From the NCBI GenBank assembly GCA_964536305.1, contig CAZHVY010000013.1, positions 3,645 through 67,644 of the forward strand: a stretch of DNA of 64,000 nt, given 5' to 3'. Both the position numbers and the translations under genes were made by a program. Of the stretch, positions 1-64,000 are shown piece after piece. Origin of the DNA: an uncultured Geobacter sp. (GTDB lineage: Bacteria > Desulfobacterota > Desulfuromonadia > Geobacterales > Geobacteraceae). Positions within the stretch are counted from its first letter, which is position 1, and each line of letters opens with the position of its first letter. The notes under the pieces were generated by a model. The model had not been told where the DNA came from, did no database searches, and worked only from the letters and a program-made list of their open reading frames with translations.

Positions 1-80
1 GCGCCAGCGCCGCATCCGTAGCTCTTTCCAATTCATTTGCCTTTGGCGGCAATTCCACAACCCTGGTGGTGGCCATATGA
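1..80 (+). CDS. beta-ketoacyl synthase, C-terminal end (partial, continues left of window)
   Basis: The in-frame tail ...FAFGGNSTTLVVAI-stop matches the conserved GFGG-x-N C-terminal motif of ketosynthases. Its TGA overlaps the next ATG (ATGA). Confidence 0.5.
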   Translation, partial: ASAASVALSNSFAFGGNSTTLVVAI

Positions 81-1114
81 GCGGGTTCTGTACGGAAATC
101 GTAGTTACCGGACTTGCCTCCATAACAGCGGCCGGGGTAGGACTGGAACCCCTCACGGAGACAATCGTCTCCCGGGTGACCGCCCTGAGGCCGATACCGC
201 CGGACGTTGCCGGGGAGGAAGGCCATTTGTGGGGGAGGGCGGAATGTTTTCGCGCTTCGGACTTCATGCCTCCCCTGAAGGCCCGGAAATTCGACAGGTG
301 CAGCCTCTTTGCGGTTGTGGCGGCCGGCATGGCCCTTCGTGACGCGGCCCTGGACCCCGCCGTTGTTGGCAGTGAGAGAATCGGCATTGTTCTTGGATGC
401 GGCTTCGGGGGAATCGCCAATTCCGAGGAGTTTCTTCGCGGATACCTGATCCGGGGAAACGACGGTCTGGCGCCCATGCTCTTCCCCAATACCGTTCCCA
501 ATGCCCCCGCGAGCAACGCATCCATCGAGCATGGCCTCAAGGGTCCGAATGTCAGCTATGTCCAGCGTTTCTGTTCCGCGGAGTCCGCCTTCCAGATGGC
601 GTGCCGCTTCCTGGAGGAAGATCGCGCGGACGTGGTATTGACCGGGGGGGTTGACGAGCTCAACCCGGTCATGATCCGCGCCTTTCGGGATATGGGGCAA
701 CTGCGCCGCCATGGGAGAGGATTCGGTGAAGGCGCCGGGATCCTGGTGCTGGAAAAGGGTGAGTCGGCCCGAAGGCGCGGGGCTCTGATCAGGGCGGAGG
801 TTGATGCTATCCGTACCATCGGACGCCTTCTCCCCGGACGCGAATCCGAAGGGCTGGACCGGCTCGCGGGTGGGAATGCTATCCCGTCGCGGATTTCCCT
901 GTCCGGATCGGCCGGAGGGTTGCCCGCTCTCCTGGAACGCCTGCCGCCTGTCCCGCGCCTGGAAATCTCGGAGCTCCTTGGCCGTTCCCTCGCCATGGGA
1001 GGGACGGCGCTGGTTTCTCTCATCCTTGCTTCATCGCCAAGTGAAGCCGTATCCCATTATGCGGCGTCACCAGAGGGCCCATTCTATGGAATCGACATCA
1101 CCCGCGCGGAATAA
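77..1114 (+). CDS. ketosynthase-like protein (short, chain-length-factor-like KS partner)
   Basis: 345 aa with thiolase-fold KS signatures (IVVTGLASITAAG, FCSAESAFQMACRFL..DVVLTGGVDE, GEGAGILVLE). It is too short for a full KAS I/II and is translationally coupled to the upstream KS. Confidence 0.65.
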   Translation: MSGFCTEIVVTGLASITAAGVGLEPLTETIVSRVTALRPIPPDVAGEEGHLWGRAECFRASDFMPPLKARKFDRCSLFAVVAAGMALRDAALDPAVVGSERIGIVLGCGFGGIANSEEFLRGYLIRGNDGLAPMLFPNTVPNAPASNASIEHGLKGPNVSYVQRFCSAESAFQMACRFLEEDRADVVLTGGVDELNPVMIRAFRDMGQLRRHGRGFGEGAGILVLEKGESARRRGALIRAEVDAIRTIGRLLPGRESEGLDRLAGGNAIPSRISLSGSAGGLPALLERLPPVPRLEISELLGRSLAMGGTALVSLILASSPSEAVSHYAASPEGPFYGIDITRAE

Positions 1115-1499
1115 CCTTGAGTCCGCCCCGGCGGCATATCTTCCCCATCGCGCGCCCTTTCTTTTCATTGATAGTATTTTGTCACTTGATTCCGGCAGGC
1201 AGGCCTCCGGAGTAAAATGTGTAACGCACGAAACCGGTCAATATCCCGGGGTGTTTCTGCTGGAGTCCATAGCGCAGTTGGGGGGCATTGCCGCCGCTGA
1301 AAAGGGTGGCGAGGGAGGCTTTCTGGCGGCGGTGGACCGCGCGCGATTTCATCGACCGGTCCAGCCTGGAGATCGAATCATGATATCAGTGCGTATTGTG
1401 AAGACATTCGGCAGACTGTATCTCCTGGAGGGAGAGGCTCGCGTTGATGACCAACTGCTGGCAACGGCGGACCTGACCCTGGGCATGGGGATGCTCTGA
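1086..1499 (+). CDS. FabA/FabZ-like hotdog-fold 3-hydroxyacyl-ACP dehydratase
   Basis: LPHRAPFLFIDSI...GVFLLESIAQLGG...RFHRPVQPGDRI is the typical FabZ-family pattern. I chose the ATG at 1086, which overlaps the KS-like stop. The longer track ORF from 801 lies inside the previous gene. Confidence 0.7.
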   Translation: MESTSPARNNLESAPAAYLPHRAPFLFIDSILSLDSGRQASGVKCVTHETGQYPGVFLLESIAQLGGIAAAEKGGEGGFLAAVDRARFHRPVQPGDRIMISVRIVKTFGRLYLLEGEARVDDQLLATADLTLGMGML

Positions 1500-1533
1500 G
1501 GGTGTTGGGGATTTTATGTAAAGGACTCTTTCC

Positions 1534-2151
1534 ATGTTTCTGAAGAAGCTGTTTCTGATTCCACTCTTCATTACCCTTGTTCACCTGCCCCACGACGCAT
1601 CCGCTTCATCCATGACCGGGGTGGAAGGCCTGGAATTCCTGCGCCGCGCCTTTGTTGGAGTGAACGACTTTTCCGCGGAAATAACCCAGGAAAAACAGCT
1701 TTCTCTTATGAAAAAAAAGATGACGGCCAGCGGAAAGGTTCTTTTCAGGAAGCCTGACGCCTTCTTCATGGAACTCCATGCCCCATATGCAAGCCGTATC
1801 CTTCTCAAGGATTCCACCCTGACTCTCAGGCTTCCCGATGAAGGTGCGCGGCAGAATATTGCGTTGCCGCCGGAACAGGGGCTTGGCAGGTGGCTCGGCT
1901 TTCTGGAACGGCCGGTAAAGGGTCTTCCCGAAGGATTCGAGGTGCGGGCGGAGAGGCGGGGAGGAACGGTTACGGTCGGGATAATCCCCCGGAAAAAAGG
2001 GGCGATGAGAGAGATCAAGGTTTCATTGTGGCGGGACGGACGCCTGAAGAGTCTCGTGCTGGAGGAAAACAATGGCGACAGGACCGTCATCAACTTTCAT
2101 CGCATGAAAAAGAATGCCGGTCTGACGGATGCGGATTTCCGCTTGGACTGA
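1534..2151 (+). CDS. LolA-like outer-membrane lipoprotein carrier family protein (secreted)
   Basis: N-terminal signal peptide (MFLKKLFLIPLFITLVHLPHDASA). Size and position after KS/dehydratase genes match aryl-polyene-type lipid clusters. The call rests mainly on context. Confidence 0.5.
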   Translation: MFLKKLFLIPLFITLVHLPHDASASSMTGVEGLEFLRRAFVGVNDFSAEITQEKQLSLMKKKMTASGKVLFRKPDAFFMELHAPYASRILLKDSTLTLRLPDEGARQNIALPPEQGLGRWLGFLERPVKGLPEGFEVRAERRGGTVTVGIIPRKKGAMREIKVSLWRDGRLKSLVLEENNGDRTVINFHRMKKNAGLTDADFRLD

Positions 2152-2186
2152 ATGGAAGCCATAAGTCCGGCGCCCCGAAAATATCC

Positions 2187-3611
2187 TTATTGAATCGCTG
2201 TCGTAATTTCGGCGCCTTTCTTTACCTCCCGTACAGGCGCTTCCGGCTCAGCCATGGTCACGTCCTCCGGAACACCGGATTTCCTTCGCAATAAAGCCCG
2301 CACCTTGTCCCAGTCAACCCTGTCTTCGGCGTTGTGAATGTTGATCTGTTCTTTGGCGGCGGCTTCCATGTTCTTGATGCGGCTGTAGGCGTCCGCATGG
2401 ACCTCCATAAACACACGGCCGTCATCGGAAAGGGCGACCTTGACTGGCTGGTAGATAATCTCTCCACCGGTGTTCACCCGGATGATGGGGAATATTTCTT
2501 CTATCCTGGCCGGATGGACCCGGATGCAGCCATGACTGCTGAAGGTATTGATGCTGCTCGGACGCGTTGTCCCGTGGATAAGAATGCCCGACATGGTTGT
2601 CTTCAATGCGTACCTGCCCAGCGGGTTTTTCTTCCCGGGCGGCACATGGGTAATAACGGTCTTTCCTCTTTCCTTCATTTCCCTCTGAATGGATGGCGGT
2701 ACGAACCAGGTGGGATCCTTTACCTTGGAGGTAATTCTGAACCTTCCGGTCGGGGTCTGCCATTTCGCCCATTTGGCGTTTTGCTTCATGCCCAGGCCCA
2801 CCGGCACCGCCTTTTCCAGCTTTTTGTCACGGAACAGATACAGAGTGCGGTCCGGGATATTGATCACTATTCCTTCCCCGCGGGTCTTGGGTACAATCCG
2901 CAGGGTGTTGATGCGCAGCTTCTGCCCCGCCTTGAGCGGTTTCGACGGTTCAAGGCCGTTGTCCCTGGCGATTTTCCGCCAATCGACCCCGAGTTTTGCC
3001 CCCAGTGAACGCAATGACTGGCTGCTTTTCACGGTATAGACCCTTTTTTCTCCGATAATCAGGCTTGAGGTTATTGGCCCGTCTTTTTCATCGTCTTCCA
3101 TATCATCCGGAGGTGAAGGCGAAACAGCCTGATCCGCAGGATCGGCAGACCCGGGTGTTTCGGGCTGACCGCTGTCAATGGCTGCTGGCGTTGTTAAGGC
3201 CGGCTGGGTGGATGGTCTGTCTGGAGTCCGGGAAGGTTCAGGAGCGGGGACTTTACCCGGTACTGTATCGTTGCGCCTGTTGTCGGCCGGAGACGCCGCG
3301 GCTGGCTGATCCCCGTTTGCCGATGGCATCCCTAGTTCCCGCGCCTTTTTTTCATACAGTGATGATTTCAGAAGGGCAAGTTCATACAGTTTGCCAGCTT
3401 CATCGTTCCTTTTCTGTCCGGAAAGGCTTTCCGCCCTGGAGTAAGTTTCAAGGATACTGGCGTATTCCGCGGCCAGGGAAGGCGGAGGCGGGTATTTTCC
3501 GATGGCTTGAATGGCTGACAGAGCTTCTTTCCGGTATTGTCGAGCATCGGCAAGGCAGGCGGAAACGGCGACAAGGGAAAAGAGCAAAGCAAATACGGAT
3601 GCAAGGCGCAT
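2187..3611 (-). CDS. L,D-transpeptidase (YkuD domain) with LysM domain and Pro-rich linker
   Basis: Catalytic SSHGCIRVH motif; LysM-like YTVKSSQSLRSLGAKLGVDWRKIARDNGL; signal/lipobox-like N-terminus MRLASVFALLFSLVAVSAC. I preferred the ATG at 3611 over the TTG at 3629. Confidence 0.85.
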   Translation of the reverse strand: MRLASVFALLFSLVAVSACLADARQYRKEALSAIQAIGKYPPPPSLAAEYASILETYSRAESLSGQKRNDEAGKLYELALLKSSLYEKKARELGMPSANGDQPAAASPADNRRNDTVPGKVPAPEPSRTPDRPSTQPALTTPAAIDSGQPETPGSADPADQAVSPSPPDDMEDDEKDGPITSSLIIGEKRVYTVKSSQSLRSLGAKLGVDWRKIARDNGLEPSKPLKAGQKLRINTLRIVPKTRGEGIVINIPDRTLYLFRDKKLEKAVPVGLGMKQNAKWAKWQTPTGRFRITSKVKDPTWFVPPSIQREMKERGKTVITHVPPGKKNPLGRYALKTTMSGILIHGTTRPSSINTFSSHGCIRVHPARIEEIFPIIRVNTGGEIIYQPVKVALSDDGRVFMEVHADAYSRIKNMEAAAKEQINIHNAEDRVDWDKVRALLRRKSGVPEDVTMAEPEAPVREVKKGAEITTAIQ

Positions 3612-3935
3612 TGGGTTACCTTTTTCCAATTGATAGATTCAGGGATGCGTGTGGTTTCATGTCCCTTTTCCGCCGGAATCAGAAAGGTGGTTGCGTGTCC
3701 GGTCGCGGCAGAGCTGTGATAATAGCAAAAAGTCTCTAAAATGCAACGCAAAAGCCCTCGAAAAGGGAAGACGCGCGCCATTCCGGGTATCGCATGGAGA
3801 TGCGCTGTAAGGTGCCGGACTTCCCGGAAAAAATGCTTTCGAACTTACCGCGGGCAGTATATACTGAAAGGCCTTTTTGTATTCAGTGCCCAGACAGGAT
3901 TGCGCGGTTTTCAGGAGATGCGGCGGTCGTGAAGG

Positions 3936-3970
3936 AAACGGCCGGGCCGGGTTCCAGGGCCGTTTTTTTC
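3936..3970 (+). terminator. intrinsic-terminator-like hairpin plus T7 run, 27 nt upstream of gspA
   Basis: aaacggcc-N14-ggccgttt followed by tttttttc. It is oriented for the + strand only. It lies 4 nt after the stop of a 63-aa basic ORF (3741-3932). Confidence 0.45.
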
Positions 3971-3996
3971 ACGCGGCATACGGCGGGGAGCACAGC

Positions 3997-5628
3997 ATGT
4001 ATTGTAACTACTTCGGTTTCCGGGAAAAGCCATTCACCATTACTCCCAACCCCCAATTCATATTTCTCAGCAAAAACCACAAAGAGGCGTTTGCCCATCT
4101 TCTCTATGGTATCGATAATCACGCCGGTTTCATCGAGCTGACCGGCGAGGTAGGCACAGGCAAGACCACGGTCCTGAGAACCCTTCTCAACCAGCTGGAC
4201 AGCGACAACTACCGGACTGCTCTCATCTTCAACCCTTCCCTTTCAGCGCTGGAGCTCCTGCGGAACATCAATCATGAATACGGAATTTCCTCTGAAGACG
4301 AGCTGAGTTCCAGGCTTCTTGATACCTTGAACCGCTTCCTTCTCCGGGAAAACGCCGAGGGACGGACAGTTGTTCTGGTCATTGACGAGGCGCAGAATCT
4401 CGAACCCCAGGTCCTTGAGCAGATACGCCTCATCTCCAACCTGGAGACGGAACGGGACAAGCTTATCCAGATTGTTCTGGTGGGCCAGCCCGAGCTCCGG
4501 GAGAAGCTGCGGCGCACCGAGCTCCGCCAGCTGAGCCAGCGCATAATGGTCCGCTATCACCTGTGCCCGATGGATTATGATGATACGGCGGAGTATGTCG
4601 CTCACCGCCTTGAAGTGGCCGCCGGGCGCCAACTTGATATCTTCACGCCGGGCGCATTGAAAGAGATCTACCGCTTCTCCGGGGGCCTTCCCCGCCTGAT
4701 CAACGTCGTATGCGACAGGGCGCTTCTTGTTGCCTATACGAAAAACGCCCGTGAGATAACCTCAGGCATGGCATCCGCCTCAATCGCCGATGTCAGGAAG
4801 GAGGATGCCCCATCCCCCCACCGGAAGATCATGCGTTACGCTGGAATGGCCGCTGTCGCCGTTCTGGCCGTTATCGGCCTTTACAGCTTGATACGAGGAC
4901 TTCCGGGCGCAATCGTCACTTCAGGCGCCGGAGACGTGTCCCGGACAGGGGAGCGTGACGCGCCTCGAGACGAGCCGCCATCCTTTGAAAAGATGCGTGT
5001 GGCTCTGGCGAAGCAGACCGAGGGTGAGAGCGCCGTCGCCGCCTTCAACGCCCTGAGCCGCGCCTGGGGCGTTCAGCCGTTGGCGCCCGGAGCAGCCGGC
5101 GGTTTTGTTGGTCTGGAAGAGCTTGCCGCCCGAAGCGGTTTCCGCGTTTCCCGTTTTACGGGAAATATGGGCGCCCTGCTTCGCATGGACTACCCGGCGA
5201 TTCTGGAGATGACCATCCAGGGAGGAGGGAGGCGTTACGTAGCTCTTCTTGGAGTGGAAGGGAGGCGCCTGATTCTTTCGCCTCCTTTTTCCGGAGGCCC
5301 ACCGGTCAGCGCCGTAGAAGTCGAGGGGATATGGTCCGGCCGCGGCTACCTTCCATGGAAGAACAGCCTGAACATTTCGACGGTTAACAAAGTCGGGACC
5401 AGGGGGGAATCCGTCCGTACCCTCAAGAAACTGCTTCGGGGGGCGGGCGCTTACCGGGGCCCTCTGGACGATGTATTCGATGAGGCATCGATGGAGGCCG
5501 TACGCCGTTTTCAGGTCGCAAACGGTCTGCAGCCCGACGGCAAGGTCGGCAGTCAGACCCTGCTTCTGCTGTATCGCGCGGGAGGAATATCCGCCGCTCC
5601 CAGACTCGTGAAGAAAGGGGAATCGTGA
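3997..5628 (+). CDS. gspA: ExeA/GspA-type AAA ATPase with C-terminal peptidoglycan-binding domain
   Basis: N-terminus YFGFREKPFTITPNPQFIF; Walker A GEVGTGKTT; Walker B VLVIDEAQ; a TM segment; C-terminal PG_binding_1-like VRTLKKLL..AVRRFQVANGLQPDGKVGSQT. The ATG at 3997 is preferred over the track start at 3877. Confidence 0.85.
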   Translation: MYCNYFGFREKPFTITPNPQFIFLSKNHKEAFAHLLYGIDNHAGFIELTGEVGTGKTTVLRTLLNQLDSDNYRTALIFNPSLSALELLRNINHEYGISSEDELSSRLLDTLNRFLLRENAEGRTVVLVIDEAQNLEPQVLEQIRLISNLETERDKLIQIVLVGQPELREKLRRTELRQLSQRIMVRYHLCPMDYDDTAEYVAHRLEVAAGRQLDIFTPGALKEIYRFSGGLPRLINVVCDRALLVAYTKNAREITSGMASASIADVRKEDAPSPHRKIMRYAGMAAVAVLAVIGLYSLIRGLPGAIVTSGAGDVSRTGERDAPRDEPPSFEKMRVALAKQTEGESAVAAFNALSRAWGVQPLAPGAAGGFVGLEELAARSGFRVSRFTGNMGALLRMDYPAILEMTIQGGGRRYVALLGVEGRRLILSPPFSGGPPVSAVEVEGIWSGRGYLPWKNSLNISTVNKVGTRGESVRTLKKLLRGAGAYRGPLDDVFDEASMEAVRRFQVANGLQPDGKVGSQTLLLLYRAGGISAAPRLVKKGES

Positions 5629-5632
5629 CCGT

Positions 5633-6301
5633 ATGAGTTTCATACTGGATGCGCTGAAGAAACTGGAGAAGGAAAAGGCCGCCCGCGGAGGCGGAAACGT
5701 TAATATTTCAGACGGAATACTCAGAAATGATTATCGTAGTGGCGGCCGGAGGGGAAGGCGGACGGCGCCGTTTATTGCTGTTGCCGGAGGGATCTTTTTT
5801 CTGGCGCTGATCCTGGTCGCGGCGGGGTTTTTCCTGTGGCGGGATCGCAACGGCGAGAGCGAAAGGATGAGTACCGCCGGGGATGCGAACGTACAGGCGG
5901 GAGCGACGGCTTTTCCTGAACCGTCTCCGCCCGCGTCTCCGGCGCCGGTTGTCAGGGAGTCGCCTCCAGCGCCGGCGCCTTCGGCTCCTCCCGCATCTCC
6001 CGCTCCGTCCCCTGCCGCCCCGGTCGAATCAGCCCCGCGGCCTTCGCCGGTCGCCGTGGGCGAAAGCGTCGGCGAGACACAGCAGGCCGGAGCGCCAACG
6101 GGGAACTCGCCGGTTGTTTCAGGGATTGCCTGGCAGGAGGACCGCTCCTCCCGAAGAGCGGTGGTAAATGGAGTCCTTGTCTCGGAAGGAAAAATGGCGG
6201 GTGGAGCGAAGGTCGTGGAAATTAAGCAGAGCAGCGTGAGGTTTTCCGCCAACGGACGCACCTTTGAGGTTACCATTTCCTCGCCTGTTGTGGGGAGGTG
6301 A
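5633..6301 (+). CDS. gspB: GspB/ExeB-like protein (single TM, Pro/Ala-rich periplasmic linker)
   Basis: The N-terminus MSFILDALKKLEKEKA resembles the conserved GspB start. It has one TM segment and sits immediately downstream of gspA. Confidence 0.55.
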   Translation: MSFILDALKKLEKEKAARGGGNVNISDGILRNDYRSGGRRGRRTAPFIAVAGGIFFLALILVAAGFFLWRDRNGESERMSTAGDANVQAGATAFPEPSPPASPAPVVRESPPAPAPSAPPASPAPSPAAPVESAPRPSPVAVGESVGETQQAGAPTGNSPVVSGIAWQEDRSSRRAVVNGVLVSEGKMAGGAKVVEIKQSSVRFSANGRTFEVTISSPVVGR

Positions 6302-6327
6302 GAGGCCATTTTCTGGGGCGTTCCGGG

Positions 6328-7953
6328 TTAAAACAGCTTTTCAGGGTCGAGAATGAATACCACCTGACCGTCGCCGAGGATGGCGCAACCGTAGATTCCC
6401 TCCATCTTGTTCAGCGGCCTGCCGACCGGTTTTACAAACACGTCCTGCCGTCCCACGAAGCGATCGACGACGAGTCCCGTCTTTCGCCCCCGACGCTCTA
6501 CCAGCACCGCCGGTATCCCTGGCGAGCGCATGGGAGCGAAGTGAAGGCCGAGAATGCGATGGAGGCTTGCAAGGGGTACCTCCTCCCCTCCGAGCCGGAA
6601 CAGCTTTTTCCTGTCGCTGGTTATTATGTCGGAGCGCCTGATGTCGATGGTGCGGATCACCTTCGTGACGGGAAAGGCGACGGTCAGACCGGAGCAGACT
6701 ACCAGCAGGACCGGGATTATGGCCATGGACAGGGGAAGGGAGAGGAGAAAGCGGCTTCCCTTTCCCGGCTCGGAATCGATGGTGAGTTTTCCTCCCAGTG
6801 ACTGGAGGGAGGTCTTTACCACATCCATGCCCACACCCCTGCCGGAGACATCCGAAACGCGGCCTGCCGTGGAAAAACCCGGAGCGCAGATGATTTCCAA
6901 CGCCTGGCGCCGTGTCATGCGCCGTGCATCTTCCTTTTTCAAAAGACCTTTCGAGATGGCTGATGCGACAAGCCTGGCCGGGTCCATCCCGCGGCCGTCG
7001 TCTGATATTTCAATCAGGGCGTGGTTTCTGTCCCTGGACACCTGTATTGTTATCTCTCCCTGGCGCGGCTTGCCCGCCGCCTGCCGTTCTTCGGCTGGCT
7101 CCAGGCCGTGGTCTACCGCATTGCGCAGGATATGGAGAATGGGGTCGGCAAGTCCCTCCAGGATGCCCCTGTCCATCTCCAGCTCCCTGCCTGTCATGCG
7201 CAGGGCCGCTTCCTTGCCGGAAACCTTGGCCAGGTCACGCACCACCCTCGGATACCGGTCCGCTATGGCGCCGAAGGGCATCAAACGGACCTTCATCACC
7301 TCGTCATGAAGGACCCTCAGGAGCCGGGAAAGGTCGGCGACCGCTGAATCCAGCAGCGGGGCGTTCAGCTCCCGGGCGATATTTTCGATCCTGTTTTTAT
7401 TTGTTACAAGTTCGCCGGTAACATTTATGAGGTTGTCCAGCACTCCTGTGCGGACCCGTACCGTCCTGTGGGAATCTCCCCCGGCAGGTGGGCGGGGCGC
7501 TTCCATCACCACATGGCCGCTGTCAGCGGCAGGCTCTTCACTGTTGCTCTTTTCCCCGGACGGAGCGCTGGAAGGCGCCTGAACGAACAGGGCCAGTTTC
7601 TCTTTGATCTCCGTGATGTCTCCGCTTCCCGAGCCTCCGGCTTCCACATCACGCACCAGGGCCGTGAGGAGGTCCGTTCCCTCCAGAAGGAGGTCCGAGG
7701 TCAATGGGCTGAAGCGGAAGGCGCCGTCGCGCACCTTGTGCATGAGATCTTCCAGGGCATGGGCCAGTTCGGCTATATCAGCGTACCCCATGGATGCGCC
7801 CATGCCCTTGATGGAGTGGGCCATCCTGAACAGGTTGTCTACCGACTGACGGTTGTCCGGTTCCTCTTCAAGGGTCACGGCCAGGTCCGCCATCTCTTTC
7901 AGGTGTTCTATGGTTTCGGCGACAAAGAGTTCCTTGTACTGGGACATGTCCAT
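6328..7953 (-). CDS. cheA: chemotaxis histidine kinase CheA (short form: Hpt-dimerisation-HATPase-CheW-like)
   Basis: Hpt motif FRMAHSIKG; HATPase boxes RNAVDHG, DDGRGMD, GRGVGMDVV; C-terminal CheW-like domain. Confidence 0.9.
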   Translation of the reverse strand: MDMSQYKELFVAETIEHLKEMADLAVTLEEEPDNRQSVDNLFRMAHSIKGMGASMGYADIAELAHALEDLMHKVRDGAFRFSPLTSDLLLEGTDLLTALVRDVEAGGSGSGDITEIKEKLALFVQAPSSAPSGEKSNSEEPAADSGHVVMEAPRPPAGGDSHRTVRVRTGVLDNLINVTGELVTNKNRIENIARELNAPLLDSAVADLSRLLRVLHDEVMKVRLMPFGAIADRYPRVVRDLAKVSGKEAALRMTGRELEMDRGILEGLADPILHILRNAVDHGLEPAEERQAAGKPRQGEITIQVSRDRNHALIEISDDGRGMDPARLVASAISKGLLKKEDARRMTRRQALEIICAPGFSTAGRVSDVSGRGVGMDVVKTSLQSLGGKLTIDSEPGKGSRFLLSLPLSMAIIPVLLVVCSGLTVAFPVTKVIRTIDIRRSDIITSDRKKLFRLGGEEVPLASLHRILGLHFAPMRSPGIPAVLVERRGRKTGLVVDRFVGRQDVFVKPVGRPLNKMEGIYGCAILGDGQVVFILDPEKLF

Positions 7954-7965
7954 CAGTCTGTCCTC

Positions 7966-8427
7966 TTATGCGGGCGCGCCGGAGCGGCTGCCCGGCGCCG
8001 GCCGGCGCGACAGTTCCTGCTCCAGCATCTCCACAAGACGTTCCAGGTTCAGAGTGCGTATTGCGCTCTCATTGTAATAAATCGACCGGTCCGTCAGTCC
8101 ATTACCGGTATCGTCATCTTTCGCCGGTCCATCGGCGGATATTATCCGTTCCACCCGGTCGATCCTCAGGGCGAGGGTAGCCGTCCGGTGGTCCAGGATG
8201 AGCAGCGCGCCGTCCGGCGCCGGAGGATCTCCGTACAGGAATGATGCCAGATCCAGAACCGGCGTGGGGGCGCCGTGGGAATTGATGACACCGGGAAGGA
8301 ATGCCGGCGCTCTGGGAATGGGAAAGGTCCGGAAGTTTTCCATTACTTCAGATACATGGCCCAAGGGAATTGCCAGGCGTTCGCCCCGGAGAGCGGCGAC
8401 GATGAACCGGTCGCGGCCGCGGCTCAT
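7966..8427 (-). CDS. cheW: chemotaxis coupling protein CheW
   Basis: 153 aa with the CheW-like pattern ([21 protein letters not shown]...[22 protein letters not shown]). ATGA overlap with the MCP stop. Confidence 0.85.
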
Positions 8428-9704
8428 GGCGCGGTTTCTTCCCTGGGCGGCAGAGTGAAGCGCTCGACGCCTCTCATGAGTTCCCCGGCCAGGATAGCCA
8501 GGTCACGGGCTGCCTGCGCCATTTCCTGCATTGCCACCGCCTGCTCTTCGGTGGCGGCGGAGACTTGCTCCGTGGCCGCCGCGTTGTCTTCCGCCACCTT
8601 CGCGATCTCGTCCACGTTCCTGACCATCTGACCCGCGCCCTCGGTCTGCATGGCCGAAAGGTCGGCGATGCTGTTGGCTTTTCGTTCCGTTTCCATGACC
8701 GTGTCCACGATCTCCCTGAAGGACACGGCCGCGCTGTCGATATTCTTTTTCCCGTCGCCGATGCTCCTGGAGATCTCCAGGATTGTGTCCTGGAGACGAT
8801 GGCTTTCCTCCCTTATGCCGTTGATAAGCTCGACGATGTCTTCCGCGGACCTCCCCGTCCCTTCCGAAAGCTTTCTCACCTCTTCGCCGACCACCGCGAA
8901 GCCTTTGCCGTACTCTCCCGCGCGCGCCGCTTCGATGGATGCGTTCAGGGCGAGCATGTTTGTCTGGCGGGCGATGTCCGCTATGAAGTCCGCTATCTTT
9001 CCGACGCGTTGCAGTTTGGAGTTGAAGTCGATGAACTGCCGGCCGCTCTGTTCTACCCGATCGAAGAAAAAGCGCATCCTTTCCATGAGATCGTTTGCCT
9101 GTTCTCCCCCCTTTCGGGCGGTGACGCTTGTCTCCCTGGCGGCGCCCGCCGCTTCCCTGGCCCTCTTTGCCACCAGTTCGATGGATATGGCCATCTCGTG
9201 GATCACCTTTGAGCTTGCCGTTACCATGCCGGCCTGTCTTTCGGCGCCGGCGGAGATGGATTCCACGGCAATCGCCACCTCCTCGGTGGCGCCGTTGATC
9301 TCCAATGCGGATGAGGAAAGCATTTTCGCGGAGTCGGAAACCTTTTCCGCGATGGTTCGGATGGTCATGACCAGGTCGCGGAGGTTTTCCGTCATGCGGC
9401 TGATGGAGAATGCCATATCCATGGTTTCATCGGGGAAGCGGCTCTTGCGGGGCGTCAGGTCCCTGGTCAGGTCTCCCCTGCTTATGGCCTCGGCGGATTC
9501 GTTCAGGCGGGAGATATCGGCGGTGAATGTTTTGGAAAAAAACCAGCCAAGGATAAGCCCGACCGTGAGGGCGACCGCATAGCCGAGAATGTCGGAGGTT
9601 TCCGGAGAATAACCGAGCATCCGCACGAGCTTTGGTGAAAAGGCGACCGCCGCCACCACCACCACAAATCCGAGAATAAACTTGTATCCGATTGCGATGC
9701 GCAT
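8424..9704 (-). CDS. methyl-accepting chemotaxis protein (2 TM with almost no periplasmic domain, HAMP, signalling domain)
   Basis: Highly conserved MCP hairpin tip [35 protein letters not shown], with HAMP after the second TM. Confidence 0.9.
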
Positions 9705-9720
9705 GATTCACTCCTTTCAT

Positions 9721-9926
9721 CCTAAAACCGGCAGTTGGAGGTATCCGTAGAGAGCGACTCTGTCGTATTCCGTTGCTGCTCTTAGCGAAATGGAGCGGCC
9801 ACAGCCGATACTGTCTGAGCCCGCAGGGCGAGTTTATCGGCTGTAGCGAGTTGAGCTTAGAGCAGCAGAAATAGGGCAATCGGAGCGAACGAAGGATACC
9901 TCCAACTGCCGAATCCAGGTTCATTG
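9721..9926. repeat. TIR-bounded structured repeat, long copy (family D), in the cheR-MCP gap
   Basis: Terminal inverted repeats ccggcagttggaggtatcc / ggatacctccaactgccg and an inner inverted pair tgctgctcttagc / gcttagagcagca. A second copy lies at 41816-41958. This copy carries an extra 61-nt internal segment. Confidence 0.8.
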
Positions 9927-9960
9927 AAAAATGGGCCGACCCCGGCGGGCGGCCGGATGT

Positions 9961-10821
9961 TCACAGTCTCCGGTATATCCTCTCCACGGGATACTCGGCG
10001 CGGAAAAGGTCCCGGACTCCCTGCGGAAGCGTCTCCGTCTTCCCCAGCGCAAGAAAGCCGCCGGAGCGCAGGGAGTCCGCGAAGCCGCGCAGGATGGCTT
10101 CCTGCCGGCGCCGTTCGAAATATATAAGGACGTTGCGGCAGATGATCAGGTCGCATTCTGGTGGACAGGCGCCGCCGGCCAGGTCGCCCTGGCGGAATTC
10201 CACCATTTCCCGAATTTCAGGGAGTATCTGGTAGCGTCCATCACGCGGGCGGAAATACCTTTTCATGAGCGCTTTGGGTGTGTCTTCAAGGCTTTCGGGG
10301 GGGTAGACCCCTTTTTCGGCGTCCCGCAGCGACTCCGAGTCGATATCCGTCGCGAGTATGGAGACCATGGTTCCGGACATCTCGGCCGCGAAGGCGTCAC
10401 GCAGGATAAGGGCGATGGTATAGGGCTCTTCTCCACGGGCGCACCCTGCGCTGCTGATTTGCAAACGTTCCCTTCCCTGGGCGGCCCGGAAGGAAAAGAG
10501 CTCCGGGAGCACATACCGGCGAATCTTCGCGAAGACATCGGGGTTGCGGAAGAACCTGCTTACATGGATGGTAAGGGTCTTAATCAGCCTGGCGGGCTCG
10601 GCCTTGTCCCACAGGAGCATCTCGGCGTACTCCCCGCCCGTCCTGGATCCCGAGGCCCTGACCCTGGCGGCGAGCCTGCGCCTTACGCAGGCGTCCTTGT
10701 AACAGGAGAGGTGGATGCCGGTGAGGGTTTGCAGGATAAGCCTGATCCTGTCAAATTCCGTTTCCGATATCTCGCGGGGATCGTTGTGTTTCAGTGTCTG
10801 CGCAACGTCGGCTGCTTCCAT
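9961..10821 (-). CDS. cheR: chemotaxis protein methyltransferase CheR
   Basis: CheR N-terminal helical region (ISETEFDRIRLILQTLTGI) and SAM-binding region (ISSAGCARGEEPYTIALIL, IICRNVLIYF). The ATG at 10821 is preferred. The track ORF start at 10860 is a TTG with no visible SD. Confidence 0.85.
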   Translation of the reverse strand: MEAADVAQTLKHNDPREISETEFDRIRLILQTLTGIHLSCYKDACVRRRLAARVRASGSRTGGEYAEMLLWDKAEPARLIKTLTIHVSRFFRNPDVFAKIRRYVLPELFSFRAAQGRERLQISSAGCARGEEPYTIALILRDAFAAEMSGTMVSILATDIDSESLRDAEKGVYPPESLEDTPKALMKRYFRPRDGRYQILPEIREMVEFRQGDLAGGACPPECDLIICRNVLIYFERRRQEAILRGFADSLRSGGFLALGKTETLPQGVRDLFRAEYPVERIYRRL

Positions 10822-10852
10822 GGCGTTGGTGTATCCCGCAAAAAGGGTCCGG

Positions 10853-11848
10853 TCAGGCAAAATGGTCGTAGCCGGACAGGGGCGGGGTAATGACCTCGCC
10901 GGCGGTGTCTATGATTACCAGTCCCGGTTCCGCGGTTATCTCGCCTATCTCCGTCACGGAGGTCCCCAACCTTTCCATCAACCCGCGGACGTCGTGGAAT
11001 TTTCCCGGAGGGATTGTAAACAGGAGCTCATAGTCTTCTCCTCCCGCCACCAGGCGCAGCACCGAATCCGGGGATGCGCCCGCCGTATGTTCCCGGAAAA
11101 AATCGGACAACGGAAGGTCGTAAAAGCGTATCCGCGCGCCGAGCGCCGACATGTCCAGGATGTGTCCCAGGTCGGAGGGAAGGCCGTCGCTGATGTCTAT
11201 CATGGCCGTGGCGAGTCCGGCCTCGGCCAGGGAGACCCCTTCACGGACGCGGGGTGTGGGATCCCGATGCCGTTCCACCGCGTAACCGGCCCTTATTCCC
11301 TTCTTCAGTTGCTCCAGTCCCAGGGCCGAGTCACCCAGGGAACCGGTGACGCATACCAGGTCGCCTTTGCGGGCGCCGTTACGGCGGACAATCCTCTCCG
11401 GAAACTGGTCTCCCATAAGTGTGATGGAAATGACCAGGCGGTCGGGGGATGAGCAGGTGTCACCTCCGATGAGGTTTACGCCGTACTCCGCCGCTTTCAG
11501 AAGCATGCCCCTGGTCAGTTCGTCCAGTGTGTCCACGGTCGTGACGGGCGGTATCGCCAGGGAGAGGAGAAAGTGGCGGGGCTCTCCCCCCATGGCGGCC
11601 AGATCGGAGAGATTGACGGAAAGGGACTTCTTCCCGAGGGAGAACGGGTCGCTGAAGGAGAGATCAAAGTGGACCCCTTCCACCAGCATATCGGTGGTGA
11701 TCAGGTTCACCCGCCGTTGGCTGGAGTATACGGCAGCGGCGTCGTCACCGATGCCGATGAGGATTCCCGGCCCTTCGGGCGCTCGGCCGGATATGCGGCT
11801 GATAAGGCCGAACTCACCGATATCCTTGAGTCCCCGCGTGGCTGTCAA
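10853..11848 (-). CDS. thiL: thiamine-monophosphate kinase ThiL
   Basis: AIR-synthase-like fold with a ThiL-type N-terminus GEFGLISRI...IGIGDDAA. The only in-frame start is a TTG overlapping the lon stop (TTGA). Confidence 0.8.
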
Positions 11849-14280
11849 GAGACTGCCTTCCGCCGTGGAACGGCGCCGCGGGCCGGCGCCTTCGGTTTAC
11901 GCGCCGGGGTCTTTTCCGGAGCGGGAGCGGGAATGGGTCGTTTTTCCAAGGCGATTTCCAGGACCTCGTCGATGGTGGCGACACTGTTGATGCGTACCTT
12001 TTTCAGGATGTGGCCGGGGATCTCCTCCAGGTCCTTGGCGTTCTCTTCCGGAATCACGAGGTTTGTGATCCCGGCCCTTATGGCGGCCAGCATCTTCTCC
12101 TTGAGACCGCCGATGGGGAGGACTTTACCCCGCAGGGTAATCTCGCCGGTCATGGCGACATCGCGACGGACCGGGACCCGTGTCAGCGCCGAGACAAGGG
12201 CGGTTGTCATGGTGACGCCGGCGGAGGGGCCATCCTTTGGTATCGCCCCGGCAGGCACGTGGACGTGGATCTCAAGATTGGTGAAGAAGTCATCGGCCAG
12301 GTGGAATTCGGAGGCCTTGGAACGTATGAAGGAGAGAGCCGCCTGGGCCGATTCCTTCATAACCTCGCCCAGTTGCCCGGTCAGGGTCAGCCCGCCCTTG
12401 CCCTTCATCACCGTGGCCTCCACGAACAGAACCTCGCCTCCCACGGGTGTCCATGCAAGGCCGGTTGCTACTCCGACCTCGTTTTTCTCCATCTCCTTTT
12501 CCCGGATGAATCTGGGTGGACCCAGGTAAGCGGCCACCGTTGAGGAGCTGATGGAGAAGCTCCGCTTGTCCCCCTCGGCCACCTTTCGCGCCACCTTGCG
12601 GCACACTGCGCCGATCTCCCTTTCCAGGTTCCGGAGTCCGGCCTCGCGGGTGTATCTGGAGATGATGGTCTTTATGGATTCGTCGGAAAAAGAGATGAGC
12701 TTGTCCGAGATGCCGTTTTCCTTGATCTGGCGCGGGATAAGGTAGCGTTTGGCGATCTGGAGCTTTTCCTCTTCCGTATAGCCGGAAAGGGTGATCACCT
12801 CCATCCTGTCGCGCAGGGCGCTGGGCACCGGGTCGATCTGGTTGGCCGTGGCGATGAACATCACGTTGGACAGGTTAAAGGGGAGATTTATATAGTGATC
12901 CGAAAAGGTATGGTTCTGTTCCGGGTCCAGGATCTCCAGCAGGGCCGATGACGGGTCGCCGCGGAAATCGGAACCCAGCTTGTCCACCTCGTCCAGCATG
13001 AACACCGGATTGTTGGAGCCCGCCTGTTTCAGCCCCTGGATGATGCGCCCCGGCAGGGCGCCTACATAGGTGCGGCGATGTCCCCGCATCTCCGCCTCGT
13101 CGCGCACCCCTCCCAGGGAGATGCGCAGAAACTTGCGTCCCATGGCGCGGGCGATGGACTTGCCCAGGGACGTCTTCCCCACTCCCGGTGGGCCGACGAA
13201 GCAGAGGATCGGTCCCTTCATCTTCTTCTTCAGCTTGCGCACCGCCAGGAATTCCAGGATGCGGTCCTTGATCTTTTCCAGGTAGTAGTGGTCCTCGTCC
13301 AGGATCTCTTTGGCCCTTTTGATGTCCAGGGCGTCTCTGGTGGCTTTGCTCCAGGGAAGCTCAACCATCCAGTCCAGGTAGGTGCGGAGCATGTTGGCCT
13401 CGGCGGCGTCCGGGTGCATCTGCTCCAGGCGGCCCAGTTGCTTCAGGGCCTCCTTTTCAACCGTGGCCGGCATCTTCGCCTCCTCGATGGATTTTCTGAG
13501 CTCCGCCATCTCCTCGGAACGCGCATCCGTCTCCCCCAGTTCCTGCTGAATGGCGCGCAACTGCTCGCGCAGGAAGTACTCCCGCTGGGTGCGGCCCATC
13601 TCCTCCTTGGCGGCGGACTGGATGCGCGCCTGCATGGAGAGCAGTTCAATCTCCTTGTTAAGATAGTCGTTCACCTTTTTCAGGCGCTCGATGGGGTCGA
13701 CGATTTCCAGCAGGCTCTGGGCCTCTTCCACCTTCAGCCCGATATTGCTGGCGATGAGATCCGCCAGGCTGCCGGCATCCTGCATGTTTTCCAGGATGAC
13801 CAGTACCTCCGAGGAAATATTCTTTCCCAGTGACGTGATCTTGGTGATCTGTTCCTTGATGGTGCGCAGGAAGGCCTCGGTTTCAATGGACGGTTCGGCC
13901 GCCGCGGGTTCTGTGATCCGTTCGACGCGCACCGAGAAAAACGGGCTAGTTCCGACGAAATCCGTAATTCTGGCCTTGGCCAGCCCCTGGACGAGGATCT
14001 TCACCCTGCCGTCGGGGAGCTTCAGCATGCGCATGATCATGGCCACCGTGCCCACCGTATATATGTCTTCCCTGGAGGGTTCTTCGTCGGATACATCCTT
14101 CTGGGTCGCGAGAAAAATCAGCCTGTCCCTCGACAGCGCCCAATCCACCGCGCTGATGGATATCTCTCTTCCTACGAAGAGAGGGATGATCATGTAGGGG
14201 TACACCACCACGTCGCGCACAGGAAGCAGGGGGAGTGTCTCGGGTATCTTCAGTTCTTCCTTTTCCAGGTTGGTTTCCAT
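11845..14280 (-). CDS. lon: ATP-dependent Lon protease
   Basis: 811 aa; LON N-domain; Walker [10 protein letters not shown]; catalytic [11 protein letters not shown]. Confidence 0.97.
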
Positions 14281-14629
14281 GTGCAGTCTCCTTATTATGC
14301 AATCGGTCCGTCCGGTAGTTCCCGCTGACGCGGAGAGCTTTCTTTCCAGGTACTCATCGCGGCGCGGTTAGTCAAGTTTACAACACTTCCGGATCATTCC
14401 AAACGGCCGGATTATCTTTCAGTTCCGCCGGTAATGTAAGATATAGGGCGGCGGCCGTCAACCAAATAACCTGGTCCCATAAGGCGGATGCAGCGCGCAT
14501 GCGAGGTGAATCGTGTCTGGGGAGGGTGCTTTTGTGCCGGCAAGAAGGGCTTTGGTCTCCGATGGAAGGTCCATTGGCCGACGGCGCGCCCCGGAAAATA
14601 CGCCGGCATGAGCACTCGCCGATAATTAT

Positions 14630-14658
14630 TTGAACTTTTCCGGGCTGGTGTGTATAAT
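14630..14658 (+). promoter_or_regulatory. sigma-70-type promoter for the TPR gene
   Basis: -35 TTGAAC (14630-14635), 17-nt spacer, extended -10 TGTATAAT (TATAAT at 14653-14658), 34 nt upstream of the ATG. Confidence 0.5.
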
Positions 14659-14691
14659 CCGGTCCCTGCTGAATATAAATAATATGCGAGG

Positions 14692-16713
14692 ATGGCGATG
14701 AAAAAGACTTCGATACTGGCGGTTGCGCTCCTTGCTTCCCTGAGCTTCGGTTTTGACTGGACCTTCGGCCTGTCCGGCAAATGCACCCAGGCGCGAAAGA
14801 TCATCGATACTGTCGGTGAAAAAAAGAGTGACGAAGAAAGGGAGCAAGCGGAGAAAAAGGCGCTGGAGCTCTGTTCCGACGGGGCGGCCGGCCTGTATGT
14901 CAAGGGATTGCGGCATGAGCGCGCCGGCAGGCTGGACGATGCCATGCAGGAGTACCGGGCATGCCTGAAGGAAGACCCCTCTTTCACGCGCGCCAGAGGC
15001 AATCTGGGCAATATCTATTATCAGAAGGGGATGTACGACGAAGCGGCCTTGGAGATGACAAAGGCGCTCTCGGACAAAGAAGACCCCCGCTACCACAAGG
15101 GTCTTGCCCGCATCTACGCCGAAAAGAAGATGTATCCCCTTGCCGTGTACCATTACGGTGAGGCCTTGAAAGGGCTTCCTGACGACGCATCCCTCCACAC
15201 GGGCCTGGCCGATATCTATCGCGGGCAGGGGATGCAGGACAAGGCCGGAGAGGAATATTTCAAGGCTCTGTCCATCAACAGCGCCGACACGGATGCGCGC
15301 CTGGGCATGGCGGCCCTTTACCTGGATACCAACGAGGCGGACAAGGCCCTTTCCGAGCTGAAACGTCTCCAGGCCGTGAACCCCAGGAACAAGAGGATCC
15401 ATCTCCTTCTGGCCGAGGCTTATGAAAGAAAGGGCGACCTCAGGTCCGCGGAGTACGAATACCTTCTCGCCGGCAAGAACCGCTCCGTGGAGCTCATGGA
15501 GCAGATGCGCAAGGGCAACGCCTACCTTCAGTCCGGCGATTACGGCAAGGCCATAGCCGAGCTGGAGACGGCCCTCAAGGAAAAGCCGGGAGACCTGGAG
15601 ACCCTGAAGAAGCTGGGCGACGCCTACATGGCCGCCGGACGGGACGATGAAGCCATCAGTTCTTACAAGGAGGCGGTCTTCCTGAAAGGGGGCGCCGCTG
15701 GCGTTCACCGCAATCTGGGAATACTGTACGAGAAAAAAGGTCTTCTGGATGAGGCCGTCGTGGAATACAGGGAGGCCCTGCGCGATGAACCGGAAAGCGC
15801 CGAGACCCGCCAGTTGCTGGCCGACATCTACATGCTTCGTGGCAGCGTTCCCCAGGCCATCGAGCAATACCGGGAGGTCCTGCGGGAAAAAAAGGGGTCT
15901 CCCCGTCTCCATTACCGTTATGCCAGAGCGCTGGCCCTTAACAAAAACTTCAAGGAGGCCATGGGAGAGTACCTCACGGCCGTGCGCCTCGACCCGGACA
16001 ACGCCGACGCGCGCCGGGATCTGGCCAACCTCTACCGCAGGAACGGGCTTGATGAAGAAGCCGAAAGACATTACAAGGAAGCGCTCCGTGTAAGGAAAAA
16101 CGACGCGGATTCCAGGAACAACTTGCTGGCCATATATGTGAAGAAAAAGGATTTCACGGAAGCCATCGCGCTTCTCAGGGAGAATACGGAGCTTGCCCCC
16201 GAAGACCCGTCCAACTTCTACAAGCTGGGCATCCTCTATGAATACAACAAGGACTACGACACCGCCGTTACCGCCTTCAAAAAGGCGCTGGACCTGAAGT
16301 CGGACCACGCCAAGGCCTTGAACGCCCTGGGACGCGTCTATATGAAGACCGGCCGCGCCGACGAGGCGAAACAGGTTCTGGAGGCGGCGAAAAAGGCTGA
16401 TCCGCGCATGGAAGAAACCACCGTGCTCCTCGGCAACGTCCGTGACGAGGTGGCGCCGGAACCGGTCGTCTACCGGAAGAGGTCGTACCGTTCCAGCGCG
16501 AAAAAGCGGAGCGAGCGCGTTAAGGTATCGAAGAAGGGGAAAAAGTCCCGCCGGGTCTCAGTTGATGGGGACGAGGGCGTTTCCAAGGGGAAAAAGGGAA
16601 AGAAATCTGCCGCTGCTTCGAAAGGGAAAAAGGGGAAATCCTCAGCCAAGGCGGAAAAGTCTTCAAAGGGAGGAACAGGGAAGAAGTCTTCCAAGGGGAA
16701 GAAAAAGAAATGA
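14692..16713 (+). CDS. secreted multi-TPR protein with extremely Lys-rich C-terminal tail
   Basis: Signal peptide MAMKKTSILAVALLASLSFG; more than 12 TPR-like repeats (recurring A..Y..AL...P...A pattern); last ~80 aa are KKGKKS-type repeats. Confidence 0.8.
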   Translation: MAMKKTSILAVALLASLSFGFDWTFGLSGKCTQARKIIDTVGEKKSDEEREQAEKKALELCSDGAAGLYVKGLRHERAGRLDDAMQEYRACLKEDPSFTRARGNLGNIYYQKGMYDEAALEMTKALSDKEDPRYHKGLARIYAEKKMYPLAVYHYGEALKGLPDDASLHTGLADIYRGQGMQDKAGEEYFKALSINSADTDARLGMAALYLDTNEADKALSELKRLQAVNPRNKRIHLLLAEAYERKGDLRSAEYEYLLAGKNRSVELMEQMRKGNAYLQSGDYGKAIAELETALKEKPGDLETLKKLGDAYMAAGRDDEAISSYKEAVFLKGGAAGVHRNLGILYEKKGLLDEAVVEYREALRDEPESAETRQLLADIYMLRGSVPQAIEQYREVLREKKGSPRLHYRYARALALNKNFKEAMGEYLTAVRLDPDNADARRDLANLYRRNGLDEEAERHYKEALRVRKNDADSRNNLLAIYVKKKDFTEAIALLRENTELAPEDPSNFYKLGILYEYNKDYDTAVTAFKKALDLKSDHAKALNALGRVYMKTGRADEAKQVLEAAKKADPRMEETTVLLGNVRDEVAPEPVVYRKRSYRSSAKKRSERVKVSKKGKKSRRVSVDGDEGVSKGKKGKKSAAASKGKKGKSSAKAEKSSKGGTGKKSSKGKKKK

Positions 16714-16715
16714 AA

Positions 16716-16943
16716 TTGTAACTATTCAGAATAGTTACATAGTGGACCTTAACTTGCCGTCCCACCCTTTCCCCTCACCCGACCTTCGGCCACCCTCTCC
16801 CACAGGGAGAGGGTTAGTGTTTTCCCTCGCCCTCCGGGAGAGGGGCAGGGGTGAGGGGGAAAGCGCCGACTTGACTAAAATTATGAATCAGGCGATTCTG
16901 TGTTGGCTTTTATCCGCGGTTAATGGCGCAACTGAATAGTTGC
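16716..16943. repeat. composite repeat: GTAACTATTCA palindromes flanking a family-B G/C palindromic unit
   Basis: gtaactattcagaatagttac (16716-16736) and gcaactgaatagttgc (16928-16943) bracket cccctcacccgaccttcggccaccctctcccacagggagagggt...gggagaggggcaggggtgaggggg (16768-16864). Related copies lie at 30092-30476 and 31107-31192. Confidence 0.75.
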
Positions 16944-16974
16944 TAGAGGTCAAGCTCTGTCCACACTGATCCAT

Positions 16975-17012
16975 ACACAGAAAGGCCGGGTTTTCACCCG
17001 GCCTTTCTGTGT
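16975..17012. terminator. perfect 16-bp stem hairpin between the convergent TPR gene and rlpA
   Basis: acacagaaaggccggg-ttttca-cccggcctttctgtgt. There is no long T-run on either side, so terminator function is inferred from position. Confidence 0.5.
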
Positions 17013-17035
17013 TGCGTTCGCCCAATATTTTTCTC

Positions 17036-17491
17036 CTAGGATTCCCCGTCCAGGGTCTGCATGCTAACTCTAGCGGTTCCTTTTCCGAGAAAACCCAGTT
17101 CCTTTGCCGCTGCATGCGAAAGATCGATAGTCGGATATCTTCTCTTCCGGCAGCGGTCGTTTACGGTGACAATCACCTCGTTGCTGTTGCCCAGGTGGAC
17201 AACCTTCACTTTCGTTCCCATGGGGAGAGTGGGGTGGGCCGCGGTCATCTTCCGCGGGCTGTACCTGCTTCCCGACGCGGTACGTTTTCCTGCATACTTC
17301 ATGGAATAATATGTAGCAATTCCCTCCTTGCCTCCGGACTTCTCCGGTAAAGAAAGGTCTTGCCCGTTGTGCTCGTTCTTCTGATCAGACAATATGTTTT
17401 CTGCTTGCAAGGGAAGTGTCTGGATCTGAAGGAGCAGGGCCTGGCAGACGACTATAAACGCCAGCTTGCCCCTTCGGGTCAGCAATGCCAT
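17036..17491 (-). CDS. rlpA: RlpA-like septal lytic transglycosylase (DPBB domain)
   Basis: GIATYYSMKYAGKRTASGSRY...AAHPTLPMGTKVKVVHLGNSNEVIVTVNDR. The ATG at 17491 is preceded by AAGGAGG. Confidence 0.8.
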   Translation of the reverse strand: MALLTRRGKLAFIVVCQALLLQIQTLPLQAENILSDQKNEHNGQDLSLPEKSGGKEGIATYYSMKYAGKRTASGSRYSPRKMTAAHPTLPMGTKVKVVHLGNSNEVIVTVNDRCRKRRYPTIDLSHAAAKELGFLGKGTARVSMQTLDGES

Positions 17492-17518
17492 CGGCACCTC
17501 CTTTTTGGGCGAGTTATC

Positions 17519-17547
17519 CGTATACTACAGGACTGGGGCGCTGTCAA
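17519..17547 (-). promoter_or_regulatory. sigma-70-type promoter for rlpA
   Basis: On the minus strand: TTGACA (17547-17542), 17-nt spacer, TATACG (17524-17519). Confidence 0.4.
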
Positions 17548-17648
17548 GTTTTACGTCGGGTTGATATTTGTAACTTATTGTTTTTAATGACAAATATGAG
17601 GAGTGCGGAGAGCTGGCGGCTTCGGGCGTTCATGGGTAAGCGAGGCTG

Positions 17649-17830
17649 CGCCCCTCTCCCGGACTTTGGCCACCCTTGTTTCCAGGCTCTCTATCCCCAA
17701 GTCACTAGAGCCTTGACACTCTTAAGATTTTGAGGCTAACCCCTCCAGACCTCCCCTTGTCAGGGGAGGCCTAAAGGATTTTCCCCCCTGATAAGGGGGG
17801 GCAGGGGGGGTAAACATTACAATGTACTAG
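17649..17830. repeat. repeat cluster: partial family-B unit plus family-A unit (copy A1 at 17737-17830)
   Basis: A1 reads taacccctccagacctccccttgtcaggggaggcctaaaggattttcccccctgataagggggggcagggggggtaaacattac, i.e. two nested hairpins. Near-identical units lie at 31013-31100 and 54918-55002. Confidence 0.8.
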
Positions 17831-17841
17831 CGAAATCGTCT

Positions 17842-18684
17842 TTATCGACCGGAAGGTAAAAATATCTCCCCACGTCCATGGGGTAGCACACCCAGCTTTG
17901 CTCCCATGTCGAGGAGCGTCTTCGCCGCCTTTTCTCCCACTCTACCCGGGTCCAGGGAGAATTCGTTTACATAGAGCCTGATGTGGGCCGCCCTCGCCGT
18001 TGTGTCCAGCTCTCGCGCGTGAAGCGCCACGTAATTATCGGTCTCCGCAGGACCTCGCAGCGCATACTCCGCGCTGGCGCGGATGATGTCGTTCACCTTG
18101 GAGAGCATGGCCGGTCCCAGGGAGCGGCGCGCGGCGATGCCGCCCAGGGGGATGGGAAGGCCGGTAAGCTCCTCCCACCACTCTCCCAGGTCCACGACCT
18201 TGTGAAGTCCCAGGGCCTGGAAGGTGAAGCGGGATTCGTGGATGATAAGCCCGGCGTCAACCGTCCCCTGGGCGACCGCCTCGATAATCCCGTGAAAGGG
18301 GAGGGCGCCTATGCCCCTGATCTCCGGGTCGAAGAGTCTTAGCAGGAGCAGGGCGGTGGTGTGGAGGCCGGGGACGGCGATCTGCGCCCCGCGCAGGGAC
18401 ATCGGCGTCAGCCTGTCCCTTGCCACCACCAGGGGACCGCACCCCTTTCCCATGGCGCCGCCGGCCCGGAGCATCACGTAGCGTTCCCGGATGTGGGCAT
18501 AGGCGTGCCAGGAAACCTTGCACACATCCAGGGTGTCTTCCATGGCTAGCCGGTTGAGGGTCTCCACGTCTTCTATGCGCAGCCGGAAGTCCGTGGAAGA
18601 GTTGTCCAGCAGTTTATTGGCGAGGGCATGAAAGATGAATGTATCGTTCGGGCACGGGGAGAATCCCAGGGTAAGGCTTTTCAT
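17842..18684 (-). CDS. mqnD: 1,4-dihydroxy-6-naphthoate synthase MqnD (futalosine pathway)
   Basis: N-terminus MKSLTLGFSPCPNDTFIFHAL is typical of MqnD. The ATG at 18684 overlaps the mqnB stop (ATGA). The Arg/Gly-rich N-terminal extension of the track ORF lies inside mqnB. Confidence 0.8.
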   Translation of the reverse strand: MKSLTLGFSPCPNDTFIFHALANKLLDNSSTDFRLRIEDVETLNRLAMEDTLDVCKVSWHAYAHIRERYVMLRAGGAMGKGCGPLVVARDRLTPMSLRGAQIAVPGLHTTALLLLRLFDPEIRGIGALPFHGIIEAVAQGTVDAGLIIHESRFTFQALGLHKVVDLGEWWEELTGLPIPLGGIAARRSLGPAMLSKVNDIIRASAEYALRGPAETDNYVALHARELDTTARAAHIRLYVNEFSLDPGRVGEKAAKTLLDMGAKLGVLPHGRGEIFLPSGR

Positions 18685-19406
18685 GTGGTCAGCTCCCTGA
18701 TGAAGAGCTCGAGAAAGCCGGCCGCGGTCTTGACGGCAAGGGGAATGTCCCATCCTGATACATCCCTGTCTTCCACGTGGTTGCTTATCCCCCGCACCTC
18801 CAGGAGGTCGACGCCGAAGCGGGCCGCCACAAGGGCCGCCGCTGCCCCTTCCATGTTTTCGCAGATGGCGCCGTAGCGCGCGCGCAGTTCCTCTCCCCGG
18901 ACAAGGGTTCCGCTGCATGCGGCGACGGTCAGAAAGCTTCCGGCGTGCAAGGCGATTCCCCGGGCAGTTGCTGATTTGCGCGCCAGGTTGAGGAGCGGGG
19001 TTGATAGGGGATAGTCGTTGAATGAGGGGACGCCGTTCCGTTCCAGCAGAGGCAGTCCCATGTATCTCATGTCACGCACCCCTTCGGCGAGGAGTACCCC
19101 GGTATCGGCGAATATCTCCCGGGTCGCTACAGCCAGGTCGCCTATTCGTAGTCCGCTTCCGGGGTAGGCTCCGGCGCAGCCGGTCATGACGAGGAAACGG
19201 GGCGAAAAAACATGAAGAAGAAGAGATGTGGCGGCGGCGCAGTTGGCTGCGCCTATGCCGGTGGCGGCGAACAGGAGTCTGTGGTTATTATGGGTGGATA
19301 TGAGGACCTCCCACGGCAGGGCGCATCCTTCCGGCGACGCGTCGAAGGCCTTGGCCAAGCCATTGATTTCGCCAGGCGTGGCGGAGATGATTAGAGCCGT
19401 TACCAT
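18681..19406 (-). CDS. mqnB: futalosine hydrolase MqnB (PNP/MTAN nucleosidase fold)
   Basis: Nucleosidase-family motifs (TGIGAANCAAAT, MTGCAGAY, ENMEGAAAA), ~240 aa, coupled to mqnD. Confidence 0.7.
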   Translation of the reverse strand: MVTALIISATPGEINGLAKAFDASPEGCALPWEVLISTHNNHRLLFAATGIGAANCAAATSLLLHVFSPRFLVMTGCAGAYPGSGLRIGDLAVATREIFADTGVLLAEGVRDMRYMGLPLLERNGVPSFNDYPLSTPLLNLARKSATARGIALHAGSFLTVAACSGTLVRGEELRARYGAICENMEGAAAALVAARFGVDLLEVRGISNHVEDRDVSGWDIPLAVKTAAGFLELFIRELTT

Positions 19407-19896
19407 TTTTGTATTCCCTTGTATATGTTAAGGTACGGTAAATATTTGTTTGACATGCAGCCAGAGTCTGGCATGATACAAACTTCAAGTTCCTTGAATT
19501 CCGGAAGGATTTCGCCAAGCGATCCGCTTCATGGCGCATCACCGATTTTTCAGTGTCCCATATTATAGCAACGCATCTTTTCTTTCAGAATAAAATAAAA
19601 CCATATTTTATTTTTCTATGAAGAAGGCGAAATATATTCATGCAATTTCAGTTGGATGCGAAGCTCCCGCGAAATATGCGCTGCATACGGACTGATTATT
19701 GCATACAAGATATGCATCCTGAATGAGCTTTTCCGTTTTCACTATAAAGTAAATGACCCGCATCTAATCTCTGGGCGCTCCTGAGTGGTTCCAGGGAATC
19801 ATGGGTACATTGTATGTGTGTAGCTTAACAAAACTTGATGTCTCTTGAGGTTGATTCATAAATGCCCAGCCTTTGTAACTCGGGGTAAATTTTTTA

Positions 19897-19925
19897 TTGA
19901 CTTTTTAATCCTTTGAAGCTATTAA
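19897..19925 (+). promoter_or_regulatory. candidate sigma-70 promoter for the S-layer-like gene, implying a ~255-nt leader
   Basis: -35 TTGACT (19897-19902), 17-nt spacer, -10 TATTAA (19920-19925). The downstream leader contains hairpins ccagacgtctagtctgg and tagcctttcgggcta. Confidence 0.35.
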
Positions 19926-20187
19926 CATCACAATAAAATAGAATATTCTATGCATCTTCTGTGCTTGCCGGATCAGCCAGACGTCTAGTCTGGCTAGAGA
20001 CCGTATGGGAAAAGCGGGATTTTTCAGACTGTCTGACGTTTTAAACAGGACAAGTATGATTCCTGCAGAAAAACATGAAAGGGGGTGAATAGCTTTTCGT
20101 GCTGCCATTCGCTGTGAATGGCGAAATTTGTTTTCACTGTAGCCTTTCGGGCTACGCACTTTTTTGAGACGAAGGAGGAATTGTTAG

Positions 20188-22677
20188 ATGAAGAAATTCT
20201 TGTATTTCTTGCTGGCTACTGCAATGCTGGCAACGTTCGGTTGTACCGGCGACGAGAATACTTATTCCGTCGGCAGCCCGAATCCTAACGAATTGATGCC
20301 GAAGGGCACTGTTCAGGGCATTCTGAAGGATGCCTGCACCAATGAGCCCATTGCCGGCGCAGTCATCGACATCGGCGTGGCACAGGCGACAACCAGCGAA
20401 ACCGGCCAGTACGTGATGCACAACGTGCCGGCTACCAGTTTTGTCTCCCCCACGGCCCTGACCCTGTTGTCAGGCTACTCAGGCGAGTATTCGGCAACCA
20501 TCGACCTGCGTAAGGCGAAGAACGTGGTTACGGGTAAAAACAATTATCCGCAATTCTCATATTCCGAAGTAAGCGTTGCTTTCTCCTCTCTGGCAGAAAC
20601 CAGTCTGGCCAAGGCAGGGATCGCGAGCAATCCGAATGGCGCAATAGCGGCCGCCGGCGCTGCGGGAAGCGCTTCTAGCGTGACTGAGGTATCCGCGTCC
20701 GTTTCCACTACCAATGCTACTAATCACGATACTCCTGTTACCCAGTTGGGCAACGGTGATTTCGACTTCTACGTTGGTAAAATTACGACCGCCATCAGTG
20801 GCGCTGCTGTCACCGCTGATATGAAGAACGTGCCTGACGGCTATGCCGTACTGCTTTATTCTCTGGGCAACAACTGGACCGGCAATTCCTCAACCGGCGC
20901 AGAAGGTCACCTCATTGCACAGACAACCACCAAAAATGGCCGTTTCACATTTGATAAGCTGGAAGCCAAGCAGTACTACAGGGTAGTTGTTGTCGATACC
21001 GCCGATGGCGTAGCGACGATGACTGGCCAAGAAATAAAAAGGACCAACTGCGAAGGCACCACTTGGTTCGGCGTGCAGGATGGCGACCCCATCATAGTAC
21101 GTTCTACCGACGTAATGTGTCCGTTCATCACCAAGGTTTCTCCGAGCAACTGGGCCGATCTCGACCCTGCAACCGCCGGCGGCATCAAAGTCGTCTTCAC
21201 CTTCAGCGAGCCTATCAAGGCTAATGCCCATATCACCGGCAGGGGCCTCACCGCTTCCGATCTGGGTGGACTGTACAGCCTCGTTTATGTGTACTATGAA
21301 GGCAATAAGGCTGGCTTCAACAAATCCGGTAACATAGCTCATTCTCTGGCGTGGAATGATGATATGACGGAACTGACCGTTACTATCAACCCTGTTGGCA
21401 AAGCCAGTGTTTACTCCGTATCGCTCGGCGATGGCGCTCAGGCATTGCTTAAGGACGCAGCTGGTAACGAACTGAGCGCTGGCCTCGGCGCACACAACAT
21501 TCCTTGTCTGCCGTTCAGAGACGCAGACTTCGTGTTTGCGGGTGAAACCGTCAAAGCTAACATCTTCCAAGACAAGCATAATGTACCGGTCCTCAAAGAC
21601 AAGAAGCTGATCAAGCAGGTTCACTTCACCACCTACGGCGCTTCTGCTGCTGGCCAGCCGACACTGAAGCTTACCGCGACGCCTTACGACTTCGACGACA
21701 ACATCCAGTTCAGCTGGACCGCGGCAACTGGCGCCAAGTATTATAACCTGTACTGCGCCACGAACCAGGTGTGGAGCAACGGATCCAACGTTCATACTAC
21801 CGCGAAGGTCAATGCCAACCCGATTACCGATACGACTTTTGCATACGATCCGCAGGCGCTGCCGCAATTCAACTTCGTGGAAAACAACTCCATCAAGCTG
21901 ACTTATGACTGCTATGTTGTGGGCGTTGACGCTGACGGTATTGAAGGCAAGTCCAGCAACATAGTGACTGCTTCTGACAAAGTGGCGCCGAAAATTCTCG
22001 GTTCAACTCTCGCCGCTGCCATCCAGGCCAAGGCAGATTTCTTCACCATCAGCTTCAGCGAGCCGATGGTTAAGTCCGAAGTTCAGGATCCGGCCAACTA
22101 TACCCTCAATGCTGCTGCTTTCACCGCTACTCCGGTGACTATCTCCAGCATTTCTTACAACGAGAACACCCGCATCGCTACTATCAGGCTCTCCGGGGCA
22201 CTCGAAAAGATTCAGATGGGTGCGATTGGAACCGGTGCGAACGGCATCGCGGAATCCGTCAGGGTTGGCACGGACGACCAACCCATTCCGCTTGGAAATG
22301 GTCTTGCTAATGCAGTCTGCGTGACCGCGGCGCAAAATCACGTTGTAGCTACCGTAGCTCTGGGTGATGATGTCCAGCGTATAGCCGTAGGCCAGACAGC
22401 AAATGCCGGTCAGGTAATTATCGACGCAGGCGCTGATGGCATCTGCCAGACAACAGCAGCTGCTGTGACAGAAGTTCAGAACATAGCAGTAGGCAGAGGC
22501 TTGGCAAACCAGATTGAGATTACCGCCGGTGTTGGCTTCACACTGCAGTCAACTCCTGCCGGTGACGACAAGCTGACCGACGCGCCGGTGTTCATTACCG
22601 TAGCAACGCATGACATCGCCGGTAATTCACTCAACAGCAAGAATAACGCAATCAGGACGGATGGCGTCATCGAATAA
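20188..22677 (+). CDS. large surface lipoprotein, S-layer-like (carboxypeptidase-regulatory-like N-domain plus SbsA/Ig-like domains)
   Basis: Lipobox MKKFLYFLLATAMLATFGC with a strong AAGGAGG SD. GTVQGILKDACTNEPIAGAVIDIG...TGQYVMHNVP is a CarboxypepD_reg-like pattern. Two P-x-V..P...FSEP(I/M) Ig-like signatures (VSPSNW..VVFTFSEPI; APKILGS..FFTISFSEPM). The composition is Thr/Ala/Gly/Asn/Val-rich and the codon usage is atypically A/T-rich. Confidence 0.6.
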   Translation: MKKFLYFLLATAMLATFGCTGDENTYSVGSPNPNELMPKGTVQGILKDACTNEPIAGAVIDIGVAQATTSETGQYVMHNVPATSFVSPTALTLLSGYSGEYSATIDLRKAKNVVTGKNNYPQFSYSEVSVAFSSLAETSLAKAGIASNPNGAIAAAGAAGSASSVTEVSASVSTTNATNHDTPVTQLGNGDFDFYVGKITTAISGAAVTADMKNVPDGYAVLLYSLGNNWTGNSSTGAEGHLIAQTTTKNGRFTFDKLEAKQYYRVVVVDTADGVATMTGQEIKRTNCEGTTWFGVQDGDPIIVRSTDVMCPFITKVSPSNWADLDPATAGGIKVVFTFSEPIKANAHITGRGLTASDLGGLYSLVYVYYEGNKAGFNKSGNIAHSLAWNDDMTELTVTINPVGKASVYSVSLGDGAQALLKDAAGNELSAGLGAHNIPCLPFRDADFVFAGETVKANIFQDKHNVPVLKDKKLIKQVHFTTYGASAAGQPTLKLTATPYDFDDNIQFSWTAATGAKYYNLYCATNQVWSNGSNVHTTAKVNANPITDTTFAYDPQALPQFNFVENNSIKLTYDCYVVGVDADGIEGKSSNIVTASDKVAPKILGSTLAAAIQAKADFFTISFSEPMVKSEVQDPANYTLNAAAFTATPVTISSISYNENTRIATIRLSGALEKIQMGAIGTGANGIAESVRVGTDDQPIPLGNGLANAVCVTAAQNHVVATVALGDDVQRIAVGQTANAGQVIIDAGADGICQTTAAAVTEVQNIAVGRGLANQIEITAGVGFTLQSTPAGDDKLTDAPVFITVATHDIAGNSLNSKNNAIRTDGVIE

Positions 22678-22692
22678 CGTCTTCTGACGAAA

Positions 22693-22722
22693 CCTCACGC
22701 AGAGGAAATCCTCTGCGTGAGG
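22693..22722 (+). terminator. intrinsic terminator 1 after the S-layer-like gene
   Basis: Perfect 13-bp stem cctcacgcagagg-aaat-cctctgcgtgagg followed by a T-rich stretch. Confidence 0.7.
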
Positions 22723-22775
22723 AGTTCTTGTTGACACAAAAGCTTCTCAGAAATGAGTTTTTCTTTGGTATTCTT

Positions 22776-22806
22776 GAAAGAGCGATGGATTAACCATCGC
22801 TCTTTC
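22776..22806 (+). terminator. intrinsic terminator 2 (tandem)
   Basis: gaaagagcgatgg-attaa-ccatcgctctttc followed by gtgtattttgctttgttt. Confidence 0.6.
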
Positions 22807-22925
22807 GTGTATTTTGCTTTGTTTATCACATGGCACATCTTCGCGGCGCAGCACAGAACCAGTCATTCAGCCCTGTCCATGTCGTTTTGCATGCAGGAAT
22901 TCAGCAATAGATAAGGATACGACCC

Positions 22926-24218
22926 ATGATCCTTTCACTCATCAGATTCGCATCAATATTTTCTCTGCTTTTGTCTTTGTTTGTATTATCTTCCTGCGGT
23001 GGTAACGGTTCGTCGGATCCCTCTCCTCCGGTTGAGGGCAAAAAATGGACCGTAATGGTCTACCTGGACGCGGACAACAATCTGGGTACGGCATCCATGC
23101 TGGACCTTGAGGAGATGCAAACGGTCGGTTCTTCCGCAAATGTTACCTTCATCGTCCAGCATGACACTAACGGCGGCAATACGAAGCGCTACAGGGTAGA
23201 AAAAGGTTCATTGACCCTCCTTTCCGATCTGGGCGAGCTGGACATGTCCGCGGCCTCTACCCTGCGCGATTTCGTCAGATATTCCGCGACCGCCTATCCA
23301 GCGGATCATTACGCCTTGATTATCTGGAATCACGGCCAGGGATGGAAGAACGCACTTCAGGGCAGCAGGGTTAAATCAATCTTTAACGACGTGGACAACG
23401 GTAATCCTTCCAATTTCCTTTCCAACTACTACGTGGCTGCGGCCCTGGCGGAAGCGGAGTCCGCTGCCGGATTCAAGCTCGATATCCTTGGCATTGACGC
23501 CTGCGAAATGGCTGTTCTCGAGGCTGCCTACGAGTTCCGGAACGTGGCGAAGATCCTTGTTGCTTCCCAGGAATTGGTTGATTACCATGGTTGGTACTAC
23601 AGCGATCTGTTTGCGCGTATGGTGAACAACCCGACCATCACCCCGAAGGAGTTGGCCAAGGCGATGGTGCTGAGCTTCAAGAAGTTTTACGAAGATGGAG
23701 GTTACAAAACCCAGACCATCAGCGCCTTTGCTCTGGATCCTCTTTATTCAAACGATGGCGTTACCAGTATAGGTACTCTCGCACAGGCGGTAAACGGCAT
23801 GGCGCTCAGACTCACTTCCAGCATGGCCGACACGGCCACACGTACCGCAGCTCTGAAATTGTTGACCGATGTGCGTGCGCAGGTGCAGGAGTTTGACCCG
23901 GATGTGCTTCCCGCAACCTATGTGGATCTTATACACCTGAGCCGACTGATTGATGGCGCTGGTTCTTCCGTTGAAACAACATACAACAAGCTGCTTCTCG
24001 GAGAATACCATGGTTCGGAAAGGCCGAACGCACATGGCCTGTCCATCGTTTTCTACGATCGTTCAAGTCCTTACGACAACGTTGTCTATGATACCGACTA
24101 TCGCGGATATAATGAAAGTACCGGAACAGGAAGCAGAATTGCATTCCTCAATCAGTATCAATGGGATGATATGCTGCACACCTATTTTGGTCTTCAATAT
24201 CCCCTGAAACCGAACTGA
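22926..24218 (+). CDS. clostripain-family (peptidase C11) cysteine protease lipoprotein
   Basis: Lipobox LFVLSSC; WTVMVYLDADNNL; catalytic His context IIWNHGQGW; catalytic Cys context LGIDACEMAV. Confidence 0.8.
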   Translation: MILSLIRFASIFSLLLSLFVLSSCGGNGSSDPSPPVEGKKWTVMVYLDADNNLGTASMLDLEEMQTVGSSANVTFIVQHDTNGGNTKRYRVEKGSLTLLSDLGELDMSAASTLRDFVRYSATAYPADHYALIIWNHGQGWKNALQGSRVKSIFNDVDNGNPSNFLSNYYVAAALAEAESAAGFKLDILGIDACEMAVLEAAYEFRNVAKILVASQELVDYHGWYYSDLFARMVNNPTITPKELAKAMVLSFKKFYEDGGYKTQTISAFALDPLYSNDGVTSIGTLAQAVNGMALRLTSSMADTATRTAALKLLTDVRAQVQEFDPDVLPATYVDLIHLSRLIDGAGSSVETTYNKLLLGEYHGSERPNAHGLSIVFYDRSSPYDNVVYDTDYRGYNESTGTGSRIAFLNQYQWDDMLHTYFGLQYPLKPN

Positions 24219-24249
24219 TCGTGCGTCACTCATGATTTTGCGAGTAAAG

Positions 24250-24278
24250 AAACACCCGCTTCGGCGGGTTTTTCTTTG
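24250..24278 (+). terminator. intrinsic terminator after the C11 peptidase gene
   Basis: acccgc-ttcg-gcgggt followed by ttttcttt. Confidence 0.6.
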
Positions 24279-24334
24279 GAGCAACGATGCCGAATGGCAC
24301 TTACAGGTTTTCAACTTATCGTCTTCTAAGGGTC

Positions 24335-24350
24335 TGGCGCTGATCTCGCA
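24335..24350 (+). promoter_or_regulatory. sigma-54-like -24/-12 element upstream of gspC
   Basis: TGGCGC-tgatc-TCGCA against the consensus TGGCAC-N5-TTGCA, with correct GG/GC spacing, 113 nt upstream of the gspC ATG. Confidence 0.3.
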
Positions 24351-24462
24351 GTTCGTGCCGGCATACAATGCTGGGACAAACAAGTCCCGGCTTTTCCCTT
24401 GCCAGTATTTCCATTATTGTTTATAGTTACGAAAATTTTATCATCTCTAATCGGACTGTTTA

Positions 24463-25323
24463 ATGGATAAGAAAATCAAGGCGCTTAATATTGGCATCAC
24501 AGTTCTGATACTCATAATTCTTGCCATGATTGCCTCCGATATTATCTCCAACCGGCTTTCGCGGGCCTTTCCCCTGATGGCGAACAAGAACCAGACACCT
24601 GAACTGGCGAGTGGCAGCGCGGATCTTACCACGTTTTCTCCCATACTGGAAAAGGGTCTGTTCGGCAAGGCGACCAAAGGCGCCCTGACGCCCATAACAC
24701 GTGTGGAGAGCCCGGCGGCGGTTTCGCCTGGCGACCTGCTCCTGATCGGTACCTCGGTGGGCTCCTTTCGTGAGACATTCGCCTTGATCCAGCGCCAGAG
24801 CACCCATGAAGAGAAGGTCTTCCGTTTAGGTGACAAGGTCTTCGAGATCGGCCCTCTCCTTACGGTGGCGAGAAATATGGTCGAGATCCAGAGCGGCCCC
24901 TCCCGCATGAAACTTTCAGCCCCTACGGCCGTGCCGGGCGTGGCGGGGGGTGGCGCCATAGGAACTTCGCCGCCGCAGGGCGGCTTGGCCAGCAAGGTGG
25001 GCGCTGGGAGCTATGTCATCGATCAACGCGCCCTCTCCGCCATCCTGGACAACCCCGCTAAGGCCATGACCGATGCCCGACTGCTTCCCAACTCGAAAGA
25101 CGGAAAGGTGCAGGGGTTCAACATTTCGGAGGTGAAGCCTGGCGGTCTCTTTGGCACCATCGGCATGAAAGACGGAGACACCCTGCTGAGGATAAACGAT
25201 TTCGCCATTGACTCTCCGGATAAGGCCATGCAGTCTTTCATGTCTCTCAAGGGCCAGAGCAGCATCAGGCTTGACCTGATGCGCGAAGGCCGCCCCCTGA
25301 CGCTCAATTACGACATCCGATGA
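24463..25323 (+). CDS. gspC: type II secretion system protein GspC (N-terminal TM, C-terminal PDZ)
   Basis: TM segment IGITVLILIILAMIA; PDZ-like GFNISEVKPGGLFGTIGMKDGDTLLRINDFAI; position directly before gspD. Confidence 0.8.
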   Translation: MDKKIKALNIGITVLILIILAMIASDIISNRLSRAFPLMANKNQTPELASGSADLTTFSPILEKGLFGKATKGALTPITRVESPAAVSPGDLLLIGTSVGSFRETFALIQRQSTHEEKVFRLGDKVFEIGPLLTVARNMVEIQSGPSRMKLSAPTAVPGVAGGGAIGTSPPQGGLASKVGAGSYVIDQRALSAILDNPAKAMTDARLLPNSKDGKVQGFNISEVKPGGLFGTIGMKDGDTLLRINDFAIDSPDKAMQSFMSLKGQSSIRLDLMREGRPLTLNYDIR

Positions 25324-25386
25324 TGCGCGCTGAAAATGCCGCACGGCATCCGAACCGCGCCTGATGAAAAAAGCTGGAGGTTTTCA

Positions 25387-27339
25387 TTGAAAACTATCGC
25401 TCGAACCATTTTGGCAGCCGCACTTCTTATCCTGGCCGCCATGCCCGTTCCGGCCTCGGCAAAGGGCATTGTGCTGAATTTCAGCGATGTGGATATTTCT
25501 ACCATGGTGAAGTTCATTAGCGATCTGACCGGAAAGAACTTCATCCTCGACGACCGCGTGAAAGGGAAGATCTCCGTTTTTTCCCCTTCCATGCTGTCCA
25601 GGGAAGAGGCCTTCAACGTGTTTACTTCAGTTCTGGACCTGAAAGGGTTTTCCGTGGTCCAGACGGGCAGGGTCTACAAGATAGTGCCCACCTCGGCCGC
25701 CAAGCAGTCAGGAATGAAGATACTATCCGGCACAGATCGGATTCCGGTGAACGAGACGTATATGGCTAGAGTTATTCCTCTTTCGCGCATTCCATCTCAG
25801 GAAGCGGCCAACTTTCTGCTGCCGGTGGTTTCCAAGGACGGCTACGTCGCCTCCTTTGGGCCAGCAAACACCCTGCTGGTGGTGGATTCGGCCCTGAATA
25901 TCCAGAAGGTTCTGGACATTATCAAGACCATTGACGGTGACCTGCGGCATCACGGCGCCGAGCTGGTCTTCCTTAAGCATGCCTCGGCTGACAACGTGGC
26001 TAATATCGTGCGCGAGTGGATCTATGGCAGGGACCGCTCCAATAAATCCGGTATCCAGTCCGTCCAGAGCCAGACATCATCCGGCCAGAGCGCTGGTGTT
26101 GGCGGTCTCCTGGTTCCCGACAACCGCCTCAACGCCGTGATAATATTCGGCAGTGAACAGGACAAGGCGGATATCAAGCAGTTTATTGCCATGCTGGATA
26201 TAACGCCTCCCACCTCCAGTAGCAAGATCAATGTATATTATTTGGAAAACGCCGATGCTACAGATGTAAGCAAGGTGCTGGACACTATGATCAAGGGCAC
26301 CGGCAGCTCTCCTCAAGGGAGCTCGGCCCAGCAGCAGGTTGCATTCGAGGGTTCCAGGATATCAATCGCTCCAGACAAGGCCACCAATTCCATTGTGATC
26401 ATGGCTGCGCCCAACGATTACCAGAACTTGGCCAGGGTAATCCAGAAACTGGATCGCCGTCGCCGACAGGTGTTTGTCAAGGCCCTGGTGGCCGAGGTCT
26501 CCATGGATAAGGCGCGCGAGATCGGCATGCAGTTGGGCGTGGGCGCGGCAGGGACGGATGGCACCATCGCAGCGGCCGGGCTTCTGGACCCGTTCAGTTT
26601 TATCGGCGCCTCCAACGCGCAGCAGCAGTCGGTCATCAAGATACTGGAAGGCTTCAGCAAGAACGTGAATTTCTCCGCCGTACTCAAGCTTCTGGACGAG
26701 AACGGCGCGGTGAATGTCCTGTCCACACCAAATATCCTTACCTCGGACAACAAGGAGGCGGAGATCTTCGTGGGCGAGAACGTGCCGTTCGTTTCTTCCA
26801 CCACCCTTTCCTCCACCGGCCTCTCCCAGCAGTCCGTGGAAAGGAAGGACACCGGTATCACGCTGAAGATTACCCCCCAGATCACCGAGGGCGAGTACAT
26901 CAAGCTGGACATCTATCAGGAGATATCGGCGGTCAAGGACAGCAAGGGTCAGGCCACCGACCTGGTGACCACCAAGCGCTCCGCCAAGACCTCGGTGGTG
27001 GTGAAGGATACCGACTCCGTGGTTATCGGGGGGCTGATCCAGACCCGCGACGAGGAGAATATCGACAAGATCCCGTTCCTGGGTGATATCCCGATTCTGG
27101 GCTATCTGTTCAAGACCAAATCCACAGAGCGCAAGAAGACGAACCTGATAATCCTGCTCACACCGCGCATCATCCGGAACGCGGCCGACATGGCTGATGT
27201 GTCCAGGAATCAGACATTCCAGTTCGAATCCCTTGTTCCGGCGGAAACGCCGATCGATCTCAACAAGGAGTTGCGGGGAGGCGCACTTCCTCCTGCCGCG
27301 GGCTCGAACGGGAAAGAGGAACTGAAAGGAAAGCCATGA
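25387..27339 (+). CDS. gspD: type II secretion system secretin GspD
   Basis: N0/N1-type domains (VLNFSDVDISTMVKFISDLTGKNFILD) and secretin core ending IPFLGDIPILGYLFK. The TTG at 25387 has a GGAGG SD 6 nt upstream and yields a clean signal peptide. The alternative ATG at 25336 has no SD. Confidence 0.93.
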   Translation: MKTIARTILAAALLILAAMPVPASAKGIVLNFSDVDISTMVKFISDLTGKNFILDDRVKGKISVFSPSMLSREEAFNVFTSVLDLKGFSVVQTGRVYKIVPTSAAKQSGMKILSGTDRIPVNETYMARVIPLSRIPSQEAANFLLPVVSKDGYVASFGPANTLLVVDSALNIQKVLDIIKTIDGDLRHHGAELVFLKHASADNVANIVREWIYGRDRSNKSGIQSVQSQTSSGQSAGVGGLLVPDNRLNAVIIFGSEQDKADIKQFIAMLDITPPTSSSKINVYYLENADATDVSKVLDTMIKGTGSSPQGSSAQQQVAFEGSRISIAPDKATNSIVIMAAPNDYQNLARVIQKLDRRRRQVFVKALVAEVSMDKAREIGMQLGVGAAGTDGTIAAAGLLDPFSFIGASNAQQQSVIKILEGFSKNVNFSAVLKLLDENGAVNVLSTPNILTSDNKEAEIFVGENVPFVSSTTLSSTGLSQQSVERKDTGITLKITPQITEGEYIKLDIYQEISAVKDSKGQATDLVTTKRSAKTSVVVKDTDSVVIGGLIQTRDEENIDKIPFLGDIPILGYLFKTKSTERKKTNLIILLTPRIIRNAADMADVSRNQTFQFESLVPAETPIDLNKELRGGALPPAAGSNGKEELKGKP

Positions 27340-28898
27340 GCCCGGCACTGGATATGGAATCGCTGGCCGCCCGTCTGGGACTCCCTTATCTGGACCGGAT
27401 TGAGGACAACGCAGTGGATGAGGCCCTTCTGGCTCGACTCCCGCTGGCCTTCGCCCGCGCCAATCACGTCATTCCCCTGCGGGAACAAGAGGGGAGGCTC
27501 CTGGTTGCCTGCGGCGATCCCGCTAATTTCGGGGCTCTGGATGAGATCAGGGGTGTATACGGAATGCCCGTTGATATGGTGGTCACCAATCCCCAGTCCG
27601 TGCTGGAGGCCGTTAACCACCTGTATTCCCGTCTGTCCGGCTCGGCCCAGGAAGTGGTGGAGGAACTGGAAGGAGAGGACCTTTCCACCATCGCCACCGA
27701 GCTCAGCGAGCCGAAGGACCTCCTGGACCTGACCGACGAGGCGCCGGTTATTCGCCTGCTTAATTCAATACTTTTCCAGGCGGTGAAGGAAAGGGCCAGC
27801 GACGTCCATATCGAGCCCTACGAGCGGGAAGTGGAGGTGCGCTTCCGCATTGACGGCATCCTCTACAAGATGCTCACCCCGCCCAAGGTTGTCCAGGAGG
27901 CGATGATCTCCCGCGTGAAGATCATGGCCGGCCTGAACATCGCCGAGAAGCGCCTTCCCCAGGACGGACGCATCCGGGTCGTGGTGGCGGGGCGTGACGT
28001 GGACATCCGCGTTTCCATCATCCCGACCTTTTACGGAGAGCGGGTGGTCCTCCGTCTCCTGGACAAGAAGAAGGGGCTCATCTCCCTGGAAGATATGGGC
28101 GTGTCCGCCTCCGGCGTGAAGACCATGGAACGTCTCCTGGCCCGCAGCAACGGCATCATCCTCGTCACCGGCCCGACCGGCAGCGGCAAGTCCACGACCC
28201 TTTATGCCGCCCTGAACCGTCTCAACTCTCCGGAGAAGAATATCATCACCATCGAGGACCCCATCGAATACCAGTTGAAGGGGATCGGCCAGATACAGGT
28301 GAATCCCAGGATCGACCTGACATTCGCCAGCGGCCTCCGCTCCATCCTCCGCCAGGACCCGGACATCATCATGGTGGGCGAGATCCGGGACGCCGAGACC
28401 GCGGAAATAGCCATCCAGGCCAGCCTCACCGGACACCTGGTCCTTTCGACCCTGCATACCAATGATTCGCCAACCGCCGTCAGCCGTCTCGCGGACATGG
28501 GCATCGAGCCGTTTCTCGTGGCCTCTTCCCTGTCGGCCGTTCTCGCCCAGCGGCTTGTGAGGGTGATCTGCCCCTCGTGCCGCGAGGAGTACGTTCCGGA
28601 TCGCTCCTATCCGGGCATTGACCTGCCGCCCAGGCTCTACCGGGGCAGGGGTTGCGATGCCTGCTTCGGTCTGGGGACCCTGGGCCGCACCGGGATCTAC
28701 GAGCTTCTGCTGATAGATTCGGAGATCTGCTCCATGATCATCCGGAGGGCGCCCGCCGGTGAGATCAAGGAATACGCCGTTTCCAGGGGGATGAAGACCC
28801 TGCGGGAGGATGGCCTGGAAAAGGCGGCCGCCGGTATTACCACCATCGAGGAAGTAGTGAGGGTTACGCAGGAAGATTATGCCGACCTTTCGTTATAG
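27336..28898 (+). CDS. gspE: type II secretion ATPase GspE
   Basis: Walker A GPTGSGKST; Asp/His boxes; tetracysteine CPSC...CDAC; ATGA overlap with gspD. Confidence 0.97.
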   Translation: MSPALDMESLAARLGLPYLDRIEDNAVDEALLARLPLAFARANHVIPLREQEGRLLVACGDPANFGALDEIRGVYGMPVDMVVTNPQSVLEAVNHLYSRLSGSAQEVVEELEGEDLSTIATELSEPKDLLDLTDEAPVIRLLNSILFQAVKERASDVHIEPYEREVEVRFRIDGILYKMLTPPKVVQEAMISRVKIMAGLNIAEKRLPQDGRIRVVVAGRDVDIRVSIIPTFYGERVVLRLLDKKKGLISLEDMGVSASGVKTMERLLARSNGIILVTGPTGSGKSTTLYAALNRLNSPEKNIITIEDPIEYQLKGIGQIQVNPRIDLTFASGLRSILRQDPDIIMVGEIRDAETAEIAIQASLTGHLVLSTLHTNDSPTAVSRLADMGIEPFLVASSLSAVLAQRLVRVICPSCREEYVPDRSYPGIDLPPRLYRGRGCDACFGLGTLGRTGIYELLLIDSEICSMIIRRAPAGEIKEYAVSRGMKTLREDGLEKAAAGITTIEEVVRVTQEDYADLSL

Positions 28899-30090
28899 CG
28901 CATTCAGGAGCGATGGGTCTCCAGTCACCGGTGTCCTCGAAGCGTCCAATTCCTTTGAGGCGCGGGCCGTTCTGAAGAAGGAAGGACTGTTTCCAAGGGA
29001 ACTGGCCGAGGCGGCAGCGTCCGATAAGCGGAAGGCGAAGAGTTTCCTCCGCAAGGGCGTTCCTCTGCCGGAGCTGGCTCTCATGACCCGGCGTCTCTCC
29101 ACCCTGCTGGGTTCTTCCGTGCCCGTGTACGAGGCCATCTCGACCCTTTACGATCAGGAAGGGGAGGGGGAGCTGAGGGAGGTGCTGGGCCGTGTCCGCA
29201 CCCGGCTCGCCGAGGGAGCGAACCTGGCCCGCTCCCTGGCCGAGGAACCGGCGGTGTTCAGCGAGAGCTATGTCAGCATGGTGGCCGCCGGCGAGGCGAG
29301 CGGCGCCCTGGAATCGATTCTGGATCGCCTGGCGGATTTTCTGGAAGATCAGGAGGCGGTCAGAGGCAAGGTAATGACGGCGCTTGCGTATCCCGCCCTC
29401 ATGGTTGTGGTGGGGACCGGGGTGATGCTCTTCCTTCTGGCCTTCGTCATCCCCAAGATCGTCGTCATCTTCGAACAGAACAAGGCGGCCCTGCCACTTA
29501 TTACGGTGATGCTTATCAAAACCAGTACCCTGCTGCGCACAGGGTGGTGGGCGATACTCATTGTCGCGGGCGGCCTCGTCTATTGGTATCGCAAGCTCGT
29601 CAGGCGGGAGACCTTCCGTTTCCGGCGTGATTCCTGGCTCCTCCGGATACCCCTCATGGGCCCTCTTCTGGCAAAGCTCACCCTTTCAAGGTTCTCGAGG
29701 ATCCTGGGTCTCCTCATGGCCAGTGGCGTGCCGGTTATCCGTGCCCTGGAGATCACCGGCGAGGTGGTGGTGAACCGCAGATACCGGACGGCCCTCGAGG
29801 AGGCCCGCGTGGAGCTGGCGGAGGGGGGTAGGCTTTCCACATCCCTGCGGGACAAGGAACTGTTTCCGCCTCTTCTGGTTCATATGGTTGCGGTCGGCGA
29901 GCGGGGCGGCACCCTTGAGGCCATGCTGGCAAAGGCAGGCGCGGCCTTCGAAAAAGAATTCGTAGCGGCTGTGACCCGTGTCATGTCGCTTCTGGAACCC
30001 CTGCTGGTACTGGCCATGGGCGTTGTGGTAGGGACCATGGTGATTGCGGTGCTCCTGCCTATCTTCCAGTTGAATCAATTGATTAAATAA
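28879..30090 (+). CDS. gspF: type II secretion inner-membrane platform protein GspF
   Basis: 403 aa with the duplicated GspF/PilC domain architecture and 3 TM segments. It overlaps the end of gspE. Confidence 0.93.
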   Translation: MPTFRYSAFRSDGSPVTGVLEASNSFEARAVLKKEGLFPRELAEAAASDKRKAKSFLRKGVPLPELALMTRRLSTLLGSSVPVYEAISTLYDQEGEGELREVLGRVRTRLAEGANLARSLAEEPAVFSESYVSMVAAGEASGALESILDRLADFLEDQEAVRGKVMTALAYPALMVVVGTGVMLFLLAFVIPKIVVIFEQNKAALPLITVMLIKTSTLLRTGWWAILIVAGGLVYWYRKLVRRETFRFRRDSWLLRIPLMGPLLAKLTLSRFSRILGLLMASGVPVIRALEITGEVVVNRRYRTALEEARVELAEGGRLSTSLRDKELFPPLLVHMVAVGERGGTLEAMLAKAGAAFEKEFVAAVTRVMSLLEPLLVLAMGVVVGTMVIAVLLPIFQLNQLIK

Positions 30091-30091
30091 T

Positions 30092-30234
30092 GTAACTATT
30101 CAATATATAGAATTTTCTGTCATTCCCGAGGCTGTTAATCGGGAATCCAGAAGGGTTTTCATTAGAAAGCCATGGATGCCCGACAAGTGCACTCGGGCGT
30201 GACAAATAGAATTTGCGAGATCATCAATAGTTAC
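30092..30234. repeat. GTAACTATTCA-bounded element containing two short hairpins
   Basis: gtaactattca (30092-30102) and tcaatagttac (30224-30234) flank attcccga-N9-tcgggaat and gcccga-N9-tcgggc hairpins (30117-30205). Same end motif as at 16716-16943. Confidence 0.7.
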
Positions 30235-30269
30235 TAGATAAATAAGCCTTTGCAAAAGTGCTGAAAAAT

Positions 30270-30474
30270 ACTCCCCCTCCCTTGATGGGAGGGGGTTGGG
30301 GGGAGGGTGAAAAGGGGCGGAATGCGATATTCCGGCAAGTTTCCCCCTCTCCCTGACCCTCTCCCACCAGGGGAGAGGGGACTTCCCCTCACCCGGCCTT
30401 CGTCCACCCTCCCGCTGGGAGAGGGTTCGCGCTTTTCCCCTCGCCCTGTGGGAGAGGGTCAGGGGTGAGGGGTG
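30270..30474. repeat. cluster of family-B G/C palindromic units in the gspF-gspG gap
   Basis: ctccccctcccttgatgggaggggg; ccctctcccaccaggggagaggg; cccctcacccggccttcgtccaccctcccgctgggagagggt...gggagagggtcaggggtgagggg (full unit 30382-30476). Confidence 0.8.
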
Positions 30475-30511
30475 ACAGTTGTAAACGCATCACAACAGAA
30501 GGAGGTTTTTC

Positions 30512-30958
30512 ATGAGGAATGCACTGAGGAGCAACGCCGGTTTTACCCTTATTGAAATAATGGTCGTCATCGTTATCCTGGGCATGCTGGCGGTGCTGGT
30601 GGGGCCGAAGATCATCGGCCAGACCGATGACGCCAAGATCGCTGACGCCAAGGTCCAGATAAAGAACCTGGAGACGGCGCTGAAGCTCTACAAACTTGAC
30701 AACGGCGTCTATCCCGGCACCGAACAGGGCCTTCAGGCCCTGGTGGAGAAACCGGGTACGGGTGTTATTCCAAAGAAATACCGGGATGGTGGCTATCTGG
30801 AAAGCAAGAACGTTCCCAAGGATCCGTGGGGTAACGACTATATCTATCTCTCCCCCGGCGAGCACGGCGACTTCGACCTTTCCTCCCACGGGCCGGACGG
30901 CGTGAGAGGTGGGGAAGGCAAGAACGCGGCGGATATCGAGAGCTGGAATCTTCAGTAG
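30512..30958 (+). CDS. gspG: type II secretion major pseudopilin GspG
   Basis: Prepilin leader plus GFTLIEIMVVIVILG; the GspG-specific KDPWGNDYIY motif; GGAGG SD. Confidence 0.95.
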   Translation: MRNALRSNAGFTLIEIMVVIVILGMLAVLVGPKIIGQTDDAKIADAKVQIKNLETALKLYKLDNGVYPGTEQGLQALVEKPGTGVIPKKYRDGGYLESKNVPKDPWGNDYIYLSPGEHGDFDLSSHGPDGVRGGEGKNAADIESWNLQ

Positions 30959-31012
30959 ATGTGTCCCGTTCAACATGAATGCAGCGCTCTGTAACGCTGA
31001 TTCTTTTGAGTC

Positions 31013-31192
31013 TAACCCCTCCCAACCTCCCCTTCTCAGGGGAGGCTTAAAGGCTTCCCTTGAGAAGGGGGGACTGAGGGGGGGTGGTGTTACGTGTTGG
31101 TCCCTGTTCTCCCCCCTCGACCGGCCTTCGGAGAGGTCCAGGTTTTCACCCCTCGCCCCTTGTGGGAGAGGGGCGGGGGAGAGGGGGAAAAG
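31013..31192. repeat. family-A unit (31013-31100) plus family-B unit (31107-31192) in the gspG-gspH gap
   Basis: The A unit is nearly identical to 54918-55002. The B unit reads ccggccttcgg...cccctcgccccttgtgggagaggggcggggg. Confidence 0.8.
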
Positions 31193-31259
31193 AGCCCTCT
31201 TGACTTCAGATCGCAATTTGCATAACCGTCCTGAGTGGCGGACAGGGGATAACCACTCT

Positions 31260-31835
31260 TTGATTGGGACCAGGAGAATCAAGACCGCGGGCTTCACCCT
31301 GATAGAACTGGTGGTGGTGATAACCATCCTTTCCGTGGCGGCCCTGCTGGTGGTTCCGCGACTGCCGTTCAGTGACGAGGGCGACCTGAAGACCTCGGCC
31401 CGCTCGCTGGCCGGAACCATCCGGTACCTCCAGGACATGGCCATCTCCACAAAGCAGTATTACCGTCTTCGCATCACACTGCTGGACGGCGCGCTGCGGG
31501 TTACCCGCCTCCTTCCCGACGACGAAGAGGCGGAGGTCACCGACAGTCTGCTCCGCAATCTTTCCCTCAAGGAAGGGATCGGTTTTGCCGATGTCACCTC
31601 CTCCCGTCTCGGGAAGATTACCGAGGGGGAGGCTGTCCTGGATTTCAGTCCACTGGGCGCCGATGATTTTCTTCTTTTCCACCTGAAAACAGAGGACGGC
31701 GACCGCTTCTATACCGTGGCGGTCTATCCCGGCAGCGGCCGGGTGGAACTGGCGGAGAGCTACACCGAGGGGGTCCTTTCCGGTACGGACCAGGACAGGG
31801 TTTTCTCCCTGGAGGAGAAGGAGGAGGTCCGTTGA
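31260..31835 (+). CDS. gspH: type II secretion minor pseudopilin GspH
   Basis: AGFTLIELVVVITILSVAALL prepilin N-terminus. The TTG at 31260 gives an 11-residue leader. The track ORF start at 30909 lies inside gspG and reads through the repeats. Confidence 0.7.
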   Translation: MIGTRRIKTAGFTLIELVVVITILSVAALLVVPRLPFSDEGDLKTSARSLAGTIRYLQDMAISTKQYYRLRITLLDGALRVTRLLPDDEEAEVTDSLLRNLSLKEGIGFADVTSSRLGKITEGEAVLDFSPLGADDFLLFHLKTEDGDRFYTVAVYPGSGRVELAESYTEGVLSGTDQDRVFSLEEKEEVR

Positions 31836-32185
31836 GAGGCTTTACCCTGCTGGAGGTGATGGTGTCCCTGGCGATCATGGCTGGGGTCGTGCTTACCGTG
31901 ATCTCCGCGGTAAATTACCATCTGGCCATTGCGTCCCGCGACCGGGAGGAGACCATAGCGATTCTCCTGGCAAGGGCAAAGATGGAGGAACTGGATATTC
32001 CCGACAACGGAGAAGATGCCCGCAAAACCGAGGGGACATTCGGGCCGGAATGGCCGGATTACTCCTGGAAGACGGCGACCGCGACCACTGCCGTGCCGGG
32101 ATTCAGGAGTGTGACCGTCACGGTGAGCTGGAGCGGCGACAGGAGAACGCTTTCCCTTGAAAAATATCAGGCCAACAAGGACTAG
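31832..32185 (+). CDS. gspI: type II secretion minor pseudopilin GspI
   Basis: (M)RGFTLLEVMVSLAIMAGVVL. TTG start overlapping the gspH stop, preceded by GAAGGAGGAGG. Confidence 0.8.
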   Translation: MRGFTLLEVMVSLAIMAGVVLTVISAVNYHLAIASRDREETIAILLARAKMEELDIPDNGEDARKTEGTFGPEWPDYSWKTATATTAVPGFRSVTVTVSWSGDRRTLSLEKYQANKD

Positions 32186-32810
32186 CGAGGGGTGGCCGCG
32201 CCGTGGAGACGAAGGCGGCTTTACGCTCATAGAGCTTCTGATTGCCATGGTCCTGCTGGTCCTCCTCAGCATTGCCCTCTACGGCACGTTTTTTTCGGTG
32301 ATGCGCGGGACCACTGCGGTCAGGGAGCGCGGCGAACCCTTGCGCGACGCGAGAATTACCCTGGACATGCTGCGCAGGGAACTCTCCTCCGTTTACTTTG
32401 CCAAGGGCAAGGAACGGTTCCGTTTTCTTGTGGAGGACAGGGATGTCTTCGGGATGCATGCCTCAGTCCTTGAATTCTCCTGCTTTACGGTTCCGGCTAG
32501 CGGCAGCGTCCCTTCATCGGACATCATGCGCGCGCGTTACGAGCCACTGGAGCAGGCCGGAGACAAAATCATTCTCACCCGCAGGACAAGAGACGTTTTC
32601 GTGGAGGGTAAACCGGTTTCCTATCCCCTTACGGGTATCATAGATGGTTTTCTCGTGGAGTGTTATGACGGGGAATCCTGGGTCAAGAGCTGGGACACGG
32701 AATTGAACGGCAAGTTGCCGGGCGCCATCCGTGTCAGCGTCTTCCTGCCGGGCGAGGACGAGAAAACACCCCTTACCGCTGTCATAATTCCGAGGATGGC
32801 CGGGTCATGA
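32157..32810 (+). CDS. gspJ: type II secretion minor pseudopilin GspJ
   Basis: GFTLIELLIAMVLLVLLSIAL. The TTG at 32157 is the only in-frame start before the prepilin motif. Confidence 0.75.
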   Translation: MKNIRPTRTSEGWPRRGDEGGFTLIELLIAMVLLVLLSIALYGTFFSVMRGTTAVRERGEPLRDARITLDMLRRELSSVYFAKGKERFRFLVEDRDVFGMHASVLEFSCFTVPASGSVPSSDIMRARYEPLEQAGDKIILTRRTRDVFVEGKPVSYPLTGIIDGFLVECYDGESWVKSWDTELNGKLPGAIRVSVFLPGEDEKTPLTAVIIPRMAGS

Positions 32811-33733
32811 AAGGTGAAAAGGGCTTTGCCCTGGTCATAACCCTCATCGTGTCCGCGCTCCTGGTGGCGGTTACCGGAGAGTTCGTCCATGATGTCTTTA
32901 TCGATACTTCTCTGCGCCAGAGCTTTGCCGATGCCCAGCAGGCGGGCCTTGCCGCAGCCTCGGGCGCGGAGGTCGCGATGAAGCTCCTGAGCGCTTCCCT
33001 GAAAAGGAATGAATATACCTCTCTTAATGACCAGTGGGCGACCCCACAGAAGCTCGAAGACGAAAAAGGGACCCTTACCGTTACCATCACCGAAGAGACG
33101 GGGAAGCTGGATCTCAATTCCGTCGTCTTTGCCAATGGAACCGTAAATGAGCCGTATTACGAGATTCTAAAGAGACTCCTGGAAAGCCTTAAACTGTCAC
33201 CGGACCTGGCGGACAAACTGGCGGACTGGGTCGACGCCGACGATATCCCCCGCTCCAGGGGCGCCGAAACCGGGTACTACAAATCGCTGACGCCTCCGCT
33301 CGAGCCGGCCAACGCGCCGCTGATTACCTATGAAGAGCTGCGGATGGCATCCGGTTTCAGCGAGGCGATACTGACGAAGCTCTTTCCTTACGTGACCATA
33401 TACGGAGACGCCGAGGGGGGGATGGCTTCCAAGGTGAACATCAATACCGCCCCGGCGGAACTGCTGGCCGTTCTCGACCCTGCAATGACAACTGAGCTGG
33501 CGGGCCGTATCATCGACTACAGGAAAAAGACGCCCATCAAAAACGCGGCGGAGGTAGCGGGAATATCCGGGATGGAAACGGTGGGGATTGCCCTCCAGGG
33601 GAAGATCGTTGTGAAGGGGAGCGTGTTCCGCATCCAGTCCCGCGCCCAGGTGGGTGATACCGTCCGCATTGTGGAAGCGGTGGTCAGGACCGGGGATTCA
33701 CAGACAAAGGTTCTGTATTGGAGAGAATTGTAA
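32807..33733 (+). CDS. gspK: type II secretion minor pseudopilin GspK
   Basis: GFALVITLIVSALLVAV N-terminus, ~300 aa, helix-hairpin-helix-like region (INTAPAELLAVL). ATGA overlap with gspJ. Confidence 0.85.
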   Translation: MKGEKGFALVITLIVSALLVAVTGEFVHDVFIDTSLRQSFADAQQAGLAAASGAEVAMKLLSASLKRNEYTSLNDQWATPQKLEDEKGTLTVTITEETGKLDLNSVVFANGTVNEPYYEILKRLLESLKLSPDLADKLADWVDADDIPRSRGAETGYYKSLTPPLEPANAPLITYEELRMASGFSEAILTKLFPYVTIYGDAEGGMASKVNINTAPAELLAVLDPAMTTELAGRIIDYRKKTPIKNAAEVAGISGMETVGIALQGKIVVKGSVFRIQSRAQVGDTVRIVEAVVRTGDSQTKVLYWREL

Positions 33734-35064
33734 TGGATATCCTGATTATTGAAGAAGGTCGGGGCCACATCGGGTTCGCAAGGTTTCAGAAACGGGGCGG
33801 CGCTCTCTTCTTTCAGGGCGCCGACCGTTGTTCACGGGAAGACCGGGAATCCCGCGATGGATTTCTTGAGGGACTGGCCGGCGCCGCCGGAGACGGGGAT
33901 GATATCATCCTCTCCCTGGACCCTGGAAAGTTTTTCTTTCGCGAAGTGGAGCTGCCGATACCGGACCGCCGCAAGCAGCGGGAGGTGCTTCCCCTGGAGT
34001 TGAAGGGGGAGACCGCCCTGGACACGGAAGGCCTGGTTTTTGACGCGCTCCCGGCGCGGGACGGCAAGGTCTTTGCCGTATGGGCCGCCCGTGAGGTGCT
34101 GTCCGCCAGGATCGGCCAGTTGAAAGAGGCGGGCCTGGAGCCGAGAATCGCCGGTTCTTCACTCTTCTCCTGGAACATGCTTGTTCCGGAAACCACGGCG
34201 GACGGGGTCGCGGCCATCAGCGACGGGTTTTCCCTCGCGGTCTTCGCGGGGGGACAGCCGGTCCTGTTCCGCGCCCTGGGCGAGGGAGACGCCGTGGAAG
34301 AGATAGCCCGCACCCTGGCGCTCCTTGAGGCCGGCAGGGGGATCAGCGTGGAGCGGGTTTTCCTCCACGGATGCGCGGTGGGCGAAAGCTCCCGGATTCC
34401 TTCCGGCGCCGCGCGGGGGATCGTCTTCGAACCCCTTCCGGTTTCCGGGGAACTGGCGGCGTCGTTTCCCGGCGGGGGAACCGCCCTGGAACACGCCGGG
34501 GCGTGGGCGCTGGCGCACTCTGCCCTGAAGGGCGAGCCTCTGAATTTCCGGCACGGCCCACTTGCTTATACGGCGGGCCGGGAGCTTCTTAAAAGAAAAC
34601 TGCGCCTGACGGCGCTACTGGCCGGGCTTCTGCTGCTGCTGCTTATGGGAGAAACGGGGCTTCGCTTCTATTTTGTCCACCGTGACCTCTCTTCACTGAA
34701 CAAATCCATCGGCCAGATATACCGGGAGGTCTTTCCCGGCAGAAAGAAGGCGGTGGACGAGGTGTCCGAACTGAAGTCCGAGATCCGACGTCTGGGAGGC
34801 GGGGTGTCATCCCGGAATCTGCTTCCGGCCATGAACGGCATCGCCCTGGCCAAAGGAGAGGATATCGGCGGCGCCTATGAGCTGGAGATCGAAGGGCAAC
34901 AGGTCGTCCTGAAGGGAGACGCCCGCTCCTACCAGGCCGTGAATGATTTCAAGACCCGGCTTGCCGGGCTCTTTACCTCTTCGGAGGTGAGCGAGGTGAA
35001 ATCCAGGCCGGACGGTAGCGTTTCGTTTTCCTTCCGGGGAACCCTCGCGGAGGAAACGAAATGA
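33733..35064 (+). CDS. gspL: type II secretion protein GspL (cytoplasmic actin-like domain, TM, periplasmic domain)
   Basis: Position; single TM LTALLAGLLLLLLMG about two-thirds of the way in. The ATG at 33733 (TAATG overlap, GGAGAG SD) is preferred over the TTG at 33718. Confidence 0.65.
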   Translation: MDILIIEEGRGHIGFARFQKRGGALFFQGADRCSREDRESRDGFLEGLAGAAGDGDDIILSLDPGKFFFREVELPIPDRRKQREVLPLELKGETALDTEGLVFDALPARDGKVFAVWAAREVLSARIGQLKEAGLEPRIAGSSLFSWNMLVPETTADGVAAISDGFSLAVFAGGQPVLFRALGEGDAVEEIARTLALLEAGRGISVERVFLHGCAVGESSRIPSGAARGIVFEPLPVSGELAASFPGGGTALEHAGAWALAHSALKGEPLNFRHGPLAYTAGRELLKRKLRLTALLAGLLLLLLMGETGLRFYFVHRDLSSLNKSIGQIYREVFPGRKKAVDEVSELKSEIRRLGGGVSSRNLLPAMNGIALAKGEDIGGAYELEIEGQQVVLKGDARSYQAVNDFKTRLAGLFTSSEVSEVKSRPDGSVSFSFRGTLAEETK

Positions 35065-35609
35065 AATACCTGAACCTTCTCAAAGAGCGCTACGAGAGCA
35101 TGGGGCAGCGGGAGCGTCTCGTCTGGGGCGCCGGTATAGCAGCGGTCCTGCTGCTTCTCATCCTCTTCACTGCCGCAAATGAGCGGATTGCCTCCATGGA
35201 AAAAAAGCGCAAGGCCAGGGAGTCGGATCTGGTGGAGATGATGAGTCTGAAACATCGCTATCTGACTGCTAAGATGACGTCCACGCAGTTCGCCGGACGG
35301 CTTGCGGCTGTACGTCCCGATGATTCGCCCGCCAGGATCATTGATGAGACGGGGATAAAGGGTAAATCAAGCCGCGTTACCCCTCTGCAAGGAGAGGATC
35401 GTGAAGGTTTTACCGAAGATGCCGCCGAGGTGAAACTGGAAGGCCTAAGCGCAAACGAGGCCGTGAACCTCCTCTACCGGCTGGAGAATGGAGACAGACC
35501 TGTTGTCGTAAAGAAGGCGAATGTGAAGACCCGGTTCGATGATCCGGCGCGTCTTGACCTGACGCTGGTAATCGCCCTTCTGAAGGCGGCGCCCCAGGGG
35601 CCGAAGTGA
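35061..35609 (+). CDS. gspM: type II secretion protein GspM
   Basis: 182 aa with N-terminal TM WGAGIAAVLLLLILF. ATGA overlap with gspL. Called on synteny. Confidence 0.65.
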   Translation: MKYLNLLKERYESMGQRERLVWGAGIAAVLLLLILFTAANERIASMEKKRKARESDLVEMMSLKHRYLTAKMTSTQFAGRLAAVRPDDSPARIIDETGIKGKSSRVTPLQGEDREGFTEDAAEVKLEGLSANEAVNLLYRLENGDRPVVVKKANVKTRFDDPARLDLTLVIALLKAAPQGPK

Positions 35610-36445
35610 GAACAAAAGCCATTCTGAAGATATGCTGCTGCGCCGCCGGAGCGCTTCTGCTCTTTCCCCTCCTTGCCATCCATTTTGTTCCCGCCTCGCA
35701 GATAGAGGGGGCGCTTGTCAGGGGGCTTGAAAGGCAGGGGTATGCCTTTCGCGCGGACGGTTTCCGCAAGTCGTTTCCACTGGGAATCAAGGTGAAAAAC
35801 GCGCAACTGGGCGACCGGCGTGGTGTCCTGCTGAAGCTGGACCGCGCGTCGGCGCGCATCAAGATACTTCCCCTCTTCATCGGCAGGGTTGCGGTGGCTT
35901 TCCGGGGCGAGATTGGGAAAGGAGAGTTCCGTTTGGGTTACCAGCCCCGGAGCGGCGCCCTTTCCATCCAGGGATCGGGAATCCGCCTGGAGGATATCCC
36001 CTTCTTCCCGACCGCCACCGGCGCCCATGTGAAGGGCGGTCTCTTTGTGGACGGGTCTTTCAGCGGTAAAGGGAGCAGGATGCGGGGGGCGGTAAAGCTG
36101 GATGTGCGGAACGCCGAGGTGAGTTCCATCAAGATTGGCGGGATGCCGCTGCCGGACGCCTCCTATTCCTCCGTCAGGGGCATGTTCAGGGCCGTGGAAG
36201 GAAAGGGGAGGCTCGAGAGCCTTACCTTCCAGGGCGCCGGGATCTATTCCAGGCTGAGCGGTACGCTGCCCGTTTCCGGCCAATTGGCCAACGCGCCCCT
36301 TGATCTGACCCTGGAGCTGATGCCGAAACCGGATTTTCTCGAGCGGCAGAAGTTCGTATTCATGCTTCTCTCCCGGTACCAGGCCAGCCCCGGCTCTTAC
36401 CGCATCCCGGTAAAAGGGTCGCTGTCGAAGCCCGTCATCCAGTAG
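35606..36445 (+). CDS. gspN: type II secretion protein GspN-like
   Basis: 279 aa with an N-terminal TM. GTGA overlap with gspM. Last gene of the operon. Called on synteny and size. Confidence 0.55.
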   Translation: MRTKAILKICCCAAGALLLFPLLAIHFVPASQIEGALVRGLERQGYAFRADGFRKSFPLGIKVKNAQLGDRRGVLLKLDRASARIKILPLFIGRVAVAFRGEIGKGEFRLGYQPRSGALSIQGSGIRLEDIPFFPTATGAHVKGGLFVDGSFSGKGSRMRGAVKLDVRNAEVSSIKIGGMPLPDASYSSVRGMFRAVEGKGRLESLTFQGAGIYSRLSGTLPVSGQLANAPLDLTLELMPKPDFLERQKFVFMLLSRYQASPGSYRIPVKGSLSKPVIQ

Positions 36446-36455
36446 CCATGAAAAC

Positions 36456-36500
36456 GGCGGTTGAAGTCATCCGGAGTGAATATGGATGTCTTCAACCGCC
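36456..36500. terminator. hairpin between the convergent gspN and bamD
   Basis: 11-bp stem ggcggttgaag / cttcaaccgcc with a 23-nt loop. Confidence 0.35.
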
Positions 36501-36535
36501 TTATCTATGGCAAACCTTCGCTACGAGCGTCGAAC

Positions 36536-37270
36536 TCAGCTTTCCCCGAGTACCTTTTTCGCCTTTTTCACGAAACGGCTTTCAGGGTATTCCTTCACCA
36601 GACGCGCCATGGTTTCGCGTCCCTTTCCCTTTTCCCCCGTGCGCAGGTATGAGTCGCCCATGAGATACAGGGCCTCGTCATTGACCGGGGCGCCCGGGTA
36701 CTTCTCCACCGCCTCCTTGAATCGGCCTATGGCTGCTCCGTATTTGTCCGTCCGATAGTAGAACCTGCCGACATATATCTCGTGGGCCGCCTGCTTCGCC
36801 CTGCATTCCGCCAGCTTTTCTCTGGCCTTTTTCGCCATCTCGGTGTTCGGGTATTCCTGGAGGAAGGTTTCGAAAACGGTGACGGCGTTTTTCAGCGGGG
36901 TCTGATCAATGTCGATCTTTTCCACCTGGTTGTAGTTGCTCACCCCCAGCATGTACAGGGCATACGGTGCCTTGGGGTTTTTCGGATGGAGTTTCCTGAA
37001 ATTCTCGTACTCGGCCGCGGCCTCGATGTAGTTCCCGTCCTGAAAGAGCGCGTCGGCGACGCGAAGCTCCGCCACCGTCCTGAGGAGAGGAGATGTGTTG
37101 CCTTCCTTGACCTTGCGCCACGTTTCCGCCGCTTTCTCGTATTTTTCGCGGGCGTACAGCTTTTCGCCCCGCAGGAAGCTGGTTTCCGCCGGCACATTAA
37201 GGCCGCTGTCCGAGGCGCATGACGATGACAAGAGAAAGACACTGAGAGCTAAAGCGGCTCTTCGGTACAT
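36536..37270 (-). CDS. bamD: outer-membrane protein assembly factor BamD (TPR lipoprotein)
   Basis: Lipobox FLLSSSCAS; TPR-like repeats; the YfiO-type region YVGRFYYRTDKYGAAIGRF. The ATG at 37270 is preferred over 37348. Confidence 0.8.
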   Translation of the reverse strand: MYRRAALALSVFLLSSSCASDSGLNVPAETSFLRGEKLYAREKYEKAAETWRKVKEGNTSPLLRTVAELRVADALFQDGNYIEAAAEYENFRKLHPKNPKAPYALYMLGVSNYNQVEKIDIDQTPLKNAVTVFETFLQEYPNTEMAKKAREKLAECRAKQAAHEIYVGRFYYRTDKYGAAIGRFKEAVEKYPGAPVNDEALYLMGDSYLRTGEKGKGRETMARLVKEYPESRFVKKAKKVLGES

Positions 37271-37415
37271 ATGGACTCCTTGACCGGCTTGGTACGGGAA
37301 TAACCGGATGTTCTTCTTGTTAGTAGAGAAAAAGAAGCGATTTGTCAATGGATTGTTGCGGGAAGGGGTCGAGCGCCGGAGTTCGACGCTCGACCGGTTT
37401 TCTTGATCGACCGGT

Positions 37416-39218
37416 TTAATTGGTCTTCCGCTTCCTTTTGGTGGGGTCCAGTTCCTTCTTCCGGAGCCGGATCGATGTGGGGGTTACCTCCACCAGCTCG
37501 TCATCATCGATGAATTCCAGGGCCTGTTCCAGGGTGAGTACCCGGGGAGGAGACAGCTTGACTGCGTCGTCGGAGCCGGAGGCCCTTATGTTGGTAAGCT
37601 TTTTCCCCTTGCAGGGATTGACATCCAAATCGTTGTCCTTGGCGTGCTGGCCAATGATCATCCCTCCGTACACCTCAACTCCGGGTCCCAGAAAGAGCAC
37701 GCCGCGGGGTTGCAGGGCATCCAGGGCGTAGGCCGTGGTTTCCCCGTTTTCCATGGCGATGAGAACCCCGTTCTTGCGGCCGGGAATGTCTCCTTTGTAG
37801 GGGGCGTAGCCATGGAAGGTGTGGGTTACCACTCCTGTGCCGCGGGTATCGGTGAGAAGTTCATTGCGCAGTCCGATGATGCCTCGAGCCGGGATAGCGA
37901 ATTCCAGGCGCACTACCTCCCCCATCTGGTGTATGGCGACCATCTCCCCCTTGCGGGGTCCCATCTTTTCGATGATGGTTCCCTGGTATTCGGAAGGGAC
38001 GTCCACCACCAGATATTCCATTGGCTCCTGGCGCTTTCCGTCGATTTCCCGCAGTATCACCTCCGGCTTGGACACCGCCATTTCAAACCCTTCACGGCGC
38101 ATGTTCTCAATGAGGATAGAAAGGTGCAGTTCGCCCCTGCCGGAAACGAGAAAGGTGTCGGGATTGTCGGTGTCCTCCACGCGCAGCGATACGTTGGTCC
38201 GCAGTTCCTTTTCCAGCCTCTCCCTTATGTTGCGCGACGTCACCAGTTTCCCCTCCCGTCCGGCAAACGGGGAGCTGTTGACGATGAAGTTCATGGCGAT
38301 TGTGGGCTCGTCAATGGATACATACGGTAGGGAATGGGGGTCGTCTCCGCCCGCCAGGGTTTCGCCGATGCCAACGTCTTCAAAACCCGCTATGGTTACG
38401 ATATCCCCGGTGAAGGCCTCAGTGATTTCCACCTGCTGCAATCCTTCGTAGCCGAGCAGCTTTGAGATGCGTCCCTTGCGGATCTCGCCTCCGCGTCTGA
38501 TGAGGGAGAGAGATTCTCCGGCGGAAACCTTGCCGTTGAAGATCTTGCCGGTGGCGATGCGGCCGATATAATCGTTGTAGTCTATGTTGGTGACCAGCAT
38601 CTGGAAGGGCGCGTCCGGGTCTCCCTCCGGGGGGGATACGTTGTTGATAACAGTCTGAAAGAGCGGTTCCATGGTCTCCGATTCATCCGCCATGTCCAGC
38701 TTGGCGTACCCCATCTTGGCGCTGGTGTAGACAATGGCGAAGTCCAGCTGTTCGTCGCTGGCCTGCAATTCGCAGAAAAGATCGAAGACCATGTCCACGA
38801 CCTCGGAGGGGCGGGCGCCTGGGCGATCGATCTTGTTGATTACAACGATGGGACGGAGGCCCAGATCCAGGGATTTCTTGAGGACGAACCTGGTCTGGGG
38901 CATGGGTCCGTCCAGGGCGTCCACCAGCAGCAGGACCGAGTCGACCATCTTCAGCACCCGCTCCACTTCGCCCCCGAAGTCGGCGTGACCCGGGGTGTCC
39001 ACGATGTTGATCTTGTATCCTCCGTGGCGGACGGAGAGGTTCTTGGCCAGGATGGTGATCCCGCGTTCCTTCTCCAGATCGTTGGAATCCATCACCCGTT
39101 CGGTGATGGCTTCGTTATTTCGGAAAACGCCCGACTGTTTCAGCATGGCGTCCACGAGGGTGGTCTTGCCATGGTCAACATGGGCAATGATGGCGATGTT
39201 GCGAATCTTTTGCTGCAT
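37416..39218 (-). CDS. typA: translational GTPase TypA/BipA
   Basis: [36 protein letters not shown]; 600 aa. Confidence 0.97.
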
Positions 39219-39305
39219 TCTTGCTGCTCCTGTTTTTTTGAGTGATCCCTGCTCCTTCCAGCAGTCGGATGTCCCGGTTGGACATGGACCGGACCTGTGG
39301 GGAGG

Positions 39306-39337
39306 GCAAAAGAAAAAGACGGGCCAAAGCCCGTCTT
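39306..39337 (-). terminator. intrinsic-terminator-like hairpin in the typA upstream leader
   Basis: The minus strand reads aagacgggc-tttg-gcccgtctt followed by TTTTCTTTTG. It ends about 90 nt upstream of the typA ATG. Confidence 0.45.
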
Positions 39338-39529
39338 GTGCCGTTTACTATGCCGATTATTCAGTAAAAGTTCAAGTTTTTTTTCACCCACAAGCGGGTC
39401 TGCTACGTTAAAGATTCATATGCCTGCCGCGCAAAATGTGGTATCTGTTTACAACCTTCTTATCATTACAGCATTCTCAGCGGGCGCCGGGAGAAATCCC
39501 GTTCCGCCCTCAACAAACGGGGAGCATGC

Positions 39530-40264
39530 ATGGCGGACACAATCCTTGACAGGGAACTATGGCTGTTTGGACTGGGCGGATGCGAGGATCGGGGCAGGAT
39601 CGTCTGTGACTACCTTGCCCGGGGTGGGTACCAGGCTCGTCCTGCTGTGCTGGAAGAGCTTTCAGAGCGTCGTCCCCTCGGCATACTGCTGGACCTTTCA
39701 CCCTATTCCAGCGATGGCTGGGAGATCTTTCTCGAACTGAAACGGAACCCCCGGACGCGGGATATTCCGGTACTCCCCATTTTTCTGAGCATCAAGGGAA
39801 GGATAGGAGGCGTTTTTCCGGCGGCCGGTTTTTTCACCCTCCCCATCGATACCGATTATCTGACCAAGAGAATAGTTGTTCTCGGTCTGACCGAGGAGGC
39901 GGAGGTATGGGACCTGCAGGCCCTAGTCGTTTCCAGGAGCGGTGAGGAGGAGGTGGGAAAGGCCCTGGAATCACTGGGCTTCGGCATTGTCAAGGCTTAT
40001 ACGGGCAAGGAAGCTATCGCCCTGGCGACCACGGAACCCCGCTACCTTGCCGTCTCCACGCTGATGCTGCCGGATATGTCAGCATTCGAGCTCATGGATC
40101 GCTTCCGGCTCTATCCCTATACTAGGAACATACCCTTTTTCATCCTCATGAAGGAGCAGATGAAAGAGGGGGAGAGGATCGCCATGGGACGGCAGATTGA
40201 ATGTCTTGTGCGCAAGAAAGAGCTGTCCTGTGACGAGTTCCTGCGCTATCTGCGGAAAAGGTGA
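39530..40264 (+). CDS. tandem degenerate receiver-domain (pseudo-receiver) protein with no output domain
   Basis: Two REC-like halves. The first keeps LLDLS but lacks the acidic pair and the Lys (TLPID). In the second the phospho-acceptor position is Thr (VSTLMLPDMSAFEL). Confidence 0.55.
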   Translation: MADTILDRELWLFGLGGCEDRGRIVCDYLARGGYQARPAVLEELSERRPLGILLDLSPYSSDGWEIFLELKRNPRTRDIPVLPIFLSIKGRIGGVFPAAGFFTLPIDTDYLTKRIVVLGLTEEAEVWDLQALVVSRSGEEEVGKALESLGFGIVKAYTGKEAIALATTEPRYLAVSTLMLPDMSAFELMDRFRLYPYTRNIPFFILMKEQMKEGERIAMGRQIECLVRKKELSCDEFLRYLRKR

Positions 40265-40386
40265 ACGGCGCCGGTCATTCTTTTTCCTTTAACGCCGCAT
40301 CTGTCGCCTCCTCCCTTGACTCCGCCGGAATCGACATTATCTTTCCACCGAAAGCATCAGTAACCAAGAAAAAGGAGGCGGATATC

Positions 40387-40836
40387 ATGGCAAGCTGGGA
40401 TATGTTCAGGGAGTTGGACAGTCTGAGGCGCGAGATCGACGAGGCATTTCGAGGCGTCGGCCTGGGGAGGCTTGCATCGCCCCAGTTTCTCACTGGCGGC
40501 GGGTCGAGGCGATTTCCCCTGGTCAATATCAGCGAGGATGAAACCGGCGTATACGTGGAAGCTCTGTTGCCGGGGGTAGTCGCGGAGAGCGTCGATATCT
40601 CGGTTCTGCGAAACACCCTGACCCTTTCCGGGGAACGGAAGCCGGACGAGACGGCAAAGGCGGTTGTCTGGCACCGCAACGAAAGGGGCATGGGCAAATT
40701 CAGCAGGACCATAGAGCTTCCGGCCGAGATAGACGGCGCCAGGGTTTTGGCGCGCTATAAGGACGGCGTGCTCGCGGTTGACCTGCCCAAGACGGAAGCC
40801 GCGAAACCCAGGAAGATCTCCGTTAGTGTTTCCTGA
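40387..40836 (+). CDS. Hsp20/alpha-crystallin small heat-shock protein
   Basis: The alpha-crystallin domain includes the C-terminal stretch ARYKDGVLAVDLPK. The ATG at 40387 is preceded by AAGGAGG. Confidence 0.9.
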   Translation: MASWDMFRELDSLRREIDEAFRGVGLGRLASPQFLTGGGSRRFPLVNISEDETGVYVEALLPGVVAESVDISVLRNTLTLSGERKPDETAKAVVWHRNERGMGKFSRTIELPAEIDGARVLARYKDGVLAVDLPKTEAAKPRKISVSVS

Positions 40837-40882
40837 AGAGAAGGGGTTGTTTCAAAAAAGGCCAGTGAGGAGGAATGACAAA

Positions 40883-41281
40883 ATGACTGACAAGAGCATT
40901 ACCAATTCGGTCCAGCAGCGTTCTCCCGAAAGACGGGAGGAAACCCGCTCTGCGGAGCGCTACTTGAGGCCTGCGGTGGATATCGTGGAAACGGAAGAGG
41001 GGCTCGTCATTACAGCGGATCTGCCCGGGGTTCCGAAGGATGACCTGGAAATCGGCATAGATAAAGGTATTCTCACCATTCAGGGGGGTGTGAGACAGGG
41101 TAGCCGCGGAGGCGCTATCTACCGGGAATTCGAACTGATGAACTACTACCGCCAGTTTCAGCTTCCTGAGGTGATAGACCAGGAAAAGACCAGTGCGGAA
41201 TATGCCAACGGCGTTCTGAAGCTCAGGCTTTTCAAGGCTGAGGCGGCAAAGCCGCGCAGGATTGAGGTGCAGGCCGGCTGA
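40883..41281 (+). CDS. Hsp20/alpha-crystallin small heat-shock protein (second copy)
   Basis: PAVDIVETEEGLVITADLPGV...AEYANGVLKLRLFK. The ATG at 40883 is preceded by GAGGAGG. Confidence 0.9.
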   Translation: MTDKSITNSVQQRSPERREETRSAERYLRPAVDIVETEEGLVITADLPGVPKDDLEIGIDKGILTIQGGVRQGSRGGAIYREFELMNYYRQFQLPEVIDQEKTSAEYANGVLKLRLFKAEAAKPRRIEVQAG

Positions 41282-41316
41282 GGCGCGCGGCCGCCCGTCC
41301 CAGGCGGAGGAATGAA

Positions 41317-41355
41317 GCAAAAGGCCTTGCGGTTTTACTCGCAAGGCCTTTTTGC
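41317..41355. terminator. bidirectional intrinsic terminator between hsp20 and the convergent lipoprotein gene
   Basis: gcaaaaggccttgcg-gttttact-cgcaaggcctttttgc, with A-run/T-run flanks on both strands. Confidence 0.7.
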
Positions 41356-41381
41356 ATGAGTCCGGCGACCACATCCGGTGT

Positions 41382-41609
41382 TTATTTTCGATGATGACGT
41401 CCTTGTCCATAGTAAGGAGGAGGATAGCCATGATGTCGCCGCCCCTGTCCGCCATGATCGGAAAAGTTCAGACTGACGCTGGCGCCGCCCAGGGCCACCG
41501 GCTGCGCATAGTAGCCGGTATCGTAATATCCGCCATATCCTGGGTAGTAAAGACATCCGCTGATGGTTATGGTAAGCGCGACAAAGATCAGAAGGAGTAA
41601 CCGTTTCAT
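41382..41609 (-). CDS. small Gly/Tyr/His/Arg-rich lipoprotein
   Basis: Lipobox LTITISGC. The mature part is YYPGYGGYYDTGYY...GRRHHGYPPPYYGQGRHHRK. GGAG SD. Confidence 0.55.
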   Translation of the reverse strand: MKRLLLLIFVALTITISGCLYYPGYGGYYDTGYYAQPVALGGASVSLNFSDHGGQGRRHHGYPPPYYGQGRHHRK

Positions 41610-41815
41610 ATGCAGCCCCCTTTCCGCCTTGCTTCTTCCGGCGGATTATCTTTTCAATCGCCTGTACAAACGTTCAAGTGTCATGGCGGTTTACCGGAAA
41701 ATCCGAGGGAATGGATGCTGGTGAAATCATCAACCTTGGCGCTTTGCCGCGAGTGTGATAGTCTGTCGAGACTCGATGGTTGTCGCGGCGCCATGCGCGC
41801 GATGTGAACATTAAT

Positions 41816-41958
41816 CCCTAAACCGGCAGTTGGAGGTATCCGTAGAGAGCGACTTTGTCGTATTTCGTTGCTGCTATTAGCGAAATGAGCTTAGAGCAGC
41901 AGAAACAGGGCATCCAGAGCGAAAGGAGGATGCCTCCAACTGCCGAATCTAGGTTAAT
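41816..41958. repeat. TIR-bounded structured repeat, short copy (family D), abutting the ppiC SD
   Basis: ccggcagttggaggtatcc ... ggatgcctccaactgccg. Collinear with 9721-9926 apart from the 61-nt internal segment. It ends 15 nt before the ppiC ATG. Confidence 0.8.
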
Positions 41959-41972
41959 AAGGAGAATAAAGG

Positions 41973-42254
41973 ATGAAAAAAGCTAGTGCCCGCCACATTC
42001 TCGTGGCAAGTGAGGAAGAATGCAACAGCCTGAAGGAACGGATTGAAGGAGGCGCTGCTTTTGCCGATGTGGCCATGGAGCATTCGCTTTGCCCCTCCAA
42101 GAGGAACGGGGGAGCGCTCGGAACCTTCGGTCCCGGTCAGATGGTGAGGGAATTCGACCAGGTGGTGTTCACCGGTGAGATCGGCAAGGTCCTGGGGCCT
42201 GTAAAGACCCAGTTCGGATACCACCTGATCGAGATCACCAGCCGCACTGAATAG
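41973..42254 (+). CDS. ppiC: parvulin-type peptidyl-prolyl cis-trans isomerase (PpiC-like)
   Basis: 93 aa: ASARHILV...CPSKRNGGALGTFGPGQMVREFDQVVF...GPVKTQFGYHLIE. Confidence 0.88.
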   Translation: MKKASARHILVASEEECNSLKERIEGGAAFADVAMEHSLCPSKRNGGALGTFGPGQMVREFDQVVFTGEIGKVLGPVKTQFGYHLIEITSRTE

Positions 42255-42324
42255 CCTGTCTCCAGTTTCGGAGGGAGTCGTGATTTCGGCAATGCGCATG
42301 TATATGCGCACGGAATTTTCGATA

Positions 42325-42356
42325 ATGGAAAACGGCCCTGACGGGCCGTTTTCCAT
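42325..42356. terminator. bidirectional terminator between ppiC and the convergent sigma-54 activator gene
   Basis: Perfect 14-bp stem atggaaaacggccc-tgac-gggccgttttccat. Confidence 0.7.
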
Positions 42357-42361
42357 TATCT

Positions 42362-45172
42362 TTACAACCGGATCGTCTTGTAGAGGAAATTCTTGAATTT
42401 AAAGAATTTTTTCCGTTCGCCCGTGTCATTCTGGATGTCGCCGCATGCTGCCTTCAGGCGCCTTGCTATCTGGGGCATGCTACGGCCCGAGGCCTGGCGG
42501 GATCGTTCTATTACCAGTGCGACCACGTCCCGGGAGATGCGGTTTTTGGAATAGGGCTCGTAGACCGCTTCCCAGAAGTCCTTGCCCCCCTCGATGCTGG
42601 ATAATATCTCCTCCGCGAGTTTGTCCTCCAGCCTGGACTGGGTGTTTTCGTTCTGATCCCTGTTTCCGTCCCTGATGGCGAGATGGATGTCTTCAGCGGT
42701 GATTATGTTACCGTTTCGGAAGAAGAGCGCCCGCAGAAGGATGCTGCGCAGCTCCCGGATATTTCCCTCGTAGCGGTGGTTTACCAGCAGCGCCTTTGCC
42801 TCTTCGGAAAGGGCTGGCGGATCGTCCCGCTCATCGTCCTTGCCCCGATAGGTCCGGTACAGCTTGCCGAGGAAGTGGGTCGCGAGATCGGTTATGTCCT
42901 CCCGCCGTTCGCTGAGTGGAGGGATGCGCACGGACAGCTCCGAGAGTCTGTGGTAGAGGTCTTCGCGGAAACGGCCGACGGCGATTTCCTCCGGGAGGTT
43001 TCTGTTGGTGGCGGCCACGAGGAGCACCCGCCCGTAGCGCTCCTGGCTTTCGCCCAGGCGGATGAACCCGCCGTTGTCCAGGAAGCGGAGGAGCTGCACC
43101 TGGGTCTTGGGGTCCGCGTCGCCTATCTCATCGAGAAAGACGATGCCGCCGTGGGCCTCTTCCAGGATGCCTTTCCGGTCGCTGTAGGCGCCGGTAAATG
43201 CGCCCTTCTTGTGGCCGAAAAGCTCGGAGTAGGTAAGCTCTCCGCTGTAGGCCGCGATGTTGGTTTTCTTTACCGGCAGTTCGCCGGCCGGATTCACCTT
43301 TTCCCGGTACATCTCGTTCAGCTTGTTGTAAATATTGTTGAAGAAGAACTCCTTTCCCGAGCCGGTCTGCCCGAGCACGAGGATGGACGGGAGCCCGATT
43401 GTGGCCTCCTGGAGAACGTTTGTGCTCCAGAAGGCAATCCGGTTGAAAAGGGGAATGGAGACGGTGTTGATGAAGTTCACCACCTCCTGGGCCTTGCGGC
43501 TGTTGCCGATGATGTTTCCGAGCCGGTAGGATGAGACCTGTGGGTCCTTGTAGGCGACATCCCGGGTCAGGCGGAGCACTTGGCTCTGGAGGGTCTCGAT
43601 CTGCTGTATGTCCGAGATGTGCCGCGAGGTGAGGCTTTCGATGATCTGTAGGATGCGCTTGTGCTCCTCGGTAAAATATCCCTGCTTCAGGGAGTTAAGG
43701 CAGATCACCCCCAGGACGACGTCGTCGCAGATGATGGGCATGGCGATCTCGCTTTTCAGGAGTTCGCTGGTGGAGTAGTGAAACCCGCCTTCACGGCTTT
43801 CGGTTTCCACATCCGCGATGATCCTGGGCTGCTTCGACCACGCGGCATACCCTGTCAGGCTCCTCTCTTCCGGCGGCAGTTCCGGTCCGCCGATGCGGAA
43901 AGGAGGTATCTTTTTCTTGAGCCATTCCTTGTGTTTCGCGCCGATGATGTTTCCTGAGTCGTCCTCCACCACCAGCCATTTGTCCACGTCCCGTTCCTGG
44001 ACTACGGCGATGCTGCCGGTGTCCGCGCCGATGAGCTTCGTGGCCTTGGACAGTACCTTTGCCAGGAAGGTATGGAGCTTCTCGTTGTGTTCCCGCAGAA
44101 GGTCGGTGATCTCCGCCAGCACCCTGATCTCCAGATGTTCGTCGCCTATTTCCCTGATAACCCTTTCCACCATTTCCGCATGGGTCTGAAGGATCCCTGT
44201 CTCGAATTCCGAAAACTGGTAGTTTTCCCTTGAGTAGTAATTGACCAGGCAGATGACCTTGCGCGTGTCCGGTTCGTATCTGGGAACCATGTAGAGCGAG
44301 CGGAGGGACATCTTTTCGGTGAGCGCCCTTTTCTGCAGGAACTGCTGGGTCAGGTCCGGGATGAAGACCGGCTTCAGGAGCTGATCATCGTCGATTCGGC
44401 CGTCGTCGCCCACGAATTTCGCCACCAGTGATCGCCCCCTTCCAAGCCTGATGGAGCCGAGGTCATCATATAGCGCCTTCAGTCTGGGATCGGCGGAATA
44501 GCTGGCCAGGACCTCCATCCTCGTCTTCCCGTGTCCGCCGATGGTGGGCACGAGCACCGAGGCAAGGGAGAGGCGGTCGATGAGACGCACCGCGGAATTC
44601 ACCATGAAGGCGGCCGCTTCCCGTTTCTTGTATTCCTCCACCCTCCGCGTCAGGAGGATCTGCTGGTGGTATTTCCGCGCCTGATCAAGGCTGGGGGCGA
44701 TGGCGTCCAGGAATTGGGCCAGTAATTCCTTGGCCGGATCGGAGACTATTTTTCCCGCGGCTTCGCTGTCTACGCACATGACGCCGATGGAACGCACCTG
44801 GTTCACAATGGGAAAGAGACAGGTGGCGGCGATGGAGCATGTCTCCGTGAGTTTCACATCCAGGGGGAGGCAGTGTCTGGAGGCGTCGATAATCTCGATG
44901 GGGGACTGGGTGGCGAACACCGTTGAGACCAGCGCGTGATGGGAGACAATGGGGAAGGTCGTGTTTCTGATCTCTTCCGCGCGGGGACCGGAGGCATAGA
45001 CGCATGAGAGTGTCCCGCCGGTGAGATCCTCCAGGTATATCCTCAGCAGGTCCCGGCCGGAGACGATCCGTGCGCCTTCGGCAAAGGCGAACAGTATCTC
45101 TTCCAGGTTTTCCTTGCCGTAACCGCCTATCTTTTCTTGAAGCCTGAGAATGTCTTCCCTGACGGTTTTCAT
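42362..45172 (-). CDS. sigma-54-dependent transcriptional activator with a long N-terminal GAF-type sensory region
   Basis: AAA+ core: GQTGSGKEFF (Walker A), GAFTGA, IVFLDEIGD (Walker B), REDLYHRL. About 560 aa of N-terminal GAF-like repeats. C-terminal HTH-like segment. Confidence 0.85.
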   Translation of the reverse strand: MKTVREDILRLQEKIGGYGKENLEEILFAFAEGARIVSGRDLLRIYLEDLTGGTLSCVYASGPRAEEIRNTTFPIVSHHALVSTVFATQSPIEIIDASRHCLPLDVKLTETCSIAATCLFPIVNQVRSIGVMCVDSEAAGKIVSDPAKELLAQFLDAIAPSLDQARKYHQQILLTRRVEEYKKREAAAFMVNSAVRLIDRLSLASVLVPTIGGHGKTRMEVLASYSADPRLKALYDDLGSIRLGRGRSLVAKFVGDDGRIDDDQLLKPVFIPDLTQQFLQKRALTEKMSLRSLYMVPRYEPDTRKVICLVNYYSRENYQFSEFETGILQTHAEMVERVIREIGDEHLEIRVLAEITDLLREHNEKLHTFLAKVLSKATKLIGADTGSIAVVQERDVDKWLVVEDDSGNIIGAKHKEWLKKKIPPFRIGGPELPPEERSLTGYAAWSKQPRIIADVETESREGGFHYSTSELLKSEIAMPIICDDVVLGVICLNSLKQGYFTEEHKRILQIIESLTSRHISDIQQIETLQSQVLRLTRDVAYKDPQVSSYRLGNIIGNSRKAQEVVNFINTVSIPLFNRIAFWSTNVLQEATIGLPSILVLGQTGSGKEFFFNNIYNKLNEMYREKVNPAGELPVKKTNIAAYSGELTYSELFGHKKGAFTGAYSDRKGILEEAHGGIVFLDEIGDADPKTQVQLLRFLDNGGFIRLGESQERYGRVLLVAATNRNLPEEIAVGRFREDLYHRLSELSVRIPPLSERREDITDLATHFLGKLYRTYRGKDDERDDPPALSEEAKALLVNHRYEGNIRELRSILLRALFFRNGNIITAEDIHLAIRDGNRDQNENTQSRLEDKLAEEILSSIEGGKDFWEAVYEPYSKNRISRDVVALVIERSRQASGRSMPQIARRLKAACGDIQNDTGERKKFFKFKNFLYKTIRL

Positions 45173-45335
45173 GACCTCCTCCCCATGGGGGTCGCGGGTT
45201 TCGGGGCGTTCTTTCCAAAAGCGCGACGTATTTGTGTACTCATTTTACACAAGGAGCATCATATGGGTAAGATTGAGAGAAAGTCAAGACTTGCGGATGC
45301 AACCGGAGAAGATGAGGGAGAAGGACAGAGGTTCG

Positions 45336-47183
45336 TCATGTCCGGCCTTTGCGGAGCCGGTTCAGTTCCTGTTCGCTGATCTGGTTCGCCTCGCAGTATT
45401 CCCGCTCCAGTTCCTCTACGAAGAAACGGTCAAGGCCGGAATTTTCCAGGAAATCCTCCCGGAGGGAGATATCCCATTTGGAAAAGATGGCAGGGAGGAT
45501 GGTGTGGAGGTAGATGGCCTCTTTCTTTATGGCCAGGATGGCCTCGTTGAAGAGCTTGTCCGGTATGGGCCCGGTTACAAGCCTTCTGGACCGCAGGATC
45601 TCGGCTACTTCCTGCTTCAGTTCCGCTTCGTGGGCCTGGGTAGTGTAACGGGAGTAGAAGTTTCTGATCCGTTCACGAACCTGATTTCTCAGGAGCAGGA
45701 AGAGACCTTCCTCATGATCAATGACCAGCAGCTGCTCCAGAAGCTCCGGAGTGCTCAGGCGGTTTTCTTCGATCTGTTTCAGTCCCTTTGACAGGGTATT
45801 GATCTTCCTGGCGCCGTATTTTCCCAGGTACCGGTTGGCGCTGAGTTCGGTTATGAATAGTTCCTCGAAGAAATTCTCCCGAAGGGCGTCGAACTCCCGC
45901 TTGTTGCCGAGGAAACTGCGAAGCATCTCTTCTGTTATACGCACGTTTTCCATGAAGGCGATCTTGCTGATGATGGAAGACGTGGAGTCGAAACGATCGA
46001 AATAGGTTACGATGGAGGAGAACTCTTCCAGAAGTGACAGGTCGGCGCCGTCGCGTATGCGCTCGTCGCAACTCCTGCCGGCGTCCAGAAGGATCTCCTC
46101 GAATGCGTGGTCGCGGATTTCCGTTGCTCGTTTTTTAGCCAGCAGGAGCTTCACCATATCTTCGCCGTCGATCCTGTTGTCGATGTTTCGCCCCCGCAGG
46201 AAAAGTCCTTCCAGGATCTGGCGCACTTCCGCCAGATAGGCGTGCTCTTCCGGGTCCACCAGGATCCATTTGTCGTTTTTCAGCAGTTCGTCCAGGGGAT
46301 AGAAGAGAGCGTCCGGAATCTTGGAACGGACGGCCAGTGTCTTGAGGCGTGTCAGGCGGGCGTTCTCCATTCTGCTGATCTTGCCCCGGTTGTAGCAGGA
46401 GACGAGTATGCTCCGGTAGCCGTCGACGATTGGCTTGTTGTCGCGGTGTTTGTACATGACATCCACACGGATGCGTTCCTGCTGATAGCTGTCGATGCCC
46501 AGGTTTTCCGCCAGGGTCGTCAGCCGGTAAAAGTCGTCGTCCGAGATCTTCTTGCTGGCGTAATAAAGGCTTCTGAAAAGGTCCCGGTACGCCCGGTGTT
46601 TCCTGTCGATGAGCTTCACCAGGAACAGATGCGCCTTGGGATCGCCTGTAATGGAGAGAATTTCCTCGATTATGGCATTGTCGTCTTCCTTGCCCACGGA
46701 ACAGCAGCGTTTAACCGCTTTACCGAGCATGCGCACCAGTTCCTTCTGCTGGCGCTTCAGAGAGCCGGTCATGCGTTGCGAACTGAGGAAAAAGAAATAG
46801 TTGCAGATTGCGTTGCCGTCGAAAAAAATCTTGTCGTAACTCAGGGCGCCTTCCGTTCTGTCCGTAAACTGAAGTCTGCCGTCATTTTCTCCATAGTAGG
46901 CGCCGTACATGGTGAGCCGGTTGAGGACATCCCCCTTGGCCAGGTCGGCCAGAGGCTGGTCGATGCCGAACATGTACTCGCAGAATGAACCGCCGTTTCC
47001 GCTGTGCCTGATTCCGTCACGGGATATGACGAATTCGTTTCCCGGGGAGAACAGGCGCACCTCCTCATGCTCGCCGTTGCCGAAGCTGTAGGAGAAGCGG
47101 TCGCAGATGCCGGCGCCGGCAAGAAAAACATAATATTCGATATCCTTTTCGGTTATGCCGTGCAGACTTATGTTTTTCCGCAT
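45336..47183 (-). CDS. conserved-looking hypothetical protein, 615 aa, no domain recognised
   Basis: Long uninterrupted ORF with an ATG start and only 60 nt from the upstream MBL gene. Charged, predicted helical, no TM or signal peptide seen. Confidence 0.7.
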   Translation of the reverse strand: MRKNISLHGITEKDIEYYVFLAGAGICDRFSYSFGNGEHEEVRLFSPGNEFVISRDGIRHSGNGGSFCEYMFGIDQPLADLAKGDVLNRLTMYGAYYGENDGRLQFTDRTEGALSYDKIFFDGNAICNYFFFLSSQRMTGSLKRQQKELVRMLGKAVKRCCSVGKEDDNAIIEEILSITGDPKAHLFLVKLIDRKHRAYRDLFRSLYYASKKISDDDFYRLTTLAENLGIDSYQQERIRVDVMYKHRDNKPIVDGYRSILVSCYNRGKISRMENARLTRLKTLAVRSKIPDALFYPLDELLKNDKWILVDPEEHAYLAEVRQILEGLFLRGRNIDNRIDGEDMVKLLLAKKRATEIRDHAFEEILLDAGRSCDERIRDGADLSLLEEFSSIVTYFDRFDSTSSIISKIAFMENVRITEEMLRSFLGNKREFDALRENFFEELFITELSANRYLGKYGARKINTLSKGLKQIEENRLSTPELLEQLLVIDHEEGLFLLLRNQVRERIRNFYSRYTTQAHEAELKQEVAEILRSRRLVTGPIPDKLFNEAILAIKKEAIYLHTILPAIFSKWDISLREDFLENSGLDRFFVEELEREYCEANQISEQELNRLRKGRT

Positions 47184-47243
47184 TTGATCCTTCCGTATTT
47201 CCTGGAGTCGTATGGGAGATTCAGACCAGAGGCGCGTCGTTTC

Positions 47244-47996
47244 TTATTCAATTATCATGCCGTCATAGGCAAAGAAGACTCCCTCCGGCAGGCGGCTTTC
47301 ATCCGTGTGGGAGACTTCGTGGGTCAGGTGCGTCAGGATGGTCCTCCGTGGCCGCAACTGTTCCGTTATCTTGATGGCCTGCTGGATGTTGAAGTGGTTC
47401 GGATGCGGTTTGTAGCGCAGACCGTCCAGGATCAGTGTATCCAGCCCGGACAAAAGCGCCATGGATGATTCCGGAATGCGGTTGCAGTCGGTCAGGTAGG
47501 CGACGTTGTCGATCCGGTAACCGGTTGCGCGGCCGCAGCCGTGGACAAGGGGTACAGGCTGGATGGTCGAGCCGTAAAGGTTGAATTTCCCAGAGACTGA
47601 ATGTGCTTCCAGGAGAGGTTTGTAGCCACCGTCGCCTGAACCGGAAAAGATGTAGGAAAAGTGTCTGCTCAGGTGGTCGATGATCTCGGCGGTGGCGTAG
47701 CAGGGGACGGCGCGCCTGTGCATCAGGTAGTATCCCCGCAGGTCATCGATTCCGTTAACATGGTCGGCGTGGGTGTGGGTGTAGAGAACTGCGTCGATAT
47801 GGGGAATCTTTTCTCGGAGCGCCTGCCGTCGGAGGTCGGGGGAGGTGTCCACCAGTATGAATCTGCCGGAAATCTCGATAAGTATGGACGCGCGCGTACG
47901 CACGTCCCTGGGGTCCGTCGAGGCGCACACCGGGCACAGGCAACCTACCATGGGCACCCCGGTTGAGGTTCCGCTGCCGAGAATCGTGATCTTCAT
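47244..47996 (-). CDS. MBL-fold metallo-hydrolase (PhnP-like)
   Basis: ITILGSGTSTGVP..C..C, HTHADH motif, 250 aa. Confidence 0.8.
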   Translation of the reverse strand: MKITILGSGTSTGVPMVGCLCPVCASTDPRDVRTRASILIEISGRFILVDTSPDLRRQALREKIPHIDAVLYTHTHADHVNGIDDLRGYYLMHRRAVPCYATAEIIDHLSRHFSYIFSGSGDGGYKPLLEAHSVSGKFNLYGSTIQPVPLVHGCGRATGYRIDNVAYLTDCNRIPESSMALLSGLDTLILDGLRYKPHPNHFNIQQAIKITEQLRPRRTILTHLTHEVSHTDESRLPEGVFFAYDGMIIE

Positions 47997-48014
47997 TGGG
48001 ACGCTCCCCGGCGG

Positions 48015-48587
48015 TTATTCTTCGGCTTCGACTCCGAAGAGGTCCTTGCGAACCTTTTTCACGTACTCCAGGGCAGGCGCGTAATCGCCGTACAGAAACA
48101 GCTTGCTGCGGTCGGCGGGTTGGAGGTCCTTGACCCGCGCCCCGTATTTTTCCTTGAGGAGGATGGCCACCTGTTCGAATCTGTCGAAGGCCTCGTATGC
48201 CAGAGGTTCTTTCCATATGGCAGTTTCACCGTGACGGATCACTGTCTCCGAGTCTGCCTGATCCCACACCAGGAATAAATCATCGCCGGGTAGTTCGGGA
48301 AGCTGATCCGTGGAATAGAGGCATTTTTCGCGATAGAGTTCTTCCTGCTCCTTTGCCTCTTCCAGCGCCTTCACCTGTTCTTCGGTGAGATCGTGCCGCG
48401 CGCAGCCGCATCCATCTTCAGCGGGGAAGATGATCACATCGAGAAAGGAGGAGCACTCGGGGCAGCACAGTTCCAGGAACATCTCCCTGTACATCCTTCC
48501 CCGCCCTGTGTCTTTGGCCGTACCCTTCCACTGGCACTCTCCGCAGCTGTATTCCTTTTCGAGCCAATTTTCATAGAATATCGTCAT
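48015..48587 (-). CDS. hypothetical protein with N-terminal CxxC...CxxC zinc-ribbon-like motif
   Basis: CGECQWKG...CCPECS; AAGGAGA SD; first gene of the minus-strand unit 48587->45336. Confidence 0.55.
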   Translation of the reverse strand: MTIFYENWLEKEYSCGECQWKGTAKDTGRGRMYREMFLELCCPECSSFLDVIIFPAEDGCGCARHDLTEEQVKALEEAKEQEELYREKCLYSTDQLPELPGDDLFLVWDQADSETVIRHGETAIWKEPLAYEAFDRFEQVAILLKEKYGARVKDLQPADRSKLFLYGDYAPALEYVKKVRKDLFGVEAEE

Positions 48588-48901
48588 ATATTCTCCTTAT
48601 AGTCAGAACTTTGCATGGTGGGTAATAAGAAACCGGATTTGCCCGTCCGTAGTTTCCGGGTGGCCGCTCAATAAAACCAGGAAAAGAAAAAGCCCGCAAT
48701 CGGCGCTGTAGGCAGGTATCAATATGTATCACAGCAACTCTTTCTCATCCAAGAAAATATTGTCTTCATCTGTACCCGCTCCTTTGTTCGTGTCTTTCAG
48801 GCGCAACGCCGATTGAAACAGCGTCGCCCTGAAACCAGCCGTCTGCTTTTACAGTCGTTGACACATCTTCTCCTGACATGTAGAACATCCACTATCATGA
48901 A

Positions 48902-49603
48902 ATGAAAGGGAGACGTGCTATGGCGCTTGCCGTGGAGAAGGAGGAAGTGGTTTGCTTCGGAAGGAGGCTTCTTGCCGCGGGTCTCACGACAGGCACTGGG
49001 GGGAACCTGAGTATCCTGAACTCCCGGGACGGACTTGTGGCCATAAGTCCGAGCGGAATTGAATACGGGGTGATGACGGCCGAAGATGTTCCCGTGACTG
49101 ATTTGTTCGGGACGGTTGTTGAAGGGAAGCGCAAGCCGTCCAGTGAACTGGATTTCCATCTTGCCTTGTACCACAAGCGTCCGGATATCCGGGCGGTCGT
49201 CCATACACACTCCGTCTATGCAACCACCATGGCCTGCCTGAACTGGGAGATCCCCGCCGTGCACTATCTGGTGGCATTTTCAGGCTTGAAGGTTCCCTTG
49301 GCGCCCTATGCCACCTTCGGCACTCCGGAGCTGGCGCGGAACATAGCGGAATCCATCGGAGCGTACAACGCCGTGCTGCTGGCCAACCATGGTCTTGTGG
49401 CTGTTGGAGAGAGCCTGCCCGCCGCGTTTGCCGTCGCCGAGGAGATCGAACTGGTCGCCCGTATCTACTACCAGGCGAAATGCATCGGAGAACCGGTGGT
49501 TCTGCCCGAGGAAGAAATGGCGCGGGTCATGGGCAAGTTCAGGTCGTACGGACGGCAAGGGGATAAAACGGTGGCGGACAAACCTGAAGAAAGCGGTTGC
49601 TGA
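48902..49603 (+). CDS. class II aldolase/adducin-family protein (L-fuculose-phosphate-aldolase-like)
   Basis: GTGGNLS...ISPSG...[13 protein letters not shown]...AVVHTHS. An alternative ATG lies at 48920. Confidence 0.8.
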
Positions 49604-49724
49604 AGGCGGCCGGGAATCGCGGTCCAATCCTCAAGCGCCTTTTCATGGCGGGGAAAGTGCGTTATCATGCCCGTGCCGGAAGGCGCCAGACGGATTTGCG
49701 ACCGGGACGGAGAGGGAAATATCC

Positions 49725-50414
49725 ATGACGAAAAGAGCGGTGGTTCTTTACAGCGGCGGGCTTGATTCAACCACGTGCCTCGCACTGGCCAAGGCGGAGG
49801 GTTTCGAGCCCCACGCCATGAGTTTCGCCTACGGCCAGAGGCACGGGGTGGAACTGGATGCGGCCAGGGAAAATGCGAGCGCCATGGGCGCGGAGCAGCA
49901 CCTGCTCGTGGAGATCGATCTGCGGAAAATAGGCGGTAGCGCCCTTACCGCCGGCATCGATGTCCCCAAGGAAGGGGTGGGGGGCGGTATTCCGGTGACC
50001 TATGTTCCTGCGCGGAACACCATCTTTCTTTCATTCGCCCTGGGGTGGGCCGAGGTTCTGGGGGCCTTTGACATCTTTATCGGCGTGAACGCCCTTGATT
50101 ATTCGGGCTATCCCGATTGCCGCCCCGAATACATCGCCGCCTTTGAGACCATGGCCAACCTGGCGACCAGGGCGGCTGTTGAGGGCGCCGGCCGATATCG
50201 CATCCATGCGCCTCTGATAGGCCTCACCAAGGCCGAGATCATCAGGAAGGGAGTATCCCTGGGTGTTGATTACTCCAGAACCCATTCCTGCTATGACCCT
50301 TCCCCCGATGGTCTCGCCTGTGGCCGGTGCGATTCCTGCCGCCTGCGTCTGAAGGGCTTTTCAGAGGCCGGAATGGCCGATCCGGCTCGTTACGTCGTCA
50401 CGGACAAGGAGTAA
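49725..50414 (+). CDS. queC: 7-cyano-7-deazaguanine synthase QueC
   Basis: PP-loop [12 protein letters not shown]; C-terminal zinc cysteines CYDP..CGRCDSC. The ATG at 49725 is within the longer track ORF. Confidence 0.9.
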
Positions 50415-50420
50415 AGGGGC

Positions 50421-51221
50421 ATGCGGGACGTTCAGAAGAGCAGGGATTATCGTAAGCTGGCCATCAACAAGGTGGGCGTGAAAGACATATCCTATCCCAT
50501 TACGGTGATGGACAAGAACAACGCCTTCCAGCATACCGTGGCGCGCATCAACATGTACGTGGACCTTCCCCACCACTTCAAGGGCACCCATATGAGCCGC
50601 TTTGTGGAGATCCTGAACGCGCACCGGAAAGAGATAGCCCTGGACAAGATGGAAACCACCCTCCAGAAGATCAAGGATAAACTGGGCGCGTCCCGCGCCC
50701 ATCTGGAGATGGAATTCCCGTATTTCATCGAGAAACGCGCGCCGGTCTCCGGGGCGAAGAGCCTCATGGAGTACACCTGCCGCTTCCTGGCGTCCCTTGC
50801 CGAACGCTTCGACTTCATTCTGGAGATGCGCGTCCCGGTGACTTCCCTCTGCCCGTGCAGCAAGGAGCTCAGCCGGTTTGGCGCCCACAACCAGAGGGGT
50901 GTCATCACCGTACAGGTGCGCTATCGGGATTTCGTCTGGATCGAGGACCTGGTGGCCGTTATTGAGGAGTGCGGCAGCAGTCCCGTGTATGCGCTCCTCA
51001 AGCGGGAAGACGAAAAGTTCGTCACCGAGCGCGCCTACGAGAACCCGCGTTTCGTTGAAGACATGGTGAGGGAGGCGGCGCTCCGTCTCCGCAGGATGGA
51101 CAACGTGACCTGGTTTTCAGTGTCGGCGGAGAATTTCGAGTCGATCCACAACCACTCCGCCTACGCCTCCATCGAGATTGACAAGGAGAAATCCACGGAT
51201 GACGCCCCCCTGTGTGGGTAA
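50421..51221 (+). CDS. folE2: GTP cyclohydrolase FolE2 (type IB)
   Basis: MRDVQKSRDYRKLAINKVGVKDISYPI...LPHHFKGTHMSRF...CPCSKE. Confidence 0.85.
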   Translation: MRDVQKSRDYRKLAINKVGVKDISYPITVMDKNNAFQHTVARINMYVDLPHHFKGTHMSRFVEILNAHRKEIALDKMETTLQKIKDKLGASRAHLEMEFPYFIEKRAPVSGAKSLMEYTCRFLASLAERFDFILEMRVPVTSLCPCSKELSRFGAHNQRGVITVQVRYRDFVWIEDLVAVIEECGSSPVYALLKREDEKFVTERAYENPRFVEDMVREAALRLRRMDNVTWFSVSAENFESIHNHSAYASIEIDKEKSTDDAPLCG

Positions 51222-51553
51222 CTCTGTTGAAAAGTGCCGGATGTGTGGATAAATCTACCATTTTCCCGAATCAACCTGAAAACGGCATCTGCTTACGCAC
51301 AGGCGCAGAGATGCCAAGACATTCAAACAGGCGCGGAACAAGCTGGTATCACCGGTCAGGTTAATGACTTATATGAAAGGTTCTTGATTTTCTGTTGCTG
51401 AATGCCGCATGGATGCAAAATAAATTTGTAAACCATGCCGCTTCCCATCCGTTTTCATACCTGCATTCACAGCCTCGGACTTGCGACTGGATAGTCCAGC
51501 GGGTCACTATCGGCATGATGAATAAGAAGTATGACGGATGGGAGGATAAAAAA

Positions 51554-52537
51554 ATGAAACGGTACATGATTGGCCTTGCCCTTGTCCTTTTGGCGCCGGC
51601 TTCATCGGTTTTCGCGTCCAACGTCGCCTTCAGCGCGGGGGTGTCCGTGGGTTTGCCGGGCGCCTCGGTAAATTTCGGCGTGGGCGCTCCAGCGTATCCA
51701 TACCAGCCGGCGCCGATTGCAGAGCCGCCCATGTTCGTACAGCCCCCCGAACTGGGTTTCTACACTGCGGTGGGGGTGCCGTACGACCTGTTTTTCCTCA
51801 ATAATCTCTTCTATCTCTTCTCCGGCAATGCCTGGTATTCCTCACCCTATTACAACGGCCCCTGGTCAAGCATCTATGCCTATGATGTCCCTTATCTATT
51901 GAGCAGGCATCCGTTTCACAGGATCAGGCATTACAGGGACTATTATTACGGTCATTACAAGAGATACGGGAGATGGGACGGTTATCATCACTTCAGGCCA
52001 GAGCGCCGGCACGCGGGGTGGGGCAATGGATACCACGGCCGTCCCGGATATGCCTATTCGCGCCCCGGCCATTCCGGGTATCCTCATGGCGGAATGCCGG
52101 CGGCGTACTCACGGCCATATGCCGGCAGACGCGATTACGGCCACGGGCCCACATATAACAGGCCCGGCAATCCCTCGCGCTTCAGCGGTGCCGCTCCCGG
52201 TTACACCAGGCCGAATGACCTGGGACGGAATCATCCCAATCAATCCTACTTTCCTCCGTCAGGCCGGATTCAGGCACATACCTCCCGGCCCGCATACACC
52301 CGGCCATACAGTGGCAATGACGGTGGTGGGCGCACTGCAGCCTATACAGGACAGAGGACAACCCAGAGGGATTTCGGAGGAAGGCCTTCCTTCAGCAGAC
52401 CGTCGGCGCCTAGGCATGACTCGGTCGGCGCTCCCTCCTTTGCCCGGCACGCGGGCCCGTCGTCAGGTCCTACCGGCAGGGCCGCGGCATCCTCTCCCCG
52501 CGGTTTCGGTCATGGTCATGGAGGGCACGGGAGATAA
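51554..52537 (+). CDS. secreted Tyr/Pro/Gly/Arg/His-rich low-complexity protein
   Basis: Signal peptide MKRYMIGLALVLLAPASSVFA after a GGAGG SD. The C-terminal ~200 aa are R/P/G/Y/H repeats ending GHGHGGHGR. Confidence 0.6.
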   Translation: MKRYMIGLALVLLAPASSVFASNVAFSAGVSVGLPGASVNFGVGAPAYPYQPAPIAEPPMFVQPPELGFYTAVGVPYDLFFLNNLFYLFSGNAWYSSPYYNGPWSSIYAYDVPYLLSRHPFHRIRHYRDYYYGHYKRYGRWDGYHHFRPERRHAGWGNGYHGRPGYAYSRPGHSGYPHGGMPAAYSRPYAGRRDYGHGPTYNRPGNPSRFSGAAPGYTRPNDLGRNHPNQSYFPPSGRIQAHTSRPAYTRPYSGNDGGGRTAAYTGQRTTQRDFGGRPSFSRPSAPRHDSVGAPSFARHAGPSSGPTGRAAASSPRGFGHGHGGHGR

Positions 52538-52586
52538 CGGAACCTGATGGTCCATTCAATTTGGTTTCAGTGGAAAAACCGGTAAA

Positions 52587-52620
52587 TCAAAGGCCGTTCC
52601 CTGCAGGGGACGGCCTTTGA
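52587..52620. terminator. bidirectional terminator between the convergent 51554-52537 gene and the CDF gene
   Basis: tcaaaggccgttccc-tgca-ggggacggcctttga. Confidence 0.65.
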
Positions 52621-52656
52621 TGCGTTCAGCCATGTCTCTGTTTCAATGGGTTGAGC

Positions 52657-53655
52657 TCAATGGGAATGTCCGTGATGGTCATGTCCGCTGAAGTCATGAT
52701 CATGATGTTGCTGGCTCGCGCTTCCCGCCCGTGGTTGATGGCGCAGGTTTTTTATGAGCGGAGCATCGGCGCACAGGGTGCATTCAACCTGGAGCGTGGT
52801 GTGGGAGATATGGTGTTTTTCAAATAGCTCTCTTTCGATGGCGCGCAGGGCTTCCGCCTGGCGGCCCTTGTGTTCCGGCGCCATGTCTATGTGGGCCGAC
52901 AGGGCGATGATATGGGAACAGATGGTCCAGATGTTCAGGTGGTGAACGTCGCGGACCCCTTTGATATCTTTGATGGTTGCCACCACATCCGCCACCTTCA
53001 GCCCGCGCGGCGTTCCCTCCAGGAGGATGTGCAGTGATTCCCTGAGCACCCTCCAGGCCCCCCAGAAGATGACACAGCCGATCATGGCCGACACGAGAGG
53101 GTCGAGGATGTTCCGGCCCGTGAAATGGATGAGCACACCCGCGACGATGACCCCCACGGAGGTGGCCGCGTCTCCGATGACATGGAGAAAGGCGCTTTGC
53201 ACGTTCAGGTCGTCGTGGGCATGCCGGTGCAGCGCCGACGCGGCAATCAGGTTCGTGGCGAGCCCGACGGCGGCGATTATGAACATGGGAATGCTCTTCA
53301 CCGGTTCCGGGTCGAGGAAGCGTCGACATGCCTCGTAGAATATGCCCATTGCCATGAGAAAGACCGTGGCGCCGTTGATGAAGGAAGCGAAGACCTCCGC
53401 CCTGTGCCAGCCGAAGGTGCGGGTGTCCGATGCGGGAAGGGATGAGAGCCTGATGGCCGCCAGTGAGAGGACCAGGGCGAACAGGTCCAGGAAGACATGG
53501 GCCGCATCGGACAGGAGGGCCAGGGAGTTGGTCCATATGCCTCCGATAATCTCGGCGATCAGTGTCAGCGAGGTAAGAAGGATTGCATATTTGAAGCGTC
53601 CCGCTATGCTTTTGTCGAGATGCCCGTCGTTTTCCATGTCTTTCTCCCGCGCCAT
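52657..53655 (-). CDS. cation diffusion facilitator (CzcD/ZitB-type) divalent-metal efflux transporter
   Basis: LLSDAAHVFLD and HVIGDAATS metal-site motifs, 6 TM, His-rich tail HHDHDFSGHDHHGHSH. An alternative ATG at 53637 has a better SD. Confidence 0.9.
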   Translation of the reverse strand: MAREKDMENDGHLDKSIAGRFKYAILLTSLTLIAEIIGGIWTNSLALLSDAAHVFLDLFALVLSLAAIRLSSLPASDTRTFGWHRAEVFASFINGATVFLMAMGIFYEACRRFLDPEPVKSIPMFIIAAVGLATNLIAASALHRHAHDDLNVQSAFLHVIGDAATSVGVIVAGVLIHFTGRNILDPLVSAMIGCVIFWGAWRVLRESLHILLEGTPRGLKVADVVATIKDIKGVRDVHHLNIWTICSHIIALSAHIDMAPEHKGRQAEALRAIERELFEKHHISHTTLQVECTLCADAPLIKNLRHQPRAGSASQQHHDHDFSGHDHHGHSH

Positions 53656-53798
53656 TGTACCAGCAAGTCTAGCAGAGGCGGAAAGATGGTCAAACCCGCA
53701 ACTCCACTACCGGCCGTTGCATTTTGCGCCGGGTGCTGATAATTTGGAAACCGGTAGCGGCTCATCCGGAGTGTCCGGATTGCCACTGACCTAGCTGA

Positions 53799-54773
<975 letters not shown>

Positions 54774-54917
54774 GGCGGGGCGCTTCCTGGGCGCCTCGCT
54801 AAAGACCGGCGAACCGGGATCCGAGCCCATTGCCTGTTGACATCAGAGTGGTTTCTCGTGTAGTAACAGAGTCACATTAGATGGTTCTAGTTCTCTGTGG
54901 TTCTTATTCTTTCGAAT

Positions 54918-55002
54918 TGAACCCCTCCAGACGTCCCCTTCTCAGGGGAGGCTTAAAGGCTTCCCCTGAGAAGGGGGGGCCGAGGGGGGGAATGTTACAT
55001 GG
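54918..55002. repeat. family-A structured repeat (copy A3) upstream of the RDD/MoxR operon
   Basis: tgaacccctccagacgtccccttctcaggggaggcttaaaggcttcccctgagaagggggggccgaggggggg, nearly identical to 31013-31100. Confidence 0.8.
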
Positions 55003-55060
55003 TTCCAGTTTGCCTTTCCCTTGCGCGGAGAGAGTTCCAATAATCCTGGGGGGTATATTT

Positions 55061-55870
55061 ATGAGAGTTGAATGTCCGAACTGCGGCGCCAAGGGCCAGA
55101 TTGACGAGTCGAAAAGGCCGCCGGGAGTGAATTCCATCCGCTGTCCCAAATGCGGCGCCGGTATCCCTCTGCAAGCCGTTGCCGCGGCGCCTGAACCGGA
55201 GCGTCCGGGCGAGGTCCCGTCCTCTCCTCCTCCCCCTCCTTCCGGCGCGGCGATCCCTCCTCCGGTCGCGCCGCCCATGCCGGAGCTTTCGAATCCGCTG
55301 AAAGAGGAGCCGGTGGCGGCGACTGTATGTTCCGTCTGCAACAGGCCATTTCCGAGAGAGGACATGGTGCGCTTCGGGCCCTCGCTCGTGTGCGCCGGTT
55401 GCAAGCCCATGTATGTGCAGATGCTGGAGCAGGGCGCCGCGAAACCCGGGAGTTTCCGCTACGGGGGATTCTGGATCCGTTTTGTCGCCAAGTTCATCGA
55501 CGGTCTCATACTGGGAGCGGTGAATCTGGCCATTTCCTTCATAATAGCTCTTCCTTTCGGCAAGAGTGGAGACCCCTCCACGGCCGTGGTTGCGGGCGGT
55601 CTCTCCATGGTCGCCAACCTCGCCTTCGCGGTGGGCATGACCACCTGGTTTCTCGGCAGATACGGCGCTACACCGGGAAAGATGGCGTTCGGCCTGGTTG
55701 TCGTTCATCCCGACGGGCGGAGCATCAGCTACGGAAGGGCATGCGGCCGCTATTTCGCGGAGATTCTGAGCAGCCTCTCGTTTACCATAGGGTATATAAT
55801 CGCGGCCTTTGACGACGAAAAGAGGGCCCTTCACGACCGCATATGCGACACAAGGGTCGTCTATAAATGA
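55061..55870 (+). CDS. RDD-family membrane protein with N-terminal zinc ribbon(s)
   Basis: MRVECPNCGAKG..CPKCGA; Pro-rich linker; CSVCN..CAGCKP; then an RDD-type TM domain (FWIRFVAKFIDGLILG...GATPGKMAFGL...ALHDRICDTRVV). Confidence 0.75.
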   Translation: MRVECPNCGAKGQIDESKRPPGVNSIRCPKCGAGIPLQAVAAAPEPERPGEVPSSPPPPPSGAAIPPPVAPPMPELSNPLKEEPVAATVCSVCNRPFPREDMVRFGPSLVCAGCKPMYVQMLEQGAAKPGSFRYGGFWIRFVAKFIDGLILGAVNLAISFIIALPFGKSGDPSTAVVAGGLSMVANLAFAVGMTTWFLGRYGATPGKMAFGLVVVHPDGRSISYGRACGRYFAEILSSLSFTIGYIIAAFDDEKRALHDRICDTRVVYK

Positions 55871-56445
55871 CGCGGCCTGACGCCGCGATCTGCTCCGGGT
55901 GCGGAACCCCTGTTCCCCTTCTTCCCGGCGTCGGCATGAGAGCCGTTGCCTGCTCCTCCTGCGGCGAGGACCTGATGGTGGAGACCTTCCCCGCCCTGTT
56001 TCGCTTCGGCGGGCCCGTCCTGGCCGGAGAGATGGGCGGGGAAGGGGAGTCGGTCTGCTTTTATCATGAAAGCAGGCAGGCGGTGTCCGTGTGCGGGGAG
56101 TGCGGCCGATTTCTCTGCACCCTGTGCGAGATCCGCCTTGGCGGGAGAAATCTCTGCCCGGCTTGCGTCCATAGAGGCCGGGAAGAAGAGCGCCTGGAGG
56201 CGCTGGTTACCCGTCGAACACTTTACGACGGGGTAGCCCTGACCCTGTCGGTGGCGCCCCTTCTCTTTTTCTTCGTTACAATCATCACCGCCCCCCTTGC
56301 CATATTCATGTCTATCCGTTACTGGAATAAACCCGGCAGCATCCTGCCGAGGACGAAGATCCGTTTTGTCCTGGCGATCCTCTTTTCCCTTGTGCAAGTG
56401 GCGGGATGGGGGTTCCTGTTCATCGGGATGGTGAAGAGTGCATAG
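55867..56445 (+). CDS. zinc-ribbon plus B-box-like zinc-finger membrane protein
   Basis: CSGCG..CSSCG, then CFYHESRQAVSVCGECGRFLCTLCEIRLGGRNLCPACV, then 2 TM segments. The ATG overlaps the RDD stop. Confidence 0.6.
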   Translation: MTRPDAAICSGCGTPVPLLPGVGMRAVACSSCGEDLMVETFPALFRFGGPVLAGEMGGEGESVCFYHESRQAVSVCGECGRFLCTLCEIRLGGRNLCPACVHRGREEERLEALVTRRTLYDGVALTLSVAPLLFFFVTIITAPLAIFMSIRYWNKPGSILPRTKIRFVLAILFSLVQVAGWGFLFIGMVKSA

Positions 56446-56457
56446 GCGTACAGGAAT

Positions 56458-57501
56458 ATGAAATACCGGCGTCTCCCCGGAAAAAAAAGCGGCCTGGGCC
56501 ACTGGATAACACTCTGGATGGGGGAGGACCATCTCCTGGCCGTGGATTCCAACGGCTATTCGGAGAGTTATACCCGCTATTACTACAAGGACATCAAGGC
56601 AATAGCCGCCAGAAGGACCAACGGCATGCTTATATGGAACGGAGTCCTGGGCGCCGCTTTGTTTTTCTGCCTCATTATCCTGTTTTCCTCTTCAGGCGCC
56701 GCCGCGCCCTGGACAGTCACCATGACGATCCTGGCGGCGGCGTTTCTGGCGGGGATAGTCGTCAACACCCTTCTGGGACCGACCTGCCGATGTACAATAT
56801 CCATGCCTCTGGGTGTCTATGAACTCCCCACCCTGAAAAGGATCAGGTCGGCAAGGAAGGCCCTTGATCTGCTACGGCCGCTTGTCGCCGCTATTCAGGG
56901 ACCGATGCCCACTCCCGATGCCTTTGCCGGGACAGCGGCGCCGCCTGAGCGGCGCGTGGAACCGGTTCACTTTTCCGCCATGGCCGAACCGCCGGAGGCT
57001 GGGGAAAGCGCGGCGCCATATGGCGGAGGGGCGCATTATGCCGCTTTTTCCCTGCTCATCGCGCAGGCTTTGTCAGGTGTGACGGCGATGGAGTTCCAGG
57101 GCGCGCCGTTCAAGGCCTTTTACGGGGTCCTGACCTTTTGCCTGTTCGTCTGTCTGGTGGCCGCGGTCATCAAGCAGCGCTCCCGGACCATACCCCGCCT
57201 GGCCGGAAGGATGGTCTGGACCGCGATCATTTCCCTGACCTGCTCGGTTTTTTCCGCCTATTACGCCGGCGCCTTTATGACCGTCCTGAAGACCGGGGGC
57301 AAGGAAAGTCCGGCAATGGACGTGACGGTGATTGCCTCCGATGTGGCCGCGCATCCTTATTTTCCCTTGTTCATTATCAGTCTTTCCATCTGGGGGGCTC
57401 TCCTTGGGGTTGCCGGTATCTACTCTCTTATCAGGGATAAAGGGCGCAGCGGCCCTCCCGGAACTGCGGGCGCGGACCGGTCGGGGGATCTCTCTTCATG
57501 A
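56458..57501 (+). CDS. polytopic membrane protein, function unknown
   Basis: 347 aa with at least 6 hydrophobic segments. No recognised motif. Confidence 0.55.
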   Translation: MKYRRLPGKKSGLGHWITLWMGEDHLLAVDSNGYSESYTRYYYKDIKAIAARRTNGMLIWNGVLGAALFFCLIILFSSSGAAAPWTVTMTILAAAFLAGIVVNTLLGPTCRCTISMPLGVYELPTLKRIRSARKALDLLRPLVAAIQGPMPTPDAFAGTAAPPERRVEPVHFSAMAEPPEAGESAAPYGGGAHYAAFSLLIAQALSGVTAMEFQGAPFKAFYGVLTFCLFVCLVAAVIKQRSRTIPRLAGRMVWTAIISLTCSVFSAYYAGAFMTVLKTGGKESPAMDVTVIASDVAAHPYFPLFIISLSIWGALLGVAGIYSLIRDKGRSGPPGTAGADRSGDLSS

Positions 57502-57818
57502 GCCGTCTGGCTGAAAAACGTTGTCGCAACCACCCTCAACGCGAGGCTGTTGCCAGGTGCGTTGGCTGCGGCCTGTATTTTTGCCGGGAGTGCATTGTAG
57601 AGCATGAGGAAAGGATGACCTGCGCCGCGTGTCTTCCCCCGCTGGGAAAACGGCGTGCGCGAAAGAGGTTCTTCCCGGTTCTCACATCGCTTCTCCGCGT
57701 CACATGCGGAGTGTTCATCGTCTGGCTTGTCTTTTACGCCATGGGAGCTGTCCTGGTAACCCTGTCCACCCGTTATGCCCTCCTGACGCTCCATGACCTC
57801 CCCCTGTTCAGGCCATGA
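57498..57818 (+). CDS. small B-box-like zinc-finger membrane protein
   Basis: CRNHPQREAVARCVGCGLYFCRECIVEHEERMTCAACL followed by TM segments. ATGA overlap on both sides. Confidence 0.6.
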   Translation: MSRLAEKRCRNHPQREAVARCVGCGLYFCRECIVEHEERMTCAACLPPLGKRRARKRFFPVLTSLLRVTCGVFIVWLVFYAMGAVLVTLSTRYALLTLHDLPLFRP

Positions 57819-59479
57819 AAACGGACAGCGCATTCCGTCACGGGAAAAAGGGAAAAGGGGCGGTGGAGCTCATGGAGGAGGCGGTTTCACTGGTGCGCCG
57901 GGCGTCGGCGGCAGACCTGTCCGGTTATCTTCTGGGGGTTTTGCCCTTCATCCTGTACCTTCTATATTTCATTGACCGAAGAACCGGCGCCTCGGGCGCG
58001 GATCGCCTTCTGGCGGAATCCTTTATCCTCTCCCTGCTGTATATCTGGATGAAATACCGGCAGTCCGTTTTTGCCGCAAGGCTCATGGCCAGGCTCCGTA
58101 ATACCCGCCCCGGGAGATTCCGGACCCTGGGCGCCTTGACGTCGCAGACGGCTCTTCAGCCATGGAGTCTTCTCTGTGTTCCGCTGGCGGCGCTTCTCAC
58201 CGTCCCGTTCGGGTGGTTCTATGCATTTTTTCAGAACGTCACCGTGTTCGGGTCCGAGGGCGATACCGCCGCGGTTTTCAGAAACGCCCGTCGCCACTCC
58301 CTTCTCTTTCCGGCCCAGAATCTGCTGGTAATCCTGATTGCCTTTGTCATGATCCTGATTATTTTCATGAATATCTGCGCGGCCGCGGTCATGCTTCCCG
58401 TCTTCCTGAAGAAGCTGCTTGGCATCGAGACGGCATTTTCACGGAGCGCCCATTTCTTTTTCAATACCTCTTTTCTGGCTTTTCTGGTGGCTCTTGCCTG
58501 CGTGTGCGTAGATCCCTTCCTGAAGGCGGCGTATGTGCTCCGCTGTCATTACGGCCAGTGCGTGGAGACGGGAGCGGATCTCCTTTGCGAACTGAGGGAG
58601 CTTCGCCGGAAGATCGGCAAGACGGTTGCTGTATTCGCCGGAGCGGCCTCCCTGCTGACGGCTCTTGCCGTAACGCCAACGATGGCGTCTCCCGGGATTC
58701 CAGGCCCCCTTGATCCAAAAGTCGACGTTATCGCCGCAGATGCCGGAGAACTGGACAGGGCCATTGCGGATGTGATGAAAAGGCCCGAGTTCTCATGGCC
58801 TTCCAGCCGGAATGCCTGTCAGCATGAGAAGCAATCCATCCCCGGGTTCCCGGCTTCCATCCTGTCGACTCTCAAAAGTTGGGCGACGCAGGTAGGGAAA
58901 TGGATAAGGGATCTGCTCCAGTGGATCGCCGAACACATGAAGCCCTCGCCCAAGACTGATTCGGCCGACCGGGGTGGAGACCGGCGCCCATGGACGATCC
59001 CGGTCGTGATGCTGGGGCTTTGCGCAATCCTGCTTAGTATCTGTGGTGTCATGCTGTGGCGCCGCTTTTCGGAACGCCGGCGGGCGCTTGTTCCCCTCCC
59101 GTCCGGGGAGGTTCCTGCCGTGCCGGATCTCCGCGATGAGGCCGTAACCCCCGATGAGCTTGCCGTGGAAGGCTGGCGACGGCTGGCCGAGGAGCTTCTG
59201 GCGCAAGGGGAGGCCCGCCTCGCCATTCGGGCCCTCTATTTCGCCTCCATCGCCCATCTGAACGGAACAGGAGTCCTTGTAATGGACAGGGCCAAATCGG
59301 ATCGGGACTACGAGCGGGAAGTGGCGAGAAGGGCCCATTCCACCCCGCTCCTCCTTGAAGCCTTTTCCGGAAACGTCTCCCTGTTTCAGCGTGTATGGTA
59401 TGGCGTGCATTCAGTGGATGGAGCGATGCTGGACGCCTTTGTCGCCAATTGCGCGAGGATATCCGCCCATGCGCGCTGA
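57815..59479 (+). CDS. polytopic membrane protein with DUF4129-like C-terminal domain
   Basis: Multiple TM segments. C-terminus WRRLAEELLAQGEARLAIRALYFASIAHL...DRAKSDRDYEREVARRA resembles DUF4129. Confidence 0.6.
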   Translation: MKTDSAFRHGKKGKGAVELMEEAVSLVRRASAADLSGYLLGVLPFILYLLYFIDRRTGASGADRLLAESFILSLLYIWMKYRQSVFAARLMARLRNTRPGRFRTLGALTSQTALQPWSLLCVPLAALLTVPFGWFYAFFQNVTVFGSEGDTAAVFRNARRHSLLFPAQNLLVILIAFVMILIIFMNICAAAVMLPVFLKKLLGIETAFSRSAHFFFNTSFLAFLVALACVCVDPFLKAAYVLRCHYGQCVETGADLLCELRELRRKIGKTVAVFAGAASLLTALAVTPTMASPGIPGPLDPKVDVIAADAGELDRAIADVMKRPEFSWPSSRNACQHEKQSIPGFPASILSTLKSWATQVGKWIRDLLQWIAEHMKPSPKTDSADRGGDRRPWTIPVVMLGLCAILLSICGVMLWRRFSERRRALVPLPSGEVPAVPDLRDEAVTPDELAVEGWRRLAEELLAQGEARLAIRALYFASIAHLNGTGVLVMDRAKSDRDYEREVARRAHSTPLLLEAFSGNVSLFQRVWYGVHSVDGAMLDAFVANCARISAHAR

Positions 59480-60695
59480 CGGGAGGATGTTCACGGCCCT
59501 GTTGCTTCTGCTTTTGTGCGCATTCGGCGCCGGTGTCTATTCGCTCCTTCACAACCGCTTTGAAAGGGGGGACGACTATCCTCCCTTTTCGACCTTCCGC
59601 AGCGATCCCGATGGAACGAGGGCGTTTTACCTGGCGCTCGGACGATTGCCCGGCATGGAGGCGCGGCGCAATTTTCTGGAGCCGGACCGCCTCCCTCAGG
59701 AAACGGGAACGACCTTCTTTTTCCTGGGAGTCGACCCTGTCGCCATGCGCGCCATAACGAAAAAGGATATGGATGCGCTGGAGCGGCTTGCCCGGAGGGG
59801 GAATCGTCTGGTCTTCGCCTTTGCCCCCGCAAGGGGGGGCAAGGGGCGAGGGGAGGGAGGGGATAATGGGGGTGATCCGCCGGGGAATGCCTCAGGCCGG
59901 AAGACGGGAGGGAGGCCGGATGGCGCGCCGTGCGGTTGCCTTTCCTGGAGGTGGAACGTGATCCTCTACGACACCCCGCCGGGAAAGGCGCCCCGCGCAG
60001 GCGTGGGGAGGGCGATCCCGGCGCCCGGTGAGAAGGGGCTTCCCGCCGGCATTCCCTTGAGGTCCAGCCTCGTCTTCAGGCCGGACGGAAATTACTGGAG
60101 AACCGTCTATTCCGTGGGCGGCGAGGCAGTTCTCATCGAGCGTCCTTTGGGAAGGGGGAGCATGGTCATGCTGGCGGACGCATATCCGGCAAGCAACGCG
60201 GCTATGCCGCGCGAGAGATACCCGGCCCTCCTTCTGCGCCTCCTGGGTGGGAACCGGACAGCGGTATTCGATGAAACCCATCTCGGTGTAGTTGAGACCC
60301 CGGGGATGATATGGCTGGTGAAAAAATACCGCCTGGCGGGATTTTTCGCGGCCCTTCTTCTCCTGGCCGGTCTCTTCGTGTGGAAGAATTCGATCCCGCT
60401 CGCGCCCCGCTTCCGTCCGGGGCGAGGCGGAGACGGGGGGATAATCACGGACAGGGATGCCATGGGAGGTCTCATAAGCCTGCTGCGCCGGAACATCCCC
60501 AGGCCGGAGATACTGGATATCTGTTTCCGGGAGTGGACGAAATCCTTTTCGCGTGAATACCGGCAAGGCGATGCGACATGGGAGAGGATGAAGCTGGTTG
60601 TGGAGCGGGAGAGGTCGAAGCCTCCCGCCAAAAGGGATGCGGCGGCGGGATACAGCGCCATTGCGCGGATACTCGAGGAGAGGAAAAGAGCATGA
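59469..60695 (+). CDS. DUF4350-like protein (N- and C-terminal TM)
   Basis: TM, then FSTFRSDPDGTRAFYLALGRL. Its position before MoxR matches known DUF4350-MoxR-DUF58 neighbourhoods. The ATG at 59469 overlaps the upstream stop. Confidence 0.55.
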   Translation: MRADGRMFTALLLLLLCAFGAGVYSLLHNRFERGDDYPPFSTFRSDPDGTRAFYLALGRLPGMEARRNFLEPDRLPQETGTTFFFLGVDPVAMRAITKKDMDALERLARRGNRLVFAFAPARGGKGRGEGGDNGGDPPGNASGRKTGGRPDGAPCGCLSWRWNVILYDTPPGKAPRAGVGRAIPAPGEKGLPAGIPLRSSLVFRPDGNYWRTVYSVGGEAVLIERPLGRGSMVMLADAYPASNAAMPRERYPALLLRLLGGNRTAVFDETHLGVVETPGMIWLVKKYRLAGFFAALLLLAGLFVWKNSIPLAPRFRPGRGGDGGIITDRDAMGGLISLLRRNIPRPEILDICFREWTKSFSREYRQGDATWERMKLVVERERSKPPAKRDAAAGYSAIARILEERKRA

Positions 60696-61657
60696 GTGAC
60701 GGATTGTCTCGGCTGATGGAGGTTACGGGGAGGATCAGGGAGCAGGTGGCGAAGGTCATCATAGGCCAGCATGAGGTCGTCGACAAGGCCCTTATTACGG
60801 TGCTGGCCGGCGGGCACGCGCTCCTGGAGGGTGCGCCCGGAGTGGGGAAAACCCTTCTGGTCCGGACCCTGGCGAAAACCCTGGGAGGGGTTTTTTCCCG
60901 CATCCAGTTTACGCCGGACCTGATGCCGGCGGATATTACCGGAACCAACGTATTCAATATGAAAACCAATGAATTCGTGCTGAGTCCGGGGCCGGTTTTC
61001 TGCGGCTTCCTCTTGGCTGACGAGATAAACCGCGCCCCTGCCAAAACCCAGTCGGCCCTTCTCCAGGCCATGCAGGAAAAGACCGTGACCATTGATCGCA
61101 AGACCTACCGGCTTCCGGCGGGGTTCACCGTGTTCGCTACCCAGAATCCGGTGGAGTTCGAGGGGACCTATCCCCTTCCCGAGGCCCAGAAGGACCGTTT
61201 CCTGCTGAAGATTGACATGGGACAACTGGAGCGGGAAGAAGAGCTGTCACTGGTGATGCGCACCCTGGGCCCCGACGCCCCGGAAGAAATGCTGGCCGCC
61301 AACCGGGTGGAGCGCGTCGTTGCTGCGGACGAGGCGCTGAAATTGCGGGAGCTTCTGAGGGAACTGACTGTCCGTGATGAGGTGGCGGGGTATGCCCTCG
61401 ACGTGGTGCGAGCCACCCGAACACATAATGCCGTGCAACTGGGCGCGGGACCCCGGGCCGCCCAGTCCCTTGCCCTGGCGATCCGGGCGTGCGCCGCCGT
61501 CTCGGGACGGGATTTCGTAACCCCGGACGACGTCCGCCGCATGGCCGCGCCGGTGCTGGAACACCGGGTCATCGTCCAGCCTGATTTCGAAATCGAGGGA
61601 TTGACCTCCGTGGAGATCATTGAATCAATCCTGCGCGAGATACCGGTGCCCAGGTGA
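60692..61657 (+). CDS. MoxR-family AAA+ ATPase
   Basis: IIGQHEVVDKALITVLAGGHALLEGAPGVGKT (Walker A), LLADEINRAPAKTQSALLQAMQE (Walker B/sensor), ~320 aa. Confidence 0.92.
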   Translation: MSDGLSRLMEVTGRIREQVAKVIIGQHEVVDKALITVLAGGHALLEGAPGVGKTLLVRTLAKTLGGVFSRIQFTPDLMPADITGTNVFNMKTNEFVLSPGPVFCGFLLADEINRAPAKTQSALLQAMQEKTVTIDRKTYRLPAGFTVFATQNPVEFEGTYPLPEAQKDRFLLKIDMGQLEREEELSLVMRTLGPDAPEEMLAANRVERVVAADEALKLRELLRELTVRDEVAGYALDVVRATRTHNAVQLGAGPRAAQSLALAIRACAAVSGRDFVTPDDVRRMAAPVLEHRVIVQPDFEIEGLTSVEIIESILREIPVPR

Positions 61658-62994
61658 TCATCCCCGCTCAGAGACTCCTCCTGGCGTTCAGCCTGACGGT
61701 TCTTCCCGCGTCCCTGGCGCCTCTCTTCACCGGGTACGGAATGGAGCTGTTCGCGGGGGCTCTCCTGCTCCTCTCCATGATCGCGGCAGTGGACGCCGTC
61801 GTGTCTCTGGCCGGGGTGAAGGGCATCGCCATTGATTTTCCGGCCCGGCTCAATGTGGCCCGGCGTCGCGAAGCGTTTCTCCATGTGCGCCTTTCCCATG
61901 GGAAGGGGCGCCCGCTGTCCCTTGCTCTCGGTCTGGAGATCCCCCCCGCCCTCTCTTCTCCCTGGACCACTGTTCCGGTGGTCCTCCCGGAAAAGGGGGG
62001 AGATATGGCGGTCTCATGGCCGCTGACCGGACTGGATCGGGGTGTTCACCTTATCGGGAGATGCCGCGTCCGGACCACCTCCCCCCTGGGGCTCTGGCTT
62101 GCGCAGTCGGCGCTTGACACGGGTGTGTGGGTCCATGTCTATCCGCCTCTCCATGAAGAGCGGAAAAAGCTTGCCGCGCTCTTCACGCGCCGCAACGATA
62201 TGCTGCTCCGTCCCCAGCGCCAGATAGGCCGCGGAAGGGAGTTTGAAAAGCTTCGCAACTACCTGCCGGGAGACAGTCTGGGAGATATCCACTGGAAGGC
62301 CACCGCCAGGCGGGGCCATCCCGTGACCAAGGAGTTCCGCATCGAGCGCACCCAGGAAGTCTATTGCATCATCGACGCCTCCAGGCTGAGTGCGCGGAGG
62401 GAGCCGGACAGGGGCGGCGTCGCCGGGGATTCCTTCCTGGACGCCTGCATCTCCGCGAGTCTGCTGCTGGCCGGCATTGCCCTGCGTCAGGGTGACCTTT
62501 TCGGTGTAATGACATTCAGCGACCAGCCCATCTCCTTTATCCGGGCTGCGGGCGGCATGGGTCATTTCGGGGTCTGCAGGGAAACGCTTTATCAGACCCA
62601 GCCGTCCCTGGTGACTCCGGATTTCGCGGAAACGGCGTCGTTTCTGGCTTCGAGGCTCCGGCGCCGGGCTCTTCTGCTGTTCCTGACAAGTCTGGACGAA
62701 CCTGTCCTGGCCGACGCTTTCAGCCGCTCCATCCAAGTCCTGGCCGGTCGTCACCTGGCCCTGGTGCACTCGGTCAGCCCGGCCGCGGCCCACCCCTTGT
62801 TTTCGGATTCAGGGGCGGACGATGCGGATGATCTGTATGACAGGCTGGGCGGGCACCTGGTGTGGCACGGCCTGCGACGGACCGTGGAGACCCTGCGGCT
62901 CCGTGGCGTGGAAATGGCTTTGACGGACCGGGAAAGGTTCTGCGCGTCCCTGGCGGCGCGCTACCTCAACGTGAAGCGGAGGCAGATACTGTGA
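61654..62994 (+). CDS. DUF58-domain protein (vWA-like partner of MoxR)
   Basis: N-terminal TM pair, then GREFEKLRNYLPGDSLGDIHWKATARRGHPVTKEF, the characteristic DUF58 core. GTGA overlap with MoxR. Confidence 0.85.
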   Translation: MIIPAQRLLLAFSLTVLPASLAPLFTGYGMELFAGALLLLSMIAAVDAVVSLAGVKGIAIDFPARLNVARRREAFLHVRLSHGKGRPLSLALGLEIPPALSSPWTTVPVVLPEKGGDMAVSWPLTGLDRGVHLIGRCRVRTTSPLGLWLAQSALDTGVWVHVYPPLHEERKKLAALFTRRNDMLLRPQRQIGRGREFEKLRNYLPGDSLGDIHWKATARRGHPVTKEFRIERTQEVYCIIDASRLSARREPDRGGVAGDSFLDACISASLLLAGIALRQGDLFGVMTFSDQPISFIRAAGGMGHFGVCRETLYQTQPSLVTPDFAETASFLASRLRRRALLLFLTSLDEPVLADAFSRSIQVLAGRHLALVHSVSPAAAHPLFSDSGADDADDLYDRLGGHLVWHGLRRTVETLRLRGVEMALTDRERFCASLAARYLNVKRRQIL

Positions 62995-64000
62995 TTGCCG
63001 ATCTGGATCGATTCGTCGCCGAGGAAGCCCCTTTCTGGAAGGAACTTGAGGGGATCCTGGACAGGATTGAGAGCGATATCGCCTGGCGGATGGATATGGC
63101 CGGGGTGCGCCGTTTTCACTACCTGTACCAGAGAGCCTCCAGCGATCTCGCGCGCATGGGAAGCTTTGCCGCTGATCCCGAGCTTCGTTTCTATCTGGAA
63201 TCCCTGGTGGCCCGAAGCTTCAGCGAGATACACGGGTCGCGCGGGAGAACCGCGGGCTTTGCCCTGTTTACCTGGTTTTTCCGGACCTTTCCCGCAACAT
63301 TCCGCCGCCACTTCCGGGCATTTGCCCTGGCGTTGGCCATGACCCTCCTGGGGGGGGTCTTCGGCGCGGCGACCCTGCATCTGGATCGGGCCGACAAGGA
63401 GATACTGCTTCCCTTCGAGCATCTGCTGGGCAATCCGGAGGAACGGGTCGCCAGAGAGGAGAGGGGAGTTGACCGTAACCTGGCCTCCGGGAAACTGACC
63501 TTTTCCGGTTACCTCATGACCCACAACACGCGGGTAGCCATATCCTGCCTGGCCCTTGGCCTGACCTTCGGCATCGGTACGCTCATGTATCTTTTCTATA
63601 ACGGCGTGATCCTGGGAGCGGTGGTTCTGGACTATCTCGCCGCGGGCAAGGGGGCGTTTCTGGCGGGCTGGCTCCTCCCTCACGGGGTCATCGAGATCCC
63701 GGCAATCCTCATTGCCGGCCAGGGCGGGTTCGTTCTTGCCGGAGCTTTGCTGGGAGGCGCGGGGGGGCTTCCCCTCGGGGAGCGGTTCCGGCTTGTCCGG
63801 GGGGACCTTGCCACCCTTATGGGCGGCGTCGCGCTGATGCTGGTGTGGGCCGGCCTGGTGGAGGCGCTTTTTTCCCAGTACCATGAACCGGTGCTACCCT
63901 ATTCACTCAAGATCGCCTTCGGCTGCGCCGAGCTGCTTGCCCTGACGATGTTCCTCTCCCATGGCGGCGCATCCGGAAAGAAATCCGTTCACGGTGGGGC
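62991..64000 (+). CDS. SpoIIM/DUF95-like integral membrane protein (partial, runs off the window end)
   Basis: Translated by hand from the GTG at 62991: VIADLDRFVAEEAPFWKELE...THNTRVAISCLALGLTFGIGTLMYLFYNGVILG...LLPHGVIEIPAILIAGQGG. There is no stop before 64000. It is absent from the ORF track, presumably because no stop lies inside the window. Confidence 0.7.
   Translation, partial: MIADLDRFVAEEAPFWKELEGILDRIESDIAWRMDMAGVRRFHYLYQRASSDLARMGSFAADPELRFYLESLVARSFSEIHGSRGRTAGFALFTWFFRTFPATFRRHFRAFALALAMTLLGGVFGAATLHLDRADKEILLPFEHLLGNPEERVAREERGVDRNLASGKLTFSGYLMTHNTRVAISCLALGLTFGIGTLMYLFYNGVILGAVVLDYLAAGKGAFLAGWLLPHGVIEIPAILIAGQGGFVLAGALLGGAGGLPLGERFRLVRGDLATLMGGVALMLVWAGLVEALFSQYHEPVLPYSLKIAFGCAELLALTMFLSHGGASGKKSVHGG

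Follow-up and report, generated by a model that had tools for sequence, protein, structure and literature searches.

Organisation of the locus

Within the window (the whole 64-kb stretch of DNA that was analysed), two lipoprotein genes, referred to here as gene 1 and gene 2, lie between mqnB and a type II secretion system (T2SS) operon, with the following features:

18681-19406, minus strand: mqnB, divergently transcribed from gene 1
19407-19896, no strand: A+T-rich spacer between mqnB and the gene-1 promoter; unconserved, G+C about 0.40
19897-19925, plus strand: putative gene-1 promoter of sigma-70 type (TTGACT, 17 nt, TATTAA) with an A/T tract upstream; hexamers assigned by eye
19932-20187, plus strand: 5' leader of gene 1, about 255 nt, structured, conserved in seven loci
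20077-20089, plus strand: internal Shine-Dalgarno-like site AAAGGGGGTGA within the leader
20103-20123 and 20138-20156, plus strand: leader hairpins
20171-20178, plus strand: ribosome-binding site of gene 1, GAAGGAGG, the real one as opposed to the internal site
20188-22677, plus strand: gene 1, an 829-aa lipoprotein (mature 84 kDa, pI 4.85), a string of beta-sandwich domains
22693-22722 and 22775-22807, plus strand: terminator- or attenuator-like hairpins 3' of gene 1
22926-24218, plus strand: gene 2, a lipoprotein of 430 aa and cysteine peptidase of the clostripain family (C11, clan CD)
24254-24278, plus strand: intrinsic terminator after gene 2 (hairpin 24254-24269, ACCCGCTTCGGCGGGT, then a T-run), conserved in eight loci
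24399-24427, plus strand: predicted gsp operon promoter (TTGCCA, 17 nt, TATAGT; 10/12 consensus matches)
24463-36445, plus strand: complete T2SS operon gspC-N, from profile matches (gspM weak)
24463-25323, plus strand: gspC
25336-27339, plus strand: gspD
27336-28898, plus strand: gspE
28879-30090, plus strand: gspF
30512-30958, plus strand: gspG
about 31200-31835, plus strand: gspH, start deduced from where the N_methyl motif lies
31832-32185, plus strand: gspI
32157-32810, plus strand: gspJ
32807-33733, plus strand: gspK
33718-35064, plus strand: gspL (TIGR01709, 117 bits, cut-off 65)
35061-35609, plus strand: gspM-like, weak (Pfam T2SSM, E = 0.03)
35606-36445, plus strand: gspN (TIGR04411, E = 6e-67, 226 bits, cut-off 50)

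As an earlier note on this DNA had read from the translation, gene 1 carries a lipobox (LATFG before Cys19) and both FSEP(I/M) motifs. The CarboxypepD_reg and Big_5 domains claimed there score below the Pfam gathering cut-offs in gene 1 itself (27.4 bits against 32.3 at residues 41-84, and 18.2 against 23.6 at residues 597-673) but are supported across a 38-member family, in which CarboxypepD_reg was found in 21-22 members and Big_5 in 16. The approximate layout is given below, with boundaries read from the secondary structure of an AF2 model (pLDDT 78):

residues 39-134: CarboxypepD_reg-like
residues 136-180: disordered insert
residues 194-306: prealbumin-like
residues 312-430: Big_5/SbsA-Ig
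residues 474-595: Fn3-like
residues 597-673: Big_5
residues 675-829: variable C-terminal region

A fold search with this model returned generic multi-Ig/Fn3 proteins on top, and no known S-layer anchoring domain (SLH or other) was found in gene 1 by Pfam or in the family-level domain scan. The protein is acidic, rich in Ala, Thr, Gly, Val, Ser and Asn, and contains nine cysteines. Among 173 relatives, 97% retain Cys19 and 94% retain Lys374, the sole near-invariant basic residue; the model places Lys374 in a low-confidence loop.

Gene 2 matches Peptidase_C11 (PF03415, E = 9e-37) and has the motifs WNHGQGW and IDACEM, a lipobox (LSS before Cys24) and intact catalytic residues, which bears out its earlier assignment as a C11 protease with a lipobox. 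Besides Cys24, its key residues are catalytic His136 and Cys193, S1 Asp191 and an activation-loop lysine, Lys150, which lies 14 residues past the His, matching Lys147 of PmC11, the enzyme from which these roles derive (PMC4850288). Cleavage by C11 enzymes falls after Lys or Arg (PMC4850288), and gene 2 is predicted to cut there too. Its PDB relatives are 6n9j, 9cip and 3uws, and it resembles the solved Bacteroidales C11 structures only distantly (E 1e-12 to 1e-5). A lipobox is present in 90 of 120 C11 family members and in all C11 homologues adjacent to gene-1 relatives.

Composition and expression signals

The 5,056-nt region from 19407 to 24462 has a G+C of 0.501 versus 0.581 for the whole window and is the minimum among all sliding windows of equal size (489 non-overlapping windows: minimum 0.554, mean 0.587, sd 0.017), which confirms the A+T enrichment reported earlier between mqnB and gspC. 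The low-G+C codon usage claimed for both genes held as well: among 47 genes, gene 2 is lowest in G+C (0.510; GC3 0.587; z = -3.0) and gene 1 second lowest (0.537; GC3 0.612; z = -2.0). Of the 781-nt intergenic sequence at 19407-20187 (G+C 0.40), which had been taken as one long leader, the last ~290 nt proved to be the conserved promoter and 5'UTR, whereas the first ~490 nt are spacer, alignable only to the same-species locus L010 and not to L001, L003, L009, L014 or L016, with no Rfam match and no tRNA.

The putative gene-1 promoter block, ATTGAC(A/T)TTT(T/A)AATCCTTTGAAGCTATTAACATCA, is almost invariant across seven loci at which neighbouring proteins share only 55-75% identity. The leader that follows has a folding z-score of -3.16 relative to shuffles, shows compensatory changes at 9 of 54 predicted pairs and matched no Rfam family; when the leader alignment was read by eye, the short ORF after the internal Shine-Dalgarno-like site was conserved in neither length nor sequence. 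Downstream of gene 1, the stem of the first hairpin varies in sequence among relatives with its pairing kept, and that of the second (GAAAGAGCGATGG / CCATCGCTCTTTC) is nearly invariant. Terminator-like hairpins stand 3' of both genes, in agreement with the claim that each has its own terminator.

Codon use sets gene 1 apart. GGA and GGG make up 0.08-0.13 of its Gly codons versus 0.40-0.50 in flanking genes, and GCT/GCA, GTT/GTA and TTC codons are enriched. The same skew was found in six of six Geobacter-type loci tested, among them alleles with only 31% identity, and its pattern is absent from the C11 gene, whose GC3 in the source genome (0.59 vs 0.76 in the flanks) is not explained by expression bias. 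The gene-1 skew looks like expression-linked bias, and because it is joined by an almost invariant promoter and a 255-nt structured leader, we predict that gene 1 is highly expressed.

Conservation and inheritance of the pair

A C11 lipoprotein is encoded directly downstream of a gene-1 relative, on the same strand, in about 17 lineages covering several phyla and a G+C range of 0.38-0.68, with carriers annotated as Geobacteraceae, Desulfuromonadales, Smithella, Nitrospirota and 'Deltaproteobacteria'. In a reverse test that started from C11, five of five look-ups turned up a gene-1 relative immediately upstream, the upstream proteins matching the gene-1 family profile at E 1e-54 to 1e-222. Genes 1 and 2 are a widely conserved, uncharacterised two-gene cassette, and functional coupling between them is supported by this adjacency together with the C11-seeded look-ups. 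C11 is not found next to some gene-1 relatives, those in Gallionella, Nitrosomonadales and Moraxellaceae MAGs. In some lineages the cassette has additional lipoproteins and Big_5 or TSP3 proteins beside it.

At least seven Geobacteraceae MAGs share the order mqnA-mqnB-gene1-C11-gspCDEF, and synteny of the locus held in every related Geobacteraceae MAG found. Among window-type relatives, the gene-1/C11 divergence (65-70% at the amino-acid level) lies within that of the flanks (55-88%); at the same locus in L014 and L016, identity is 31% for gene 1, 61-64% for C11 and 75-89% for GspD/E. Between near-identical strains, with flanks 96-100% identical, gene 1 is just 80% identical, its N-terminus about 100% and its C-terminus 26-68%. 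Judged from these alleles, gene 1 is fast-evolving, with a mosaic C-terminus.

The region had been described as an insert, possibly acquired horizontally. A recently acquired island between mqnB and gspC would account for the lowest G+C in the window and for the otherwise unexplained GC3 of gene 2, but this reading is largely refuted and we consider it very improbable: the gene order recurs across MAGs, the divergence of the pair matches that of its flanks, the L001 and L003 orthologues have GC3 similar to their flanks, and the gene-1 codon skew is gene-specific in every locus tested. Moreover, no flanking direct repeats or tRNA genes were found around 19407-24462, and no mobility gene among the neighbouring ORFs scanned with Pfam and NCBIfam, a subset of the window. 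A vertically inherited cassette, as opposed to a recent foreign insert, forms part of an overall explanation to which we give slightly better than even chances.

Type II secretion and the role of the pair

The gsp operon starts 244 nt beyond the gene 2 stop and is set apart from gene 2 by a terminator and its own promoter (CTTGCC...TTTATAGT), which is conserved in eight loci; in L001 and L003, 400-500 nt of repeat-like DNA lie between the two. The linkage of orthologues to gsp genes suggested earlier was seen in Geobacteraceae, where the cassette precedes gspC-N, and in Smithella-like loci, where it follows gspC...gspD-gspE (gspD-gspE-gene1-C11 in L029) or takes the form C11...gspD-gspE-gene1, with GspD and GspE exceeding NCBIfam cut-offs. 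Across two classes of Desulfobacterota, the cassette borders T2SS genes in two distinct arrangements. At least eight loci (L005, L011, L032, L035, L052, L057, L064 and L065) have the cassette without T2SS genes within 10 kb, and L067 has none among its called genes. Directly after the lipobox Cys, Gly/Ser/Asp/Asn occupy seven of seven positions in gene 2 (GGNGSSD) and three of seven in gene 1 (TGDENTY), with family means of 0.72 and 0.59 and 0.47 for 35 control lipoproteins, a small set that includes lipoproteins adjoining the cassette; the enrichment is modest, and the sorting motif is defined in Proteobacteria only. Display of the lipoproteins PulA and InvL, the latter an adhesin, by the T2SS depends on GspN (PMC12802150). 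Given the two gsp arrangements, the presence of GspN and the post-lipobox composition, a link of the pair to type II secretion is plausible.

Several known systems resemble the pair in part. Fragipain and DpnA/DpnB are, like gene 2, C11 enzymes made as lipoproteins; they sit on the outer membrane surface of Bacteroidales and cut after Arg or Lys, activating specific partner proteins (PMC11169675). They differ in phylum, in export route (Bacteroidota have a lipoprotein export signal of their own), in the distant similarity of gene 2 to the solved structures, and in their known partners, which are secreted toxins as against a predicted multi-Ig surface lipoprotein here. The PulA cargo gene of Klebsiella adjoins gsp genes, as the cassette does here, and InvL of Acinetobacter baumannii is built of Ig-like domains. 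Both share with the pair a lipobox precursor, a Gly/Ser/Asp/Asn-rich stretch past the acylated Cys and a T2SS that includes GspN/PulN, a likeness of features and not of sequence relationship; the hosts here are Desulfobacterota and Nitrospirota, whereas the sorting rule comes from Proteobacteria, and, unlike PulA and InvL, gene 1 shows signs of very high expression in its codons and promoter and has a putative dedicated protease. Clostridioides difficile combines abundant SlpA with a dedicated cysteine protease, Cwp84, and a variable surface-protein cassette. This likeness is one of concept (an abundant surface protein with its own cysteine protease): Cwp84 is a papain-like C1A enzyme and not a clan CD C11 one, the host is Gram-positive and uses CWB2 anchoring without lipoprotein or T2SS, and the S-layer role established for SlpA is only a candidate one for gene 1. 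SbsA and SbsC of Geobacillus share Big_5 (SbsA Ig-like) domains, a beta-sandwich chain and acidic pI with gene 1, but the structural match to SbsC is non-specific, their N-terminal anchor is a cell-wall polymer-binding domain and not a lipid, and gene 1 additionally has CarboxypepD_reg and Fn3 domains.

It is doubtful that gene 1 forms a true S-layer, a paracrystalline lipid-anchored lattice whose precursor the C11 enzyme would mature as Cwp84 does SlpA. Such a role would suit the high-expression codon bias, strong promoter, long structured leader and terminator right after gene 1, as well as its acidic pI and amino-acid composition, its SbsA-type Ig domains and the replacement of alleles at a fixed locus with the 5' end conserved, and Lys374, near-invariant and in a flexible loop, would be a candidate cleavage site for an enzyme class that cuts after Lys or Arg. 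Lys374 is, however, conserved also in relatives without an adjacent C11, the fold search favoured generic Ig/Fn3 chains, with the S-layer protein SbsC only at rank 42 (TM about 0.1), the domain scans gave no S-layer anchor, and an N-terminal lipid anchor and nine cysteines are atypical of bacterial S-layer proteins.

We also think it unlikely that C11 is a surface or secreted nutritional protease and gene 1 a lipoprotein with an accessory role in binding substrate or particles, the two being co-located by a common external substrate and not by cleavage of one by the other. T2SS cargo commonly consists of degradative enzymes, and the additional proteins beside the cassette in some lineages would fit; against this, the carriers, annotated as metal-reducing, syntrophic, nitrite- or iron-cycling lineages, are to our knowledge not proteolytic specialists. 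Bacteroidales C11 lipoproteins do act as surface proteases on other proteins (PMC11169675), but the strong expression bias is confined to gene 1, and rapid distal diversification is less expected of a conserved substrate binder than of an exposed protein with a structural or antigenic role. There is a smaller chance that both proteins are periplasm-facing outer-membrane lipoproteins unrelated to the T2SS, their position a lineage-specific accident, in line with the absence of gsp genes near most cassette loci with long flanks and with the separate gsp transcription unit; T2SS adjacency in two gene orders and two classes, GspN, a post-lipobox composition that fits T2SS lipoproteins and a hypervariable distal domain suggestive of external selection speak against it.

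We lean, by a little more than half, towards a vertically inherited cassette of an abundant surface lipoprotein and a partner C11 protease exported by the T2SS. Gene 1, expressed from a strong conserved promoter of its own with a long structured leader, would be an abundant acidic 84-kDa lipoprotein, tethered via its N-terminal lipid and a flexible linker, that reaches outwards as about six beta-sandwich domains in a row and whose distal C-terminal part may be swapped between strains by recombination. Gene 2 would be a co-anchored clan-CD protease and dedicated partner that matures, trims or releases gene 1, and would be made at far lower levels because gene 1 ends in hairpins. In Geobacteraceae, the cassette would head a complete gspC-N operon with its own promoter, and this T2SS, including GspN, would most likely carry the two lipoproteins, already folded, out of the periplasm and onto the outer face of the outer membrane, where the pair is probably displayed on the cell surface.

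Composition and inheritance of the cassette

The segment between mqnB and gspC (19407-24462) has a G+C content of 0.501 compared with 0.581 for the whole window, the minimum among all sliding windows of 5,056 nt; among the 489 windows clear of the segment the minimum is 0.554 and the mean 0.587 (sd 0.017). This windowed calculation bears out the earlier note's claim that the segment is richer in A+T than its flanks. It carries a lipoprotein gene (gene 1) and a C11 peptidase gene (gene 2, or C11), together referred to as the cassette, in the following setting:

Features of the cassette and its surroundings
Upstream of gene 1, opposite strand: mqnA-like gene, beside mqnB
Upstream of gene 1, opposite strand: mqnB, futalosine hydrolase (TIGR03664, E = 1e-61)
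19407-20187: intergenic stretch 5' of gene 1, 781 nt, G+C 0.40
20188-22677, forward strand: gene 1, 829 aa
22926-24218, forward strand: gene 2 (C11), 430 aa
Between C11 and gspC: spacer of 244 nt

Codon bias is stronger in gene 1 than in any other long gene of the window (Karlin B = 0.403; others, mean 0.297, sd 0.063). GGA and GGG make up 0.09 of its glycine codons versus 0.40 in flanking genes, GCT and GCA make up 0.57 of its alanine codons versus 0.14, and GTT/GTA, TTC, GAA and CGT are favoured as well. This pattern is common to all six Geobacter-type loci tested, at any GC3 and even in alleles that are 31% identical, and may reflect translational selection on a highly expressed gene. At the same loci, no such expression-type bias was found in C11. 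The C11 gene of this genome has a GC3 of 0.59 compared with 0.76 for its flanks; C11 orthologues elsewhere resemble their own flanks in GC3, and the orthologues of the pair in two Geobacteraceae contigs, L001 and L003, match their neighbours at 0.71-0.78.

The earlier note had proposed that the segment is an insert, possibly acquired horizontally. The compositional deviation on which this was based stands, but the order Lon ... mqnA-mqnB, gene 1, C11, gspCDEFG is found in at least seven Geobacteraceae loci (L001, L003, L009, L010, L014, L016 and L063), of which L010 is 97% identical to the window, and no syntenic relative lacks the pair at this position. Measured against L001 and L003, the identities of gene 1 (65-68%) and C11 (67-70%) lie between the extremes of the flanking genes (mqnB 55%, mqnA 64%, gspC 70%, gspD 75%, gspE 88%). 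Repeat and tRNA scans found neither flanking direct repeats nor a tRNA gene at the cassette, and none of the flanking ORFs scanned encodes a mobility function. Horizontal acquisition of the cassette is essentially refuted.

Within this stable setting gene 1 diverges rapidly. L001 and L003 have flanking proteins that are 96-100% identical and gene-1 products that are only 80% identical, the latter in a mosaic: identity is about 100% over the N-terminal half and drops to 26-68% in the C-terminal part. The allele found in the gene-1 slot of L014 and L016 is 31% identical to that of the window, while C11 is 61-64% and GspD/E 75-89% identical; in L063 the slot holds a 650-aa member of the gene-1 family (profile E = 1e-181). 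The signal peptide is closely similar in the slot proteins of all three of these loci. Exposed surface proteins subject to diversifying selection or cassette exchange typically show such mosaic, fast divergence.

Several other features of the locus vary among relatives. A 673-aa secreted protein without a Pfam domain, encoded at 14692-16713 between Lon and a DPBB/RlpA-like gene, is a conserved neighbour in Geobacteraceae loci; its homologues in L016 and L063 have a lipobox (C-GFDWTFG), while the window copy reads S-FGFDWTFG and lacks the Cys. The longest ORF of the mqnA-like gene (17842-18918) encodes 358 aa and overlaps mqnB by ~240 nt, and because orthologues have 279-285 aa its true start is probably near 18681. 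Lastly, the C11-gspC gap of L001 (14000-14600) and L003 (14050-14550) is longer by 400-500 nt that include G/C-rich palindromes such as CCCCCTCTTATGCTAAGAGGGGG, are REP- or MITE-like in appearance and are absent from the window.

A lipoprotein family and its C11 partner

As the earlier note had described, the gene-1 product carries a lipobox after a hydrophobic signal segment (MKKFLYFLLATAMLATFG, with LATFG directly before C19). A lipobox is present in 165 of 192 relatives, and Cys19 is kept in 97% of 173. Ala, Thr, Gly, Val, Ser and Asn are prominent in the mature protein (84 kDa, pI 4.85), and there are nine cysteines in the precursor. The domains read from the sequence fared less evenly. 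A CarboxypepD_reg match exists at residues 41-84 but is weak, and both FSEP(I/M) Ig-like motifs are present but only one yields a Big_5 match, itself weak at 18.2 bits (cut-off 23.6). Across 38 relatives Pfam recognises CarboxypepD_reg in 21-22, Big_5 in 16 (E <= 0.001) and SpaA/SdrD_B in 5-6, and the L011 homologue has a Big_5 match of 28.6 bits where the first FSEP motif lies. A 19-nt direct repeat (21197-21215 and 22049-22067, 89% identical) encodes both F(T/S)FSEP(I/M) motifs and reflects an internal duplication of the Big_5 domain.

An AlphaFold2 model of gene 1 (mean pLDDT 78) predicts a chain of beta-sandwich domains behind a disordered tether (residues 17-34), with disordered inserts at 136-180 and 441-461. 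A fold search with this model gave 221 matches at E <= 0.001, all of them to generic Ig/Fn3 chains; SbsC, an S-layer protein, came up at ranks 42 and 48. The search does not separate an S-layer protein from an adhesin or other roles. The family profile compared with sequences of solved structures gave only marginal cohesin/Fn3 matches (E >= 0.004). Clustered at 50% identity, the family comprises 339 clusters at E <= 1e-30 and 1,722 at E <= 1e-10, yet gene 1 matches no NCBIfam model and no curated family model, and its relatives bear no informative source names.

The assignment of gene 2 to the clostripain family, with its WNHGQGW and IDACEM motifs, is upheld by a match to Peptidase_C11 (PF03415, E = 9.1e-37, 127.9 bits, cut-off 25.8), with 6n9j, 9cip and 6mzo as relatives in the PDB; it does not represent clostripain itself (TIGR02806, only 65.7 bits, cut-off 550). 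It too has the lipobox claimed for it (...LLLSLFVLSS before C24), as do 90 of 120 relatives. His136 (WNHGQGW) and Asp191-Ala-Cys193 (IDACEM) align with the motifs of the solved relative 6n9j. In PmC11 the catalytic residues are His133 and Cys179, Asp177, two residues before the Cys, belongs to S1, and autoactivation occurs at Lys147 (PMC4850288). Lys150 of gene 2 lies 14 residues past His136, the same spacing as that of PmC11 Lys147 past His133, and the alignment with the PmC11 light chain (3uws_A) reaches gene-2 residue 142 of about 150. From the presence of His136, Asp191, Cys193 and Lys150, gene 2 is predicted to be an active enzyme that would cleave after Lys or Arg.

Genome and metagenome collections were surveyed from gene-1 relatives and, in a reverse survey, from C11 relatives. 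In about 17 distinct lineages, whose G+C contents range from 0.38 to 0.68, C11 lies directly 3' of a gene-1 relative in the same orientation, and every C11 adjoining a gene-1 relative has a lipobox. In all five contigs examined, the C11-seeded look-ups found, just upstream, a lipoprotein that fits the family profile:

Match of the protein upstream of C11 to the gene-1 family profile in five contigs
L063: E = 1e-181
L064: E = 2e-54
L065: E = 1e-142
L066: E = 2e-222
L067: E = 1e-145

Source names of carriers include Geobacteraceae, Desulfuromonadales, Smithella, Nitrospirota/Nitrospiraceae and 'Deltaproteobacteria'; shorter gene-1 relatives in Gallionella, Nitrosomonadales and Moraxellaceae MAGs lack a neighbouring C11. 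The carriers found are all uncultured MAGs; the genome-collection scan, which used one narrow peptide pattern, yielded MAGs only, and absence from cultured Geobacter species is not implied. Elsewhere the cassette has further companions, among them a beta-propeller protein, a Big_5 protein, small lipoproteins and a TSP3-repeat protein (L021 4019-5212, L028 5020-6261, L032 4646-7591, L064 9290-9913, L065 11358-12803, L011 13839-16142), several with Gly/Ser/Asp-rich segments after the lipobox, which hints at a larger surface module.

To our knowledge, few physiological substrates are known for the C11 protease family. One candidate site in gene 1 is Lys374, its only near-invariant basic residue (94% of 173), which lies in a low-confidence loop of the model; because it is conserved also in relatives without an adjacent C11, we treat cleavage there as hypothetical. 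Bacteroidales offer a precedent for C11 lipoproteins at the cell surface that process specific partners (PMC11169675).

Promoters, leader and transcription units

The ~290 nt directly 5' of gene 1 are nearly invariant in seven loci; the neighbouring proteins of these loci differ by 25-45%. The signals found in this stretch and before gspC are:

Expression signals
19897-19925, forward strand: gene-1 promoter, an A/T tract, then TTGACT, 17 nt and TATTAA; near-consensus and conserved
19932-20187, forward strand: gene-1 5' leader, ~255 nt, with an internal SD-like AAAGGGGGTGA, two hairpins and the real ribosome-binding site
Before gspC: its own promoter, conserved among loci, TTGCCA, 17 nt and TATAGT

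The leader shows almost no variation across the seven Geobacteraceae loci, folds more stably than shuffled sequence (z = -3.16) and has compensatory changes at nine predicted pairs, some within the two hairpins. An Rfam scan of 17-27 kb and a scan of 19400-20200 with laxer filters returned chance-level matches only and no leader family; weak matches to SpF25 and mir-4766 at 22734-22811 coincide with the second terminator hairpin after gene 1. The SD-like site lies ~100 nt 5' of the real start, and since the short ORF that follows it varies in length and sequence among the aligned loci, we rejected a leader peptide. The leader could be an mRNA-stabilising or regulatory element, for which the SD-like stabilisers known in Bacillus offer a comparison.

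Hairpins are present 3' of both genes, in agreement with the terminators read there earlier: gene 1 is followed by two, of which the first shows covariation among loci and the second does not vary, and the terminator after C11 is conserved. Together with the promoter of gspC, these hairpins indicate that gene 1, C11 and the gsp operon probably form three transcription units, and C11 is plausibly made at a low level by read-through.

Type II secretion and the nature of the putative surface protein

A complete type II secretion (T2SS) operon, gspC through gspN, starts at the end of the C11-gspC spacer, and the expected linkage to gsp genes recurs among relatives in two gene orders. In Geobacteraceae the cassette precedes gspC-N, whereas Smithella-like loci (L066; L029) have gspC, an AAA protein, a TPR protein, gspD, gspE, gene 1 and C11, with a variant in L021 (C11, beta-propeller gene, gspD, gspE, gene 1); GspD and GspE of the Smithella-like loci exceed NCBIfam cut-offs. 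The last gsp gene of the window (35606-36445) encodes a 'Leptospira-type' GspN (TIGR04411, E = 6e-67, 226 bits, cut-off 50) that Pfam does not recognise. Just 5' of it, a 182-aa ORF (35061-35609) has a marginal match to GspM (Pfam T2SSM, E = 0.03).

PulA and InvL are precedents for lipoprotein cargo of a T2SS. Their surface display requires GspN and also a Gly/Ser- or Asn/Asp-rich motif past the acylated Cys (PMC12802150). The likeness extends to the window, whose genome has a GspN-containing T2SS with the cassette linked to its operon. By the P2'-P8' motif, whose definition rests on Acinetobacter, Burkholderia and Shewanella only, gene 2 (C-GGNGSSD) has Gly, Ser, Asp or Asn at seven of seven positions and gene 1 (C-TGDENTY) at three of seven. 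The mean share of these residues is 0.72 in the C11 family and 0.59 in the gene-1 family compared with 0.47 in an imperfect control set, and because that set is small (n=35) and contaminated by cassette-adjoining lipoproteins, themselves Gly/Ser/Asp-rich, the enrichment in both families is only suggestive. In at least eight cassette loci with long flanks, no gsp gene occurs within 10 kb, nor does L067 have any among its called genes, which counts against a strict dependence on the T2SS.

The best-supported reading of these sequence data is that gene 1 would encode an abundant, fast-diversifying, lipid-anchored surface protein partnered by a dedicated C11 lipoprotein protease, and that in Geobacteraceae the neighbouring GspN-containing T2SS would export both to the cell surface. 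The signs of high expression are all indirect: the six-locus codon preference, the near-consensus promoter and the long structured leader. A bolder reading, which we regard as unlikely, makes gene 1 a lipid-anchored, multi-Ig coat displayed through GspN and the T2SS, matured or shed by C11, possibly at Lys374, widespread and independent of Cwp84/SlpA. Pfam found no S-layer anchoring module (SLH, CWB2 or a type I secretion/LPS-binding region) in gene 1 or 38 relatives, and the fold search revealed no specific structural likeness to a known S-layer protein. If the coat reading were true, Gram-negative bacteria would have a type of surface coat not recognised before, abundant and lipid-anchored, and carried by uncultured anaerobes, among them Geobacteraceae, Smithella, Desulfuromonadales and Nitrospirota, and confirmation of a lipid-anchored, T2SS-dependent surface layer would plausibly be the more notable finding.

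Under the surface-lipoprotein reading, each component of the cassette is of a known kind, and as far as the literature searched shows, what is new is the pairing, its breadth across uncultured anaerobes, the expression signature and the recurrent T2SS association; we found no description of the pair in the literature on Geobacter T2SS and clostripain or on Geobacter or Smithella S-layers. The cassette is a candidate natural cargo of the little-studied Geobacteraceae T2SS and could show whether the lipoprotein route through GspN, with its sorting motif, also operates outside Proteobacteria, while the fixed pairing makes gene 1 and C11 a candidate substrate-protease pair. The gene-1 family is sizeable and uncharacterised, and its carriers are annotated as metal reducers, anaerobic-digester syntrophs and groundwater Nitrospirota. 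Gene 1 is apparently a major, fast-evolving surface component of environmentally important anaerobes, and such a protein would influence adhesion to minerals, electrodes and partner cells as well as phage susceptibility.
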